Assembly (NCBI GenBank): GCA_045636045.1
Contig: JAZTWT010000016.1
Span: forward strand, 15,258 to 79,257
DNA: 64,000 bases
DNA from: Candidatus Enterousia sp.
Lineage (GTDB): Bacteria; Pseudomonadota; Alphaproteobacteria; Rs-D84
Direction: 5' to 3'
Position numbers and translations under genes: made by a program. Under the pieces are notes generated by a model. The model saw only the letters and a program-made list of their open reading frames with translations. It was not told the DNA's origin and ran no database searches. Below are positions 1 through 64,000 of the stretch, piece by piece; positions within the stretch are counted from its first letter, which is position 1; each line of letters opens with the position of its first letter.

Positions 1-81
1 GCGGCACGTGCTAATAATATACAGTTGGGTGATTCACTGGATTTTGTCGTCGCACAACAGAATATCGCAGGATAGTGTACC

Positions 82-816
82 ATGGCAGACAAACTGATTG
101 AAACGCGCATACTCCAGGCATACCAGTGTGACCGGTTTGGCAATGTTCGTCCGTTAATTTTAATGAATGAATTACAGTCGATTGCGGATCGACATGCTGA
201 AATTCTGGGGTGTGGTCGTACATACTGTATGGAAAACGGTGTTGGCTGGGTTGTGATGTATTATCTGGTTGATATTCTGGAATTGCCGGCCGAGGGTGAA
301 GAGTTAACATTCAGTACATGGCCGTCGTGTCAGGATGCATTGCGTGCCACGCGTGATTTTGAAATTCATGGCGCTGATGGTCGTTTGATGGTTCGCGCAA
401 CGTCCCAGTGGATTTTGATTGATATGAACCGTCGTCGTCCGTTGCCATTGGCAAATCATTTGTCGCCAGATGTTGTTGTACCGACACGCGCATATGGTTG
501 CGCCTTTGACAAATTTCCGGATTTTGAAACGAACAAGACGCATACTATGAAATGTCGTTTTGACGATATTGATGTGAATCAGCATATAAATAATGCGGTT
601 TATGCTGTTTGGGCAACAGAAAGTGTCGGGTATGTATATCGCAGTAATCATAAATTGCGTCGTATAAATATTAATTTTAAGAAAGAGGTCAGTCCAGACA
701 CACCCGAAATTCGCATAGATGTTGCGATTGATGGTCTGATCAGTCGGCATAAAATCTGTGTCGGCGAAACCGAACATGCCGTTGTTATTTGTGAATGGTC
801 TGAATTAGATGACTAG
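82..816 (+). CDS. acyl-[acyl-carrier-protein] thioesterase family protein
   Basis: 244-aa ORF with a double hot-dog layout. The DIDVNQHINNAVY motif in the second half is typical of the acyl-ACP thioesterase family. Confidence 0.7.
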   Translation: MADKLIETRILQAYQCDRFGNVRPLILMNELQSIADRHAEILGCGRTYCMENGVGWVVMYYLVDILELPAEGEELTFSTWPSCQDALRATRDFEIHGADGRLMVRATSQWILIDMNRRRPLPLANHLSPDVVVPTRAYGCAFDKFPDFETNKTHTMKCRFDDIDVNQHINNAVYAVWATESVGYVYRSNHKLRRININFKKEVSPDTPEIRIDVAIDGLISRHKICVGETEHAVVICEWSELDD

Positions 817-818
817 AT

Positions 819-846
819 AAAAAAACATGCGCCCTTGGGCGCGTGT
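819..846 (-). terminator. intrinsic terminator downstream of rnpB
   Basis: GC-rich hairpin acatgcgccc/gggcgcgtgt. An A-run on the + strand gives a T-run on the - strand. Confidence 0.6.
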
Positions 847-847
847 T

Positions 848-1180
848 GCAGATGAACATATAAGCCGGATTTTGTTCTGCCATTGGACCAGTATCTTTCG
901 GATACCACTCCACGGTAGTGGACATGATTAATCTGCATACTATATTACTATAATATGTCAAGCTTTCTACCCGCCCCCAATGTGGGACTCATACAGGGGG
1001 CCTATTTGAAATTGCTGCGCGCAGAGATTGCCCGTTTCACTCGAATTTAATCGTTTACGTCACTGTTGCTCTAATCGTCGGGTCGCCCCGCCTGGTATAT
1101 TAGCCAGTACGCTGTCCCATGCAGTCCGGACTTTCCTCCGCTTATCTTTCGATAAACGGCCATGCCCCGTACATCTTACC
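848..1180 (-). ncRNA. rnpB: RNase P RNA (bacterial type A), compact form
   Basis: The reverse complement contains GCGGAGGAAAGTCCGGACTGC (CR-I GGAAAGUCCGG) and AGAACAAAATCCGGCTTAT (CR-V ACAGAAnnCGGCUUA). P1 pairing links AGATGTAC at the 5' end with ATGTTCATCT at the 3' end. ORFs 1028..1216 and 1119..1430 overlap it and are discounted. Confidence 0.85.
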
Positions 1181-1259
1181 CCGATATGCTATCATTTTTT
1201 TTATAACATGCAATAAAAAAATCCCCGGGTTGCCCCAGAGATTCAAGGAAGGAAACTCT

Positions 1260-2234
1260 CTAGAATTCAAATCTGATACCCATCATTATGTTTGCGTAAA
1301 TCAGATTTTCTGCACTGAACCAGTCGCGATGTCTACTGCCAGAATCATTAGTCAGTTCCCACTTTACCTTTGGAATGTACATGATACGTGCACCAAAATC
1401 CATAAACATATTTTCATTTATTCCGTATGAAAAGCCTGCGGATAATAATGCGGCGACATTTGCGGTATTGTGTTCTGATTTAAAGAATTGAATTACGCCA
1501 AAATCATCAACTTCGCCATATTGTTGTAATTCTACCTGGCTGGACAAATCACCATATGGGTCGGACAGGTTTAACACTGTTTTTGAATCTGCATATCCTG
1601 CACCAAATCCAACATATGGAATAAATTCACGTATTGGTTTCCGTAATCCATCAAAGAAATCATAGAATGCCATAACGCTGTATATATCACTGGATATCTT
1701 GGAATTTACAGTTGAGCTTTGTGCGCGAATTGTGATATTTGCTGTGTCGCCACCTTCCAGTGTTAAATCGCCCTGAAACATTGGCGAAGAATTATATTCA
1801 CTTTTTGTAATATGGTCATATCCTGCCTCAATCCTCCACTGTGGGCGATACGGCATTGTCCAACCGATGCTGGCCCCTGCCACGAACGAGAAGCTTTCGA
1901 AATCTTTGGTCGCAGGCAACTTATTTAAATCGCCATAGCCTGCATACGTATAATCCGCACAGCCACCCTGATCAACACAGGCATAATAATATGAAGCAGA
2001 TACGGGTGTGCCATCCGGGCTTAAAAAATATTCATTTGCGATTGCACCGGCTTCGTTCTTTATCGAACCCATACCCAGTGCTGCGCCCCCACGAACAGAC
2101 ATGACAAAGCGTGTGCCGTCATCTTCGTACCATCCGTCACGCACATATGTTCCCGGGTATTGCCAGTTTGCAAATGCCTGTGCCCCAATAAAACATGACA
2201 AGATTGATAAAATACAAATGTTTCTTTTTCTCAT
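1260..2234 (-). CDS. outer-membrane beta-barrel protein (Omp25/OmpA-N-like)
   Basis: Signal peptide ending AQAFA, alternating amphipathic strands, and a C-terminal aromatic residue (GIRFEF). Confidence 0.65.
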   Translation of the reverse strand: MRKRNICILSILSCFIGAQAFANWQYPGTYVRDGWYEDDGTRFVMSVRGGAALGMGSIKNEAGAIANEYFLSPDGTPVSASYYYACVDQGGCADYTYAGYGDLNKLPATKDFESFSFVAGASIGWTMPYRPQWRIEAGYDHITKSEYNSSPMFQGDLTLEGGDTANITIRAQSSTVNSKISSDIYSVMAFYDFFDGLRKPIREFIPYVGFGAGYADSKTVLNLSDPYGDLSSQVELQQYGEVDDFGVIQFFKSEHNTANVAALLSAGFSYGINENMFMDFGARIMYIPKVKWELTNDSGSRHRDWFSAENLIYANIMMGIRFEF

Positions 2235-2287
2235 GACTAATATTATATCACAAAAAGGCCCACTATAAAAATAAAAACTGCAGTGAT

Positions 2288-2312
2288 GAAAAAAAATCCG
2301 CCATTCGGCGGA
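2288..2312 (-). terminator. intrinsic terminator
   Basis: Hairpin tccgcc-attc-ggcgga followed by a T-run on the - strand. Confidence 0.6.
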
Positions 2313-2318
2313 CTGGTA

Positions 2319-2543
2319 TTATTTTTTTGCTTTCTTTTTTACAGGCGTGGCCTTTTTTGATGGGATTTTTTTATATTCTGCATACAGTGCCATAATGCAC
2401 GCGTACGCCAACAACGCAGAAACAGCCGTGATTAACCCCGGAATCAGACCGTCTGAAAAATATCCAAAAAACACAATCGCGATTGCCAGGATTATTGTAT
2501 ATCCCATGTTTTTCTTTAAAACAGTTAACAGTTTATCAAGCAT
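2319..2543 (-). CDS. small two-TM membrane protein with Lys-rich tail
   Basis: 74-aa ORF with hydrophobic segments and a KKATPVKKKAKK tail. A terminator lies directly downstream. Confidence 0.45.
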   Translation of the reverse strand: MLDKLLTVLKKNMGYTIILAIAIVFFGYFSDGLIPGLITAVSALLAYACIMALYAEYKKIPSKKATPVKKKAKK

Positions 2544-2608
2544 TTCTCTTTCCTTTGTTATGGTTCAGACACCGTTATTATACCAAATTTTTTATCTTTT
2601 GCACTATT

Positions 2609-2637
2609 AAAAAAACACCGCCTGGGATTGGCGGTGT
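2609..2637 (-). terminator. intrinsic terminator
   Basis: Hairpin acaccgcc-tgggatt-ggcggtgt plus a T-run on the - strand. Confidence 0.6.
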
Positions 2638-2679
2638 CACAAAGGGAGATATGAACAAACAATTCTGTAATTTAATGGC

Positions 2680-3372
2680 TTACAGTACCACATATCCGCC
2701 TACGCGTGCCGTCTTTGGGATTGGTCCAAATGACGAACGTGGGCTGACATAGATGTTGCCTGTGACGACAAAGTCACCACAGAATTGCAACATATTCACA
2801 TCGCGCAGGAATAAATTCCCATTGATACGAATATCGCATGGCAATGTATATTTGCGCATGTTTTGCAAATACAGATTGCCGTTAACTTGTGTGCCACACT
2901 GCAAAATCGCGCCTGCGCCACGGCTGTCGATGATTACATCGCCCATCAATTTATTGGCTTTTCTTGCAGTTTGTTTTTTTACAATTTCAACTTCTGTTTT
3001 TTTGACAGGTACAACATTTACCATTTTTTTTGCGCTGTTATTTGCTATTGGTAATGTCACAGGCTTTGGTGCGGCATCGTTTGTGATTGTGACTTGTTCT
3101 ACAAGCGGCACTGGTTTTGCAACTACGACAACCTGTTTTTTGTTGCAGCCAACCACATCAATAATCAGCATGGAAAACAATACAATAATTGCAATCAATA
3201 ATGTTGTATTTGTCAGGCCGATTAAATCAACCCCACACACCCATTTCCAAAAACGTCGGCAGAAATTCGCGTTTTTACGAAATGGCCAACAGATAATATT
3301 CCATACGCGCCCTAATAAAGACTTTTTCTTGGCGTTTTTAACAGTATTTTTTGTTTTAACTTTTTTTGGCAT
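2680..3372 (-). CDS. membrane-anchored hypothetical protein
   Basis: 230-aa ORF with a basic N-terminus, one TM helix, and a C-terminal G/N-rich repetitive segment (NGNLYL, NGNLFL, TGNIYV) suggesting a beta-helix. Confidence 0.45.
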   Translation of the reverse strand: MPKKVKTKNTVKNAKKKSLLGRVWNIICWPFRKNANFCRRFWKWVCGVDLIGLTNTTLLIAIIVLFSMLIIDVVGCNKKQVVVVAKPVPLVEQVTITNDAAPKPVTLPIANNSAKKMVNVVPVKKTEVEIVKKQTARKANKLMGDVIIDSRGAGAILQCGTQVNGNLYLQNMRKYTLPCDIRINGNLFLRDVNMLQFCGDFVVTGNIYVSPRSSFGPIPKTARVGGYVVL

Positions 3373-3483
3373 TCTGTACCCCTTTGTATCAGGTTTTTAT
3401 CGTTTGTATATCCCAAAAATAATATTTGTCAACGCATTTGTCAAGTGTTTTTTGTCAAAAAAAAGCCAACTTTTCGTCAGCTT

Positions 3484-3927
3484 TTATCTTTTGTTCCAAT
3501 TTTTTGATTCTAAAATCAGATTTTGGATAACTTTTATCGGATTATTTAAATCGACCAGCGCTTCTGGTTTTACTGTTCGCCAATCGATAAATATTTTTTC
3601 AGGGGCAGGGCCAAAGATGTATTCCACATACCCACATGTGCGTGGAACTAATACGCCGTCCAGAATAATTTTTATATCCAGTTTTTTGCACGCATTTCCC
3701 TTAATTTTCAGTCTGTTTTTATATATATTACATTGTTTTGTGATTGTGTCTAGTCCATCACAGTGTACAGTTGTATAGTAGGTGTCTTTATCCTTTTTGC
3801 CGCCAAAGCATACCTTGCACAAACAGCAAATTCCGCATCTTTTGCAGATTGAATCCCACTGTTGTGGCGACATCTGTTGTAATTCTTTTACTTTCTTTTC
3901 TTGTTCGGCAGTTAAATTGTATTTCAT
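3484..3927 (-). CDS. YkgJ-family cysteine-cluster (CxxCxxCC) protein
   Basis: CKRCGICCLCKVC motif. The start is taken at MKYNL; the ORF is open up to 3975. Confidence 0.55.
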   Translation of the reverse strand: MKYNLTAEQEKKVKELQQMSPQQWDSICKRCGICCLCKVCFGGKKDKDTYYTTVHCDGLDTITKQCNIYKNRLKIKGNACKKLDIKIILDGVLVPRTCGYVEYIFGPAPEKIFIDWRTVKPEALVDLNNPIKVIQNLILESKNWNKR

Positions 3928-4027
3928 TTTTTTTGCTCTTTTAACAAAAACTATCATAAAAATATATTTTGTCAATTTTTTTAGGCTTTTATTTCTGGGT
4001 GATATGTTATAATATAACCAAAAGGCT

Positions 4028-4750
4028 ATGAGTTATTTAAAATTTTGTGTTTTTTTGCTGCTGTCTGCGTGTGTATCTACATGGCGTTCGCCATCTGGTT
4101 TTGTATATGCGCCAATAAGTGCCGGAAAATATACAATCGCAACATTTCAACGGATTTCGGATAATGTGTCGCCAATTCATGTTTATATCGAAGGGGATGG
4201 TAATTCATTTGATGCGCATGGTCATCCAACATCTGATCCGACACCACGAAATACATTTCTTCGTGATTTAGCATCGCATGACCCGTCGCCAAATGTAATC
4301 TACATGGCGCGCCCGTGCCAGTATATAAAATCCCCGACATGTGGTCGCACGGACTGGACGACTGGGCGCTTTTCACGTGACATAATTGACTCGGTCGCAA
4401 ATGCATTGCAACAGGTTGCATCAAATACTCCTGTTGTTCTGATTGGGTATTCTGGTGGTGCAATGGTGTCAGGGCTGATTGCGCAGAATTATTCTGAAAT
4501 TGATGTGCAACAGTGGATAACGATTGCCGGTGTGTTGAACCATGCAGAATGGACATCTTATTTCAAAGATGCACCTTTGTCAATGTCGCTGAACCTGAAC
4601 GGATTGCCGAATATTCCTCAGGTGCATTATATTGCGCGCGGTGACCGTGTTGTTCCAAACAGTTTATCACGAAAATGGGTGGGGGATAAAAAACTGGTTG
4701 TGATTGATGGTGCGACACATAATAAATTCCCAGATATAAATTTATTTTGA
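4028..4750 (+). CDS. lipoprotein, alpha/beta-hydrolase fold
   Basis: Lipobox LLSAC and a GYSGGA nucleophile elbow (GxSxG). Confidence 0.5.
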   Translation: MSYLKFCVFLLLSACVSTWRSPSGFVYAPISAGKYTIATFQRISDNVSPIHVYIEGDGNSFDAHGHPTSDPTPRNTFLRDLASHDPSPNVIYMARPCQYIKSPTCGRTDWTTGRFSRDIIDSVANALQQVASNTPVVLIGYSGGAMVSGLIAQNYSEIDVQQWITIAGVLNHAEWTSYFKDAPLSMSLNLNGLPNIPQVHYIARGDRVVPNSLSRKWVGDKKLVVIDGATHNKFPDINLF

Positions 4751-4791
4751 CGCTGTGTTGACATTATATTAATTTGTACTATACTAAAAGT

Positions 4792-5511
4792 ATGAGCAAT
4801 ATAAAAATCTTACCAATATTTAATCAGGCCGCGCCGGGTGTCTGGCGCGATATGATACGTATGCGTGTTGCCGCAATGCAACATAATTACAATATCAAAT
4901 TAACAGACGAAGAAATTGCGAACGCGATGTCAGAATTCCAAAAATCATGGAAACGTTTATCATTTAATTTCGCATTTGGTGCATATGATGGCGATCAAAT
5001 GATTGGTTGTGTCAGTGGTGATGTACAAAAACGCACATCGTTTATCCGTCATTTGTATGTTTTGCCAGAATATCAGGGACAGCATATCGGCGCAAAATTA
5101 CTGGATGCAGCAGAATGTGCAACATCTGTGGCTGCATATCAAGCCGATATTGTGGCGTTGCCGCGTGCTGAAAACTTCTATCGTCATCTGGGGTATACTT
5201 CGCCAATGAAGACAAATAATTATTTCAAGGGGTTAAAGCCGCCAAAATGTCGCACTGTGCCATTATTCCATTGTGCACCTGCGTTTGATCGTGCGTGCAG
5301 CGCTTTGCGTATTGGTGCATCTGATGCGCCAAATGCAAAACAGATAAATGCCGCACATATGCCTGTGTTTGCAGAATATGGAATTGATTCAAAAATTCGT
5401 GCGGTTGGTATATTGGACGGCGGCCACCAGATTATAAAATCGGAATCTGATTTTTGGTGCGGACCAATGTCGCGTGCATTGGAACGATACATCACCGCAA
5501 AGATGCGTTAA
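4792..5511 (+). CDS. GNAT-family N-acetyltransferase
   Basis: LYVLPEYQGQHIGAKLL acetyl-CoA binding motif (Q/RxxGxG/A). The ATG at 4792 is preferred over the TTG at 4774. Confidence 0.6.
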   Translation: MSNIKILPIFNQAAPGVWRDMIRMRVAAMQHNYNIKLTDEEIANAMSEFQKSWKRLSFNFAFGAYDGDQMIGCVSGDVQKRTSFIRHLYVLPEYQGQHIGAKLLDAAECATSVAAYQADIVALPRAENFYRHLGYTSPMKTNNYFKGLKPPKCRTVPLFHCAPAFDRACSALRIGASDAPNAKQINAAHMPVFAEYGIDSKIRAVGILDGGHQIIKSESDFWCGPMSRALERYITAKMR

Positions 5512-5537
5512 AAAAACCGCCGTTTGGCGGTTTCTTT
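5510..5537. terminator. bidirectional intrinsic terminator
   Basis: aaccgcc-gttt-ggcggtt hairpin with an A-run and a T-run, between convergent genes. Confidence 0.6.
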
Positions 5538-5540
5538 AAT

Positions 5541-5894
5541 TTATTCCGCAGGCTGTTCGGTTTGAACTGCTGTTGCTGGTGCTTCGGCTGGCGCTTCTGC
5601 CGCTTGCACGTTTTCTTGCATAACAATTTCACTACGCAAATCGCTTTGTGGGGCCGCCATATCGGACTTTGATGCGACCAACGCCAATGCTGCGCATAAA
5701 ATAAAGAACAGTGTTGCCAACCAGCCTGTTGCGCGTGTCAGAAAGTTTCCTGCCGCACTGCCGGTTAACACACCACCCAACATCGCAGATGCAGAAGAAC
5801 CTGACATACCGGATCCTTCGGACTTTTGCAACAAAATCAGCCCAATCATCATAACTGCGACAATAACCAATAAAACTAATAAAATAGAAAACAT
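5541..5894 (-). CDS. secG: preprotein translocase subunit SecG
   Basis: MFSILLVLLVIVAVMMIGLILLQKSEGSG N-terminus and a two-TM layout. Confidence 0.8.
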   Translation of the reverse strand: MFSILLVLLVIVAVMMIGLILLQKSEGSGMSGSSASAMLGGVLTGSAAGNFLTRATGWLATLFFILCAALALVASKSDMAAPQSDLRSEIVMQENVQAAEAPAEAPATAVQTEQPAE

Positions 5895-5943
5895 TATTTA
5901 CCCCTGTGTTGTTTAAGTTGTTCTGATTTTAAATCCCCCAGAT

Positions 5944-6576
5944 TTAAATTGCAAGGATTTTCAGCAATTCTTCTGCGGCGGCAATGCTGGCGCCTTTTTT
6001 TGATGAACCGCGTCCCATTGCACTGTGTCCCATTGCAGATACACGAACATTAAAGACGGGGTTATGTGATGCACCTATGGTTTCTACGTACTCATATACC
6101 GGCAGATTACCAGGTTCATTTTTCTGTACTAATTCTTGCAGACGTGTTTTTGGGTCTTTGGGTGCAACCGTATCCATTGCGGCTAAATCGCGCCATATAT
6201 TAACAATAATATCGCATGCCACGTCAAATCCGCCGTCCAGGTAGATTGCCCCCAGCACGGCCTCCATCGCATTTGCTAATATGTGTTGAACACGACCGGC
6301 GGTCATGTGTCCATGTCGTACATGTTTGTCCAGACCTAATTCGCATGCAACATTACCCAATGTTTCTGTTGAAACCAACATTGCATGTCTACGCGCCAAT
6401 TCGCCTTCGGTCTCGTTTGGGTACATTTCGTACAACAGTCTTGCCACGCTTAATCCTAAAACCCGGTCGCCAATAAATTCCAAGCGTTCATTATTTTTAC
6501 CAGAATTCGCACCGCTTTGCGTTAATGCCAACTCCAGCAGACTGTCATCATTGAAATCATAGTTTATTTTTTTCAT
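5944..6576 (-). CDS. rnc: ribonuclease III
   Basis: ERLEFIGDRVLGL signature with a C-terminal dsRBD. Sits directly downstream of lepB. Confidence 0.9.
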   Translation of the reverse strand: MKKINYDFNDDSLLELALTQSGANSGKNNERLEFIGDRVLGLSVARLLYEMYPNETEGELARRHAMLVSTETLGNVACELGLDKHVRHGHMTAGRVQHILANAMEAVLGAIYLDGGFDVACDIIVNIWRDLAAMDTVAPKDPKTRLQELVQKNEPGNLPVYEYVETIGASHNPVFNVRVSAMGHSAMGRGSSKKGASIAAAEELLKILAI

Positions 6577-6577
6577 T

Positions 6578-7456
6578 TTATTTTATTCCCATTCCAAATC
6601 TGTTCCAGCGCATTTTGTTATTCCATGACCATACAGACAACATTGGTGCGTAATAATTATGTGAATACCATACGAACCATACTTTGCCCAGTACATTATC
6701 GCGTGGAACAAAACTGACATCACCACGGCTGTCGCCACTGTTGTCACGATTATCGCCCATGAAAAAGAAGTGATTTTCTGGCACAGTAAATACAGGTGTA
6801 TTATCAAAATGCGCATCATCTGACATTTCAATAATACTGTGTTCTATGCCATTTGGCAACTTTTCTGTGTATTCTGTTCCCATAAACACGCCACATGCGC
6901 CATTATACATATGGCAAAAATTATCCGGTTTGTATTCGATTGTATAATTATATGGTGCCGGTTCATTATCGACCCAAATCTTATTCCCTTTTATTGACAT
7001 GTTATCTTTGTAATATCCAACCGAGCGCATTGATTTTGGCAGCGTTGCGATAACGTATGGGCGTGGGTTTTCACGCGGAACCTCAACACCATTTATATGC
7101 AGTCGACCGGCAATCATTTGAATTTTATCGCCTGGCTTACCAATCAGTCTTTTAACATAGTCTTGGGATTCATTGATTGGATTTCTAAATACAATAACAT
7201 CGCCAACTTCTGGTTCTGTTGCCCAAAAACGCCCATTCCATAACTTCCATGACCCAAACGGGAAAGAATATCGTGAATACCCATACGCCCATTTTTCAAC
7301 AAAAATATGGTCGCCAACATGCAATGTCGGAATCATTGAACCCGATGGAATGTTAAAAGGTTCTAACAGAAAACTGCGAAACACAATCGCAATTAACGCA
7401 CCATAGAAAATTGTATTAAACCATTCGCGTGCAATATTCTTATTTTTTGCGGGCAT
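6578..7456 (-). CDS. lepB: signal peptidase I
   Basis: Catalytic boxes SGSMIPTL and GDNRDNSGDSR. Confidence 0.9.
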   Translation of the reverse strand: MPAKNKNIAREWFNTIFYGALIAIVFRSFLLEPFNIPSGSMIPTLHVGDHIFVEKWAYGYSRYSFPFGSWKLWNGRFWATEPEVGDVIVFRNPINESQDYVKRLIGKPGDKIQMIAGRLHINGVEVPRENPRPYVIATLPKSMRSVGYYKDNMSIKGNKIWVDNEPAPYNYTIEYKPDNFCHMYNGACGVFMGTEYTEKLPNGIEHSIIEMSDDAHFDNTPVFTVPENHFFFMGDNRDNSGDSRGDVSFVPRDNVLGKVWFVWYSHNYYAPMLSVWSWNNKMRWNRFGMGIK

Positions 7457-7530
7457 ATCCTAAATCCTTTCGTTATTTTTTTGATATATTAGAACTTGCA
7501 GAACTTTAATTCAAGTTCTAATATGCACAC

Positions 7531-9051
7531 ATGATATCATTAAAATCAATTATATTTAACGGCATGGAAGCCACCCTAATCGATGTTCAGGTACAGTTGT
7601 CATCTGGATTGTCCAAGCCTGAGTTTAACATTATCGGTTTGGCTGATCGCGCTGTCAAGGAATCTGCGGAACGCATTCGAAACGTTTTATCTGCATTAAA
7701 TCTTTCATTGCCACCAAAGCGTTTAACGGTAAATCTGTCACCGGCTGATGTTGAAAAAAGTGGTTCGCATTTTGATTTGCCGATTTTATGTGGAATTTTG
7801 TGTGCTATTGGTGTTCTGCCTGAAACAGAATTAGAAAAATATGTGATTATGGGCGAAGTGGGATTAGATGGTGCGATTGTAAAAACGGATGCCGTCTTGC
7901 CTGCCAGTGTTTGGGCTGCGACCCACAATTTGGGGATAATTTGTCCTGGTGACCAGGGTGCTCAGGCACGATGGGCTGGACATACAAATATCTTGGCACC
8001 ATTCCATGTCTTGCAGTTAATAAATCATTTTAATAACACGCAAATATTACCTGTTCCTGAATTAACTAGCCCAGAAAACCACACGAATTCAACCCTGGAC
8101 ATGTCTGATGTTCATGGCCAGGCGGCGGCAAAACGTGCGCTGGAAATCGCTGCGGCTGGTGGTCACGCTATGCTGATGGTTGGTCCCCCGGGTGCAGGCA
8201 AAACAATGTTGGCATCGCGCCTGCCGACGATTATGCCAGAAATGACGGCGAATGAAATACTGGAAACATCAACCATATATTCGATTGCTGGTGAATTATC
8301 GGGGCGTGGTTTGATATCCATGCGTCCATTCCGCAGTGTTCATCATACATCCAGTCCTGTTGCCTTGGCAGGCGGTGGCTCTGATGCGCGCCCTGGCGAG
8401 ATATCTTTGGCACATAACGGTGTTTTATTTTTGGATGAATTACCCGAATTTAATCGTGCAACCCTGGAAATTTTACGCCAGCCCATGGAATCGGGTCGTA
8501 TTTTAATTTCGCGTGCAAAACGTAATGCGACATACCCTGCGCGTTTTCAGTTAATTGCTGCGATGAATCCGTGTCCATGTGGGCATCTGGGAAATGCGGC
8601 AATGTCGTGTACACGTGCGCCGCGTTGCGCCGAAGCATATCAGAATAAAATTTCTGGTCCATTACTAGACAGGATTGATTTGCACGTCGATGTTGATGCG
8701 GTAAAACCGTGGGAAATGACTGCTGACACCGCCCCACGCGAAACCAGTGCAGAAATCCGCGCGCGCGTTGTTGCGGCGCGCAATCGTCAAATTTCACGCC
8801 AAGGTTGTGTTAATGCGCAACTGGATGGGCCAGAATTGACATGTCATGCAGCACTATCGGATGAATTGACTGAATTTTTAAATTCTGCCGCCGAAAAGAT
8901 GGGGATGTCTGCCCGTGGTTATAATCGTATAAAGCGTCTGGCGCGTACAATCGCGGATTTGCGTGGTGCAGAAAATATTGAAATGACCGACCTGGCCGAG
9001 GCTTTATCATACCGTCCCATCAATCGTGGAAAATATGGCGTTAAACTATAA
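7531..9051 (+). CDS. comM: YifB/ComM family Mg-chelatase-like ATPase
   Basis: Lon-like N-terminal domain, Walker A GPPGAGKT, LFLDELPEF Walker B, 506 aa. Confidence 0.85.
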   Translation: MISLKSIIFNGMEATLIDVQVQLSSGLSKPEFNIIGLADRAVKESAERIRNVLSALNLSLPPKRLTVNLSPADVEKSGSHFDLPILCGILCAIGVLPETELEKYVIMGEVGLDGAIVKTDAVLPASVWAATHNLGIICPGDQGAQARWAGHTNILAPFHVLQLINHFNNTQILPVPELTSPENHTNSTLDMSDVHGQAAAKRALEIAAAGGHAMLMVGPPGAGKTMLASRLPTIMPEMTANEILETSTIYSIAGELSGRGLISMRPFRSVHHTSSPVALAGGGSDARPGEISLAHNGVLFLDELPEFNRATLEILRQPMESGRILISRAKRNATYPARFQLIAAMNPCPCGHLGNAAMSCTRAPRCAEAYQNKISGPLLDRIDLHVDVDAVKPWEMTADTAPRETSAEIRARVVAARNRQISRQGCVNAQLDGPELTCHAALSDELTEFLNSAAEKMGMSARGYNRIKRLARTIADLRGAENIEMTDLAEALSYRPINRGKYGVKL

Positions 9052-9657
9052 TTTTTTCTGAAAAATTTTTAGCGCCCATTTTTTTATTTGATCGGCGGAC
9101 ACATTGGATTGTCGTGCGGCCTCAGGTACGGTTTTTTCTTCTGCTAATTTTATAATCAATTTTTTTTCTGCATCTGTAAAGGCGCGCGCTTTGCGTGGCA
9201 CATAGACCTTAAATTGTTTATTCCATGACCGTATCGTAGAATCTGGCACACCGTATTTTCTCACGGCCTTAGACATGCCTTCTGTTTTTACGAAATTCAA
9301 AACTTCCAGTTTATACTCGTCATTCTCGTGCGTGTATTGTTTTTTATGTGTTGCGTTTTTTCTGCGACCTGTTGACTGATAAATGTTAAACACTTTGTTC
9401 CATTCATATATGGTTGATGATTCGATATCATATTCACGTAATACAGCCGTTAGCCCATGTTCGTTTGCATATTTTAATATTTCGATTTTTTCTGCATCCG
9501 AAAACTTGCGCATCGTCTGTGTTGGATAAACATTGCGCGTATTATTCCACCGATTAATTGTCGAATGTTGCAGTTTGAAATGTTTTGCAGCCACGGTTGA
9601 GCCGTGCTCTTTAGCGTATCTCAAAACAGACGTTATAAAATCTTCGCTATATGCCAT
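9046..9657 (-). CDS. protein built of four tandem helix-turn-helix modules
   Basis: Four ~50-aa repeats, each ending in a ...STI..WNK-type motif (STINRWNN, STIYEWNK, STIRSWNK, ADQIKKWAL). Confidence 0.55.
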   Translation of the reverse strand: MAYSEDFITSVLRYAKEHGSTVAAKHFKLQHSTINRWNNTRNVYPTQTMRKFSDAEKIEILKYANEHGLTAVLREYDIESSTIYEWNKVFNIYQSTGRRKNATHKKQYTHENDEYKLEVLNFVKTEGMSKAVRKYGVPDSTIRSWNKQFKVYVPRKARAFTDAEKKLIIKLAEEKTVPEAARQSNVSADQIKKWALKIFQKKL

Positions 9658-9658
9658 A

Positions 9659-10381
9659 TTATTTCAGCCTTTTTGTCCATTCGCTATCAGGAAAATTCAA
9701 TTTCAGCATATCTGCATAGCCATTTACCTGTTCTGGCAGTCCGATTGCTGTATATGCCTCGGTTAATCTGAACATTGCCTCTGGTGTCATGACTGTTTCT
9801 TGGGCATCTTGTACAATCGATTGCAGGCGACTAATCGCGCTTGGCCAATTTTCTTTTTTCATATCATTGCGTGCAGCGAACATGACCTTACCTGCGATAT
9901 AGTTTTTCAGGATAATGATTTTATTTTCTGCATTTTTTGCATACTCGCTGCGTGGAAAACGTTGAACCAGTGTTTGAAACTGCTGCAATGCGTACGCGGA
10001 CATTCCTGGTTCGCGGCGCACATCGCTGACCTGGCGATAATAACACATGCCACGCAGGTACATTATATATGGTACATCCTTGTGGCCGGGGTGAAACCGC
10101 ATAAATCGATCTGTTGCTAAAATAGCACCTGCAAAATCATTGTCCATATAGTGTGAATATGCCGCCATTACCAATGCATCTGGTGCCCACGGACTGGACG
10201 GATATTGTGTCTCTGCCTTCAGAAATTCCATCGCTGCTTCTTCATAGTTTTCTTCGTTAAATTCTTCGTATGCAGTCTTGTATATATCTGCCAGTGGTTG
10301 TTCTGTGACAATTTTATTGTCCGTGCCCGCACAGCCCATCAATATCGCCAACATTGCCATCAGAATAAAATGTTTTTTCAT
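9659..10381 (-). CDS. bamD: outer membrane protein assembly factor BamD
   Basis: Lipobox ILMGCAG and TPR-like repeats. The start is set at MKKHFIL (ATG 10379-10381). The longer ORF extending to 10783 overlaps murJ and looks spurious. Confidence 0.8.
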   Translation of the reverse strand: MKKHFILMAMLAILMGCAGTDNKIVTEQPLADIYKTAYEEFNEENYEEAAMEFLKAETQYPSSPWAPDALVMAAYSHYMDNDFAGAILATDRFMRFHPGHKDVPYIMYLRGMCYYRQVSDVRREPGMSAYALQQFQTLVQRFPRSEYAKNAENKIIILKNYIAGKVMFAARNDMKKENWPSAISRLQSIVQDAQETVMTPEAMFRLTEAYTAIGLPEQVNGYADMLKLNFPDSEWTKRLK

Positions 10382-10433
10382 AATTGTATTCCTGTCTTGA
10401 TTTTCATTTACAGAACGCAGTATAATCCAAAGC

Positions 10434-11894
10434 ATGAAACTTGGCAAACATATTTTCGGGGTTGGTGCCATGACAGGTATCAGCCGCATATTTGGTTTTA
10501 TTCGTGATATGCTGATTGCGCGCGTCTTGGGGGCAGGGCGCATGTCAGATATATTTTTAGCAGCGTTTAAGTTGCCGAATTTATTCCGCGACCTATTGGG
10601 CGAAGGGGCGCTGTCCGCAATTTTTATCCCGATGTACACAGATTCTAAGAAAGACGAATCGTTTGCACGAAATGTGTTTTCATGGTTAATGATTGTTTTG
10701 TTGGGAATCACAATATTGTTTGAAATATTTATGCCGCTGGTGGTATGGGTATTGGCACCGGGCTTTGATGCCACCCCGGGCAAGATGGAAATGACAGTGC
10801 TGATATCGCGTATAATGTTTGTATATGTGATTTTTATTTGCGGTGCGGCATTTTTATCTGCGATATTAAACGCATTTTCTAAATTTGTGCTGGCTGCATT
10901 TATGCCGGTATTATTGAATATAATGCTGATTTGTGCGTTGTTGATTGCTATGTTTTTTGGTTCTGAAAACGTTTTGTTTTTAATGGCTGGGACGGTTGTT
11001 ATTTCAGGTGTTATTCAATTTGGTGTTTTATGGTCGCGAATTCGTCGTCATCATTTTGGGCTGCGTTTGGTCGTGCCACGTTGGACCCCAGGAATCAGTC
11101 GTATGTTCCGTCGTTTGGGGGTCAGTATTGTTGGCAGTGGCTTTTACCAGATAACAATAATCGTTGGTACATTGGTCGCCAGTTTTCAAAGTGGTGCCGT
11201 ATCGTGGCTGTATTATTCTGACAGAATTGTGCAATTACCGTTTGCGATGATTGGTTTGGCGGTTGGGACTGTGTTGATGTCTTCTATTTCGAATGCTTTG
11301 GCTGAAAAAAACATGCGCAGTGTTTATATACAACAGAATTCATCTATGCGTCGTTCACTGATGCTAACGCTGCCATGTGTGGTTGGATTGTTTGTGTTGG
11401 CGGAACCAATAATTCGTTTTCTTTTTCAGTATGGCGCATGGACATCTGAATCAACGCGTGCGGTTGCCATGGCGATTATGATTCAGGTTTTTGTTTTGCC
11501 TGCTATGGTGATCAGCCAGATTTACAGCAAAACGCTATATGCATCCCAGGATGTAAAAACGCCCGTAAAAACCAGTATGGTGTCACTGGCGGCTGCGGCG
11601 GCATTGTACCTGGGGCTGTTTCCGTTTGTTGGATATTTGGCAATTCCGATCGGGGTTGTAATCAGTGGTTATCTCAAGAACTATCTGCTGGCGCGTGCAT
11701 GTCGCAGACGCGAATTGGTGCGATATGATGGACGAACCGTACGCACGGTTGTATTGTTTGCGCTTTGGGCGGCGGTTTTGGGCGCTGGGTTATCGTTTGT
11801 TCCTATAACTGGTATATTTACCTTGGGGTGCTCAATCGCGGTGTATGGGATTTTATATTTACCGGTTGCGTACTTGATAGATAAACGCGGATAA
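10434..11894 (+). CDS. murJ: lipid II flippase MurJ (MviN)
   Basis: N-terminal GISRIFGFIRDMLIARVLGAG, a polytopic membrane protein of 486 aa. Confidence 0.85.
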   Translation: MKLGKHIFGVGAMTGISRIFGFIRDMLIARVLGAGRMSDIFLAAFKLPNLFRDLLGEGALSAIFIPMYTDSKKDESFARNVFSWLMIVLLGITILFEIFMPLVVWVLAPGFDATPGKMEMTVLISRIMFVYVIFICGAAFLSAILNAFSKFVLAAFMPVLLNIMLICALLIAMFFGSENVLFLMAGTVVISGVIQFGVLWSRIRRHHFGLRLVVPRWTPGISRMFRRLGVSIVGSGFYQITIIVGTLVASFQSGAVSWLYYSDRIVQLPFAMIGLAVGTVLMSSISNALAEKNMRSVYIQQNSSMRRSLMLTLPCVVGLFVLAEPIIRFLFQYGAWTSESTRAVAMAIMIQVFVLPAMVISQIYSKTLYASQDVKTPVKTSMVSLAAAAALYLGLFPFVGYLAIPIGVVISGYLKNYLLARACRRRELVRYDGRTVRTVVLFALWAAVLGAGLSFVPITGIFTLGCSIAVYGILYLPVAYLIDKRG

Positions 11895-11974
11895 ATCATA
11901 AAATAGATTTGAAATGACCTCATGTTTATGATAAAATACAATCATAAGTTTATGAATGTAAGGAGTCCTAAATC

Positions 11975-12889
11975 ATGAAAAAAGTTGTTTCTTTGGCGGT
12001 GTTAACCGCAATTCTGACAGGTTGTATGGATTTAAATCCAAATGGTCAGACCGCTAACATGGGGGCCGACGGTTTTGGCGAAGAAGTCTTGATGACTGGC
12101 GCACCGCAGCAGTCTTTGGGTGATACATATTTGCTGGCGGCTGCTCCAAAATACTATGTTGGCACTGCGTACAAGGTTGATGATGTTCAGTATATCCCTG
12201 TCGAAGACATGACATACAACCAGACAGGTATTGCTGGGATTATTCCAACAGAATTAAACGGTACAAAAACCAGCAACGGCGAAGTATTCGATGCAAATCA
12301 GATGGTCGCAACCAGCAAGACATTACCATTACCAACAATCGTTCGTGTCACAAATTTAAGCAATGGTCAATCTGTTGATGTTCGTGTAAACAATCGTGGT
12401 CCATTTGTAAATACTCGTTTGATGGATTTGTCGCCTGCTGCTGCCCAGAAAATCGGTTTGAACGGCCAGGCCAAGGTTCAGATTCAGGTATTACCAGAAC
12501 AAACAATGATTGTTAAAAACGCAACATTGGGAACAGTCCCTGTTGTCGAAGCGCCTGTGGCCCAGCCAGCACCTGTTGTTGCAGAAACGGTGACGGTTGC
12601 ACCGGTTGCAGAACCAGCACCCGTGGCACAACCTGCGCCTGTTGCATCTGGTGATTATGCGATTCAAATTGCTGCATTTTATGCCCAGGACAGTGCCGAC
12701 GCATTGGTTCAGCGTATGAAGACATATGGCGATGCAGTTGTTGTTAACGAAGGTGATATGTTCAAGGTTCGTATTATCAATCTGGACGCTGCCCAGGCAC
12801 GCAGTGTGATTGACAATTTACGTGCAAACGAAGGTATGGCGCCTGGTTTATTGAAGGCAGGCCGTTGGATCAATCCAGACAGCATTTAA
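11975..12889 (+). CDS. rlpA: septal ring lytic transglycosylase RlpA (DPBB + SPOR)
   Basis: Lipobox LTGC, a DPBB segment SNGEVFD...VRVTNLSNGQSVDVRVNNRGPF, and a C-terminal SPOR domain (YAIQIAAF). Confidence 0.85.
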   Translation: MKKVVSLAVLTAILTGCMDLNPNGQTANMGADGFGEEVLMTGAPQQSLGDTYLLAAAPKYYVGTAYKVDDVQYIPVEDMTYNQTGIAGIIPTELNGTKTSNGEVFDANQMVATSKTLPLPTIVRVTNLSNGQSVDVRVNNRGPFVNTRLMDLSPAAAQKIGLNGQAKVQIQVLPEQTMIVKNATLGTVPVVEAPVAQPAPVVAETVTVAPVAEPAPVAQPAPVASGDYAIQIAAFYAQDSADALVQRMKTYGDAVVVNEGDMFKVRIINLDAAQARSVIDNLRANEGMAPGLLKAGRWINPDSI

Positions 12890-12900
12890 GTAAAAATAAA

Positions 12901-12924
12901 AACCGGCATTTTGCCGGTTTTTTG
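12901..12924 (+). terminator. intrinsic terminator after rlpA
   Basis: aaccggca-tttt-gccggtt hairpin followed by a T-run. Confidence 0.65.
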
Positions 12925-12949
12925 TTTAATAAGAATAATTATGTTAAAT

Positions 12950-12975
12950 AAAAATCCCCCAAAAGGGGGATTTTT
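12950..12975 (-). terminator. intrinsic terminator after ppdK
   Basis: atccccc-aaaa-gggggat hairpin flanked by A and T runs. Confidence 0.65.
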
Positions 12976-12980
12976 CAGTT

Positions 12981-15641
12981 TTAGTTCTTGCGTGGGAACT
13001 TAACTGCGGCCTGTGCTGCTGCCAGACGTGCGATTGGCACGCGGAATGGACTGCAAGATACCGAGTTAAATCCACACTGGTGGAAGAATGCAATTGATTC
13101 AGGATCGCCACCGTGTTCACCACAAACCCCCAGGTGGATATGTTCACCCTTGGTGTCTCGTGCTTTCTTAACAGCGTCCTTAATCAACAGACCAACGCCC
13201 AACTGGTCAACAGATGCAAAAGGATCTGCGACATATACGCCACGGGCACGATATTCATCCAATATTTTTGCTGTATCGTCGCGTGACATACCCAATGTTG
13301 TCTGGGTCAGGTCATTTGTTCCGAATTCAAAGAATTCACAAGATTCTGCGATTTCATTTGCCAGAACAGCTGCGCGTGGCAATTCAATCATTGAACCGAC
13401 AGTATATTCAACTGATTCGCCTGTTTCTGCAAACAGTGACTGTGCTGTGGCATCAATAACTGCCTTGACAATATCCACTTCCTTCTTCGAGCCAACCAAA
13501 GGTACTTCGATTTCTGGGAATACCTGGATACCAGCCTTTTTGACTTCCAATGCCGCGGACAGAATTGCGCGTGTCTGCATTTCGCAGATTTCTGGGTATG
13601 TAATTGCCAAACGGCAACCGCGATGACCCAACATTGGGTTTTGTTCATGCAACTGTTCTGCGCGCTGTTTAATAAATTCAACAGATTTGCCAATATGTGC
13701 CGCCAATTCTTCGATTTCTGCATCTGTGTGTGGCAAGAATTCGTGTAGTGGTGGGTCAATCAAGCGTACTGTCACTGGCAGACCGTCCATAATCTTGAAC
13801 AGTTCGATAAAGTCCGCCTTCTGATATGGCAACAGTTTTGCCAACGCGGCGCGACGACCGGCTTCGTCTTCGGCCAAAATCATTTCGCGCATATCCTGGA
13901 TGCGTGATGGGTCAAAGAACATGTGTTCTGTACGTGCCAGCCCGATACCTTCTGCACCGAAATCGCGTGCCTGCTTGGCATCTTTTGGTGTTTCAGCGTT
14001 TGCCTTGACGGTCAAAGTTTTAATCTGGTCAACCCATTCCATCAATGTGCCAAAGTTGCCTGTTAATTCAACAGAAACAGTTGGGATTTTGCCTTCGATA
14101 ATCTGACCTTTGGCGCCATCGATTGAAATCCAGTCTCCTTCGTTGATAACAACACCAGATGTTGTCTTCAGTGTCTTGGATTCATAGTCGATTTTAATAT
14201 CTGGTGAACCTGATACGCATGGTGTTCCCATACCGCGCGCCACAACTGCTGCGTGTGATGTCATACCACCGCGTGCTGTGATAACGCCTTGGGCTGCGTT
14301 CATACCTGCGATATCTTCTGGTGATGTTTCGATACGGATTAACATAACTTTTTTGCCTTCTGCTGCCCATTTTTCAGCATCTTCGGCATTAAATACTGCC
14401 TGGCCAACTGCTGCGCCTGGGGATGCAGGCAAACCTGTTGCGATAACGCGTTTTTCTGCCTTTGGATCCAGCATTGGGTGCAACAAGTGATCTAATTGAT
14501 CTGCACCAACGCGCAGGATTGCTTCTTCTTTGGTCAACAGGCCCTCGCTAACCATTTCAACGGCCATACGAACCGCAGCGGCGGCTGTGCGTTTACCGTT
14601 ACGGCATTGCAGCATCCAAAGTTTTCCGTGTTCAATTGTGAATTCCATATCCTGCATATCTTTATAATGCTTTTCCAGTTTTTCGCGAACATCACACAGT
14701 TCTTGATACACTGCTGGCATTGCTTCTTCCAATGACAGACGGCCTGAGTCATCTTTACTCATTGGTTGTGGTGTGCGGATACCTGCCACAACATCTTCGC
14801 CCTGTGCGTTAATCAGATATTCACCATAGTATTTATTTTCACCTGTTGCTGGGTCGCGGCTGAAGCATACACCGGTGGCGCTGTCGTCGCCCGAATTACC
14901 AAATACCATTGCTTGGACATTAACTGCGGTACCCCAATCAGCAGGGATATTGTTCAATTTGCGATATGTGATAGCCTTTTTGCTCATCCAAGAACCGAAT
15001 ACGGCCCCAATACCCATTTCCAACTGTTTCCATGGATCTTGTGGGAAAACCTTGCCAATTTTCACGCCGATTTCTTTGAATTTTTCAACCAGTTCTTTCA
15101 AATCATCAGCTGTCAATTCTGTATCCAGTTTATAGCCTTTGTCTTCTTTCATGCGTTCCAGTGTATGTTCAAACAAATCAATGTCTGCGCCCATAACAAC
15201 TTCGCTGAACATCATGATAAAGCGACGATATGAATCGTATGCAAAGCGTTCATTACCCGAGATTTTTGCCAATGCCTGAACTGTATCGTCATTTAAACCC
15301 AAATTTAATACAGTATCCATCATGCCCGGCATAGATACACGTGCGCCTGAACGAACAGATACCAATAATGGATTTTCCAGGTCTGCAAATTTTTTACCCA
15401 TAATTGATTCAACGTGTGCGATACCGCTGCGTACCTGGTCCATCAAATCAGTTGGATATGTTTGATTGTTTTCATAGTAATATTTACAAACGTCGGTTGT
15501 GACGGTAAAACCTGCAGGAACAGGCAATCCAACCAAGTTCATTTCGGCCAAATTTGCACCTTTACCACCCAGCAGATTTTTCATATCTGCCTGACCTTCG
15601 GCGTGACCATTACCAAAGGTATATACCCATTTGTTGCTCAT
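12981..15641 (-). CDS. ppdK: pyruvate, phosphate dikinase
   Basis: About 886 aa. Contains the phosphohistidine motif GGMTSHAAVVARGMG and ATP-grasp and PEP-utilizer domains. The start is taken at MSNKWVYTFG. Confidence 0.92.
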   Translation of the reverse strand: MSNKWVYTFGNGHAEGQADMKNLLGGKGANLAEMNLVGLPVPAGFTVTTDVCKYYYENNQTYPTDLMDQVRSGIAHVESIMGKKFADLENPLLVSVRSGARVSMPGMMDTVLNLGLNDDTVQALAKISGNERFAYDSYRRFIMMFSEVVMGADIDLFEHTLERMKEDKGYKLDTELTADDLKELVEKFKEIGVKIGKVFPQDPWKQLEMGIGAVFGSWMSKKAITYRKLNNIPADWGTAVNVQAMVFGNSGDDSATGVCFSRDPATGENKYYGEYLINAQGEDVVAGIRTPQPMSKDDSGRLSLEEAMPAVYQELCDVREKLEKHYKDMQDMEFTIEHGKLWMLQCRNGKRTAAAAVRMAVEMVSEGLLTKEEAILRVGADQLDHLLHPMLDPKAEKRVIATGLPASPGAAVGQAVFNAEDAEKWAAEGKKVMLIRIETSPEDIAGMNAAQGVITARGGMTSHAAVVARGMGTPCVSGSPDIKIDYESKTLKTTSGVVINEGDWISIDGAKGQIIEGKIPTVSVELTGNFGTLMEWVDQIKTLTVKANAETPKDAKQARDFGAEGIGLARTEHMFFDPSRIQDMREMILAEDEAGRRAALAKLLPYQKADFIELFKIMDGLPVTVRLIDPPLHEFLPHTDAEIEELAAHIGKSVEFIKQRAEQLHEQNPMLGHRGCRLAITYPEICEMQTRAILSAALEVKKAGIQVFPEIEVPLVGSKKEVDIVKAVIDATAQSLFAETGESVEYTVGSMIELPRAAVLANEIAESCEFFEFGTNDLTQTTLGMSRDDTAKILDEYRARGVYVADPFASVDQLGVGLLIKDAVKKARDTKGEHIHLGVCGEHGGDPESIAFFHQCGFNSVSCSPFRVPIARLAAAQAAVKFPRKN

Positions 15642-15706
15642 TAGTTCTCCTTTGTATAGAAATAAAAATGCCCAACGATTGTGGGGCATGAAATTCACAA
15701 ATGCAA

Positions 15707-15737
15707 GAAAAAAATCGGCACGAATGCCGATTTTTTT
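15707..15737 (-). terminator. intrinsic terminator
   Basis: tcggca-cgaa-tgccga hairpin with flanking A and T runs. Confidence 0.6.
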
Positions 15738-17129
15738 CTATTGTTCATCATTATTGTTTCCGTCATTAAAGAAAGTTACCAGTTTTGACAGAAATTTATC
15801 TTTCAGACTTTGTTTGCCTTGATTTAATTCCTGGACTTTGTTTTTGTTATTCTGTGGGGCCAAGTTTTTCAAATAAGCTTTAATCTCTTTTAAATCAAAT
15901 TGGAAAATACCATTGTTTTGTGGGTTAAACACATCGCGATTTATGGCACCAGGTTTTATTTCAGGGGCGTGATTTATTCTAGCAACGGTGCCACACCCAC
16001 CAAGGTATTTTCGCCCGATTGTTTTCAGTATGTCTTCTGTGTCTCGCAGGTCGCCAATTTTTTTATCCAGTGCATCTGCAATTTGTTTTAATTCGGGTGA
16101 ATTGTAATGGTTTACAATTTCATCTAATGTTCCCTTGCGAAACCAGCCATCGGAATCAATCCCGCCAAAGAATTCCCATTTGCCGGTTGGTACATCTGTT
16201 TTACCTGCGGTGCCACTGGATATATAAAAAGGCAGTCTTTTCCCCCCAACTGTCACGACAATGATTGGACGATCGCTTTGTACGCCAAAATCAGATTTGG
16301 ATTCAATCACAACGGGAATGCCATTTATATGTGTTAATGGTTTGCCAATCAGTTTTATCAAACGCTGCTTGGCTAATCTATTATCTTGCTGTTTTGTCAG
16401 AAAAAAATCATCCCATTCGGCGCCCAATTTTTTTGCATCAGATTTTTTTATCGCAATAACTATATAGTCGGCCCCACTATATCCTTCTTTGTTTAATGTT
16501 GTGGCATAGTATTGCCCGGATTTCATAATTTTTTCTTCACATGATTTTGCAGTGGCGCGTCCCATTCCTGTGCGATTGCAAATGTATGCAGGAACGCCTT
16601 GATAAGAAACTGTTTCGTATTTCCCAAATATTGTTTTCAGAACATCGTCTGTCTGCGTTTGATTTCTGGACGGTGTTTGGCGTTTCTGTACAGAACTGAA
16701 CATCATGTACTGCACGCCTTTTTGTTCTGTTGGAATCAGGTGAACCCCATATGAAGCCAAAGATATATTTAAGTCGCGCCACATTTCATCTGTCATACGT
16801 TCGCGCGGCAGCATGTAAACTTCATCATGGTCCAAGAATGCACGCAGATATTTATCAAAATTTCTGCTGGCACGGTTTTTTAACTGTGCAGTTGTTTCAT
16901 TACCTTGTGCCAGTTGTTTTGGTAATGCACTGAACATCATATACTGTACGCCTTTTTGTTCCGTTGGAATCAGGCGAACCCCATATGAAATCAAAGATTT
17001 ATTTAAAACGCGCCACATTTCATCTGTCATGCGTTCGCGTGGCAGCATGTAAACTTCACCATGGTCCAAGAATGCACGCAGATATTTATTGAAGTTTTTA
17101 CTGGCGCGATTAAATAATTCCTGTGACAT
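15738..17129 (-). CDS. hypothetical protein with duplicated 78-aa N-terminal module
   Basis: 463-aa ORF. Residues ~7-84 and ~85-150 are near-identical repeats (NRAS.NF.KYLRAFLDH.EVYMLPRERMTDEMWR...GVQYMMF). Confidence 0.6.
   Translation of the reverse strand: MSQELFNRASKNFNKYLRAFLDHGEVYMLPRERMTDEMWRVLNKSLISYGVRLIPTEQKGVQYMMFSALPKQLAQGNETTAQLKNRASRNFDKYLRAFLDHDEVYMLPRERMTDEMWRDLNISLASYGVHLIPTEQKGVQYMMFSSVQKRQTPSRNQTQTDDVLKTIFGKYETVSYQGVPAYICNRTGMGRATAKSCEEKIMKSGQYYATTLNKEGYSGADYIVIAIKKSDAKKLGAEWDDFFLTKQQDNRLAKQRLIKLIGKPLTHINGIPVVIESKSDFGVQSDRPIIVVTVGGKRLPFYISSGTAGKTDVPTGKWEFFGGIDSDGWFRKGTLDEIVNHYNSPELKQIADALDKKIGDLRDTEDILKTIGRKYLGGCGTVARINHAPEIKPGAINRDVFNPQNNGIFQFDLKEIKAYLKNLAPQNNKNKVQELNQGKQSLKDKFLSKLVTFFNDGNNNDEQ
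16692..17111 (-). repeat. 234-bp in-frame tandem duplication inside the CDS
   Basis: The DNA copies around 16692-16877 and 16878-17111 differ at only scattered positions. Confidence 0.8.
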
Positions 17130-17192
17130 AAAATTTCTCCCTTGTGTGTCAGGATATATTATAACAAAAAATCGGGATTTATCCTGATTTTT

Positions 17193-18086
17193 TTACATAG
17201 TGCATGCGCATGCAATTGAAAACAGTTTCGATAAATCGGAATCCGAACGCGAATTCAGAACAATTGGTGCGCGCGCCCCAATAATCACACCACCAAATAT
17301 CCAGTCGCCAAATTGTACCATCGCCTTGATTGTGTTATTTCCGGCTTCGATATTATCAAACAACAATATGTCCGCATTACCTATAATTGGGCCTGTCACA
17401 CCCTTGGCAGTGGCTGCTGATGATGATATTGCGATGTCAAATGAAATTGGACCAGATATTACACACCCAGATATTTCGTTGCTTGTGTTCATTTCTTGCA
17501 ATGCTGCCGCATCCACGGTTGCCTGCATTGCAGGGTTCAGTGTTTCAACCGCGCACAGTGGTGCAACGCGTGGACATGCTACACCCATATGATGTGCAAA
17601 AGATACTGCATTTTTTACCAAACCAACTTTTTTTTCTAAATCTGGATACATAACCATTGCAATATCCGTCAGGAACAGACGACGGTCGCGCGATGGCGAA
17701 TACAGTACAGATACATGTGACAGTATTCCATCCCCACGTATACCCGTTTCACGATTTAAAACAGCACGCAAAATATCGGCCGTATGAATCAGTCCTTTCA
17801 TTAAAATATCCGCGCGGCCATCGCGAACCAACCCAACCGCAGTATTTGCAACCGACAAATCGTCTGTGCAATCAATAATTTCAAATTCTGATATATCAAA
17901 TTTGTGTTTGTGGGCGATTGATTCTATTTTGTTTTTATCACCGCATAAAATTGCATTCACGAACCCCAGTTTGTGCGCCTTGATAACCGCCCCCAGTGCA
18001 TTTGGATCCGTCGCGCCAGCCAGCGCGATTGTGCGCCGGCGTTCAGGCCGCATTGACAAGATTATATTTTCAAATTCTGAATTCAT
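17193..18086 (-). CDS. ptb: phosphate acetyl/butyryl-transferase (PTA_PTB family)
   Basis: 297 aa with the PTA_PTB layout (ALAGATDPNALGAV, ILCGD, ADILLFDNIEAGN). Confidence 0.7.
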   Translation of the reverse strand: MNSEFENIILSMRPERRRTIALAGATDPNALGAVIKAHKLGFVNAILCGDKNKIESIAHKHKFDISEFEIIDCTDDLSVANTAVGLVRDGRADILMKGLIHTADILRAVLNRETGIRGDGILSHVSVLYSPSRDRRLFLTDIAMVMYPDLEKKVGLVKNAVSFAHHMGVACPRVAPLCAVETLNPAMQATVDAAALQEMNTSNEISGCVISGPISFDIAISSSAATAKGVTGPIIGNADILLFDNIEAGNNTIKAMVQFGDWIFGGVIIGARAPIVLNSRSDSDLSKLFSIACACTM

Positions 18087-18197
18087 GATATTTTTTCCTT
18101 TCCGGAACCAGAATAAAATATTTTATACCCAACATGCAATAAAAAACATATTGAACAAAAGTGTAAAAACATGTTATAATTCCCGATAGAAGGGAAG

Positions 18198-19652
18198 ATG
18201 TTAATGACAAATCATTGTTTGACTGGATTTTTGATTACCTTGTTTGCGTTTAATGGTATGGCTTTTTCAGCGCCAGATATCAATCTAATACTTGGTTTTT
18301 CTGAAACCAGGCTTGTCGTTGTTGACGAAAATAATGACGAGCTAAATAAAAAAATTACAGGCGAAGCGCCCGGTAGATTTTGTGTGACGCCTGATTTTGG
18401 GTATGCGTGTCCGCCTGGGTGTTTTTGTCAGGGCGGCGACAGTTGCACATCCCTTAGTAATACCAAGATGACCAGCGCGTGTTCAACCAGGACCGGCGCC
18501 ACAACCGAACAGTTGTCAGCCGCCGGCGTGTCGCTGTGCCCCGCTGCGTTTCCTCATTCCAACAAGGGGGCCAGCATGGCTGCCCAGTGTTATTTCAAAA
18601 ATGTCAGTGGGGTACATATATATAACATTGCCGTCACATGTCCTGCTGGTAAATATTTGCCTAAGGGTGCAAATTTCTGCTATACATGCAAGAAGGGATT
18701 TTATTGCGAAGGGGTTAATTCTGTAACCCCCAGTGCCACCTCAGACCAGGGGATTAAAGCGTGTGCATCAGGTAAAACAACAAAAACTACCGGCAGTGCC
18801 AAGGCATCAGAGTGTACGAATTCGCCAAAAAAATCATGTAGCGCTGGTACATATTCCGAAGACGGTAGTTCTTGTATAGAATGTCCTGGCGGATTTTACT
18901 GCGAAGGCGGAAACAAGGGGGCGACACCGTGTCCGTCGCCTACGCCTGAACATTGGTGTGAACCATCTAATTATCCTGAAAATTGGTATGGGCGTGATGG
19001 CGAAAATGCTGTTGAAATACTTTCCAGTTCGTATATTCCCACGTGGGATTCATTAAAAGGTATGAAGAAAGTTTCAGATTGCCGAATGGTTTATCATGCT
19101 AAGAATCAACGTGGTACATTTACTGATGAAAGTATGAAGTGGAATTCCGCAACAGGTAGGTATGATATTGGTGGGCATCCATATTATAAAACTTTAAAAC
19201 CTGGGTTTTATTTGAAAGATAAACTTGCGGAAACATATTGCGATAAGAAATATTTTGATGATGGCAAAACTAAGAAATCAATGTTATATACAACGGTAAT
19301 TACATGTCCTGCCGACAAATATTGTCCTGGTATGCCAAAATTGAGAACATGTGATTCTGGCACGTACGAGGATGTTTTTGGATTAGAAGATGCGCATGAG
19401 GTCACCTGTCCGGCTGGGCAGTATCTGCCAAAGCATACTGAATTGTGTGATAAATGTCCAGGCGGTCATACGTGTCCAGGTGGTACGTATTTGACCAAAC
19501 ATGTTGACCAGGGGGCCTACATTGCGTTTACCCAGCAACAGTTGATGTATGGTGCCAATGGCAAAGTGCAGACCGAGCCAGAAGGCGGATATTGTTGGAA
19601 AAGTATTGATGTTATATCATACAAGGAATGCATGCTTGGAGCAAAAGAATAA
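18198..19652 (+). CDS. secreted cysteine-rich repeat protein (ephrin-receptor-like/GCC2_GCC3-type repeats)
   Basis: Signal peptide plus repeated C-P-A-G-x-Y...C..C..G.YC.G units, for example CPAGKYLPKGANFCYTCKKGFYCEG, CSAGTYSEDGSSCIECPGGFYCEGG and CPAGQYLPKHTELCDKCPGGHTCPGG. Confidence 0.6.
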   Translation: MLMTNHCLTGFLITLFAFNGMAFSAPDINLILGFSETRLVVVDENNDELNKKITGEAPGRFCVTPDFGYACPPGCFCQGGDSCTSLSNTKMTSACSTRTGATTEQLSAAGVSLCPAAFPHSNKGASMAAQCYFKNVSGVHIYNIAVTCPAGKYLPKGANFCYTCKKGFYCEGVNSVTPSATSDQGIKACASGKTTKTTGSAKASECTNSPKKSCSAGTYSEDGSSCIECPGGFYCEGGNKGATPCPSPTPEHWCEPSNYPENWYGRDGENAVEILSSSYIPTWDSLKGMKKVSDCRMVYHAKNQRGTFTDESMKWNSATGRYDIGGHPYYKTLKPGFYLKDKLAETYCDKKYFDDGKTKKSMLYTTVITCPADKYCPGMPKLRTCDSGTYEDVFGLEDAHEVTCPAGQYLPKHTELCDKCPGGHTCPGGTYLTKHVDQGAYIAFTQQQLMYGANGKVQTEPEGGYCWKSIDVISYKECMLGAKE

Positions 19653-19789
19653 AAATCCCCAATTTGGGGATTTCTTACATTTTTTAATACATAAAAAACT
19701 TGTTATCCCTGTACTTGACCACGGACCCCAGGTTATTCCGCTGCATCATTGCTGCCTGTTGGAATAATTTTATTTAATTGTTGTATAAT

Positions 19790-20347
19790 TTATAAACATA
19801 ATGCCAAAGAAATATCTCTAAAATTATCTTGTTCATCACCGGTGGCATCAATTTCAGAAAATTTAATCCCTGGTGCGTTGCGCAACCATTCGATTGCAGG
19901 CATGGTAATTTCATGATAGTTCTGCAAACGACGTTTAATAATTTGTATTGCTGAATCGTCACTGCGGTTGCTGCCATTATGCACGCGTTTTTGAATGCGT
20001 TCTATCAACGTATTATCATCTGTATTTAAATACAGTACATGAATGTCATAATTGTCTGCATAGTTTTTAACCAGCCATTGTGCCTGGCGCAGTGTGCGCG
20101 GAAATCCGTCTAAAATCATGTCTGAATCTACAAATTTTTTTGCCATTAAATCACAAACCATCTTGTCTGGCACCAGATTGCCCTCCGCAATCAATTTACC
20201 GATTTGTGAATCTGCCGGCATTGCGCGCAGTATTGCGCCGGCCTCAATATGTTTATATGTATGATGCGCCATTAACATGTCCGAGAATGTTCCTTTGCCG
20301 ACGCCAGGTCCGCCCATCATAACAATAATTTGTTTCTTTGTACTCAT
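19790..20347 (-). CDS. adk: adenylate/nucleoside-monophosphate kinase, short divergent form
   Basis: P-loop MGGPGVGKGT and a DGFPRTLRQAQ motif, with no long LID insert. The start is taken at MSTKKQ. Confidence 0.65.
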   Translation of the reverse strand: MSTKKQIIVMMGGPGVGKGTFSDMLMAHHTYKHIEAGAILRAMPADSQIGKLIAEGNLVPDKMVCDLMAKKFVDSDMILDGFPRTLRQAQWLVKNYADNYDIHVLYLNTDDNTLIERIQKRVHNGSNRSDDSAIQIIKRRLQNYHEITMPAIEWLRNAPGIKFSEIDATGDEQDNFRDISLALCL

Positions 20348-20420
20348 AATTATGATTTTATCATAAAAAACACGGTCACGCAATCTGACGTGACCGTGAA
20401 ATAATTCATATGGTTACAAA

Positions 20421-22109
20421 TTATTTTTTGATGTTCTCGATTGCAGCGCCCAAGATATCGCCCAATACGGAACCGGAATCGGCTTCGTTTGCGAATTCTT
20501 TGACTGCCTGCTTTTCCAGTGTCACCTGCAATGCACGAACTGACAATTTAACAGTGTTGTCTTCAACGGAAACAACAGATGCTTCTACGCTGTCGCCAAC
20601 ATTGTATTTTGAAGTGTCCTGTTCTGATTTTTCGCGTGACAGGTCTGTGCGACGGATAACACCACGAACATCGCCTGCCAATGTCAAAACCAATTCATCT
20701 GGTGTGACTTCGGAAACTGTACCGCAAACAACTGCGCCCTTCTTGATAGAAGCAGCGTTGTTTTCGGCACTTTCTGTCAACTGTTTGATGCCCAGTGTGA
20801 CACGTTCTTTTTCTGGATTGATATCCAAGATTTTTGCTGTCACTTCCTGGCCACGAACGAACTTTTTCAGTTCTTCTTCGTCCAATTTGTTCCATGACAG
20901 GTCAGAAATATGAACCATACCGTCCAATTCTGATGTCAGTGCAACGAACAGACCAAATTCAGTTGTGTTTTTGATTGGACCTGTGATTACATCGCCAACA
21001 TTGTGTGTTTCTGCAAACTGTTTCCATGGATTTGGCTGCAGTTGTTTATAACCCAATGAAATGCGGCGTTTATCTTGGTCGATACCCAAAACGGTCACAG
21101 TCACATCCTGGCCATTCTGCAAAACTTTGCTTGGGTGGATGTTCTTGTTTGTCCATGACAGTTCTGACATATGAACCAGACCTTCGATATTGTTGCCCAA
21201 ATCGATGAATGCACCATAGTCTGTCAAAGAAGATACTTTCCCTGTCACTGTGTCGCCAACATTGAATGCGCGTGACGCTGTTTCCCATGGGTCTTCTTCC
21301 AACTGTTTCATACCCAACGAGATACGATGTGATTCTGGATCGAACTGGATAACTTTCACCTTGATTGTTTCGCCAACGTGAACCAATTCGCGTGGGTGGT
21401 TAACGCGCTTCCATGACAAATCTGTCACGTGCAACAAACCGTCAATGCCGCCCAAATCAACGAATACACCGTAATCTGTGATATTCTTTACTGTACCTTC
21501 CAGAACTGCGCCCAATGAAATGTTTTTCATTGCTTCTTTTTGCGCTGCTGCGATTGTGTCAGACTGGATTGCGCGACGTGATACGATTGCGTTTGTACGC
21601 AATGCGTCCATTTTCAATACGCGGAATTTGTCTTTTAAACCAATCAAAGATTTTGCATCACGGATTGGCTTGTGATCAACCTGGGATGATGGCATAAATG
21701 CAAATACGCCATTGATATCCACTGTGAAACCACCGCGAACAACATCGATAATTGTACCTTCTGGATCGACACCTTCGGCAACTGTCTTTTCCAAATCTTT
21801 CCATGCTTTTTCTGCACGTGCTTTGGTATAAGACAAGATTGCTGTACCTTCGCGTGATTCATAGCGTTCAACAAAAACGTCAATGATATCACCAACAGAT
21901 GGTACAGATGCGCCGAATTCTTTTAATGGAACACGACCTTCTGATTTCAGGCCAACATCAACCATTGCGAAATCACCACGGATATCTTTAACGGTACCCT
22001 TGGTTGCATAACCCTGCAATGTTTCCTGTGAACCATAGTTTGCGTCAAACATCTGGACAAAATCTTCGCCAGACAATGGATTAAATAAGTCTTTGGATAA
22101 ATCTTTCAT
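20421..22109 (-). CDS. rpsA: 30S ribosomal protein S1
   Basis: Six S1 repeats (GTVK...GVFVDLGG.DGLLH). The start is uncertain: ATG at 22109 or TTG at 22142. Confidence 0.9.
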   Translation of the reverse strand: MKDLSKDLFNPLSGEDFVQMFDANYGSQETLQGYATKGTVKDIRGDFAMVDVGLKSEGRVPLKEFGASVPSVGDIIDVFVERYESREGTAILSYTKARAEKAWKDLEKTVAEGVDPEGTIIDVVRGGFTVDINGVFAFMPSSQVDHKPIRDAKSLIGLKDKFRVLKMDALRTNAIVSRRAIQSDTIAAAQKEAMKNISLGAVLEGTVKNITDYGVFVDLGGIDGLLHVTDLSWKRVNHPRELVHVGETIKVKVIQFDPESHRISLGMKQLEEDPWETASRAFNVGDTVTGKVSSLTDYGAFIDLGNNIEGLVHMSELSWTNKNIHPSKVLQNGQDVTVTVLGIDQDKRRISLGYKQLQPNPWKQFAETHNVGDVITGPIKNTTEFGLFVALTSELDGMVHISDLSWNKLDEEELKKFVRGQEVTAKILDINPEKERVTLGIKQLTESAENNAASIKKGAVVCGTVSEVTPDELVLTLAGDVRGVIRRTDLSREKSEQDTSKYNVGDSVEASVVSVEDNTVKLSVRALQVTLEKQAVKEFANEADSGSVLGDILGAAIENIKK

Positions 22110-22216
22110 AAGAAAATATTCATCAAAGTTTGCCGTCGCCAATATGTGTTTGTAAAAGGGCGAGGTCTTGTGGGGTTAATCGGACTGACCATGCGCCCAC
22201 CCGCAAAGTCACGGAT

Positions 22217-22244
22217 ATTATATATAAACTTTTGAATTTTGCAA
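22217..22244 (-). promoter_or_regulatory. sigma70-type promoter for rpsA
   Basis: On the - strand: TTGCAA, 16 nt, TATAAT, about 75 nt upstream of the first possible start codon (TTG at 22142). Confidence 0.45.
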
Positions 22245-22270
22245 GAAAAAATCGTATGCAGTCGGCTGTA

Positions 22271-22390
22271 TTAATATACTGGATAATTGCGTGGGAATGA
22301 TTTATCTGGGCGCTGCAGGTCGGATTTTACGCCACAGCCCGAAACGACCAAAACACCAACCAGCAAAAAAAACAAAAACATCTTCTTCAT
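22271..22390 (-). CDS. small lipoprotein (LptM/YifL-like), below the ORF-track cutoff
   Basis: 39-aa ORF MKKMFLFFLLVGVLVVSGCGVKSDLQRPDKSFPRNYPVY with a classic lipobox. Confidence 0.5.
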   Translation of the reverse strand: MKKMFLFFLLVGVLVVSGCGVKSDLQRPDKSFPRNYPVY

Positions 22391-22482
22391 AATACGATTA
22401 TACACTGCAGATTCATGTTGTGTCAATTTGATTTATTTGTTGGTTTTTTTATGATATAATTAACCCAAGAATGAATTCCTAA

Positions 22483-23679
22483 ATGTCCCAACAAAAGATG
22501 TCGCGTGATTTGTGGTTGTTAATTATCTTTGGTGCGTTTCGTACCATATCAGACCTGTTTATGGGGACTTTTTTTGTGTCGTATATTATGCATATGGCAA
22601 CGAACGAGATTACATCGATTTCGATGTATAAACTGTTTGAATATACGGCAACATGTGCAGGGTTCTTCTTATTTGCAAACTGGGTCAAGCGATATAACAA
22701 GGTTGCGGTATTCGGACTAAGCATGTTGCCAAAAATTGCGGTTTTGTTGGCAATAATATTGCTGGGGGGCAGGGCGGTTGAATATGTTGTTCCGATGGGT
22801 TTGATGTATGGGGTCGGTGCGGCGATGTATCATCTGCCGCGACACGCGATGACGGCGGACAAGACAAATGCGCGCAGCGTTGGGTGTTTTGTGGGAACAA
22901 AAAATGCGATTGGGTATCTGGTAAAAATTATTGCGCCTGTTATCCTTGGTTGTTTTATTGATACAGGGTCGTATTCTGATGTTGCATTTGTTTTATTGTT
23001 ATTCACATTTATCGAACTTGGGTTGGTTTTTTTCTTATCCCCGTCCAGGCATCGTTCGTCTGACAAAATAGATTTTATTGGGTTTTATCATTGTATGATG
23101 CGTTTTCCTGTGGTGCGCAGAATGTTTCTTATGGAAATTCTGCGTGGGTTTGGTTTAGGATTGTTGGGCACAGTGATAACGATGTATACTGTTTATATAT
23201 TCCATACTGATTTAAATCTTGGGATATTAACTACGGTATTCTCGCTATGTTCTGTGGCGACATGCTGGGCGCTGCGCTATATTCATCAGAATATGACATA
23301 TCGTATTATTTTAATGATGTGTATTTTATTAGTATTCTTGTCCATGTCGCTGTTTGTCTATAAAACTACGCCGGTTTCATTCTTGATTTATAATTTTATT
23401 TACGCAACAGCGATAGTTTTTTTGGATCAGATAAACAATATTGGCATATATAAATTATCTCGTTCGCGTTGTATAACGAATAATACACGCATAGAATACT
23501 TTGTTTTTCGGGATTTTGCGTTGTTTATCGGTCGATGGATTGGATTTACAGGCCTGATGTATATTGGTGTATTTGGTGGTTATGCCTGGCTGCGTTGGTA
23601 TTTGGTGTTAATCAGTATGGCGTTAATTTTGTGGGGTGGGGCAAATCGAATACTGTTTAAGCGTGTGGACAAGAAATAA
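22483..23679 (+). CDS. MFS-like polytopic membrane transporter
   Basis: 398 aa with about 12 predicted hydrophobic helices. Confidence 0.5.
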   Translation: MSQQKMSRDLWLLIIFGAFRTISDLFMGTFFVSYIMHMATNEITSISMYKLFEYTATCAGFFLFANWVKRYNKVAVFGLSMLPKIAVLLAIILLGGRAVEYVVPMGLMYGVGAAMYHLPRHAMTADKTNARSVGCFVGTKNAIGYLVKIIAPVILGCFIDTGSYSDVAFVLLLFTFIELGLVFFLSPSRHRSSDKIDFIGFYHCMMRFPVVRRMFLMEILRGFGLGLLGTVITMYTVYIFHTDLNLGILTTVFSLCSVATCWALRYIHQNMTYRIILMMCILLVFLSMSLFVYKTTPVSFLIYNFIYATAIVFLDQINNIGIYKLSRSRCITNNTRIEYFVFRDFALFIGRWIGFTGLMYIGVFGGYAWLRWYLVLISMALILWGGANRILFKRVDKK

Positions 23680-23714
23680 AGAACGCCCAAATGGGCGCTC
23701 GTTATTTGATTTTA

Positions 23715-24749
23715 TTATCGCATCTTCAATGCGTTTTTTATTATTTCTTGTTCAACAATATTACCCGTCATCAGCGGCACTTTTTCATTTGGATTTTTAT
23801 CGTGTTCGGCTTCGGAACCGTCGTATATTTTGTTGCACAGATGCGCTTTTTGTGAACCTAATGCACCGCGATTTGGATGTTCGTGATCAATAAAGTGAAC
23901 AAATTCGTGTGCAAAGGATGCATTTGCGTGCCATAATGTTGTTAGCGATTGCCACAGGTCGCTATGTCTTGTTGCGGACCATTCGCGCAGTTTATTTAGG
24001 TTATGTATTATATACGGGATGCTGTGACCGTTTGCATCTGCTTTTGTTCTGCTGCATACCCCCAGTAAATTTTCTGGCGCTTTTTCCAGGATGTCCCATG
24101 ATTCAACAAATGATACCCATGGTGCATCACCCGGCAAATTCAGTTCTTGCATCATATCGTCTGCGATTTTCTGAAAACACAGGCTGTATGACAGTGTGTC
24201 AGCGTCAAATACTAAGTATTTTTGCTGTTCTACATTTTTGCTTAACACCCTTAACGCAGCGCCCGCAATTTCTTGTGCGCATACCTCTGCGGTTGGTATA
24301 TTTGCGCGGATGTATTCTTTTACCTGTTCTACACTTTTGTTTGCAATTTGTTTTTTACCCAGGTTTTTATCAAATGTTGAAAAATCGCCCTTAAAGTAAA
24401 ATAAATCTGGGTCTGCTACTAAATCCAGTATTGGCATATTTCGTGGTCTGTGTGCATCGATTTTTAATGCGTATTCGCTTCGTCTAATAAATTCTTCCAG
24501 ACCCCATATTGAAATCATAGATTGTATTAATCTGGGTAATTTCTCTAATTGTTGGCGTCTGATTGCACTTATATTTACGCCATTGGTCATACTGACGCGT
24601 CCAATCAGGGCAATAAAACCGCGTAATAAATTGGTCAGTTCACGCAAAGTACCAGCATCTATTGCCAATTCATTTTTATTGGCAAATTTGCGCACTTGTT
24701 CGTATCGCTTTAGATTGCGCATATCTATAACATATTGATGCGCATTCAT
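23715..24749 (-). CDS. hypothetical protein with C-terminal HExxH zincin motif
   Basis: FAHEFVHFIDHEH near the C-terminus; no other family was recognised. The start is uncertain (the ORF is open to 24824). Confidence 0.5.
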   Translation of the reverse strand: MNAHQYVIDMRNLKRYEQVRKFANKNELAIDAGTLRELTNLLRGFIALIGRVSMTNGVNISAIRRQQLEKLPRLIQSMISIWGLEEFIRRSEYALKIDAHRPRNMPILDLVADPDLFYFKGDFSTFDKNLGKKQIANKSVEQVKEYIRANIPTAEVCAQEIAGAALRVLSKNVEQQKYLVFDADTLSYSLCFQKIADDMMQELNLPGDAPWVSFVESWDILEKAPENLLGVCSRTKADANGHSIPYIIHNLNKLREWSATRHSDLWQSLTTLWHANASFAHEFVHFIDHEHPNRGALGSQKAHLCNKIYDGSEAEHDKNPNEKVPLMTGNIVEQEIIKNALKMR

Positions 24750-24861
24750 AAAATTCTTTTTTTTAACGGCCACAACCACTCCTTTGTAAAGGCATTTTTG
24801 AATAATATAGACAAAACAGAACAAATGTCAACCCTAAAGAGTAAAAAGAATAATATTCTTA

Positions 24862-24893
24862 TCAAAAAGAAACCGTCTGTTTTAAACGGTTTC
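24862..24893 (-). terminator. intrinsic terminator after the J-domain gene
   Basis: gaaaccg...cggtttc hairpin plus a T-run on the - strand. Confidence 0.5.
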
Positions 24894-24908
24894 TTGTTAG
24901 TTTTCTTC

Positions 24909-25841
24909 TTATTTGGTGCGTACACGCATTTGTTTTCTTAATTGTTGTAAACGCATCAGTTGTTTTAACTGTTCCATGTTAACCTTGATAACCCTGTTTG
25001 TCTTTCCTGTATTATTGACTATCTTTGCCGGCAGGGCCAGGGTTTGTGGCTTTATTGCAGGTTTTGACTTGCGTGGCGCCTGTTTTGCCGGTTTGTTTGT
25101 TGGGCGACGATTATTTGTCGGATTATTTTTTGCATGTGACTTCATAATAATGTACGCCATATTTATCTGCTGAATCATGCGTGTGGCCGCATCTATATTG
25201 TTCGGATTCTTATCTGGGTGCCACCGCAGACATAATTTACGATACGCACGCTTGATTTGATTGTGTGACGCATTCATATTCACGCCCAAGATTTTTGCAG
25301 CATCCTGCACAGACATTTCTGGTGTTTTATTTATCGTGTGTCCAGAATTCTTTTGCTGCTTCTCTTGATTGTTCTTGGCTTGTTGGCGTGCCTTGTACTC
25401 TTGTTCGGCGCGTTTCTGCTGATTGCGAATCCATTCGTTAAACTTGCGCCATGCCTGTCTGCGTTTTTCGCGCAGTTGCGCGGCGCGTTTTTGTTGATGC
25501 TGCAACCATTCAGCAAATTTTTGTTGCGCCTGACTGTCTTGTTGTATCGCAGTTTTTTTCTGTTTTACATCGCCTGGCTGCTTATCAGTTGTCTTGTCGG
25601 TAATGTTTTTTGTGTTTGGCGTATTTGTCTGACTATTACCTGGAACCACGTGTACAATCAATAATATCACGATTGGATTCGCGGTCATTGGTTGAACTAA
25701 ATCAGTTGTTGGCTTTTTACCTGATTTTGCTTTTTGTGCATTGTAATGCCATATCAGCATTAGTGCGGCCAGTTGTAATTTTGGGATTTTGTTTGCTGTC
25801 TGCATTTGTTGCGACGACTGTTCTTGGTTTTGTTTCTGCAT
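24909..25841 (-). CDS. J-domain (DnaJ-like) protein with Q/K-rich regions
   Basis: ILGVNMNASHNQIKRAYRKLCLRWHPDKNP contains the HPD motif. The rest is low-complexity Q/K/N-rich sequence. The start is at MQKQNQ, preceded by an AGAGGTG RBS. Confidence 0.65.
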   Translation of the reverse strand: MQKQNQEQSSQQMQTANKIPKLQLAALMLIWHYNAQKAKSGKKPTTDLVQPMTANPIVILLIVHVVPGNSQTNTPNTKNITDKTTDKQPGDVKQKKTAIQQDSQAQQKFAEWLQHQQKRAAQLREKRRQAWRKFNEWIRNQQKRAEQEYKARQQAKNNQEKQQKNSGHTINKTPEMSVQDAAKILGVNMNASHNQIKRAYRKLCLRWHPDKNPNNIDAATRMIQQINMAYIIMKSHAKNNPTNNRRPTNKPAKQAPRKSKPAIKPQTLALPAKIVNNTGKTNRVIKVNMEQLKQLMRLQQLRKQMRVRTK

Positions 25842-25951
25842 ATTACACCTCTTGATTAATGCTTTTGTGTATATGATACAGAACTTTCCGTATCCTGCAT
25901 TAGTATCACATATTTCAGGATTAGTCAAATAAATAATATCATGATATTTTC

Positions 25952-26305
25952 CTACCCGAATATCAGTAAGTGCAGCAAACTCATAAATATTTCCATCGCA
26001 ACAGGGGCAAACAGATATGCCAGTGCAACAAAGTACTTTTTCATGAAGGCTTTATATATCCCAAAACACACAAATGCCAATTGTGCAATTGTATATATTA
26101 CCAACAAGACCGCATAATATATAGTGCGTATTTCTAAGCCCATAAATTCGATATATTTACAACATTCGCCATCTAGTATATATGGGTATGGAGCCATAGT
26201 AAAAACATATCGTAATTCAGAGATTGGAACTAGTATTGCTATAAAAGATAAACATAATAGCAATACTTGTCCCCAAATACATAAAATTGATTTAGCTGTT
26301 TTCAT
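25952..26305 (-). CDS. small polytopic membrane protein, candidate immunity protein
   Basis: 117 aa with about 4 TM helices. Its ATG overlaps the toxin stop codon (TGATG). Confidence 0.55.
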   Translation of the reverse strand: MKTAKSILCIWGQVLLLCLSFIAILVPISELRYVFTMAPYPYILDGECCKYIEFMGLEIRTIYYAVLLVIYTIAQLAFVCFGIYKAFMKKYFVALAYLFAPVAMEIFMSLLHLLIFG

Positions 26306-27438
26306 CAATAGTATTTTACATTGATGATTAAATCATGTCCATTCTTTTCAAACCATTGTGTAAATTCATCAATATGATGTGTTAAATCAATACAGCCTGC
26401 CGAACCAGGTTCTGCCCCACCATGTACACTAAAACCACTTCGATCATATGTGTTGGTTTCTTTTGATGGCTCTAACCACACACGTGATTCTCCCCATGAA
26501 TCCGTTCCTCCTCTCCAAGTTCCAAATCCAACTGCCGAACGCAACCGATTGTCCCACGTAATATCCTTATAAAATTGCAATTCGCTCTGCCTTGCAACGT
26601 ATGTACCTTCGGGTATGGTACCCTTGTCTTTTATAGATTGGTATTTGGGGCTTTGATAGCCCTTGGTGCCCGATACCGCATTCCATGACATAATAGGTTT
26701 GTCATTTTCATACAGCGTAAATTTCTTACCATCAAATACCGCATATTGCCCAGGTTTTACATTCACCGGTTTTTCAAAGGTTAGTTTATTTATTTTATTG
26801 TCGGGTTGTGATTCTGATTCCTTTTCTGGTTTTTGGCCTTTATAAACCTTGCTGTCTATTTTCTTGCCAGCCTCATTCAGTGTTGCTTCTTCAACCCAAC
26901 AGCGACAGTTTGGATGAACGGGACAAACTGGTATATCTTCTTTGTTTTCATAGACTGTTCCATCGTTCCCCGAACATTCATCGCATGTATTTTCTCCATG
27001 CTCGCTGTGCCATATCCATATCTTGGGCGCGATTTTGAATTCTGGAATATTCAAATCAAAGGTTTCCAGACTACGCTTTGATACCTGACCGCCCGGCATT
27101 AAAACTTTGACCGGTATCGGCTCGCCAGGAACGACGTATTCTTCAATGTTAAATTCAAAACCAATTGTTTCAAAGTAGTCCTCAAAATCTTCCATAACTG
27201 CTTCGGTGGCGTCATCTTTTTCTGCTTCAAAGTCTGCATCTATTTCTGCTTGCGCAACATTAAATTGTTTTAATGTCATATCATATTCTGGGCGCATCAT
27301 ACGACCTGTGGCATCAAACTGTACTGTGCCGGGATACAGGATATTCATATACTTGGTTGCGCGTTTATATGTTTCGCTGTTTTTATCGCCATATTCGGGC
27401 GACGATATCAGTTCTTGTAAAAATTTTGGTGTTATCAT
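26305..27438 (-). CDS. polymorphic toxin: MuF-type N-terminal fragment + Tlde1/DUF2778-like L,D-transpeptidase-fold C-terminal domain
   Basis: CDECSGNDGTVYENKEDIPVCPVHPNCRCWVEE matches the C..C..dG..-P.HPNCRC end of Mu F/SPP1 gp7. The C-terminus GTIPEGTYVA...GFSVHGGAEPGSAGCIDL matches the YkuD/Tlde1 H...GSxGCI catalytic motif. There is a GGAGA RBS before the ATG at 27438. Confidence 0.7.
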   Translation of the reverse strand: MITPKFLQELISSPEYGDKNSETYKRATKYMNILYPGTVQFDATGRMMRPEYDMTLKQFNVAQAEIDADFEAEKDDATEAVMEDFEDYFETIGFEFNIEEYVVPGEPIPVKVLMPGGQVSKRSLETFDLNIPEFKIAPKIWIWHSEHGENTCDECSGNDGTVYENKEDIPVCPVHPNCRCWVEEATLNEAGKKIDSKVYKGQKPEKESESQPDNKINKLTFEKPVNVKPGQYAVFDGKKFTLYENDKPIMSWNAVSGTKGYQSPKYQSIKDKGTIPEGTYVARQSELQFYKDITWDNRLRSAVGFGTWRGGTDSWGESRVWLEPSKETNTYDRSGFSVHGGAEPGSAGCIDLTHHIDEFTQWFEKNGHDLIINVKYY

Positions 27439-27451
27439 TGTTTTTCTCCAT

Positions 27452-27501
27452 AAAAAAACACCCGCGGTTGCGGGCAATAAAAAAAGACGACCTGTGTCGT
27501 C
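27452..27501 (-). terminator. two tandem intrinsic terminators in the toxin leader
   Basis: On the - strand: gacgac-acag-gtcgtc + T7, then gcccgc-aacc-gcggg + T7, ending about 14 nt before the toxin RBS. Confidence 0.6.
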
Positions 27502-27515
27502 CGCTGAACGTGCGT

Positions 27516-27544
27516 ATTATATCACAAAATGTGCAAAAAATCAA
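27516..27544 (-). promoter_or_regulatory. strong sigma70 promoter (extended -10) facing the toxin gene
   Basis: On the - strand: TTGATT, 17 nt (with TGa), TATAAT. Confidence 0.5.
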
Positions 27545-27583
27545 TTCTATATTTCTAACCGCCCGAAGTTCTTGGATTTTCAA

Positions 27584-27608
27584 TAAAAAATCCGCCCAAA
27601 TGGACGGA
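27584..27608 (-). terminator. intrinsic terminator after tRNA-Glu
   Basis: tccgtcc/ggcgga bulged hairpin plus T6 on the - strand. Confidence 0.5.
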
Positions 27609-27618
27609 AAATCAGATT

Positions 27619-27694
27619 TGGCAGCCCCAACCGGATTCGAACCGGTGTTCTCGCCTTGAAAGGGCGGTGTCCTAGGCCTCTAGACGATGGGGCC
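27619..27694 (-). tRNA. tRNA-Glu (UUC)
   Basis: Reverse complement GGCCCCATCGTCTAGAGGCCTAGGACACCGCCCTTTCAAGGCGAGAACACCGGTTCGAATCCGGTTGGGGCTGCCA. It folds as a cloverleaf with a GTTCGAATC T-loop, anticodon loop CTTTCAA and an encoded CCA. Confidence 0.9.
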
Positions 27695-27784
27695 AAAACT
27701 GCCGTGTTCATTTTCGAACGCCGCCAAATTATAACGGTATTTAAATCGAATGTCAAGTAAATAACAACGAATTTTTTCCGTTTT

Positions 27785-28234
27785 TTATTTTGCTGCCGGT
27801 TCTGCTGGGGTATCTGCTGCCTCTGCTGGGGCTTCTTCACCTGGTAATTGTTCTACCTGGGTAAATACAATTTCCTTACCATCACCTGCAATCAGTGTTA
27901 ATTTACCATCGCTCAATTCGTATTTCTCAACCATTGGCATAAACTGGAAATATTCTTGTTCTGTTTCCATTGCGCTGGGTTCGCCCATCATCATTGTTGA
28001 TGCAAAGCCTTCGAATTTAATGTTGTCGCCGTTGGCTGTATATCCGCCATTATACAGATTTACAACGCGGCCATAAACGCGCATTTCATTTGGGTCGAAT
28101 GTCAGTGTAATATCCGCGCCCGGCTGTGCAGAAACAAAGTTTGCGCCCTTTAACATTTCTGGGTTTTGTGCATTGTCGCCACATGCCGCCAGTGCCAGCA
28201 CACATACACCAGCAATAAATTTTCCAAATTTCAT
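27785..28234 (-). CDS. META-domain (HslJ-like) lipoprotein
   Basis: Lipobox LALAAC. The pattern ITLTFD...RVYGRVVNLYNGGY...GDNIKF...GKLTLI fits the META domain. Confidence 0.6.
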   Translation of the reverse strand: MKFGKFIAGVCVLALAACGDNAQNPEMLKGANFVSAQPGADITLTFDPNEMRVYGRVVNLYNGGYTANGDNIKFEGFASTMMMGEPSAMETEQEYFQFMPMVEKYELSDGKLTLIAGDGKEIVFTQVEQLPGEEAPAEAADTPAEPAAK

Positions 28235-28444
28235 ATTTTCTCCTTTTGTTTAAAACTAATCGAATTATAAACTAATAAATTCAAATAATAAACAAGAAAA
28301 AAGACCAAATTTTATTGATTTTATAGGAAGGTGGCATAGGGTTAACATTATTTTTCTGACTGACTATTTGGTGACCTGTTGAGATATTGTTGAGATTTGC
28401 GCAAATAAATAAAATAAAAAACCGCAGAAAACTGCGGTAAATAC

Positions 28445-28521
28445 TGGCGGGATTGACGGGGCTCGAACCCGCGACCTTCTGCGTGACAGGCAGACGCTCT
28501 AACCAGCTGAGCTACAACCCC
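28445..28521 (-). tRNA. tRNA-Asp (GUC)
   Basis: Reverse complement GGGGTTGTAGCTCAGCTGGTTAGAGCGTCTGCCTGTCACGCAGAAGGTCGCGGGTTCGAGCCCCGTCAATCCCGCCA, anticodon loop CTGTCAC. A terminator hairpin lies downstream at about 28418-28440. Confidence 0.92.
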
Positions 28522-28593
28522 AAAGCGTTGCTAATGTTATACTATTCCCAGAATAAATGCAAGCACTTTTTTTACGGATTTAAAAAAATATTT

Positions 28594-29505
28594 TTAATCT
28601 TTGGCGCGGGGGTGTGCATTTGCATAAATCTGTGTGATTTCTGCCATGTTTACGCGTGTGTACAACTGTGTGGTTGACAACGAAGAATGTCCCAATAATT
28701 CCTGTAAACTACGCAAATCTGCCCCATCTGCCAATAATGCGGTCGCGAATGTATGTCGCAATGCATGTGGTGTCACATAGTCTGGTAATTGCAGATAGTG
28801 ACGCAGGGCCTCAACAACTTTTTCCGCCATGCGTGCAGACATTGGCAGACCGCGCACGCTGCGGAATAATTTGTCGTCCCCATCACTGCCAAATGGGCGC
28901 AATTTTTCATATTTTTCAATCGCGGACCAAACAGCTGGCAACACCGGAACCAATCTTTCTTTGTTGCCTTTGCCGACAATCCGCAATACATTCGGCCGTC
29001 CGCGAACATCTGAATTGGTCAGCCCCAGGGCTTCGGATATACGCAGACCGCATCCAAATAATAATACCACCAGTGCCCAATCACGCGCCGCAATCCATGG
29101 TTCCTGGGCATCAATTTGTTTTATTGCATCATGCATGTTTTCAACATCTATTGGGTCAATCGCCTTGGACAATTTTCTTGGTACGCGTGGCGAAGAAATC
29201 AGACCAATCGCATCATTGACTGTGCCACAGTTTTTTCCCAAGAAACGATAAAACCCACGCAGCGAAGATAGTGCGCGTGCGGTCGATGTTGGTGACATTC
29301 CGTGTCTTTGTCGATTTGCCAAATATGCGCGGAAGCAAATTGTATCTGCCTGGGCAAAATCTGACAGGGTGGGGTGGTGCCCCTGGTAATCAATCATAAA
29401 ATTAATGAAATCACGAACATCATTTTCATACGCCGTTGCCGTGTGTGCAGAATAGTGTTTCACACTGCCCAGGTATTCAATAAAATCCGCCAGAATTTCA
29501 TTCAT
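28594..29505 (-). CDS. tyrosine recombinase XerC/XerD family
   Basis: HALRHTFATALLADGADLRSLQELLGHSSLSTTQLYTRV (R-H-R-Y catalytic set) and an N-terminal SAM-like domain. Confidence 0.85.
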   Translation of the reverse strand: MNEILADFIEYLGSVKHYSAHTATAYENDVRDFINFMIDYQGHHPTLSDFAQADTICFRAYLANRQRHGMSPTSTARALSSLRGFYRFLGKNCGTVNDAIGLISSPRVPRKLSKAIDPIDVENMHDAIKQIDAQEPWIAARDWALVVLLFGCGLRISEALGLTNSDVRGRPNVLRIVGKGNKERLVPVLPAVWSAIEKYEKLRPFGSDGDDKLFRSVRGLPMSARMAEKVVEALRHYLQLPDYVTPHALRHTFATALLADGADLRSLQELLGHSSLSTTQLYTRVNMAEITQIYANAHPRAKD

Positions 29506-29513
29506 ATTTGTCC

Positions 29514-30248
29514 TTATTTTATCTCGAACACTGCGGACACAGAAACAGACAATTCTGCATCCTTGCCAACGATTGTGCCACTGGTATCCATTGCAGCGGC
29601 TTCGGCAATATTCATTTTACTGCGCATCAGGCCGTATGTTGGTACTGCGACATCTGTCATTTGTGTGCCATATGAAATGTTCAGCATTTTACCCACCGTC
29701 CGGCCGTCACCAGCTACCAATGCGGCTGCACGCACACGTGCGTTCTTTGTTGCGTCCCCCAGGCACTTTTCTAATGCGGTCTTGGTAACAGCTGGGCTGG
29801 CATACATCCGCAGGTTTTCTGTAAATACATCCGTTGCACCTGCGAATTGTGCCAAAACATTTTCAATTGTCGTCATACCATTCGCAGAAACTTCAATCGC
29901 GATTGTTGTTTCAATCCCCAGTGTGACAGACTTTTGCTCATCACGATTCCATTCTGTTTTTTCGTATGAATTAAATTGTGTCGTCTGCATTTCAACCGGC
30001 AGTGTTTCCAGTTGTTTGGTTATCTGGGCGGCTTTTTCTGTGGCACGTTTCATTGATTCTGCCGCTGTCGGGGCCAATGTAGTCACGCGCAGTGTGATTG
30101 CAGTCTTGTCTTTTTTGAATGTTGTGATACATTCGCCATTTACAGACACGGTGCGTACTACGGCATTTTGTTCCAGTAATCCGAACGCTATCGCCATGAC
30201 TGCACCTGCGCCAATAACTGTGCCAATCCAAATCAGTGTTTTTTTCAT
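29514..30248 (-). CDS. SIMPL/DUF541 periplasmic protein (BP26-like)
   Basis: 244 aa with a signal/anchor sequence. Length and composition resemble the 26-kDa periplasmic immunogenic protein family. Confidence 0.55.
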   Translation of the reverse strand: MKKTLIWIGTVIGAGAVMAIAFGLLEQNAVVRTVSVNGECITTFKKDKTAITLRVTTLAPTAAESMKRATEKAAQITKQLETLPVEMQTTQFNSYEKTEWNRDEQKSVTLGIETTIAIEVSANGMTTIENVLAQFAGATDVFTENLRMYASPAVTKTALEKCLGDATKNARVRAAALVAGDGRTVGKMLNISYGTQMTDVAVPTYGLMRSKMNIAEAAAMDTSGTIVGKDAELSVSVSAVFEIK

Positions 30249-30268
30249 TTCCTCTCTCCTTTTATTAA

Positions 30269-31261
30269 TTAGCCTAGCATTGCTTTTTTTACGCGTGCCA
30301 ATGTTTCGGCCGCGATCATGCCTGCGCGCTTTGCGCCATCGGCCAGTATTGCATCAATTTCATCTGTATTGGCCATCAGGCGTTCATACTCTGCGCGTGG
30401 TTCTGCCAGGACAGTGTTAATTTTTTCAAACAGAATTGTTTTTGCGGTGCCGTATCCCATGCCTCCTGCGCGGAACATCTCTGCGAATTGTGTGATTTCA
30501 TCATCGGTTGCAAAATGCTTGTACAGTTGATAAATCGTGGATTCGTCAGGGTCTTTTTTATCCTCGGGCAGTTTAGAATCCGTAATAATGCGCATGATTT
30601 TTTTCTTTAATTCCTTTTCTGGCGCAAACAGTGGAATTATGTTGTCATATGATTTACTCATCTTACGGCCATCCAATCCTGGGATTAAACCTGTTTCTTC
30701 GCCGATAACGGGTTCTGGCAGTTTAAACGTGTCGCCGTATATTTTGTTAAAGTATCCGGCAATGTCACGTGCGAACTCGACATGTTGTTTTTGATCGGCA
30801 CCAACTGGCACAATATCAGAATTATACAGCAAGATATCTGCCGTCATCAAAATAGGGTATGTGTACAGCCCCATATTAATCCCTGCATCAACATCTAATC
30901 CTGCGGCAATATTCTTGTCCATTGCAGCCTTATATGAATGTGCGCGGTTCATCAGTCCCTTTGGGGTCACATTGGTCAGCAGTGTGTTCAAATGATAGAT
31001 TTCATTGATGTCCGACTGGCGGAACAACACGGCATTGTTTAAATCCAGCCCCAACGCAATCAGCAATGCAGCAATTTCATATGTGTGCTGCTTAATCTGT
31101 GCGGCATCGTGTATAGTGTTCAATGCGTGCAAATCTGCAATAAACATAAACGTTTTGTATGATTTTGATTGTTCAATCAGCGGTTTTAACGCGCCAACAT
31201 AGTTGCCTAAATGCGGCATACCGGTTGGTTTTATTCCTGTTAATACAATTTTATCTGACAT
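30269..31261 (-). CDS. trpS: tryptophan--tRNA ligase
   Basis: Class I HIGH-like PHLGNYVGA and KMSKS motifs, 330 aa. Confidence 0.92.
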   Translation of the reverse strand: MSDKIVLTGIKPTGMPHLGNYVGALKPLIEQSKSYKTFMFIADLHALNTIHDAAQIKQHTYEIAALLIALGLDLNNAVLFRQSDINEIYHLNTLLTNVTPKGLMNRAHSYKAAMDKNIAAGLDVDAGINMGLYTYPILMTADILLYNSDIVPVGADQKQHVEFARDIAGYFNKIYGDTFKLPEPVIGEETGLIPGLDGRKMSKSYDNIIPLFAPEKELKKKIMRIITDSKLPEDKKDPDESTIYQLYKHFATDDEITQFAEMFRAGGMGYGTAKTILFEKINTVLAEPRAEYERLMANTDEIDAILADGAKRAGMIAAETLARVKKAMLG

Positions 31262-31481
31262 AGTAAAATACCTTTTCTTTTTCTTGTGTTTTATCTTAGT
31301 AATTTATTTTATGAAATGAAAGCCCAAAATTATCAAAGCCCGGGGCAGGGTGCAAAAACTATATGGCGGCAATGCGCCAACATTTGTTTCCAGAAAAGAT
31401 ATAAAAATCTATAAACATCTCACTAATTGTATACAATAACTTTATTTTATGCAATAAAAAACCGCCGTTTGGCGGATTTGA

Positions 31482-31979
31482 TTATTTTCTGCGCGGCTGT
31501 TTAACCTGAATTTTTTGATGGATAATCTTACGATGTGTTTCATCAAATGTTCTGACGGCCTGTTCTGGCGATATGATATCATTCAGATTTTGCAACATTA
31601 ATGGCGCGAATTTTTGTTGCATACCCGACAGTGCATGACGCAACGCTGGATCAACCGGCACATCACGATTTGCGCGTTTTAATACGATCATCATATTCTT
31701 ATAGAATCTGCGTTTCATCATCATGCATGCAAATTTTTCATTTTTGCACAATGCCAAAATCTGATATGCAATATCGTATGTGATATTACCTGTTGAATTT
31801 GGTGATGTTATGATTGCATTTTCCATCGTGCGGAACAGTTCGCCCATATCGTTCATATCTTTCACAAACGCCTTGTTTTCAGGCAGTTCTTTTGATTCTT
31901 TCAGTATGCGGTGTGCCATCTCAAAGGTGTCCTTGACCATAAAATAGTACTGTTCAGAATCTTGCATAAATTCACTCAT
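31482..31979 (-). CDS. hypothetical protein
   Basis: 165-aa ORF directly downstream of dcd, followed by a terminator at about 31458-31480. Confidence 0.4.
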   Translation of the reverse strand: MSEFMQDSEQYYFMVKDTFEMAHRILKESKELPENKAFVKDMNDMGELFRTMENAIITSPNSTGNITYDIAYQILALCKNEKFACMMMKRRFYKNMMIVLKRANRDVPVDPALRHALSGMQQKFAPLMLQNLNDIISPEQAVRTFDETHRKIIHQKIQVKQPRRK

Positions 31980-31990
31980 GCCAAAGCCTT

Positions 31991-32695
31991 TTATCTCTTC
32001 TTTTGAATGAAATCGTCCACTGGTATGACGGCTGCTGCGGTTGGACCGCGTTGCCCGTTATAGTGGCTGGATGGGTTTTTATCATATGGCATACGATTGC
32101 CTGCAAATTTTTCATAGTAGATTTGGCCAATTCGCATGTTCGGATAAACAACTGTTGGGTACAGAACGCGTATTTCCAATGTCCATTCTCCACAGAATCC
32201 GTCATCGCCACGACCTGCGGTATGATGATTTAATATAAAATTGCGTCCGACACTGGATTTTCCGTCAATATACGGGAACAAATTGCGTGTTTCTGTGTAT
32301 TCGATTGTTGAACCCAGATACCCAACATCAGGGGATAAAATTAAACCAGATTTTGGAATTTTTATATCGATTGTTTCATGGTGATTTGGGTTCGTCGGAT
32401 CGATTAAATAGCGCGGATTTCGAATATCATATATGTCTGGATATTTGCAAAACCTTTCATACGTCCTTTCATCAATAAACCAATCACGCATAGAATGATA
32501 TTTTGGGTTTCCTTTATATTCAATCGCAGGTTTCATTCCACCCGGCAATGTGTGCCGGTATACGCGCAGTGTATCCGCCAGATGCAGGTCATAACTGTTT
32601 GAACCTAAACATCTTAAATCAAATGGCTCAATTACTATATCTGGTTTTCTGCCTTCCTGCATTTTGCGCAAAATTTCTGGGCCTGTTAATTGCAT
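31991..32695 (-). CDS. dcd: dCTP deaminase family protein (long form)
   Basis: GSNSYDLHL and GKSSVGR...GFCGEWTLEI...MRIGQI motifs of the dCTP deaminase/dUTPase superfamily. Confidence 0.7.
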   Translation of the reverse strand: MQLTGPEILRKMQEGRKPDIVIEPFDLRCLGSNSYDLHLADTLRVYRHTLPGGMKPAIEYKGNPKYHSMRDWFIDERTYERFCKYPDIYDIRNPRYLIDPTNPNHHETIDIKIPKSGLILSPDVGYLGSTIEYTETRNLFPYIDGKSSVGRNFILNHHTAGRGDDGFCGEWTLEIRVLYPTVVYPNMRIGQIYYEKFAGNRMPYDKNPSSHYNGQRGPTAAAVIPVDDFIQKKR

Positions 32696-32784
32696 ATAAA
32701 AATCCTTTGTTTTCTAATAATCCCAGATTTAGCACAAATCTGCGAATTTGCAAGGTTTTTGTTTACTTTTAAAATAGTTGTGCT

Positions 32785-33693
32785 ATGGTCTTTATTATGA
32801 CAGAAAAAACATATTCCGGCTTTGTTGCCATTATTGGCCCGACGAATGCGGGCAAAAGTACATTGTTAAACCAAATCATGGGGCGTAAAGTATCCATTGT
32901 TTCGCACAAGGTTCAGACCACACGCACACGCCTGCGTGCCATTAAAATGGTGGGTGATAAACAGTTGATATTTGTTGATACTCCCGGCGTATTCAAGCCT
33001 TCGCGTCGTCTGGACCGTGCAATGGTTGCGGCGGCCATGGATGCTGTATCCGATGCCGATGCTGTGTTATTATTGGTTGATGCGCAAAAGGGTATTACTG
33101 AAACAATTCGGGCATTGGCAGAAAAAATTGCCGACCGTCCAAATATATTTGTCGCATTGAACAAGGTTGACGCAATCCCAAAACTGGAACTGCTGCCAAT
33201 GGTTGCGGAAATATCGCAAATGGCGCCATGGTCTGAAATCTTTATGATTTCCGCCTTGAAAAACGATGGTATTGAAAAAATGTTGACCACATTGGCAAAT
33301 GTTATGCCAGAAAGCCCGTACTTATTCGATACGGTTGATGCACCAGATGTGCCTGATGAATTATATTTATCGGAATTAACGCGTGAAAAGATATACAAAT
33401 ACATTCACCAAGAATTGCCATATCATATCAATGTTGTTACCGAACGTGTTGATGTGGATGCGGACGGCGTTCTGGATATATACCAGAAAATTGCAGTGCG
33501 CAATGACGGCCATAAAAAGATTGTTGTTGGTCGTGGTGGTGAACAGTTAAAACGCATTGGCACCGCCGCCCGTCATGATATCCAGGACCAGTGGGGCGTA
33601 AACGCGCGCCTGCACCTGTTTGTTCGTGTTGAGCCCGATTGGGAAGAAAAGGCAGAAAATTACATTGACCAGGGTCTGGAATTTAAGAAGTAA
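32785..33693 (+). CDS. era: GTPase Era
   Basis: G1 GPTNAGKST, G3 DTPG, G4 NKVD, and a C-terminal KH domain. Confidence 0.92.
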   Translation: MVFIMTEKTYSGFVAIIGPTNAGKSTLLNQIMGRKVSIVSHKVQTTRTRLRAIKMVGDKQLIFVDTPGVFKPSRRLDRAMVAAAMDAVSDADAVLLLVDAQKGITETIRALAEKIADRPNIFVALNKVDAIPKLELLPMVAEISQMAPWSEIFMISALKNDGIEKMLTTLANVMPESPYLFDTVDAPDVPDELYLSELTREKIYKYIHQELPYHINVVTERVDVDADGVLDIYQKIAVRNDGHKKIVVGRGGEQLKRIGTAARHDIQDQWGVNARLHLFVRVEPDWEEKAENYIDQGLEFKK

Positions 33694-33696
33694 AGA

Positions 33697-36160
<2,464 letters not shown>

Positions 36161-36223
36161 ATTATTGCAAATGGTAATAATAATCGTTTAAACTCTTTTA
36201 CATAATGTAAAGGAGTTTTTCTT

Positions 36224-37213
36224 ATGCCACGCAAAAAGAAAGAAATTGAAGTAATCGATATGGGCGGCGCAAAAACCGTTAAAAAGAAACAATCTGTCAT
36301 AACATGGACGAAACGCATATTTTCTATAATAACGGTTACATGGTTGGCGTTGGTTGTGTGGGCGCCATTGCATGTGAAAAATACATATTCGTCCCCGATT
36401 AAGAAATCAATCGTTGTGTCTATGTTTTTTGACTTGCAAAAGGGCATTGTAAAGCAATACGAGGCCTTGCTGGACGGTGTTGCGGACTCTATCAATCTGG
36501 AAAAGCCGATTGCGGTTGCGATTAATGGGGTAAAGATGGCAGAAGATACGGTTGATAAAGTGACCGATAAAACTGCCGCCGCCAAGGAAAAAACAGCCGA
36601 AGTTTCAGAAAAAACATCTGGTATAAAAAAGTTAACAGGTTTTGCAAATAAATTCGGTGTTAAAACAGACGGTGTTGACAAAGCGGTTGCATCTGTTGAC
36701 GAAGGTGTGACCAAGGCGAACGCAGCAATCGAGAAAGTAGATAACACTGCAAAACTGGTAAACGAAAAATTGGATTCTGTAAAATCCAACCTGACACGTG
36801 TTGCCCAGACAGAAATTGATAAGGCGCTGGATGCGGCAATAAAAACCGCGTTGGATAAACAATCTGGGGGGCTGGGGACAACATTGCTGACCAATTATGG
36901 TATTGAACATGTTTATCCATGGCGCCCATCCAGTTGGGCTGTGGCGACAAAAATCTATAATGATTTATCTAAATCAGATGTGACGACAATAACTGTTATC
37001 ACAAACACGGTTGATAAATATTTCGGTTATGTTGCGTGGGGGCTGGTTATCGCAGTGTGGGCAATCGGCCTGTATATATGGTTTATGATGTTTAAAAAGG
37101 CAAAATCAATTCTGAAACCATTTAACGTCTGTCCGCGTTGTGGGCATACCTATGCGGATAAGCGTACTGCGCTGGGGTTGCTAAAGGTGTTTCAGCCATG
37201 GACATGGTTTTAA
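36224..37213 (+). CDS. membrane protein with central Ala/Lys-rich helical region and C-terminal CPRCGH motif
   Basis: 329 aa with a good RBS (AAAGGAG), an N-terminal TM helix and a TM pair near the C-terminus. The antisense ORF 36136..36894 is discounted. Confidence 0.5.
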   Translation: MPRKKKEIEVIDMGGAKTVKKKQSVITWTKRIFSIITVTWLALVVWAPLHVKNTYSSPIKKSIVVSMFFDLQKGIVKQYEALLDGVADSINLEKPIAVAINGVKMAEDTVDKVTDKTAAAKEKTAEVSEKTSGIKKLTGFANKFGVKTDGVDKAVASVDEGVTKANAAIEKVDNTAKLVNEKLDSVKSNLTRVAQTEIDKALDAAIKTALDKQSGGLGTTLLTNYGIEHVYPWRPSSWAVATKIYNDLSKSDVTTITVITNTVDKYFGYVAWGLVIAVWAIGLYIWFMMFKKAKSILKPFNVCPRCGHTYADKRTALGLLKVFQPWTWF

Positions 37214-37230
37214 AAACATGGGGGTATAAA

Positions 37231-37485
37231 ATGGCAGAACATAATGTTAATATATCCCAACGGGCCAGTGAATCACCGATACGGACCAAATGGGTTGGTG
37301 GACGTTCTTGGTTTATTGCGATTGCTGTTATTGGAATGTGGGTAAATATTGCTGGGATTAATTCTGGGGTAAAAGAATCAAACAAACTGGAAACCCAAAA
37401 ACTGGAAGAAATGCGTAAACAATATGCGCTGGATTCTCTAAAATTCGAATATATTAAATCGCAGAATCTGCAAAAAGTCCCGTAA
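37231..37485 (+). CDS. small membrane protein
   Basis: 84 aa starting at MAEHNV after a GGGGG RBS, with one TM helix. A terminator follows. Confidence 0.4.
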   Translation: MAEHNVNISQRASESPIRTKWVGGRSWFIAIAVIGMWVNIAGINSGVKESNKLETQKLEEMRKQYALDSLKFEYIKSQNLQKVP

Positions 37486-37560
37486 AATTCGGGACTTTTA
37501 ATTTTTTTATAAAAAACACTTGCAATTATATAAAATATATGTCACTATACATCACGCAAT

Positions 37561-37637
37561 GCGAGCGTAGCTCAGTTGGCTAGAGCGCAACCTTGCCAAG
37601 GTTGAGGTCGAGGGTTCGAGCCCCTTTGCTCGCACCA
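37561..37637 (+). tRNA. tRNA-Gly (GCC)
   Basis: GCGAGCGTAGCTCAGTTGGCTAGAGCGCAACCTTGCCAAGGTTGAGGTCGAGGGTTCGAGCCCCTTTGCTCGCACCA, anticodon loop TTGCCAA. Confidence 0.92.
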
Positions 37638-37843
37638 AAATTTTAAAAACCGTCCGTCAGGGCGGTTTTTTGATTTTGTCGTGTCAAGGGGCGAGTTGCG
37701 AGGCGAGGGGACGGGTGTCCCCGAAGTACTTTGCTCGCACCAAAATTTGTATTCAAGAACAAGTGCAACGCAGTTTGCACAACTATAAATTTGCGCGCAG
37801 TTTACGAGCGAATATTTTAAAAACCGTCCGTCAGGGCGGTTTT
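37624..37843 (+). repeat. direct repeats of the tRNA-Gly 3' end and its terminator
   Basis: The 20-mer CTTTGCTCGCACCAAAATTT occurs at 37624-37643 and 37729-37748. The 30-mer ATTTTAAAAACCGTCCGTCAGGGCGGTTTT occurs at 37640-37669 and 37814-37843. Confidence 0.85.
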
Positions 37844-38936
37844 ATTTTATTTTCTGAATTCTGTTCGGCATCAGTTCTCTCAACCCTTTTTCTATGCGCG
37901 CGGTATTTTTTTTATTCTGTACGCATTCAGTACAGGTATTTTTGTGACAGAAAGCACATTTTACTGTTGGAAAATATTTCATATGTTTTCTTATGCCTTC
38001 GGCGGCATATGTTGCAAATATATCCATATATTTCTTGTATATTTTCGCGTATTCTGGGTATTTTGCAACCTCTAACAGAAAACTGCCGTACAGTTGTATC
38101 AGGGCTGCTGAATATCTGTGTCGCGCCGCCGCAGATGGCATAAAAGAGCAATAGTCTGTCAACGTGCCCGATCGACGGTTATAGTAATATGTACTGTCTT
38201 TGACTGTTGCAATCTTTTTTGCGTGCAGTGTTGCCAGCATACAGAATAAAATGTCTTCGTCCAATGGCATATCAATTTCAAAACGCAGGTTATGTTTTTT
38301 CAGGAAATCGCGGCGATATACCGCAAAGTTTGCACTTTCGCGTTCGTATGCCTGCAATATTGCAACTTCTTTGTTCCTTGGGGTTGTGTCGAATACTCGA
38401 TTGGTTTTATAGTTCAGTGCAGTAATACGCTTTTCATTACTTTGTATTCCAACCTTGCCACCCATCGCAATTTCTGCATTATTGTCACGTGCGGAATTAA
38501 TCATACGCATAAAATATTCTTTGTCGTCCAATGGTGTCTTTGGAAATGTTTTATCCAGCACGCCATTTTGGTACATCATATTACCGTGTGCTGAATCCAT
38601 TGTTGGTTTGTATAAATATTTGTCGCATATTTCATATGATGCCCCAACCATGTCGTCTGAATCAACAAAACTGATATATTCGCCACGCGCCATACACATA
38701 CCGTGGTTTCTTGCCACGGATACACCTTGGTTTTCTTGTTTATACAGTTTAATGTTTGAATATTTTAAGGAATATTCCTGAACGATATCTGCGCCATTAT
38801 CTTCTGACCCGTCATCAACAACAATTACTTGAAAGTCCGGGAATCCATTTTGTACAATAATACTGTCCAGACACTGGCGAATATACGGGGCAGTGTTGTA
38901 CATTGGTATAATAACAGACAGTATTGGTTTCTTCAT
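37842..38936 (-). CDS. family 2 glycosyltransferase
   Basis: ILSVIIPMYN...VVDDGSEDN...DSDD motifs. The start is at MKKPIL. Confidence 0.8.
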   Translation of the reverse strand: MKKPILSVIIPMYNTAPYIRQCLDSIIVQNGFPDFQVIVVDDGSEDNGADIVQEYSLKYSNIKLYKQENQGVSVARNHGMCMARGEYISFVDSDDMVGASYEICDKYLYKPTMDSAHGNMMYQNGVLDKTFPKTPLDDKEYFMRMINSARDNNAEIAMGGKVGIQSNEKRITALNYKTNRVFDTTPRNKEVAILQAYERESANFAVYRRDFLKKHNLRFEIDMPLDEDILFCMLATLHAKKIATVKDSTYYYNRRSGTLTDYCSFMPSAAARHRYSAALIQLYGSFLLEVAKYPEYAKIYKKYMDIFATYAAEGIRKHMKYFPTVKCAFCHKNTCTECVQNKKNTARIEKGLRELMPNRIQKIK

Positions 38937-39124
38937 GTGTTTAAATATAGTATAAAATAACAATTTGTCAACATTATTCGTTTTTTTGTTGCATATTTTT
39001 CTTTACTTTTTTAAAAATGTATATAATAATCAAAATCACAAATTAAACAAAGTAGCACATATAAAATGAGATATACACATAAACGTTTTAATTAATATGG
39101 TGCGACCAACAGATTAACAACTGC

Positions 39125-39154
39125 GGGCGCACTTTTATGCACCCGTTTTTTTTT
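39125..39154 (+). terminator. terminator-like hairpin in the lysS leader
   Basis: gggcgca-ctttta-tgcaccc hairpin followed by T9, ending 25 nt before the lysS ATG. Confidence 0.5.
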
Positions 39155-39178
39155 ATACAAAACCAAAAGGTCATAGAA

Positions 39179-40654
39179 ATGTCAGAAAACACAACAAACA
39201 ACACAATTTCAACAAACGAATTAACTGCACGTCTGCAAAAGGCTGAAAATATCCGTGCGCGTGATGGTGTTGTATGGAAAGACAAATTTGACCGCACGCA
39301 TACCATTGAATCTGCACGCGAATTAGTGGATGGTACGCCTGTGAAATTGGCGGGTCGTGTGACGGCATTGCGTTGGTTGGGTAAACTGATGTTTGGTCGC
39401 ATTTATGATATTAATGGCGAAATTCAGTTTTCTATGTCGCGCGAAGAATTGGGCGAAGAAAACTACAAATTTATGAAGGCAAATGTTGACCTGGGTGACT
39501 TTATTGGTATTACTGGTGAATTGTACCATACGACTGCGGGTGAACTGACGGTTCGGGTTTCTGCATATGAAATCTTGTCCAAGGCTTTGCGCCCATTGCC
39601 AGAAAAATATCATGGTTTGACAGATATGGAAACCCGTTATCGCCAGCGTTATCTGGATATCATTTCAAACCCAGAATCACGCAGCGCATTATTGGGGCGT
39701 TTCAAGATGATGCAGTATTGGCGTGATTTTATGAACGCACGTGGTTTCTTGGAAATTGAAACGCCGATTATGCAGAATATTGCATCTGGTGCGGCGGCAC
39801 GTCCATTTACAACACATCATAATGCACTGGATGCAGATTTCCAGTTGCGTATTTCCCCAGAACTGTTCTTGAAACAGGCGATTGGTGCTGGGTTTGACCG
39901 TGTGTACGAAGTTGCCAAAGACTTCCGCAACGAAGGTATGGATGCTATGCATCTGCAGGAATTTTCCATGGTTGAATGGTATGCTGCATATTGGGACTTT
40001 AACGACAATATCAAATTCACATGGGACTTAATCCAGGAATTATTAATGAAATGTCGTGGCACATTACAGATTGAATACCAGGGAACGAAATTAGATTTTT
40101 CGTCATATGAAATGATTGATTATACAGCCAAAATGAACGAATTCTTTGGATGTGATATTTTGGATTTTGACGATGTTGATGCCCTGCGCCAGAAATTGGT
40201 TGATAATGGTATGTTTCCAATGTCAGAACTAGAAGATTTAAAGTCGATTCCAACATTGGTTGATTATGTGTACAAACGTAAAATTCGCAATGGTATTGTG
40301 AACCCGACATTCTTGTATAACTATCCTGCCTATATGGTACCATTGGCACGCCGCAATGATACGGACGACCGACGCATTGATATGTATCAGTTGTTGGTGT
40401 GCGGTGCCGAGATTTGCAAGGGGTATTCAGAACTTGTAAATCCGATACAGCAGTTGGCGGCATTTGAAGAACAGGCACGCAACATTGCCGATGGTGATGA
40501 AGAAGCCTTTAACCCAGACAATGATTTTGTTCGTGCGATGGAACATGGGTTCCCGCCGATTTCTGGGGTTGGTGTTGGTGTTGACAGATTGGCCAGCATT
40601 ATTTTTGACCAACCAACACTGCGCGACATAATACTGTTTCCGATAATGAAGTGA
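39179..40654 (+). CDS. lysS: lysine--tRNA ligase (class II)
   Basis: OB-fold N-domain and class II motifs (FRNEG, GxGxGxDR: GVGVGVDRL). The start is at MSENTT. Confidence 0.92.
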   Translation: MSENTTNNTISTNELTARLQKAENIRARDGVVWKDKFDRTHTIESARELVDGTPVKLAGRVTALRWLGKLMFGRIYDINGEIQFSMSREELGEENYKFMKANVDLGDFIGITGELYHTTAGELTVRVSAYEILSKALRPLPEKYHGLTDMETRYRQRYLDIISNPESRSALLGRFKMMQYWRDFMNARGFLEIETPIMQNIASGAAARPFTTHHNALDADFQLRISPELFLKQAIGAGFDRVYEVAKDFRNEGMDAMHLQEFSMVEWYAAYWDFNDNIKFTWDLIQELLMKCRGTLQIEYQGTKLDFSSYEMIDYTAKMNEFFGCDILDFDDVDALRQKLVDNGMFPMSELEDLKSIPTLVDYVYKRKIRNGIVNPTFLYNYPAYMVPLARRNDTDDRRIDMYQLLVCGAEICKGYSELVNPIQQLAAFEEQARNIADGDEEAFNPDNDFVRAMEHGFPPISGVGVGVDRLASIIFDQPTLRDIILFPIMK

Positions 40655-40674
40655 TCAAACCAAAGGGGGATTTA

Positions 40675-42075
40675 ATGTCATACATCAGTGCAGAAGCACT
40701 TGCGCAAGATATTGCCGCAGACAATGATATGCGGAATTTAAGAGCGATTGACAAGGCCTTGGAATCTGGTCGCATTAACGAAGTTGCCGCCGAACACTTG
40801 CGCCTGTTATATACGGACAGTATGACATGGTTCCGCGAAGTGTTTTATGTTTTGGGGAAATGCTTTGGCGCGCCCAAGGCGGCGGTTATGAAATATGACT
40901 ATGAGAACGATTGTGCAGTTGACGAGCCGATGCGTATCGCAGACATAAATCCATTGTCACCGTATATTGTGCAACATCGTTTGGATGCGGACCCAATGCG
41001 TAATCAGTTTTTTACCAGTTCTGCCGGACACAAAATTGATTTGGCGGTATCGTCAATCGTCACAGTTATTGTTGGCGCACAAAAGAAAATCAATCGTGCT
41101 CTGGATAAAATGACTGGTAAATATTATTCGTCTTATGTGGACGAGGTTGCAAATACCGTATATCGCGTAATTGCGTCGCACGAACGCGAAGCGTCTGCCC
41201 GTGCCATTGCAACCAAGATACGCGATAAATTAAATGAAAAGTATATTTCAACGCCATCTGAAACGGTTTTGTCTATTATTGGTTCTGGACATGAAGATAT
41301 TGCGGTTGATTTAGTGCGCGCTTTGGACAAAATTGAACGTCCGCGTATGCGTCTGCAGGATGTATGGCGTGTAAAATGTCTGTTCGATTTAATCCCCCAG
41401 GCACGTACATTTATCGAACGGATTCAGGCCATGATGCCAGAACGTATTATTTCTGTTCGCGACAGTTTTTATGATATGAATAATCCGCGAAATTATCGTG
41501 GTGCCAAGGTGATTATAAATATTGGGCCAAACTCAGATACTGTTGTGCCGTTAGAAATTATTTGCCAGGTTCGTGCCTTCTTTGGCTTTGAAAGCAAAAC
41601 ACATGAAGTTTATGAGGTTGCGCGCAAGAAAAAGTGCATAAAATCTGATAATATGGAGGCACAACTGGCGAACTATCATGAAATGGGGGTCAAAGAATAT
41701 AACAGAATGATTTGTACCTGTCTGGAAGACTTGTTTGATCGTGTCGGCTGGAATCTGTTGTATTCCCAGGGTGACCCTGCGTCTATGTTCGAAGGTTTCC
41801 CCAAGGAATGCAAACTGTATTATCCGCAAAAGATTCTGGATAATATAAACGAAAAACTGGACGATGCGATTGAAAATGAATTGTTTTGCATAAACAATGC
41901 ACCAATGAAATTGTCGCGTGTGCAACAGGCGAACATATTCCACTTTATGGCGCGGTTTGTCTTGGTTTCGGCCATGCCATATATGCAACGCGATTGGGCT
42001 ATGCCACAAACGACCCAGGCCGGAAAACTGTTTAACTTTGTAATGACCGAAGTTCAGCGATATTACAAAAAGTAA
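40675..42075 (+). CDS. hypothetical protein with RelA/SpoT-synthetase-like (nucleotidyltransferase) core
   Basis: LQDVWRVKCLFDL...NYRGAKVIINIG...VPLEIICQVRAFFGFESKTHEVYE parallels the RSH motifs DxxGxRxx, GYRSLHLxV and VEIQIRTxxxxxWAxxxHxxxYK. Confidence 0.4.
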   Translation: MSYISAEALAQDIAADNDMRNLRAIDKALESGRINEVAAEHLRLLYTDSMTWFREVFYVLGKCFGAPKAAVMKYDYENDCAVDEPMRIADINPLSPYIVQHRLDADPMRNQFFTSSAGHKIDLAVSSIVTVIVGAQKKINRALDKMTGKYYSSYVDEVANTVYRVIASHEREASARAIATKIRDKLNEKYISTPSETVLSIIGSGHEDIAVDLVRALDKIERPRMRLQDVWRVKCLFDLIPQARTFIERIQAMMPERIISVRDSFYDMNNPRNYRGAKVIINIGPNSDTVVPLEIICQVRAFFGFESKTHEVYEVARKKKCIKSDNMEAQLANYHEMGVKEYNRMICTCLEDLFDRVGWNLLYSQGDPASMFEGFPKECKLYYPQKILDNINEKLDDAIENELFCINNAPMKLSRVQQANIFHFMARFVLVSAMPYMQRDWAMPQTTQAGKLFNFVMTEVQRYYKK

Positions 42076-42105
42076 TCCTAAAAAATCCCCCAAATTGGGG
42101 GATTT

Positions 42106-42858
42106 TTAATATTTAATCTTTGGATATAAAACTTTAACATTTTGCATCAATATATCTTCCAGTTCATCTAATGCAATTCCCTTTATATCTGCCAATACAT
42201 GCGCGGTTTGAACGACCATAGATGGCTCGCACACCTGGCCGCGGTATGGCACCGGCGCGCAGTATGGTGCATCTGTTTCAATTACAATTCGATTTGTTGG
42301 AATTTTTGCAAATGTTTCTCGTATCTCGTCGGCATTTTTAAATGTTAAAATACCGCTGGCGGAAAAAAAGAAACCACAATCCAGCATTTTTTTTGCCAAA
42401 TCCCATGAACTGGTAAAGCAATGCATAACGCCGCCCACATCGCCCTTTAAAATTTCTGCTGTGTCTTGTTCTGCTTCGCGCGTGTGTATTGCCACGGGCA
42501 GGGCGTGTCTTTTTGCGATTTCTAATTGCTGTTTAAACAGTTCTATTTGCGCCATGCGATTATCAGCACCATAATGGTAATCCAATCCGATTTCCCCAAC
42601 CCCAACAACACGCGGATGATTTAAAATCGTGTCGGTTAAATGCGCAGATGCATCCACTGGGGCGTATTCTGGATGAATGCCAATTGTACAAAATATATTA
42701 TTATGCATTTCCGCCAAAGACAACGCCCCTGGGATGTCCGCTGGGTCTGCTGTTGGACAAATCATAACATTAACGCCGACATTCGTTGCGCGACTAATCA
42801 CCCCATCGGCACCGCCGGTATATTTGTCTGTCAGATGACAGTGTGTATCTATAAACAT
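42106..42858 (-). CDS. tatD: TatD-family metal-dependent hydrolase
   Basis: MFIDTHCHL start, 250 aa. Confidence 0.88.
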   Translation of the reverse strand: MFIDTHCHLTDKYTGGADGVISRATNVGVNVMICPTADPADIPGALSLAEMHNNIFCTIGIHPEYAPVDASAHLTDTILNHPRVVGVGEIGLDYHYGADNRMAQIELFKQQLEIAKRHALPVAIHTREAEQDTAEILKGDVGGVMHCFTSSWDLAKKMLDCGFFFSASGILTFKNADEIRETFAKIPTNRIVIETDAPYCAPVPYRGQVCEPSMVVQTAHVLADIKGIALDELEDILMQNVKVLYPKIKY

Positions 42859-43754
42859 TTTTTGATTTCCATGATTATTTTAAATATGCCAATTTCTGGC
42901 TCCAGATAAACATTTTTTATATCTGCAATCGCGCGTGTTGCACTGGGGTACAATTCTGCCATGCCAAAGCTTGCAATCGCATCTAATAAAATTTCGTACA
43001 GTTCTGGTGCAGTTGCAATCTTCTTGGCTATTATCATGACGTCTGCACTGGTGCTGGCACGATTGTTCAATAATTCAATCAGTTCTGCATATATTGCATC
43101 GCCACCCGATTTTTTAAGATTTGCAATTTTCCCAAAACTGCCATTACTCAGGCGCAGTGTGTCTGTGCTGACTTCTTCTTCGGGGATAAATCGTGCGCAT
43201 AATTCACGCAACTGGGAAATTGTCAGTGGACGCATTTTTTCAACGCGTGCACGTGATCGCACGGTTGGTAAAACATTTGCCAACTGATGCACCACTAACA
43301 AAAACAGTGTTTTTGCAGGTGGTTCTTCCAGCATTTTTAAAATTGCATTCGAAGCAGATGTGCTTAATTGATCCACAGAATCAATCAGAATAACACGCCA
43401 ATCCCCCGACATTGACGACATCTGCATTTTATCAATCATTGCGCGCACGGTATGAACTGAAATAACCTTGCCTTCTTTTTTTGGGTTGCCATATTTATCG
43501 ATATTGCGGTCAATGTCTATGATAAAGAAGTCACCCAGATTTCCATATACCATCTTGGCAATTTTATATGCCAATGTGGCCTTTCCGATTCCTGCAGGTC
43601 CGGCCAGCATCCATACCGGATGAATTGGGTGTGCGTCGCGCTGTTCCCATGCGGTCATAAAACTACGCCATACGTCCCCGTGTCCGACCATGCATTCGTT
43701 ATCCATTGGATGCGGAAACTTGTATTCATTAATTGTTTTTTTTCGTGGTGCCAT
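42849..43754 (-). CDS. holB: DNA polymerase III subunit delta-prime
   Basis: AGPAGIGKATLA P-loop-like motif and clamp-loader layout. Confidence 0.8.
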   Translation of the reverse strand: MAPRKKTINEYKFPHPMDNECMVGHGDVWRSFMTAWEQRDAHPIHPVWMLAGPAGIGKATLAYKIAKMVYGNLGDFFIIDIDRNIDKYGNPKKEGKVISVHTVRAMIDKMQMSSMSGDWRVILIDSVDQLSTSASNAILKMLEEPPAKTLFLLVVHQLANVLPTVRSRARVEKMRPLTISQLRELCARFIPEEEVSTDTLRLSNGSFGKIANLKKSGGDAIYAELIELLNNRASTSADVMIIAKKIATAPELYEILLDAIASFGMAELYPSATRAIADIKNVYLEPEIGIFKIIMEIKKCL

Positions 43755-43755
43755 A

Positions 43756-44934
43756 TTAATTCAATCCAAATATTACCTTGATATTTTTAATCGCGCGCCC
43801 AAAGAACCTTACCTTGCCAACGCTGTCCTTGGCGATAATCGGTGCACGCGCAATAACGTGACCATTTTGTTCTGCGATTAATTCTCCGACCGTATCGCCC
43901 ATATTGATTGGTGCAGATATTGGTTCGTCAAAGCGTGCCAATACACGAATGTTTTTTAATCCATCTTCCTTGTCAACAGTGATGGCAAACGGTTTTGCAA
44001 CTGTTGCAATAACTTCTTTTTCACGTCCATACCAAACGGGAATTTTTGCAACCGTATCTCCGGGCGCAAAGAACACTTTGCCTGTGGTATTAGCAAACCC
44101 AAATTCCAGTAATTTTTTCATCTCGGCCGCTAATGCGTCGTGCCCCTTGGCGTTTAGTCCGTTGATAACACCGATTAAGCGCCTGTTCCCAATTTTGGCA
44201 CTGGCGACCATGCCATATCCACCCTGGTTGGTGTGACCTGTTTTTAAACCATCCGCCCCACGCATTGTGAACAACAGTTTGTTATAGTTAACCGTATGCG
44301 TACGTCCCCATTCGCGGCACCAGTCTGTTTTGTGTTCTTTGAATTCAAATCGTTTTGTTGCGAACATTGGATAAATATCTGGATAATCAGAAATCAGATG
44401 CTGCGCCAAAATTGCCAGTTCACGGCTGGTCATCAGGTTGTTTGGATTTGGCAGACCACTGGCGTTCCCGAATGTAGATTGTTCCATGCCTATACTGCGC
44501 GCTTTCTTTTCCATCATTGCTGTAAATTGTGTTTCAGACCCGGCCAGTTTTTCCGCTACAACCATCGAAGCATCGCCGCCCGATAACACAATCAGTCCCA
44601 AAATCAAATCACGCACAGATATGTCCTGTCCTGCAACCAGACAAATCTTGCTGGCTGGATACCATTCCGGGCGCTTATAGTCTGCGTTTTCCCCCACTGG
44701 GAATCGCGTATCCATTGTGATATTGCCTGCCTTCAGTTCGTCAAACAAAACCGCCAATGTCATCAATTTTATCATCGAAGATGGTGGCATCAATGTGTCT
44801 GCATTTTTTGCGACAATTTCTGTCCCTGAATCATAGTCTATCAGTAGGGCGGACTTTGCCTTGGTTTTAAATTCAGTGGCGTTTGTCACACCACATGCAA
44901 ACATTAAGAATAGGGTAAATAATTTCTTTTTCAT
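43756..44934 (-). CDS. dacA: D-alanyl-D-alanine carboxypeptidase (PBP5/6 class)
   Basis: SxxK (SMIK), SGGD and KTGHT boxes. The start is at MKKKLF, which carries a signal peptide. Confidence 0.85.
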   Translation of the reverse strand: MKKKLFTLFLMFACGVTNATEFKTKAKSALLIDYDSGTEIVAKNADTLMPPSSMIKLMTLAVLFDELKAGNITMDTRFPVGENADYKRPEWYPASKICLVAGQDISVRDLILGLIVLSGGDASMVVAEKLAGSETQFTAMMEKKARSIGMEQSTFGNASGLPNPNNLMTSRELAILAQHLISDYPDIYPMFATKRFEFKEHKTDWCREWGRTHTVNYNKLLFTMRGADGLKTGHTNQGGYGMVASAKIGNRRLIGVINGLNAKGHDALAAEMKKLLEFGFANTTGKVFFAPGDTVAKIPVWYGREKEVIATVAKPFAITVDKEDGLKNIRVLARFDEPISAPINMGDTVGELIAEQNGHVIARAPIIAKDSVGKVRFFGRAIKNIKVIFGLN

Positions 44935-44953
44935 GACTTGGATAATAGCAATT

Positions 44954-46201
44954 CTAAATCGCGTTGCCAACAAAATAATCGCCATCAATATCGGTTATTT
45001 TTATATCGCAAATTGTGCGTGGTGGCAAAGTGTTATTTACAACTCGTACCCCAATATCATGTGGGCATCGCGCGATATTGTTTTCTTCCATTAAAACCTG
45101 GACAGTTTTGCCAACTTGTTCTCGCATAAAGCATGCACGATTTTCGATCGCCAAATTATTTATAATTTTGACACGTTTTTTTGATACATGCCTGTCAACC
45201 TGTTCCGGCATTGTCGCGGCAACTGTGCCTGGTCGTGGTGAAAATGGAAAAGCATGAATTTTAATTGGTTTTAATTCACGCACTAATTCCAATGTTTCGT
45301 TGAACAGTTCTTCTGTTTCGCCCGGGAATCCACAAATTATATCCCAACTGAATGTTATATTTCCCATCCCATGACGGACTAAATCGCGAACGCGGGCCGC
45401 GTTATGCCGACGTCCCATTGATTTCAGTATTGTATCAGACCCAGATTGCATTGAAAAATGTAAATGTGGCATCATGCGCTTCTCGCGCAGCATTAAATCA
45501 ATAACTTTGTCAATGTCTGGTACCGCAGGATCAACCGATGACAGACGCAGGCGCTGAATCCCTGGTTCATCTTTTAACAGGGCGCTGCACAGGTCAGAAA
45601 TCAGGAACGTATTGCCGTCATTTTTTTGAACGTATGACGCAATATCTACCCCCGTCAAGACGATTTCGCCAAAACCATTTGCAACAGCTTCTTTGACATC
45701 TGTTAAAATATCTTCGTACTTAAATGAAACAGACGGTCCGCGCAACGCACGCGTTATGCAGTACGCACAGTTGTGATTACAGCCATTTTGAATTTGTACA
45801 AACTGCTTTGATAGCTTGGATTCATGATGTTCGAATTGTGTGATAGTTGGTGTCTTGGTTGCGCATGGTATTGATTCAATGGCTGATATATACGCCCCCA
45901 GGTTTAATTTTTCATGATTATGCACAACGGCGGTATTTGGAATTTCTGAAAACAGATCTGGGTTGCGTGTTCCTGCGCATCCTGTGACAAAAATTGGCGC
46001 GTTTGGATTTTCTCGCGCAATGCGGCGAACGGCCTGGCCAGATTGGCGTTCTGCTTCGGCCGTGACGGCGCAAGTGTTTATGACAATCGCGCAATCCAGA
46101 TGCGGTTGCAGCATATTTTGAATCTTTTCAGATTCTAATGCGTTCAGTCTGCATCCAAAAGATAATGTTTTTATATTGTTTTTTTTATTTTCTGCTTGCA
46201 T
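44954..46201 (-). CDS. mtaB: tRNA methylthiotransferase, MtaB-like (radical SAM)
   Basis: UPF0004 N-domain FGCRLNALES, a CNHNCAYC radical-SAM cluster, and a TRAM-like C-terminus. Confidence 0.8.
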   Translation of the reverse strand: MQAENKKNNIKTLSFGCRLNALESEKIQNMLQPHLDCAIVINTCAVTAEAERQSGQAVRRIARENPNAPIFVTGCAGTRNPDLFSEIPNTAVVHNHEKLNLGAYISAIESIPCATKTPTITQFEHHESKLSKQFVQIQNGCNHNCAYCITRALRGPSVSFKYEDILTDVKEAVANGFGEIVLTGVDIASYVQKNDGNTFLISDLCSALLKDEPGIQRLRLSSVDPAVPDIDKVIDLMLREKRMMPHLHFSMQSGSDTILKSMGRRHNAARVRDLVRHGMGNITFSWDIICGFPGETEELFNETLELVRELKPIKIHAFPFSPRPGTVAATMPEQVDRHVSKKRVKIINNLAIENRACFMREQVGKTVQVLMEENNIARCPHDIGVRVVNNTLPPRTICDIKITDIDGDYFVGNAI

Positions 46202-46262
46202 TTTTTACATCCTGGTGGCATTATAGCCTGGTTAAAAATGATTTCAACAAAGGATTTTAAGA

Positions 46263-46634
46263 ATGGCACGTACAACAAATTCTGACACATTACCACATGT
46301 AGAAAGCCGTTATGAATTGGGAATGCTGGCATCTCAGCGTGTTCGCGATCTGGACGGTGGTGCCGAAATGATTGTGGAACGTGGACGTGATAAATTGACA
46401 GTTGTTGCCCTGCGTGAAATTGCAACAGGTAAATTGGATGTGGCTCAGGTTCGTCATGAATTCGTGCAATCGTACAAAGATGCCCCATCTGCAGAAATGG
46501 CCGAAGAAACATTAGAAGTTGGCAGCGAAGATCCATTGTTGCGTGAAATTGATGCTGAATTATCGGCATCATTATCGGACGAGGAACCAGGTGTTGTTTC
46601 TGCTGAAGAATCATTTGAATCAGATGCCGAATAA
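46263..46634 (+). CDS. rpoZ: DNA-directed RNA polymerase subunit omega
   Basis: SRYELGMLASQRVRDL core with an acidic tail. Confidence 0.8.
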   Translation: MARTTNSDTLPHVESRYELGMLASQRVRDLDGGAEMIVERGRDKLTVVALREIATGKLDVAQVRHEFVQSYKDAPSAEMAEETLEVGSEDPLLREIDAELSASLSDEEPGVVSAEESFESDAE

Positions 46635-46642
46635 TTAAATTC

Positions 46643-46733
46643 GGAGATGTCGCATAGTTGGTCTAGTGCGCCACATTGGAAATGTGGTATACTCGCAAGG
46701 GTATCAAGGGTTCGAATCCCTTCATCTCCGCCA
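46643..46733 (+). tRNA. tRNA-Ser (GGA)
   Basis: GGAGATG...CATCTCCGCCA acceptor stem, anticodon loop TTGGAAA, long variable arm, GTTCGAATC T-loop. Confidence 0.9.
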
Positions 46734-48188
46734 GTTTTTACTTTCAGTATAATTCCCCAATATATTAAATGGAAAATTCAAGTCATAACAAAGGGTTTTG
46801 CCCTTTAATTTGAGAGTTCGGAAGATTGATTTTAGCAATGTGCGTTTTGGATCAACTTCCGAACTTTTTATGAAATTGTCGGCCACGTGTTGTGCCGCAT
46901 GAAAGAATTTCACGATTGTATCATTGACTGTATCATCTGCGGCCCGGTGGACACGTTGTTTGCCATATAAAATATCCAGTTGTGTGCCCAGTTCTGCGTT
47001 CTTGGCATTGTATGTAGTGTCGTCTATCTTGCCGTCCAGATACATATTCAATAGATTATCTTTGCGTTTTTCAGCGGTGGCGATATTGCGTGAGATTTCC
47101 GCCATGATGCGTTTGTTATATTCTGCTTCCAATTCTTTGGCGGATTTCAGATAATCTGCCACACCATCAACCATTTCACGTGATATCTGTAATTGTTCCA
47201 GTATTTGAACAATTTGGCCGGTGACAATATCTTCGTTCACAGCAACGTGTTTGCCGGATTCATCCCAGGTCATCAAATAATTGTATTTGTTCTTTTTGCG
47301 TTCAGTGGTTACAACCCGGCCAGACCAATAATCTGTTATCAATCCACGATATAGATACTGAATACTGCCCCACCGGGTAGATTTGTGTGAATTTCGTCCA
47401 TTCAGGATATCTTGGCATTTATCCCATGTTGCTTTGTCCAGTAATCGTGGATGCCGGTGTTCAAATGTGAATTCGCCCCATTTGGCGGTGCCAATGTAGA
47501 ATGGGTTTTGTATCATACGGTGTAAATATGCCTTGGACAATTTTTGTCCGTTCTTGGAACGAATGCCTAAATCGTATGCGTGGTCAACCAGTAATGATAA
47601 TGACATGCAACCACGTGAATAATCCACAAACAATTGCCGCACCAAGTCGGCATTGTCATCAAATATGATTTCTGACCGGTTGTCTGGTGTGCGGATGTTT
47701 TTATATCCCAATGGTGCCATGCCGGGAAATTCGCCTTTGCCAACCTTGGCCACGACACTGCGGCGGACATTTTCCTTGAAATGTAGCGAATATGCTTCGG
47801 CCATTAAAACGCCCTGATGCCACATTAAAATGTCGGATGAACTGGATTTGTCAGAAACAACGATGTTTTCACGTGCAAAATGGATTTCAAGTTGACCAGA
47901 TTTGCGATATTTTTCCAACAATGGGATTTCTTGGAATGAACGTTGGGCACGATCAATAGTGTCAATCAACAATGCTGCATTGTTTTTTACACAGAATTTT
48001 ATGCATTCAAGAAATTTGCGGCGGTCACCGACTGTGCTGGATTCTATTAGTACCCGTTCGTCCAGTATTGTCATTTGCCGGCGGTTCGCATAATCTTTCA
48101 GGCGTGATACCTGCGCTGGCAGAGATAATTCTCTGTCTTGCTGTGCGGAACTGATCCGGGCCAAAATCACGCAGTTTTTGTTTGACAT
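46722..48188 (-). CDS. large serine recombinase (phage integrase)
   Basis: N-terminal resolvase domain CVILARISSAQQDRELSLPAQ, a recombinase domain (PLGYKN, IQNPFYIG) and a C-terminal coiled coil. The stop codon lies inside the last 12 nt of tRNA-Ser. Confidence 0.85.
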   Translation of the reverse strand: MSNKNCVILARISSAQQDRELSLPAQVSRLKDYANRRQMTILDERVLIESSTVGDRRKFLECIKFCVKNNAALLIDTIDRAQRSFQEIPLLEKYRKSGQLEIHFARENIVVSDKSSSSDILMWHQGVLMAEAYSLHFKENVRRSVVAKVGKGEFPGMAPLGYKNIRTPDNRSEIIFDDNADLVRQLFVDYSRGCMSLSLLVDHAYDLGIRSKNGQKLSKAYLHRMIQNPFYIGTAKWGEFTFEHRHPRLLDKATWDKCQDILNGRNSHKSTRWGSIQYLYRGLITDYWSGRVVTTERKKNKYNYLMTWDESGKHVAVNEDIVTGQIVQILEQLQISREMVDGVADYLKSAKELEAEYNKRIMAEISRNIATAEKRKDNLLNMYLDGKIDDTTYNAKNAELGTQLDILYGKQRVHRAADDTVNDTIVKFFHAAQHVADNFIKSSEVDPKRTLLKSIFRTLKLKGKTLCYDLNFPFNILGNYTESKNWRR

Positions 48189-48329
48189 CGTTTTCCAATA
48201 ACATTGCAGAACGCAAGAAATCCACAAAGCCACAGATGCCTGTGTTCATTGCGGCATCGGTCAGCACAAAGCCCTTTTCGGCTGCCAATTGTGAAAAAAT
48301 GCGTTCTATTTTTGCCATTTGTACAGGTT

Positions 48330-48749
48330 TTATTTTAATTTTGCAAGTATTTGTTTGTTTTGATGTATGTTGCCTATGATTTTGCCCGATACATTATCTG
48401 ATGAAATCTTTGCGTGAACTTGTTTTAATTCCCAACCATTCCCATACTTGTCACATACATACCATCCTATCAGTTCCGATTGGTCGTTCCATTCAACTGT
48501 GCCACAATACTTAAAACTGCCTTCATCAACGGTTGCGGTGCCGGTAAGAGTATCACCTTCATAAATCAATATATCGCCGGAATCAAAAAGGCCAGTGCAG
48601 TATTCCCAGCATAGGTCTGCGGCATCGTATTGCTGGGCATATGCTGCCAATGCCAATCGTGATTCTTGGATTGCCAAGTTGAAATATCGATATGAGTTTG
48701 TTTGATGGTTCCAGATGCGGAATTTCAACCGATTATTATCGTGTGTCAT
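48330..48749 (-). CDS. YopX-family phage protein
   Basis: KFRIWNHQ start, GDILIYEGD, and the C-terminal IIGNIHQN signature. Confidence 0.7.
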   Translation of the reverse strand: MTHDNNRLKFRIWNHQTNSYRYFNLAIQESRLALAAYAQQYDAADLCWEYCTGLFDSGDILIYEGDTLTGTATVDEGSFKYCGTVEWNDQSELIGWYVCDKYGNGWELKQVHAKISSDNVSGKIIGNIHQNKQILAKLK

Positions 48750-49016
48750 TGTTTATCCTGTTGCGCTGGTTCGTAATATTTAATGTTAAAAAACCCTGTT
48801 TTGACGGTTGTGGTTTTGTCGGTCACGTATAAATCAACCACGCCATCGGTTGCAGAAACATAGATTCTGTCGCCACGTTCAACAAGATTTTAAGAATCCA
48901 TCGGCCGTTATTTCGGCCAATGTTTGCTTGTCGTTGTATAACCAGCCGGTTATTCCGTTGGCAAACCAGATTACAGATAGGTGCTGGTTGCGGAAGTTAG
49001 AATTGTTATGTGGCAT
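48746..49016 (-). pseudogene. frameshifted small phage gene
   Basis: A 44-codon ORF (MPHNNSNFRNQHLSVIWFANG...) starts by TAATG coupling at 49016 and stops at 48882. A second frame is open from about 48890 (VERGDRIYVSATDGVVDLYV...) and ends by ATGA coupling onto yopX. Confidence 0.45.
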
Positions 49017-49375
49017 TATTCGTCCTTTTTTGTTGTGTTATAAAGTTGAGAGTATGCAAAGAATACGTTTTTACATAAGTAACCAACCAAATACGCCAAT
49101 ATTTCATCTTGGGTTGGGGTAAATACAACGTCACGGTCTGCTAACATATGGTTTGCCAGGTGGACACATTCATGTGAAATAATAGATATGCATTCCGGTT
49201 GCTGGGAGATCCATAAGTGCCATGTTTTTTCTTCGTCTTGCCAAACGCCGGCAAGGGTGTCGGGCGACAAGCCAGCATCTTCTGGCACGTTGTCCTTGTG
49301 TGACTGAACAACAAGATGGCAGTCAAAAATCGGAATGTTAAAATGAAATTCGTTAGATTGTGGTTTTTTTGTCAT
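49016..49375 (-). CDS. small phage protein with HExxH motif
   Basis: 119 aa containing ISHECVHLANH. Confidence 0.45.
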   Translation of the reverse strand: MTKKPQSNEFHFNIPIFDCHLVVQSHKDNVPEDAGLSPDTLAGVWQDEEKTWHLWISQQPECISIISHECVHLANHMLADRDVVFTPTQDEILAYLVGYLCKNVFFAYSQLYNTTKKDE

Positions 49376-49390
49376 GATGTATCCTTTGGA

Positions 49391-49603
49391 TTATCGTGGT
49401 CTGGTTTCAGAATGTGGTAATACGGTGTATAGGCCACATTTGGAACATTGGCGGGTTTGTTTCCCGATTTTCCGGTCAAATTCCCATTGTTTCCAACGAT
49501 GAAAACAGCCGTATGAATATTTGGATGGATCGCTGAATAACATCGTATGCATTCCTAATAGAATGCCGCTGACAAAACATCCGATTCCGATAATCCAATA
49601 CAT
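49391..49603 (-). CDS. small TM + zinc-ribbon phage protein
   Basis: 70 aa with an N-terminal TM helix and CFHRW...CSKCG. Confidence 0.4.
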   Translation of the reverse strand: MYWIIGIGCFVSGILLGMHTMLFSDPSKYSYGCFHRWKQWEFDRKIGKQTRQCSKCGLYTVLPHSETRPR

Positions 49604-49903
49604 TTATTTCCCCTTTGGTTCTTTCCATAGTCCGGCTGCAACAAATGCGTTGCGGTAATTGTTGAATACATAGTTTTCATAATCGGCATCTTCGGGGAAA
49701 CGTTCCGCATCTTTGGCCCATTTTTTGTAGCATTTAGGACAAAACCACCGTTGGCCCAGAACCGGAACAAGATAGCCGTCAAAAGATGCCTTGTTGCATC
49801 GGTCGCAAATACCCATTGGAAGCCCCGGTTCAATGGCAAGTAATTCCGTCAATTTTGCCTGTATAATTAAAAATCCTTGTTTGTGTTTTACCTGATGTGC
49901 CAT
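49604..49903 (-). CDS. zinc-ribbon phage protein
   Basis: 99 aa with CDRC...CPKC. Abuts the downstream gene. Confidence 0.45.
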   Translation of the reverse strand: MAHQVKHKQGFLIIQAKLTELLAIEPGLPMGICDRCNKASFDGYLVPVLGQRWFCPKCYKKWAKDAERFPEDADYENYVFNNYRNAFVAAGLWKEPKGK

Positions 49904-49920
49904 TTTATTTGCCCTTTATG

Positions 49921-50274
49921 TTATTGCAGTAAATCAACGACTTGTTTAATACTTGCTTTTTCGTCATCCGTATCGGCTTTTAATATTTCCATTTTGGAAA
50001 AATCCCCGAATTTTGCTTTTTGTAAATCAGAAACCAAAGATGCACCGATTTTTATCATGCCGTGGTCTTGGTCAAAAAATTCGTTTAATATCTCGTCAAT
50101 GGACATATTTTCTGCATCCCAGCCGCCCAAACAATCTTTGATTTCGTCTTCAATTTCGTCTTGGACAAATGGGTCGTCTAACAACTGCCGCAACTTGCGT
50201 AATTTTTCATTGTATTCGCTAATACAATTATTCAAACATCCAATAATTGAAATAGTCATTGTTCTTTGTGCCAT
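49921..50274 (-). CDS. acidic phage protein
   Basis: 117 aa, D/E-rich (DDPFVQDEIEDEIKD, DAENMSIDEILNEFFDQD). Confidence 0.45.
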   Translation of the reverse strand: MAQRTMTISIIGCLNNCISEYNEKLRKLRQLLDDPFVQDEIEDEIKDCLGGWDAENMSIDEILNEFFDQDHGMIKIGASLVSDLQKAKFGDFSKMEILKADTDDEKASIKQVVDLLQ

Positions 50275-50284
50275 GTTCTATTCC

Positions 50285-50497
50285 TTATGTTCTACGCCAT
50301 CTTTTTTTACAGTCGCCATAATTGTCAAACAATTCATATTCACGACCGCACTTTTTGCATTTACGGTGTGGAATACGCACGTGTTCATATTCATAACCGT
50401 TTGGATAAACCCAAGTGTCAAAATATTTCCACTCGTGTTTGCATTTCGGTTTCATATCTCTATTCCTTATGTTCAACTGGTTACAATTTGTAACCAT
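50285..50497 (-). CDS. zinc-ribbon phage protein
   Basis: 70 aa with CKHEW...CKKCG. Confidence 0.4.
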   Translation of the reverse strand: MVTNCNQLNIRNRDMKPKCKHEWKYFDTWVYPNGYEYEHVRIPHRKCKKCGREYELFDNYGDCKKRWRRT

Positions 50498-50498
50498 C

Positions 50499-50933
50499 TC
50501 AATCCTTATGTTCTTGATTGTTCGGTTTTTCCGAATTGTCGTGGGTTATCTGGGCAAGGGCTTTGCGTGCAAGCAAAACGCTTTTCGGACTAAGCCAATC
50601 TCGTCTATAATCAAAATTTGGGTTGCGTTCTTCTTCTGGGTAGCACCAATCGTCTGTTTTTGCGTATCTTTCCAACGCCTGTTTAGCAATCTGCAAATCC
50701 TTTTCAAGTGCCAGTATTGTGTTGTTTCTTATTTGTTCCCACATTGCGTGGTGTTTTTTGAACTCTTCCAATTCTTCTTTCTTGTCCTGCAAATCACGCT
50801 GGGATTGTATCAGGGCTTGCCATAGTTTTTCGTTGCCACTTAAAAAGCCGTGCTTTCGGCAATACCAAACAACGGCAGTTGCCGCAAATCTTAACTCCTG
50901 TCCACAAAACGGACAAATCATTTCATCACCCAT
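50499..50933 (-). CDS. zinc-ribbon + coiled-coil phage protein
   Basis: 144 aa with CPFCGQ...YCRKHG followed by a helical region. Confidence 0.45.
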   Translation of the reverse strand: MGDEMICPFCGQELRFAATAVVWYCRKHGFLSGNEKLWQALIQSQRDLQDKKEELEEFKKHHAMWEQIRNNTILALEKDLQIAKQALERYAKTDDWCYPEEERNPNFDYRRDWLSPKSVLLARKALAQITHDNSEKPNNQEHKD

Positions 50934-51006
50934 CTTTACGCCTTATGTTTGTATTGTCCGTTTAATTTGCGCCACTTGCGCTGGCGGTTGATACGCATTT
51001 TTTTGT

Positions 51007-51300
51007 TTATTGCAGCACGCAATCGGATAATGCGTTCCGGTGGTGAATACATGGGAAGTTTGAAAGCAATAGTGATTTCATATCTTCCCACAATGCAACG
51101 GCAATCAGCATATCAAAACGTCCAACGCCGCATATCACAATGTACATATCGGCAAGTTCCAACATTTTCTTTTTTGTGTCTGTTTCTGTTTCAAATTCCA
51201 GTCGTTCTTCTTTGAATTTTTCAAGTTGACCGGCCAATGTGGCATCTGGGAATGTCTTTTTGTGCCACTTTTTGATGGTTTTGTTGGTTTCAAATAACAT
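51007..51300 (-). CDS. MazG-like nucleotide pyrophosphohydrolase (phage type)
   Basis: KWHKKTFPDATLAGQLEKFKEERLEFE...ELADMYIV pattern. Confidence 0.5.
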   Translation of the reverse strand: MLFETNKTIKKWHKKTFPDATLAGQLEKFKEERLEFETETDTKKKMLELADMYIVICGVGRFDMLIAVALWEDMKSLLLSNFPCIHHRNALSDCVLQ

Positions 51301-51515
51301 TATTTATTCCCTTGGTTTTGGTTTGGAATAAGAATCATGCCGGCAAATGCAATAAGTGCCATGATGTCAAATGTTGTTTTCAGATCCACAATTCGTGATT
51401 CTGTAATCGCAATGTATGCGAATATCGCAACATAGATAAAGACAACCCAGTTGCAGGCAGCATCAATTACGTCAAGAATGTTTTTGATTATGTATTTTGG
51501 TATTTTGATTTTCAT
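51300..51515 (-). CDS. small membrane phage protein
   Basis: 71 aa with two hydrophobic helices. Confidence 0.4.
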   Translation of the reverse strand: MKIKIPKYIIKNILDVIDAACNWVVFIYVAIFAYIAITESRIVDLKTTFDIMALIAFAGMILIPNQNQGNK

Positions 51516-51725
51516 TTATTCCCCTTTTGGTTGTTTTTTGAAACGGTTCTTGTTTATAAAAACATTGAGTTTTTCAAGACAGTTGGTTGCGGTAGCCAGC
51601 CATTTGGTCAATATGTCACAGATGCACCACAGATAGCATGCGGTGATATAAAGTAATCCGGCCAGCAGTTGTGTGATAAATAGGAATATGGTCTTGAAAA
51701 AATACATAACGTCTGTTGCTTTCAT
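51516..51725 (-). CDS. small membrane phage protein
   Basis: The start at MKATDV sits just after the stop of the upstream gene. Two TM helices. Confidence 0.4.
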   Translation of the reverse strand: MKATDVMYFFKTIFLFITQLLAGLLYITACYLWCICDILTKWLATATNCLEKLNVFINKNRFKKQPKGE

Positions 51726-51726
51726 T

Positions 51727-51999
51727 TTATTTGTCTTTTGTTTCTGGGTGTGTGGATTCTTTGAATTCGTACAGGCATTTTGACCAGTGTTTGCCCACAA
51801 ATTCGGTAATAATCAGTTTTCCGCAGGTGTATCCAAGCCCGGGGAAATACCAACCGCTGGTTTGTAATACCGGCTTGGTTGATGTGTAAGAAATATTTCC
51901 TGCGGTGCCCATGCATAGATATTTTGCATCGCTTGGCAATGCCTGACGTAATGTTTCGGCAGAAATTCCAATTTGTTCAGTTTTTTTGTCTTTTGTCAT
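51727..51999 (-). CDS. hypothetical phage protein
   Basis: 90-aa ORF in the co-directional packed operon. Confidence 0.4.
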   Translation of the reverse strand: MTKDKKTEQIGISAETLRQALPSDAKYLCMGTAGNISYTSTKPVLQTSGWYFPGLGYTCGKLIITEFVGKHWSKCLYEFKESTHPETKDK

Positions 52000-52402
52000 T
52001 TGTGTTTTCCTTTGGTTTATATCTGTTTGGCCAACGTTCGATTAAATATGGTTCAATATCCAATTTCGCTAATTTGTGTTCGCCGACCGAATAGATATTT
52101 TTTTCACTGACATAGAAAGGTAGCCGGCGGCGGATATAATTTTCGTCACAGATTTTGCGTGTTTCTGTGTATAGTGTTGACAGATCTAATTCCTTGATTT
52201 TCTTGTATCGTTGAACAGAAGAAATTCGTTTTGTGATATCTGTTTCTGCATCTTGTTGTGTTGCGTATGGGCCCAAAAAAATGTTGTATTTGAAATCTTC
52301 GTAGTACCACCCTGTTTGCCGCGTGGTTGAATAAACCAGACGGTACAGATGGTTGCCGATGGGCAGATAGTTTTTTGGAAAAACTTTCTTGCCGGTTGCC
52401 AT
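51977..52402 (-). CDS. hypothetical phage protein
   Basis: 141-aa ORF in the operon. Confidence 0.4.
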   Translation of the reverse strand: MATGKKVFPKNYLPIGNHLYRLVYSTTRQTGWYYEDFKYNIFLGPYATQQDAETDITKRISSVQRYKKIKELDLSTLYTETRKICDENYIRRRLPFYVSEKNIYSVGEHKLAKLDIEPYLIERWPNRYKPKENTNDKRQKN

Positions 52403-52406
52403 ACTC

Positions 52407-52868
52407 TTATCCCCCGATATTTAATTTTGCACGGATATTCTTATAGTGTTTATGTGCGGTCATAAGAGAACAATCCATGATTTCTGCAATTTCTTTGGGT
52501 TTAAGTTCCGGGTGTTCGTGCATCAGCCCATAAAAAGGTCGTTCCCATTCAGTCAAACAATCAGGAAATTTTAATATTGGTTCTTCGTTGTCGTCATCTT
52601 CTGCGATATCTTTGTTCATGTCGCATTCGTCTGTATCATCGGTGTGATTTGTTGCAGGGCAATCATCGCATGTGTTATTGCTGGGAATTGTATCTGTTAT
52701 TTCGTGGTTTGTTGGGGATTTGCACGCAAATTCATCTATCAATGCGATTTTAATATCGTCACGCAAAACCCATTCAAGCGTTCTGATTCTTTCTGTTATT
52801 AGATTTACTGGTATGATATTTTTATAACAACGCAGCAGTTCACGTAAAATATCAATTTCGTTTTTCAT
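52407..52868 (-). CDS. phage transcriptional regulator with C-terminal sigma-r4/LuxR-type HTH
   Basis: Starts at MKNEID after an AAAGGGGGA RBS, with an acidic/Cys-rich middle. The C-terminus KPKEIAEIMDCSLMTAHKHYKNIRAKL is HTH-like. Confidence 0.5.
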   Translation of the reverse strand: MKNEIDILRELLRCYKNIIPVNLITERIRTLEWVLRDDIKIALIDEFACKSPTNHEITDTIPSNNTCDDCPATNHTDDTDECDMNKDIAEDDDNEEPILKFPDCLTEWERPFYGLMHEHPELKPKEIAEIMDCSLMTAHKHYKNIRAKLNIGG

Positions 52869-52885
52869 ATATCCCCCTTTGTTAG

Positions 52886-53230
52886 TTATGGATTGACCAA
52901 GATTGAAACTTTTTGTCCGACGGCACATTGTTTGCCATTTTGTGTTGAAATGGTTTTTTTGCAGCATTCCCAGCGGTCGAATGTCTGGTTGTAAATACAG
53001 GTGTCGGCTTTCCGGGGGGCGGATAAGCCAACAATAAGAGCGATAACGCCAATTATGAAACACGCCATAGGTGTGCAACAATATTTGCAACGGTGGTGAC
53101 GTATAGAAATATAATTTGCACGAAATTGATTGGCGAATGAAAAACTGCCAAATATGAAACGTGGTTTCGAGTTGCGATATTTGATGTAATCTTGGATTGT
53201 GTGTATAAGTGCACGAATTGATGTGATCAT
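52886..53230 (-). CDS. first gene of the leftward early operon, membrane protein
   Basis: 114 aa, directly downstream of the predicted PL, with a GGGAGAAAAAG RBS. Confidence 0.4.
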   Translation of the reverse strand: MITSIRALIHTIQDYIKYRNSKPRFIFGSFSFANQFRANYISIRHHRCKYCCTPMACFIIGVIALIVGLSAPRKADTCIYNQTFDRWECCKKTISTQNGKQCAVGQKVSILVNP

Positions 53231-53257
53231 GTCTTTTTCTCCCTATTGTTTGACATC

Positions 53258-53311
53258 ATTGTAGAATAAAATATACAAGATTTCAAGAAAAAAGTAGAAT
53301 ATAATATACAA
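53258..53311. promoter_or_regulatory. left operator/promoter region (PL plus divergent repressor promoter)
   Basis: Operators TTGTAgaataaaataTACAA (53259-53278) and AAGTAgaatataataTACAA (53292-53311). The - strand promoter is TTGAAA (53281-86), 17 nt, TACAAT (53258-63). A + strand TATAAT lies at 53300-05. Confidence 0.6.
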
Positions 53312-53358
53312 GAAAGAAAGGAGTAAATGATGTAAAATAAAAAAAAGGTAAAAACAAC

Positions 53359-53697
53359 ATGCTGGACAATAAAGCGATAGAAGAAAAAATCAGGGCACTT
53401 GGAAAAAAAGCAGGATTGCATACAGATATGGCGATATGCGAAAAATGCAATTTTTCCACCCGTACGCAACTGGGTAAAATGGGGCAACTTAAAACCGCTC
53501 CACAATTGGATACATTGGAAAAGTTTGCCAAGGGATTGGGTGTACAGATTGAAGATTTGATTTATGACAGAACAGATGCGGATATTGAGTTGTCAAAAAT
53601 ATTGCCGCAATTGTCAGAATATGAAAAGACAGAAGTGGTTGTTTATGCCAAAATGATTATCAAAGAAAAAAACGCAAAAACCCAGAAAGCCGCATAA
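53359..53697 (+). CDS. XRE/cI-type phage repressor
   Basis: HTH segment AGLHTDMAICEKCNFSTRTQLGKM...LDTLEKFAKGLGVQIEDLI. Divergent from the early-left operon. Confidence 0.7.
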   Translation: MLDNKAIEEKIRALGKKAGLHTDMAICEKCNFSTRTQLGKMGQLKTAPQLDTLEKFAKGLGVQIEDLIYDRTDADIELSKILPQLSEYEKTEVVVYAKMIIKEKNAKTQKAA

Positions 53698-53801
53698 TTT
53701 CTCAAATTGGCAGCATTGTCTATGTGAATTTTGGTCTGATTATTGTTGGGCTTGCGGTTTCAACGGCCTGTGCCGTACTAGCGATATAAAGGAAGTGGAA
53801 C

Positions 53802-54002
53802 GTGGCAACAGATAAGATATTGGATGGGGTTCGGCAGGAGTGCATGAGAGTTCAAGAACAGATTGATCGGGCCGAAGGCGATTTGACCGGTTCTATCTGG
53901 GATATGGAACGAAGAATGAGATACATGTTGCAGCGTATTAAAATACAGGGATTTTTTAATACGGTATTGCTGATGCTTCTGTTGTTGTTGATGTTCTTTT
54001 AA
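53802..54002 (+). CDS. small tail-anchored membrane protein in the immunity region
   Basis: 66 aa with a GTG start after a GGAAGTGGAA RBS and a C-terminal TM helix GFFNTVLLMLLLLLMFF. Confidence 0.4.
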   Translation: MATDKILDGVRQECMRVQEQIDRAEGDLTGSIWDMERRMRYMLQRIKIQGFFNTVLLMLLLLLMFF

Positions 54003-54059
54003 TGTTTTTTTTGTGATTTTTGCGCTGGTTAAACACCTGCGTTTTTATTTTTGTATTTT

Positions 54060-54115
54060 ATGCAGAATACAATATACAAAATTTTATTGACTATTTGTAG
54101 ATTATAATATACAAT
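54060..54115 (+). promoter_or_regulatory. right operator/promoter region (PR)
   Basis: TTGACT (54087-92), 17 nt, TACAAT (54110-15). Operator TTGTAgattataataTACAA lies at 54095-54114, with a degenerate copy at 54060-54079. Confidence 0.6.
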
Positions 54116-54141
54116 GCTTTTGTAAAACAATAGGGAATCAC

Positions 54142-54588
54142 ATGTCAGAATCTGCTGCAAAAATTCGTGTAAAGAAGAAATTCCAGGCATTGTCGGCCGG
54201 CCGGCCATGTGCGGTATGCCAGACAATGTATAATCGCAATATGTGTCGTTTTGTGAAACAGGCCACATGTCGGCATCATATTATTCATCGTGGCAGCCAA
54301 TTTTTATTCGGGGATTGGCGTAATGGCATAAATGTATGCCAGGAATGTCACAATAAGATTCATGCACAGGCAGGATTTGCCAATTGGGTTCACGATCATG
54401 TGGTTGGCCCACAGGTAATGGATTTACTGTATGAATTGGCCAGAACTGATTTTAAGCAGCATTTATTGATACATGGCATCACAGCAGACGAATTTTGGAA
54501 GATTCAAGAAAAAAACTTGGATGAGCAACTGGGGCATTCGGTCAGATACGGATGCTTTGGGGCGGATATAAGCGATATCCCATTTTAA
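54142..54588 (+). CDS. HNH endonuclease
   Basis: CAVC...HHIIHRG...CQECHNKIH (HNH with zinc-binding cysteines). Confidence 0.7.
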   Translation: MSESAAKIRVKKKFQALSAGRPCAVCQTMYNRNMCRFVKQATCRHHIIHRGSQFLFGDWRNGINVCQECHNKIHAQAGFANWVHDHVVGPQVMDLLYELARTDFKQHLLIHGITADEFWKIQEKNLDEQLGHSVRYGCFGADISDIPF

Positions 54589-54613
54589 CAATCAACTGAA
54601 AAGGAAGGAACAA

Positions 54614-54826
54614 ATGCAAAATACTGATTTTATTGAGTTGGCGTTTTCATACCATGTGCCGCAATCCGGCCAGACGGAAAAATACGAACAGATCCGAGCA
54701 AAGGCGAAAGAATTTGCATATTTGATTGAGCAATTATGCCCACAGTCGGCAGAACAGATGTTGGCATGGCGTAAATTGCAGGAAGCAATGATGTATGCAA
54801 ACGCAAGTATTGCGATGCACGGATAG
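54614..54826 (+). CDS. small helical-hairpin phage protein (possible Acb2/Tad1-hairpin-like)
   Basis: 70 aa. The pattern P..GQ...YEQIRAKAKEFAYLIEQLCPQSAEQMLAWRKLQEAMMYANASIA matches a widespread phage family ending ...LEEA.MWAN.AI. Confidence 0.4.
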   Translation: MQNTDFIELAFSYHVPQSGQTEKYEQIRAKAKEFAYLIEQLCPQSAEQMLAWRKLQEAMMYANASIAMHG

Positions 54827-55031
54827 GGATTGGCACTTGGCGGTCATTAGCCACCTTTAATCTGCTGACATACCAGTGGTGCCAATAGTATGTCCATTGT
54901 CGGTGCGGAAAGGTTGAAACAGTCAAAGTGACAATTGCTTGCCCAAGCAACCACAGGCGGGTATCCGTTAAATGGTCTGAAATCCGGGTCAATGATCAGC
55001 CGACAACAATATAAAACCAAAGGAAAGGAAT

Positions 55032-55205
55032 ATGAAACGTTTTTTAAGATTATTTTCCACCACAGCATTGGTTCGTGAATTGCTGACACGTGAAGATATT
55101 AAAAGTCAGGAAATCCCACAGGGTAATCGGATGCAGATGCGTGTGCCGGGTGGATCAATTGTGATTATTGTTCGTAAATGTTCCATGGGTGACAAAAGTG
55201 AATAA
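55032..55205 (+). CDS. hypothetical small phage protein (below the ORF-track cutoff)
   Basis: 57-aa ORF MKRFLRLFSTTALVRELL... after an AAAGGAAAGGAA RBS. Confidence 0.4.
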   Translation: MKRFLRLFSTTALVRELLTREDIKSQEIPQGNRMQMRVPGGSIVIIVRKCSMGDKSE

Positions 55206-55387
55206 ATTATGGCATACGAATTTGGAAAGACCACAAGACGGACGGTGGATATTGATTTTTTATTCCACCACCAAAACGCCAACATTGATACTGGCGCATA
55301 AGTGTGTTGGGGTGTTGGATGGTGCAATATGGGCGTATGTACAAGATTTGTTAAAAGCAGAACTGAAATAAAAGAAAGGGGGGCAGT

Positions 55388-55684
55388 ATGTGCGAATGTT
55401 TGATAATTCAAAAACACAGTGGCCGTATCGTTGACAGAACGTCATCGGTATTAGATGCACGTGAAATCATGCAGCAAATGCACGAAAAAATGCGGTCTTT
55501 GTATGAAATACTGCTAATCCCAAATGGTATTCCGGACAATACAGTTTATGTGGAACTGCGTGCCTGTGGGCATACATACGCATTTGCTGATGTATTGCCC
55601 ATAGACAAAGAAAAATTAAAACAACGTGTGAATTCACACACAGATAATGCAATCAACGATATATACCAAAAGCACATCAGATGA
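55388..55684 (+). CDS. hypothetical phage protein
   Basis: 98-aa ORF with a GGGGGG RBS. Confidence 0.45.
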   Translation: MCECLIIQKHSGRIVDRTSSVLDAREIMQQMHEKMRSLYEILLIPNGIPDNTVYVELRACGHTYAFADVLPIDKEKLKQRVNSHTDNAINDIYQKHIR

Positions 55685-55836
55685 GATCACAGCAAGAAAT
55701 ACAGGCCAGAATTGACGAACTGAAAAACAATGTTGATTTGTTGGGTGCGTATCATCCGCAAAGCAAGATGTTGCTGCGTGAAATTGCGGTGTTGGAATGG
55801 GTGCTGGGTGGTAATGGAATGATTAGGATGTTTTGA
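55681..55836 (+). CDS. hypothetical small phage protein (below the ORF-track cutoff)
   Basis: 51-aa ORF MRSQQEIQARIDELKNN... with ATGA and TGATG overlaps to its neighbours. Confidence 0.4.
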   Translation: MRSQQEIQARIDELKNNVDLLGAYHPQSKMLLREIAVLEWVLGGNGMIRMF

Positions 55837-56048
55837 TGAAACCGAAGAATGTGCGTTTATTTTTGCAGATTTCACCAGAACGTGCCAAACAAGTCGTTGG
55901 TCGTTTATGGGCATGTGGTGAATTATCACGTGAACAATATGAACGTAATATGGAAAAAATAGATCGTTCTGCGCTGGTAGATGAAATGCGAAAAAATGAA
56001 AAAACACAAAAATTATTCGCACAAATCCGCCAGTTTTACAAAAAATAA
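55836..56048 (+). CDS. hypothetical phage protein
   Basis: 70-aa ORF translationally coupled to the upstream gene. Confidence 0.4.
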   Translation: MKPKNVRLFLQISPERAKQVVGRLWACGELSREQYERNMEKIDRSALVDEMRKNEKTQKLFAQIRQFYKK

Positions 56049-56075
56049 GTGAAAAAAATACAACGGGGGGCAGTG

Positions 56076-56741
56076 ATGGCAAGAGAAGCATTTTTATTGT
56101 ATGGAAGGTTTCAAGAACCGATAATGCAACTATCAAATGAAAGTAAAGGGATGTTGTTGACGGCCCTGTTTGAATACCACAAAAGTGGCCAAGTGTTGGA
56201 ATTGCCCCCAGATGCCCGAATGGCATTCATGTTTATTAAAAATCAGATGGACTTAGATAATGACAAATATGCTGCAACCTGTGAAAAGCGGGCCGAAGCC
56301 GGTAGAAAAGGTGCAGAAAAAAGCAAACAAAAGCAAATGACAGCAAATGATAGCAAATGCCAGCAAAAGACACCTGATAATGAAAAAGAAAATGAAAATG
56401 AAAAAGAAAATGAAAATGATGTTGTTGAAACAACACGTGCGAACACAACACCAACAACACCAACAGCAAAAAATATTGCAATTTATCGGGCCACATTGAT
56501 GAAAAAGTTTTACATCAAAGGCGAAGATGATGCGTTTTGTCGGGCGGTATTGCATCAAGCACGAACGTTTGACATGAAGAAAATACAAGAAATGGCGAAT
56601 GGTGTACCACGAAGTTATACCATTGACGGCAAAGATGTCTGGGAATGGTCAGAACGTGTGGATATTGCGGTTGGTTATCGTGTTTGGATAGAACGAATTG
56701 TCAAAGCATGGGATGAAGGTAAGTATGCCCCAAAAACGTGA
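56076..56741 (+). CDS. DUF6291-like phage protein
   Basis: REAFLLYGRFQEPIMQLSNESKGMLLTALFEYHKSG...FMFIKNQMDLDNDKY...KRAEAGRKGAEKS resembles the DUF6291 N-domain. It contains a KENENEKENEN repeat. Confidence 0.5.
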   Translation: MAREAFLLYGRFQEPIMQLSNESKGMLLTALFEYHKSGQVLELPPDARMAFMFIKNQMDLDNDKYAATCEKRAEAGRKGAEKSKQKQMTANDSKCQQKTPDNEKENENEKENENDVVETTRANTTPTTPTAKNIAIYRATLMKKFYIKGEDDAFCRAVLHQARTFDMKKIQEMANGVPRSYTIDGKDVWEWSERVDIAVGYRVWIERIVKAWDEGKYAPKT

Positions 56742-56796
56742 ATCCGGTAACAGATTTTGCAAACAAAAAGATTGAACATAAACAGAGAGAGATACC

Positions 56797-57234
56797 ATGG
56801 GAAAACAACAAGATTTATTTCAAACGCCACCAAAACCAATTATATCACACCTGCGGCCGGTACGGTTGGAACAATGGCGTACTGACGGTTTGTTCCGTAA
56901 AGGCAAATATGGTGTTGGCGAAAAGTTGCGTTTTGTGATGCGACTGCGTTCAATGGCGTTTGAATTATCTGCACGTGGTGCATTGGCAATCAAGAATGAA
57001 AACAATTCATTGCCACGTGAATATATCATGATTGAAAAACGCATAACTGTATGCAACAAGTTCAATGTCATTACGGATGTCAATATGCGTGAAATTATGA
57101 AGGGGATGATTGTTTGTGAAGATTTGTTGGGGGCCAGATATATTGCCAAGAAATTAAAATATCCATGGCCACAGTTTGTTATTGATTTCAACATTGGACT
57201 GGAACAAATGATGGGGGCAGAAAAGAATGTTTGA
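56797..57234 (+). CDS. hypothetical phage protein
   Basis: 145-aa ORF. Confidence 0.4.
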   Translation: MGKQQDLFQTPPKPIISHLRPVRLEQWRTDGLFRKGKYGVGEKLRFVMRLRSMAFELSARGALAIKNENNSLPREYIMIEKRITVCNKFNVITDVNMREIMKGMIVCEDLLGARYIAKKLKYPWPQFVIDFNIGLEQMMGAEKNV

Positions 57235-57454
57235 ACCAAAATCACGATTTGCACAGCGGATTGGCAAGAAAATGGACTATGTCGCACATAATGTGCGGCG
57301 TGGCCATATTGTGGTCAATGAACGTGGTTTTGTGGATGTTGAACAATCCTTGGACAATCTGCGTAAAATCCGCCGTGGCCGGCCAAAGGTTGGTTTTTGG
57401 GATAAGAAAGTGCGTGTGTTTGTAAAACGAAAAAATTTGAACAGAATCGGGTAA
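57227..57454 (+). CDS. basic small phage protein
   Basis: 75 aa, R/K-rich; last gene before the late leader. Confidence 0.4.
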   Translation: MFEPKSRFAQRIGKKMDYVAHNVRRGHIVVNERGFVDVEQSLDNLRKIRRGRPKVGFWDKKVRVFVKRKNLNRIG

Positions 57455-57652
57455 ATTGACAATAAAAGTGCTGTAAAAATGTCAAGTGATTTTGATATGT
57501 TTTTCCGCAGAAATCCGGACAAGAACATGTTGAAAAAATCAAACCGATTGCAATATCAACAAAAATCACTATGATTATCAGTATAATGTGTGCGTGGTGC
57601 ATACATTATAAAAGCAACATAACTGCACAGGTTGTTTATTTGATATCGTCAA

Positions 57653-57680
57653 CGCCCAGCCCCCCGGTTGGGTGTTTTTT
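57653..57680 (+). terminator. intrinsic terminator in the leader of the packaging/head operon
   Basis: cgcccagcc-cccc-ggttgggtg stem followed by T6. A weaker hairpin with a T-run lies at about 57696-57721. Confidence 0.6.
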
Positions 57681-57779
57681 ATGGGGCGGCATACCCTGAT
57701 GATGAATCAGTCGGTTTTTTTATATATCTCTACTGTTTTACAGTCGCCCCGCCAAGATTAAAAAGCAAAGGAAAAGTAA

Positions 57780-58211
57780 ATGGCAAACAGGAACCCGAAT
57801 ACATCGGGCCTGCGACCAGCCAACACACTAACCAAGCGAGAAAGAAGCAAGATAGGAAGTAAGGGCGGCAAAAGGTCACAGCAGGTTCAAAAAGAACGGA
57901 AATTACAGCGAGAATTGCTGGCCGAGATACTATCTTTGAATGCACCAATTACGTCAATAAAACAGGTTCAAGATGTGTTGGGGCGTAAAAAAGCAGTGTC
58001 AAATGAAGAAGTGGTGCTGGCACGTATTGTGCAGTTGGCCAGAGATGAAGGTTCTTTGTCCGCAGCAACATTTATTCGTGATACATTGGGGCAAAACCCA
58101 ACAAATAAAGTGGATCATACGTCAGACGGCAATCCAATTTGTGCGGCAATTGTGCCAAACAGACAGTCATTGGATGAGTGGGTGAACGATGGTAAAACAT
58201 GTTCAGATTAG
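57780..58211 (+). CDS. putative terminase small subunit
   Basis: Sits immediately upstream of and overlapping TerL. It has a basic N-terminus NRNPNTSGLRP...SKGGKRS. Confidence 0.5.
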   Translation: MANRNPNTSGLRPANTLTKRERSKIGSKGGKRSQQVQKERKLQRELLAEILSLNAPITSIKQVQDVLGRKKAVSNEEVVLARIVQLARDEGSLSAATFIRDTLGQNPTNKVDHTSDGNPICAAIVPNRQSLDEWVNDGKTCSD

Positions 58212-59634
58212 ACGTGCCGTCAATGTTATTTATGATCCATACGCATGGCAAAGCAAAGGGCACAGATGTCCATGCTTTGAAATATTGGCCGAAGGTAATC
58301 GTGGCGGCGGCAAGTCGGATTTCCTGTTGATGGATTATGCACAGGGGTTGGACAAAGGGTTTGGTGTTGCCTATGCCGGGTTGATATTACGCCGTGAATT
58401 ATTTGAGTTAAAGGAAATTATCAAGAAGTCGCAAAAGTATTTCAAGCGACTGTATCCGGATGCAGAATATTCCAAGGCATCACGCACCTGGACATTTCCG
58501 GGTGGCGAAACATTGACGTTCAGCCAATGTGCCAACAGTGATGATTATTGGAAGTATCACGGACAAGAATTTCCATGGATTGGGTGGGATGAATTGACAA
58601 CACACCCAACACCAGAATGCTATGAAGCGATGATGTCATGCTGCCGTTCATCTGTGCCGGGGCTGATACCACGCATCGTATCAACAACAAACCCATGGGG
58701 TGCGGGTCATTCATGGGTAAAAGAACGTTTTATAGATCCGGCACCACGTGGTGTGCCAATCACAGATCCGGCAACCGGATTGACCAGAGTTGCCATTCAT
58801 GCGGATTTGCGTGAGAACACCGCATTGTTGGAAGCCAATCCAACATATATTCAACAGTTGCAAGCGTTGTCCAATCCGTTGAAACGCAAAGCATGGTTGG
58901 ATGGGGATTGGAATATACAGATTGGTGCGTTCTTTGGTGAATGTTGGGGCGTGAAGAATATCGTAAAGCCAATAACACCGCCAGAACATTGGTTGAAATG
59001 GCGTTCGTTTGACTGGGGAAGTGCAAAACCATTTTCGGTTGGATGGTTTTGCATGTCTGATGGTGTGCCGTTACCAGATGGCCGGTGTTATCCACGTGGT
59101 TCGATAATCCGGTACAAAGAATGGTACGGTGCCGACAAAACAGAACCAAATACCGGATTGAATATGCGTGTATCCGAAATTGCAGCGGGCATTTTGGAAC
59201 GTGACGGAGATGACAGAATAGATTATTCGGTGTCAGATCCGGCAATATTCAAGGAAGATGGTGCGGAATCGCAAGCGGAATTGTTCCGGAACAATGGTGT
59301 TGATTTTGAACGTGGCGACAACAACCGCATTGCTGGTTGGGAATTGATGCGTGAAAAGATGGGCAGCAATAAATCGGATGAACCGCCAATGTTTTATGTA
59401 ACCGAAAATTGTGTGGACTTTATCCGTCTGGTTCCGGTGTTGCTGTTTGATGAACGCAAACCGGAAGATTTGGATACAAGTGCGGAAGATCATATTGCTG
59501 ACGAATGTCGGTATGGTTTGATGACACGTCCAGTTGTGCGTGATAAGCCACGCACCATAAAGCATAACAACATGTCGGTGGAAAATATCTTGGCCAAGAT
59601 GCGTAGCCAAGCAAGCAATAGGTTCAAGTTATAA
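58189..59634 (+). CDS. terminase large subunit
   Basis: Walker A-like NRGGGKSD, Walker B IGWDELT, and a C-terminal nuclease region with acidic residues (DTSAEDHIADECRY). Confidence 0.85.
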   Translation: MVKHVQIRRAVNVIYDPYAWQSKGHRCPCFEILAEGNRGGGKSDFLLMDYAQGLDKGFGVAYAGLILRRELFELKEIIKKSQKYFKRLYPDAEYSKASRTWTFPGGETLTFSQCANSDDYWKYHGQEFPWIGWDELTTHPTPECYEAMMSCCRSSVPGLIPRIVSTTNPWGAGHSWVKERFIDPAPRGVPITDPATGLTRVAIHADLRENTALLEANPTYIQQLQALSNPLKRKAWLDGDWNIQIGAFFGECWGVKNIVKPITPPEHWLKWRSFDWGSAKPFSVGWFCMSDGVPLPDGRCYPRGSIIRYKEWYGADKTEPNTGLNMRVSEIAAGILERDGDDRIDYSVSDPAIFKEDGAESQAELFRNNGVDFERGDNNRIAGWELMREKMGSNKSDEPPMFYVTENCVDFIRLVPVLLFDERKPEDLDTSAEDHIADECRYGLMTRPVVRDKPRTIKHNNMSVENILAKMRSQASNRFKL

Positions 59635-59647
59635 CAAAGGGGAAAAT

Positions 59648-59992
59648 ATGAGAAAGAAGTTTTTTCAGTTACAAGGAGGCGTATTGGCGTTTGTGTTTGA
59701 AGGTACCGAAGAAGAATTAAAAGCGCATTTTGAACAGGAAAAGTCAGATGCAATCGCATTCTATGAACGTGCAATGGTTCAATGTGAAGAAAATATTGAA
59801 AAACAAGTTCGTCCGGAACGTTATGACAGTATGTCGGATGCAGAAAAGGCGGCCATTGATGCGGAATTGGCATCTGCGGTTGCACGTGAAAAGTTGAAGA
59901 AAGATAATTATGCACACAAAGTCAACACAGCAAAAGCGATGAAAATACAGGATGTGGAATACTTTGCGTTTGATGCAATAAAAATTCAATAA
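59648..59992 (+). CDS. hypothetical phage protein
   Basis: 114 aa, between TerL and the portal gene. Confidence 0.4.
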   Translation: MRKKFFQLQGGVLAFVFEGTEEELKAHFEQEKSDAIAFYERAMVQCEENIEKQVRPERYDSMSDAEKAAIDAELASAVAREKLKKDNYAHKVNTAKAMKIQDVEYFAFDAIKIQ

Positions 59993-60003
59993 GGCAGGTT
60001 GTT

Positions 60004-62049
60004 ATGGAACAGCAAAATTATGAATTTTGGGTAAAACAGATTTCATCGGCAAAAGATGAACATAAGCAATGGTTGGACCAATGCAAAAAGTTGGAAAGTC
60101 GTTTTGTTGACCAGGAAGTGGCGGTCAATTTGTTTTATTCCAATGTGCAGATTTTGTCCGCAGCATTATTGAATAATGAGCCAAAGCCAGAAGTTACACG
60201 CAGATTTTTCAATGCGTTGACCACAGATAAAAAGAAATCAGATTTATACACAACGACAGCACGTATTGCCCAATCGGGTATTGAATACTATTTCAACAAA
60301 AGTTCAGCCATTGACGTGGCAAAAACGGCAGTAAGGGGTGCGATTAAATGTGGGCGTGGTGTGTTATGGGTTGATTATGAGCCGACAATCGTTACAAAAG
60401 CACCACGTGTCAACATCATAAAGAAATTTGCAGCAAAAATTGGGTTGGCCGAAGAGCCGCAGCCAGAAGAATATGTCGCCGGTCGTGATATCAAGATTGT
60501 TTCATTGTCGCCGGATGAGTATCTGTGTTCGTATGCAGAAACACCACATAATATCTGGTGGAAGGCACGCAGACATTTGATGAACCGTGATGCGTTGCAA
60601 CGCAGATTTGGATATGTTGCCACAGATTCTGAATTGAAATATGCAGCCGAAGATGGTAGTGCCAATGTCCAGACACAGGAAAAGTTGGGTGAAGTATGGG
60701 AAATATGGGATAAGAACAAAAAGCAACGTTTGTTCCTGTTGCTGGGTGCAAAAAGCAATGATTTCTTGCAGGTGCCACAGGATGATCCATACAAATTGAC
60801 CGATTTTTATCCATGTTGGGATTACACACCGTTGACCAAGAACGGTTCGGTCGTGCCAATTCCAGAATATACGACATACGGCAAATTGTTGGAAGAAATC
60901 AATACGTTGTTTGAAAAGAATGCTGCGTTGGGTAAAAAAGTAAAGTATGTCACAATTTGCCACAACAAAGACCAAGAATTTGTTGCGAAGATGGCATCGG
61001 CGGCCGATGGTTCGGTTGTTGCAAGTACGGCACATGTGGATGATATTCGTAATGTTGCGATAACATTGGATGTGTCTGGTGCCCAGACAATGATTGAAAA
61101 GAATAATGCCCGCATTGAAATGCTGAAAAATCAAATTTATGAGATTACAGGAATGTCAGATTTAATGCGTGGTGTAACAGATCCACGTGAAACAGCCGCC
61201 GCACAGAAGATTAAAGGGTTCTTTGGCGGATTGCGTTTTCGTGATCGTCAAATCTGTGTGCAGACAGGTATTAAACAGGTATTCCGTATTGTCGCTGAAT
61301 TGATATGCGAACATTGGGATTGGGATACATTGTCTAATATTTCAGGTGTTGAATTATTGACCGGCACAGAAAAGAAATTGTATGGCCAGCAGGTGGTTAT
61401 AAATCAGCAGGCGGCAAAAGCAGGAACGCCAGCACCGTATGTAATAGATCCGTTTGTGGTCAAACAGTTGGATAAACCAACAGCAGATGAAGTGTTGGGT
61501 GTGTTGCGTGATGATCGTATGCGTAATTTTGTTATAGATATAGAATCAACAGCAACAGATTTTGATAACAAGGCCGAACAGGTGACAATAATCCAGAAGA
61601 TGACCGAAATATTTAACGGCATCACACAATCGGCCCAGTTTATATCAAATCCAGAATTCGTGGATTCGTACGTTGCGTTGGTCAAAATGCAGTTGGCACA
61701 TGTAAAATGTTCATCAGCCGTGGCCAATCAATTCACAGATGGATTGATGCAGTTTGCCAATAAGATACGCCAGTCACAGAAACAGGCACCGCAACCAACG
61801 ATAGAAGATAAGAAGTTGCAGTTGGATAGTCAAAAGGTTGCAGCAGATAATCAAGTTGCAATCCAGAAAATGCAGATAGACAAGGAAATCAAATTGCAAC
61901 AAATGCAGCAGGAAGCGATGTTCAAAGAACGTGAATTAGCACTGCGTGAACGTGAAGTTGCAATCAAAGAACAGGAAATCCGGGCAGAAACATTTGCAAA
62001 TGCGGTTCGTATAGATAACGGTATCGCACCGGATACCAATTTAGGATAA
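60004..62049 (+). CDS. portal protein
   Basis: 681 aa. Positioned after TerL, with a long C-terminal coiled-coil (barrel-like) tail. Confidence 0.65.
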   Translation: MEQQNYEFWVKQISSAKDEHKQWLDQCKKLESRFVDQEVAVNLFYSNVQILSAALLNNEPKPEVTRRFFNALTTDKKKSDLYTTTARIAQSGIEYYFNKSSAIDVAKTAVRGAIKCGRGVLWVDYEPTIVTKAPRVNIIKKFAAKIGLAEEPQPEEYVAGRDIKIVSLSPDEYLCSYAETPHNIWWKARRHLMNRDALQRRFGYVATDSELKYAAEDGSANVQTQEKLGEVWEIWDKNKKQRLFLLLGAKSNDFLQVPQDDPYKLTDFYPCWDYTPLTKNGSVVPIPEYTTYGKLLEEINTLFEKNAALGKKVKYVTICHNKDQEFVAKMASAADGSVVASTAHVDDIRNVAITLDVSGAQTMIEKNNARIEMLKNQIYEITGMSDLMRGVTDPRETAAAQKIKGFFGGLRFRDRQICVQTGIKQVFRIVAELICEHWDWDTLSNISGVELLTGTEKKLYGQQVVINQQAAKAGTPAPYVIDPFVVKQLDKPTADEVLGVLRDDRMRNFVIDIESTATDFDNKAEQVTIIQKMTEIFNGITQSAQFISNPEFVDSYVALVKMQLAHVKCSSAVANQFTDGLMQFANKIRQSQKQAPQPTIEDKKLQLDSQKVAADNQVAIQKMQIDKEIKLQQMQQEAMFKERELALREREVAIKEQEIRAETFANAVRIDNGIAPDTNLG

Positions 62050-62067
62050 ATACAGTTTCAGGAAGCG

Positions 62068-62092
62068 AAACCCACAGCGATGTGGGTTTTTT
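62068..62092 (+). terminator. intrinsic terminator-like hairpin after the portal gene
   Basis: aaacccaca-gcga-tgtgggttt hairpin plus a T-run. Confidence 0.5.
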
Positions 62093-62171
62093 CATACCAA
62101 TTTGGGCAACCAAATAAAGCAAACGGTGTGGCAACCGCCGATGAGTGGCCAAAAACAAAGGAAAGTTCAAA

Positions 62172-63143
62172 ATGGAAAAGGAACAGATCATAAGCACTGA
62201 TGACACAATCAACCAGCAAGCAAGTGATATACAGCCGGGTGAAACCGATGAATCAACCGTTGTCGTTGGTAGTGATGAGAATGGTAACAGTAATGTCGCA
62301 AGCGAAAATGGCGTGGACATTGAAATCCCGGAAAACTGGGAACAGCCGTTAAAGGACTTTTTGAATAGTATTTCAGATCCAGCAGGCAAAAAAGCGGTTT
62401 ATGACAAAATCAAAAACTTTGATTCTGGATATCAGCGAAAACTGAATGAAGTTGCAACGCAACGCAAAGAACTGGAAACAGAACGTGCAGCGTTCAGTGA
62501 TGAACGCCAATTGTTGGGTGCGTATGCGGCATTGGAAAAACATTTCCGTGATTCTGGAATATCCCCAGAAATCATAAATCAGTTTGGTGCGATTCCACAT
62601 TATTTGCGGTTCTTGCATGAAAACAACATGCGGGCCAGTCAAAATCCGGCACATTTCATTATAGATTTCTGCCGGGCCAAAGGGATTGATAGTGTTGAAA
62701 AACTGGAAGAATTGTTGACAGGCGATGATGCAAAAGCACGCCGTCAGGAATTAAATGCAGCGGATTTTGAAAGTCAGATGATGAAGCGTGTGGAAGAACG
62801 TTTTGCCATACAGAACGCCACGAATGAAATCAATGCGTTTGCCAATGATGGGAAACATCCATTGTTTCAAAACGTAAGGCAGACAATGGCAACGATGTTG
62901 CGTTCGTTCCCAAAAATAACATTGCAGGAAGCATACGATTTGGCGGTCTATAAGGATCCAGAATTGCGTGCCCAACAAGAATTGGCGGCAGAAAAAGCAC
63001 GTCAAGACGAAGTAAAAGCAGATGTCGCAAAGGCGAAAGCAGCAACCGGAATCACGCAGGCACCACAGGCCAAAGTAACACAACCGAAAGGTTGGGAAGA
63101 TGTTTTGGCCGAAGCAATAGAAAACGAAGATATTGATGATTAA
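62172..63143 (+). CDS. scaffolding protein
   Basis: Acidic and helical, located between the portal and capsid genes. The start is at MEKEQ after an AAAGGAAAG RBS. Confidence 0.55.
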   Translation: MEKEQIISTDDTINQQASDIQPGETDESTVVVGSDENGNSNVASENGVDIEIPENWEQPLKDFLNSISDPAGKKAVYDKIKNFDSGYQRKLNEVATQRKELETERAAFSDERQLLGAYAALEKHFRDSGISPEIINQFGAIPHYLRFLHENNMRASQNPAHFIIDFCRAKGIDSVEKLEELLTGDDAKARRQELNAADFESQMMKRVEERFAIQNATNEINAFANDGKHPLFQNVRQTMATMLRSFPKITLQEAYDLAVYKDPELRAQQELAAEKARQDEVKADVAKAKAATGITQAPQAKVTQPKGWEDVLAEAIENEDIDD

Positions 63144-63181
63144 ACATCGGTGTCAATCCATACTAACAAAAAGGAATTAAA

Positions 63182-64000
63182 ATGGAAAAAGATTTGAATT
63201 TGATATCAACCACATTAGCAAAGTGGTCAGAAGGTGCGTTTGACTGTGTTACAGACCGTAATGCATTGTTGTTCGCATATAAGAAAATCGGTAAATTAAA
63301 TAACATGAACGGCAACAAACAGTTGGGTTCAATCGTTATTGCACCGGGCGGAAGCGAAATCACAGAAACAGTTTCCATTTCTGAAACAAAGAATTCGGGC
63401 TGGGTTGATTATGACGAAGAATTGGGTACAGATGATGAAAAAGTATTGGCAGAAGCACATTATCCTTGGAAAATCTGTTATGCAAATGCTGTTGCGTTTG
63501 AACCACAAATCTTGGCCAACCAGGACAGCAAATTCCGCAAAATAAATATGATTAAAGCATTGGTTGACAATGCAGAAAGTTCTTTGATCAACAATGTTGG
63601 CAAAGGTTTGTTCAATTTGACACAGGCCAATGCAAAGTCATTGAACGGTCTGCCAGAAATCATCACAGATGATGGTACTGGTACTGTTGGTGGTCTGAGC
63701 ACAACAACATATCCTTTGTGGGCAAACCAGTTTGTAGAATTAGCAAAAGAACATACCCCAGCACAACTGGAACAGGCGATGGGTCAATTGTACCGTAAAT
63801 GCCGCAATGGCACAGATATCATCGTTACAACAGATGCGTTGTATGGTGAATACGAAGCAGCATTAAAAGACCGTGTACGTGTTGCAACAATGAAAGGTCT
63901 GGAAGATGCATGGTTTGATTATCTGCGTTTCCACAAAGCGGTTGTTATCTGGGATGAACATTGCCCAGCCAATCGTATGTATTTCTTGAACACCAAAGCA
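63182..64000 (+). CDS. major capsid protein (partial, runs off the window)
   Basis: An open frame of 273 codons from ATG 63182 with no stop (MEKDLNLISTTLAKWSEGAF...MYFLNTKA), so it is absent from the ORF track. Its position follows the scaffold gene. Confidence 0.6.
   Translation, partial: MEKDLNLISTTLAKWSEGAFDCVTDRNALLFAYKKIGKLNNMNGNKQLGSIVIAPGGSEITETVSISETKNSGWVDYDEELGTDDEKVLAEAHYPWKICYANAVAFEPQILANQDSKFRKINMIKALVDNAESSLINNVGKGLFNLTQANAKSLNGLPEIITDDGTGTVGGLSTTTYPLWANQFVELAKEHTPAQLEQAMGQLYRKCRNGTDIIVTTDALYGEYEAALKDRVRVATMKGLEDAWFDYLRFHKAVVIWDEHCPANRMYFLNTKA

Follow-up and report, generated by a model that had tools for sequence, protein, structure and literature searches.

A probable polymorphic toxin-immunity system directed at peptidoglycan in the Rs-D84/Enterousia clade of reduced-genome bacteria

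The Tlde1/Tldi1 pairs (Tae5-7/Tai5-7) of Salmonella and other Proteobacteria are T6SS systems in which toxin and immunity protein form a bicistron and the toxin acts in the periplasm. Transmembrane immunity to Tlde1-family toxins has been reported, and some of the immunity proteins (Tai7) are membrane proteins. Temperate phages encode MuF polymorphic toxins (Zhang et al., 2012, PMC3482391), which carry a Cys-rich motif just upstream of a variable C-terminal toxin, are followed by a small immunity ORF and abound in gut microbiomes. Of the muf genes in bacterial genomes, about 96% fall within prophages or their remnants and 87% have a portal or terminase neighbor (Jamet et al., 2017, PMC5576092); MuF toxins are found mostly in Firmicutes and are mostly nucleases, metallopeptidases, ADP-ribosyltransferases or RelA-like (PMC5576092). 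CdiA-CT/CdiI, Rhs and MafB systems keep a constant N-terminus, exchange the C-terminus at a conserved junction, place the cognate immunity gene directly after the toxin gene and retain displaced orphan tips with their immunity genes downstream. Bacteriocins of the colicin M/pesticin type act only on the wall or its precursors, and their immunity proteins are periplasmic or membrane-bound.

The window, by which we mean the whole 64-kb stretch of Candidatus Enterousia DNA that was analyzed, contains on its minus strand an ORF (26305-27438) that encodes 377 residues, counted from the ATG. The product, here called the toxin, has three parts: a constant N-terminal module around a four-Cys knuckle, then a disordered linker and, at the C-terminus, an enzyme that can be exchanged. 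An earlier note on this DNA had pointed to the ORF, to a MuF-type end signature, to Tlde1 motifs and to a TGATG overlap with the following gene, and each of these was recovered in place. The two genes comprise the following features.

26830-27438, minus strand: toxin residues 1-203, the conserved N-terminal module (AlphaFold pLDDT 82.9)
26887-27036, minus strand: toxin residues 135-184, a MuF/gp7-type Cys-rich knuckle with WxWHSE, CxxC and HPNCRC (PF04233, PHROG, BFVD)
26785-26829, minus strand: toxin residues 204-218, a disordered linker and the proposed recombination junction for exchange of the C-terminal domain (pLDDT <50)
26308-26778, minus strand: toxin residues 221-377, a predicted Tlde1/YkuD-fold peptidoglycan L,D-peptidase domain (Pfam, family profile, fold search)
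26308-26481, minus strand: toxin residues ~320-377, the exchangeable tip of the Tlde1 domain (orphan copies; pairing with immunity class)
26422-26424, minus strand: catalytic His339 (conservation)
26392-26394, minus strand: catalytic Cys349 (conservation)
25952-26305, minus strand: the cognate immunity candidate, 117 residues with three transmembrane segments (transmembrane prediction, TGATG coupling, co-variation)

The C-terminal domain contains GTIPEGTY (residues 273-280) and FSVHGGAEPGSAGCIDL (residues 336-352). It exceeds the cut-offs of two Pfam models, Tlde1_dom (PF10908, DUF2778; 36.2 bits against 30.1, residues 254-365) and YkuD (28.1 bits against 23.4), and the toxin-family profile matches Salmonella Tlde1a (7UMA) at E = 3e-5. 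The AlphaFold model (mean pLDDT 81.7) retrieves 7UMA in Foldseek at E = 3.7e-7 with a target TM-score of 0.62; 7uma, 7uo8 and 7uo3, with E-values of 4e-7 to 1e-6 and target TM-scores of 0.59-0.63, all rank before YkuD. The Tlde1-like domain named in the earlier note is borne out by both Pfam cut-offs, and the Tlde1 profile and structure comparisons that it had proposed gave significant matches. Loss of the catalytic residues in orthologs was also looked for: His339 and Cys349 are kept in 76/76 homologues and align to Tlde1a H121 and C131, with the same His...Cys spacing in both. The position equivalent to Tlde1a His129, in contrast, is not conserved; SHGC becomes SAGC here, with Ala, Asn or Ile at this position across the toxin family, and the activity may therefore differ from that of Tlde1a. 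The locus departs from the Tlde1/Tldi1 pairs in other respects as well, since the domain is fused behind a 205-residue non-T6SS N-terminal module and has no T6SS context in the 64-kb window or the flanks of related loci, the immunity candidate belongs to a three-transmembrane family of its own, and the host is a reduced-genome alphaproteobacterium.

The MuF-type motif CDECSGNDGTVYENKEDIPVCPVHPNCRCWVEE occupies toxin residues 152-184, and its C152, C155, C178 and C180 are invariant among 76 homologous sequences. PHROG head-morphogenesis families match the toxin (best E = 1e-10), and BFVD yields local matches, 45-66 residues long, with MuF and with minor capsid proteins. Pfam Phage_Mu_F (PF04233) gives the window toxin 25.0 bits, below its 29.6 cut-off and through profile positions 61-111 of 112 only, and TIGR01641 gives 22.6 bits, below its cut-off of 39.65. 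Many homologues carry a precomputed PF04233 match, and some exceed the cut-off, always via the same terminal part (36 bits in the protein of locus L006). The N-terminal profile retrieves ~760 proteins, through positions 135-200 only, and just 21 representative clusters match at E < 1e-30. A fold search with the N-terminal model (PDB, BFVD) returned no match beyond the knuckle, and a sequence-profile search of the PDB with the module found nothing. The proposed MuF-fragment N-terminus thus stands for a Cys-rich knuckle of ~50 residues, to which the MuF likeness is confined, and not for the remaining ~150 residues, which match no MuF or other structure and are clade-specific. Known MuF toxins, by comparison, hold the whole MuF domain. 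Neither a signal peptide nor a membrane anchor was found in the toxin protein, and residues 1-203 presumably serve trafficking or targeting.

The toxin TGA (26307-26305) overlaps the ATG of the 117-residue gene (26305-26303) as TGATG, and on this sequence evidence the second gene is translationally coupled to the first. Its product is hydrophobic, with three clear transmembrane segments instead of the roughly four first estimated, and has a loop of ~30 residues with two Cys, for which a periplasmic location is predicted. An orphan immunity gene in locus L004 encodes a protein 95.7% identical to it, and only 14 clusters of its type occur among 5.8 billion; the three-transmembrane immunity proteins have no Pfam match. 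Over the toxin and 117-residue genes dN/dS is 0.15-0.37 (0.27-0.37 for the latter), and both are under purifying selection. Together with 330 homologues found for the toxin and the invariance of His339, Cys349 and the four knuckle Cys in 76 sequences, these ratios indicate that the toxin observation is more than chance.

The toxin was first described as an orphan, but comparison of ~70 related loci places it in a family with several loci per ~0.9-Mb genome. The N-terminus of ~205 residues is constant, 75-88% identical between loci with differing C-termini, and homology of the window toxin to the lysozyme and GH108 variants stops at residue ~205-210. The swapped C-termini are Tlde1 domains, three types of PF00959 lysozyme, GH108 and M23, all of them peptidoglycan enzymes. 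A three-transmembrane ORF immediately follows 29 of 30 Tlde1 tips (14 full-length, 16 orphan). Among these 30 tips, tip class and immunity class correspond one-to-one (A, 8; B, 7/7; D, 8/8; C/C2, 4; E, 2), the three-transmembrane protein co-varies with the last ~55 toxin residues, and genes of this type occur only with Tlde1 tips. Other enzymes have other neighbors: a 111-residue lipoprotein follows the dominant lysozyme type in most loci with downstream sequence, and GH108 toxins are followed by a ~165-residue protein that bears a signal peptide, encoded immediately downstream in short-form loci and farther away in L003, although some GH108 variants have no recognized partner. Orphan tip copies starting at residue ~320-336 lie downstream of the main genes in at least eight loci. 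Arrays of orphan tips and immunity genes are found downstream in L001, L002, L004, L005, L026, L029, L031 and L039, with as many as four small membrane genes set between the tips of one array; an orphan tip-immunity cassette was also looked for in the 64-kb window, and none was found there. At least 18 stand-alone lysozymes lie under the same leader (see below) without an immunity gene, so not every member behaves as a toxin-immunity pair.

Comparison of the related loci thus supports the polymorphic-toxin module with a coupled membrane immunity candidate that had been proposed, and the 117-residue membrane protein is a strong candidate for the toxin's antidote. A membrane immunity protein had seemed unusual in itself, which the transmembrane proteins already reported for Tlde1-family toxins contradict. 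In its exchange of C-termini, adjacent immunity gene and displaced downstream tips the family resembles CdiA-CT/CdiI, Rhs and MafB; in contrast to these, the toxin is much smaller (377 residues), lacks a signal peptide, repeats or stalk, and can also be exchanged at a second point, within the catalytic domain. We conclude that the window locus is probably one of a lineage-specific, peptidoglycan-targeting polymorphic toxin-immunity system of the Rs-D84/Enterousia clade. The family is previously undescribed and lineage-restricted.

The toxin gene lies just downstream of a tRNA gene and behind a structured leader, at the edge of a variable island.

27619-27694, minus strand: tRNA-Glu(UUC), directly upstream of the toxin at the edge of the variable island (ARAGORN, Rfam)
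27591-27608, minus strand: terminator hairpin of the tRNA gene (terminator scan and sequence)
27516-27544, minus strand: sigma-70-type promoter, TTGATT, 17 nt, (TG)TATAAT (promoter scan)
27485-27502, minus strand: leader hairpin 1 with T run, intrinsic-terminator-like (terminator scan, covariation)
27459-27476, minus strand: leader hairpin 2 with T run, a second intrinsic-terminator-like element (terminator scan)
27446-27449, minus strand: GGAG ribosome-binding site after leader hairpin 2 (sequence)
23715-25928, minus strand: remainder of the variable island (synteny against L004)
24909-25928, minus strand: 339-residue DnaJ-domain protein (Pfam DnaJ, E = 4e-15)
23715-24824, minus strand: 369-residue protein with an HExxH motif (motif)

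A same-strand tRNA gene is present ~150-500 bp upstream in 24 of 26 long-form loci checked, and its identity varies (Glu, His, Lys and three Ser isoacceptors). The window promoter has 10/12 matches and an extended -10, and the -35 TTG and TGnTAtAAT are kept across 32 aligned loci. Over the same number of loci, leader hairpin 1 shows compensatory changes at 3/6 base pairs, with 98.9% of cells paired in this hairpin and 97.4% over both. With a covariance model of the complete leader, 86 copies were located in 1.16 Mb of related DNA, and a single one in the window; an Rfam search with the leader gave no match. This conserved promoter with a double-terminator leader is new, as is the siting immediately after tRNA genes of varying identity. 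A search for an att-type repeat of the 3' end of tRNA-Glu, as would mark a mobile island, found none, and synteny with L004 resumes only at an MFS transporter gene (22483-23679). The host had been taken for an apparently intracellular bacterium, a reading that gained no support here; its closest genomes are gut and rumen MAGs of Candidatus Enterousia (order Rs-D84), reduced to 0.75-1.0 Mb and proposed to be partner-dependent. MurJ, RlpA, PBP5 and BamD are encoded in the 64-kb window, and the host therefore has peptidoglycan and an outer membrane. A tblastn search of phage GenBank gave two weak matches, neither of which extends beyond the Tlde1 domain; one of the contigs, MT836786, appears to be bacterial and likewise has transmembrane ORFs after the toxin.

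The knuckle could mean that the toxin is capsid cargo, bound to a phage or GTA portal, packed in trans and ejected into the envelope of the next cell. The sole characterized role known for the motif family is that of SPP1 gp7/MuF, a portal-binding protein carried within the capsid; the capsid route has been proposed for MuF toxins (PMC6316719, PMC5576092, PMC3482391), and every PHROG and BFVD match is to a head-morphogenesis protein. The window carries a prophage with terminase and portal genes (46.7-64 kb) that has no MuF gene between portal and scaffold, and the succession of promoter and terminators is like the control of phage late operons, with a similar arrangement before the prophage TerS gene. 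The likeness is one of layout, however: the sequences do not match, and the leader model has no match in the prophage late region. Only ~50 residues of MuF are retained, and the distance from the toxin gene is ~31 kb to the terminase of the prophage and 33 kb to the portal. The earlier claim that it lies outside any head module thus holds at close range, where neither terminase, portal nor integrase occurs, but a prophage head module is present ~30 kb away in the same window. Among 40 related loci, no terminase, portal or integrase other than chromosomal XerC was found within 10 kb of the toxin gene, whereas published MuF toxins reside in prophages or remnants and are mostly cytoplasmic toxins (nucleases, metallopeptidases, ADP-ribosyltransferases) and the cargoes here all act on the wall. 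The N-terminal profile returned four MuF-knuckle matches and no family member from 2.9 million viral contigs. The window portal, whose viral matches are distant, was not found in representative genomes of other species and is therefore not a genus-wide partner of the toxin. On this evidence capsid carriage is unlikely. We regard as less probable still that the N-terminal module serves as an adaptor or binds the spike and that the toxin is fired into neighbors by a T6SS, as is Salmonella Tlde1. Tlde1/DUF2778 proteins are T6SS effectors mostly encoded near T6SS genes, and specialized effectors usually join an N-terminal loading domain to a C-terminal toxin; yet the suggested survey for T6SS and T4SS genes, run within the 64-kb window, found none, ORF inspection of the related-locus flanks saw no secretion genes near the toxin, PAAR, VgrG, MIX and Rhs similarity was absent by Pfam and fold search, and the genomes are only 0.75-1.0 Mb.

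T4-type lysozyme, GH108, M23 and L,D-peptidase, the catalytic domains of the family, are all typical modules of endolysins, the three-transmembrane protein of ~105-117 residues resembles a class I holin, the enzyme has no signal peptide, and the stand-alone lysozymes without immunity gene under the shared leader are endolysin-like, all of which would suit a cassette for autolysis or particle release. The partner, however, changes with the enzyme: three-transmembrane genes go only with Tlde1 tips, one-to-one by subtype, the main lysozyme type in most loci with a lipoprotein, and GH108 with a secreted protein or none recognized. A holin has no reason to follow enzyme subtype, and the holin reading is rejected on this ground. 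The membrane-gene arrays between orphan tips are a hallmark of polymorphic toxin loci, and the conserved 205-residue N-terminal domain is not an endolysin feature; a lysis function is accordingly very improbable, and the specific form in which one membrane protein per cassette is independent of the enzyme is contradicted by the strict subtype pairing and the multi-gene arrays. The above-threshold YkuD match would also fit a housekeeping enzyme of the cell wall, an L,D-transpeptidase or carboxypeptidase whose N-terminal domain is regulatory. This is scarcely credible for a protein that lacks a signal peptide or membrane anchor, finds its best Pfam and fold matches in the toxin clade Tlde1, has a C-terminus interchangeable with unrelated hydrolases, is linked to variable small genes and orphan cassettes, and is encoded within a variable island.

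As a polymorphic toxin, the protein would act in the periplasm and, like Tlde1a, may remove or swap the residue at position four of the stem peptides in peptidoglycan, which would weaken the wall. In the producer and its kin, the membrane protein would block the cognate toxin through the Cys-containing periplasmic loop. Diversity may stem from homologous recombination, for which two conserved sites are proposed, the linker at residue ~205 and WLEPSKETNTY at residue ~320, with displaced tip-and-immunity cassettes staying behind downstream. Transcription from the strong promoter would have to pass two intrinsic terminators, so expression is probably conditional.

The N-terminal module would be an export or targeting device. 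Because every known cargo is a wall enzyme and every immunity protein is extracytoplasmic, delivery need only reach the periplasm of a neighbor. Our tentative ranking puts bacteriocin-like release and uptake, or an undescribed contact route, ahead of phage-like capsid packaging, and this ahead of a T6SS. With bacteriocins of the colicin M/pesticin type the family shares a toxin predicted to act only on the wall, an immunity protein situated in the periplasm or membrane, an N-terminal part that could serve uptake and, in one PF00959 lysozyme variant, a weak match to Pfam Pesticin (19 bits, below the 25.8 cut-off); it differs in having no disordered translocation domain, recognizable TonB box or lysis gene. 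A bolder proposal, which we put forward as doubtful, is that the knuckle module marks a delivery route undescribed in Gram-negatives, either in-trans loading into phage- or GTA-like capsids or an export path specific to partner-dependent sub-1-Mb bacteria, and that the shared promoter and double-terminator switch turns on toxins and stand-alone lysozymes together. If so, Enterousia would spend several loci of a minimal genome on breaching the walls of neighbors, be they kin competitors or the partner depended on.

Polymorphic toxins are classed by their N-terminal trafficking domain, and the N-terminus described here fits no known secretion system, yet it is conserved, in multiple copies, among bacteria whose free genomes are some of the smallest in the gut. 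The short Cys-rich end of MuF can evidently exist apart from phages, as a hinge before exchangeable toxins. At least five specificity classes of Tlde1 tip, each with its three-transmembrane immunity protein, amount to a natural experiment on how a membrane protein neutralizes a periplasmic enzyme. The shared leader offers a handle on when uncultured Enterousia deploy wall-degrading enzymes, which bears on whether their role toward other gut bacteria is that of competitor, parasite or predator.

The toxin gene is read from an ATG, upstream of which lies an in-frame TTG at 27477, and it is translationally coupled to the 117-aa ORF through the TGATG overlap of stop and start described in the earlier note.

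Features of the toxin locus (window coordinates)
23715-24824, minus strand: 369-aa protein with a HEFVH metalloprotease-like (HExxH) motif near the C-terminus
24909-25928, minus strand: 339-aa DnaJ-domain protein, C-terminal J domain (E = 4e-15)
25952-26305, minus strand: immunity candidate ORF, 117 aa, starting at the A of the toxin TGA stop
26305-27438, minus strand: toxin gene, 377 aa, ATG start preceded by GGAG
27476-27459, minus strand: leader hairpin 2 with T run
27502-27485, minus strand: leader hairpin 1 with T run
27544-27516, minus strand: near-consensus promoter

By sequence and model comparison, the C-terminal domain is assigned to the Tlde1/DUF2778 family, as had been proposed. 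Pfam profiles for Tlde1 (aa 254-365, 36.2 bits against a cut-off of 30.1) and, over the same region, YkuD (28.1 against 23.4) both match above threshold. A profile built from 76 full-length homologues retrieved Salmonella Tlde1a (PDB 7UMA, E = 3e-5) and aligned toxin His339 and Cys349 with its catalytic pair; both residues are invariant among the 76 homologues, so the loss in orthologues that the earlier note would have counted as a refutation does not occur there. In the PDB, the AlphaFold model of the toxin (mean pLDDT 81.7) comes closest to Tlde1a (E = 3.7e-7, target TM-score 0.62), with B. subtilis YkuD next. In the toxin family, Ala, Asn or Ile takes the place of the SHGC histidine, a residue that contributes to the positioning of D-Ala4 in Tlde1a (PMC9638812).

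The toxins are polymorphic at two junctions. The first ~205 residues are 75-88% identical between loci and the C-terminus varies, with the exchange junction in the disordered linker (predicted at aa 204-218). The C-terminal variants comprise Tlde1 domains with at least four tip subtypes, PF00959 lysozymes of three kinds (one kind also gives a weak Pesticin match that falls short of the Pfam cut-off), GH108 domains with a peptidoglycan-binding tail and, in more distant members, M23 peptidases; all are peptidoglycan enzymes. Within the clade, the same cargoes are carried by a shorter N-terminal form (~110 aa, consisting of the first ~45 residues and the knuckle) and by a third N-terminal type. 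At least eight loci also have orphan tips after the main gene; these are displaced copies of the end of the Tlde1 domain starting near residue 320 (LEPSKETNTY...), each paired with its own membrane gene. On these comparisons the protein is placed in a polymorphic toxin family, which diversifies as CDI, Rhs and Maf loci do.

The 117-aa protein has no match in Pfam, NCBIfam or PHROGs. Of 30 tabulated Tlde1 tips, 14 belong to full-length genes and 16 are orphans; a three-TM ORF of ~100-117 aa immediately follows 29 of the 30, and every tip class goes with a membrane-protein class of its own.

Pairing of Tlde1 tips with membrane-protein classes
Tip ending HHIDEFTQWFEKNGHDLIINVKY (window type): partner class A, 117 aa; 8
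Tip ending NIDNFVALFDYIGNDLIIKVEY: partner class B, 105 aa; 7 of 7
Tip ending GQINAFTSWLESTGKDL: partner class D, 117 aa; 8 of 8
Two further tip types: partner classes C/C2 and E; 4 and 2

The membrane proteins share a common plan (short basic N-terminus, TM1, a ~25-35-aa loop with two Cys, TM2, basic turn, TM3), and some classes are detectably related to each other. Type A makes up only 14 clusters among 5.8 billion, and the window protein is 95.7% identical to an orphan immunity protein in L004, a related locus. Among the other cargoes, the main lysozyme type (C-terminus ...NEWNLYKRGIY) precedes a gene for a 111-aa lipoprotein in most loci with downstream sequence, whereas no partner gene is evident for the two other lysozyme types. 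GH108 variants are followed by a ~165-aa signal-peptide protein, which is adjacent in short-form loci but farther off in L003. Toxin and immunity candidate are both under purifying selection (dN/dS 0.15-0.37). This is the pattern of toxin-immunity pairs, and the downstream gene appears to behave as immunity, which bears out its earlier nomination. A holin reading of the membrane protein is disfavored because the partner tracks enzyme subtype, which a holin has no reason to do. Membrane immunity, regarded in the earlier note as unusual, is already known in the Tlde1 superfamily, where Tai7 immunity proteins have transmembrane segments. A human-feces contig labelled 'Bacteriophage sp.' that looks bacterial (L081, MT836786.1, 4728-6459) encodes a Tlde1-domain protein of 244 aa (42% identity to toxin aa 235-376) with two multi-TM ORFs downstream of it, and so adds a further example of a toxin of this type with membrane partners.

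The N-terminal module (aa 1-203) is confidently folded when modelled alone (pLDDT 82.9). Its earlier description as a MuF fragment applies to no more than a small knuckle of ~50 residues, because profile and fold matches to MuF-type proteins are restricted to that segment; the rest of the module is clade-specific by both kinds of search. The Pfam Phage_Mu_F profile matches aa 135-182 below threshold (25.0 bits against 29.6) and with its last half only, and TIGR01641 and several PHROG head-morphogenesis families match the same residues. Among 1.84 billion representative proteins, the module profile found only 21 clusters at E < 1e-30; matches spanning the whole module stood only at the top of the list, and ~760 further proteins matched solely at positions 135-200, the WxWHSE...CxxC...HPNCRC knuckle. 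Fold searches gave no match in the PDB and, against viral models, only local matches of 45-66 residues to MuF/minor capsid proteins (E = 0.08-0.9). The four knuckle cysteines are invariant, and the knuckle probably binds metal. The MuF toxin family is defined by a complete MuF domain and by a location among prophage packaging genes; we looked for both and found neither, and the protein is therefore not a member. Two related loci, L006 (9161-9766) and L033 (minus strand, ORF start ~13830), encode 185-201-aa proteins with an N-terminal 'SRAWRNNNPGNLEYG' region that terminate in a MuF-type motif, PHPGEEYGCRC (PF04233, 36 bits), and are also preceded by the leader.

The leader elements lie between the tRNA terminator and the toxin start codon, the last of them being the ribosome-binding site. 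This arrangement is kept in 32 aligned loci, in which hairpin 1 has compensatory changes in three of six pairs and 97.4% of cells over both hairpins are paired. It has no Rfam match; when 1.16 Mb of related DNA was scanned with a covariance model, 86 copies were located, and the window has only one. Copies precede toxins of all three N-terminal types, and also at least 18 stand-alone T4-type lysozymes of 164-172 aa (e.g., L050:5215, L051:10025, L061:491, L016:11515) that have neither the N-terminal module nor an immunity gene and look endolysin-like and co-regulated with the toxins. We infer that the leader is a shared termination/anti-termination switch, and read-through of its terminators would make toxin expression conditional. 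Weak leader-model matches also lie upstream of 188-197-aa proteins in housekeeping-gene surroundings (L021:5105-5671, L003 ~16456, L015 ~4263), whose start (LQxRRGT...GMPGE...D.D...LRxHDG) we take to resemble the N-terminus of phage tail-fiber/Mtd proteins.

Upstream of the toxin lie tRNA-Glu, a META-domain gene, tRNA-Asp and xerC; downstream of the pair, the DnaJ-domain and HEFVH proteins are followed by an MFS transporter gene. Synteny with L004 is limited to the tRNA side and the transporter, and 23.7-27.6 kb is therefore a variable island, within which no repeat of the tRNA end and no integrase were found. In 24 of 26 long-form loci a same-strand tRNA gene precedes the toxin gene by 150-500 bp, and the tRNA has at least six identities across L001-L040 (Glu, His, Lys, three Ser), with neither an integrase nor an att repeat accompanying it; short-form loci often have no adjacent tRNA. 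The J-domain protein, with a long Q/K/N-rich low-complexity region before the J domain and relatives in the islands of L004 and L038, could be an effector, given that the island is hypervariable and the bacterium partner-dependent. The 369-aa protein has no family match and is missing from the 40 related loci. The toxin gene does stand away from any head module, as first noticed: no terminase, portal or extra integrase occurs within 10 kb in the 40 loci, and the window prophage lies apart.

Features of the window prophage
46643-64000: prophage, integrated at tRNA-Ser(GGA) and running past the window end
46722-48233: serine recombinase
57780-58211: small terminase candidate
58189-59634: large terminase
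60004-62049: portal (PHROG E = 6e-96)
62145-63143: scaffold-like protein

The prophage also encodes a DUF6291 protein and an HNH protein. No MuF gene follows the portal within the window, and the portal was not found in other species' genomes. Just upstream of the packaging genes, at 57548-57676, a promoter-like site is combined with a strong hairpin terminator (57651-57676), as in an anti-terminated late operon; the region has no sequence match to the toxin leader.

Those of the 330 toxin homologues that are named belong to uncultured Alphaproteobacteria, and the 40 loci in species-representative genomes come from gut and rumen MAGs, many named Candidatus Enterousia, with two or three loci in single MAGs. 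Candidatus Enterousia (order Rs-D84) has genomes of 0.75-1.0 Mb without flagella or respiration and is proposed to be partner-dependent (PMC12306168); the intracellular habit assumed earlier is not established. Genes for MurJ, an RlpA-like protein, a PBP5-type carboxypeptidase and BamD in the window show that the organism possesses both peptidoglycan and an outer membrane, which would make it sensitive to its own toxin.

The toxin, presumably directed against neighboring cells, would weaken the wall by acting in the periplasm as an L,D-carboxypeptidase or exchange enzyme, and the three-TM protein would neutralize it via its periplasmic loop, much as in the Tlde1/Tldi pair. Delivery needs to reach only the target's periplasm, because every cargo is a wall enzyme and every immunity protein is extracytoplasmic. 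The toxin has no signal peptide. On a rough split, release with bacteriocin-like uptake is a tentative possibility, and an undescribed route deserves the same limited credence. Capsid loading via the MuF-type knuckle seems somewhat less probable; the knuckle is what the toxin shares with head-morphogenesis proteins, and the family's N-terminus is missing from 2.9 million viral contigs. Delivery by a T6SS is unlikely. In the Zhang et al. catalogue (PMC3482391), L,D-peptidase toxins occur only with T2SS, T6SS and TcdB-type trafficking, and none in Alphaproteobacteria. The toxin and its evolutionary logic are already familiar; what is new is the N-terminal module, together with the regulation and the setting in this host.
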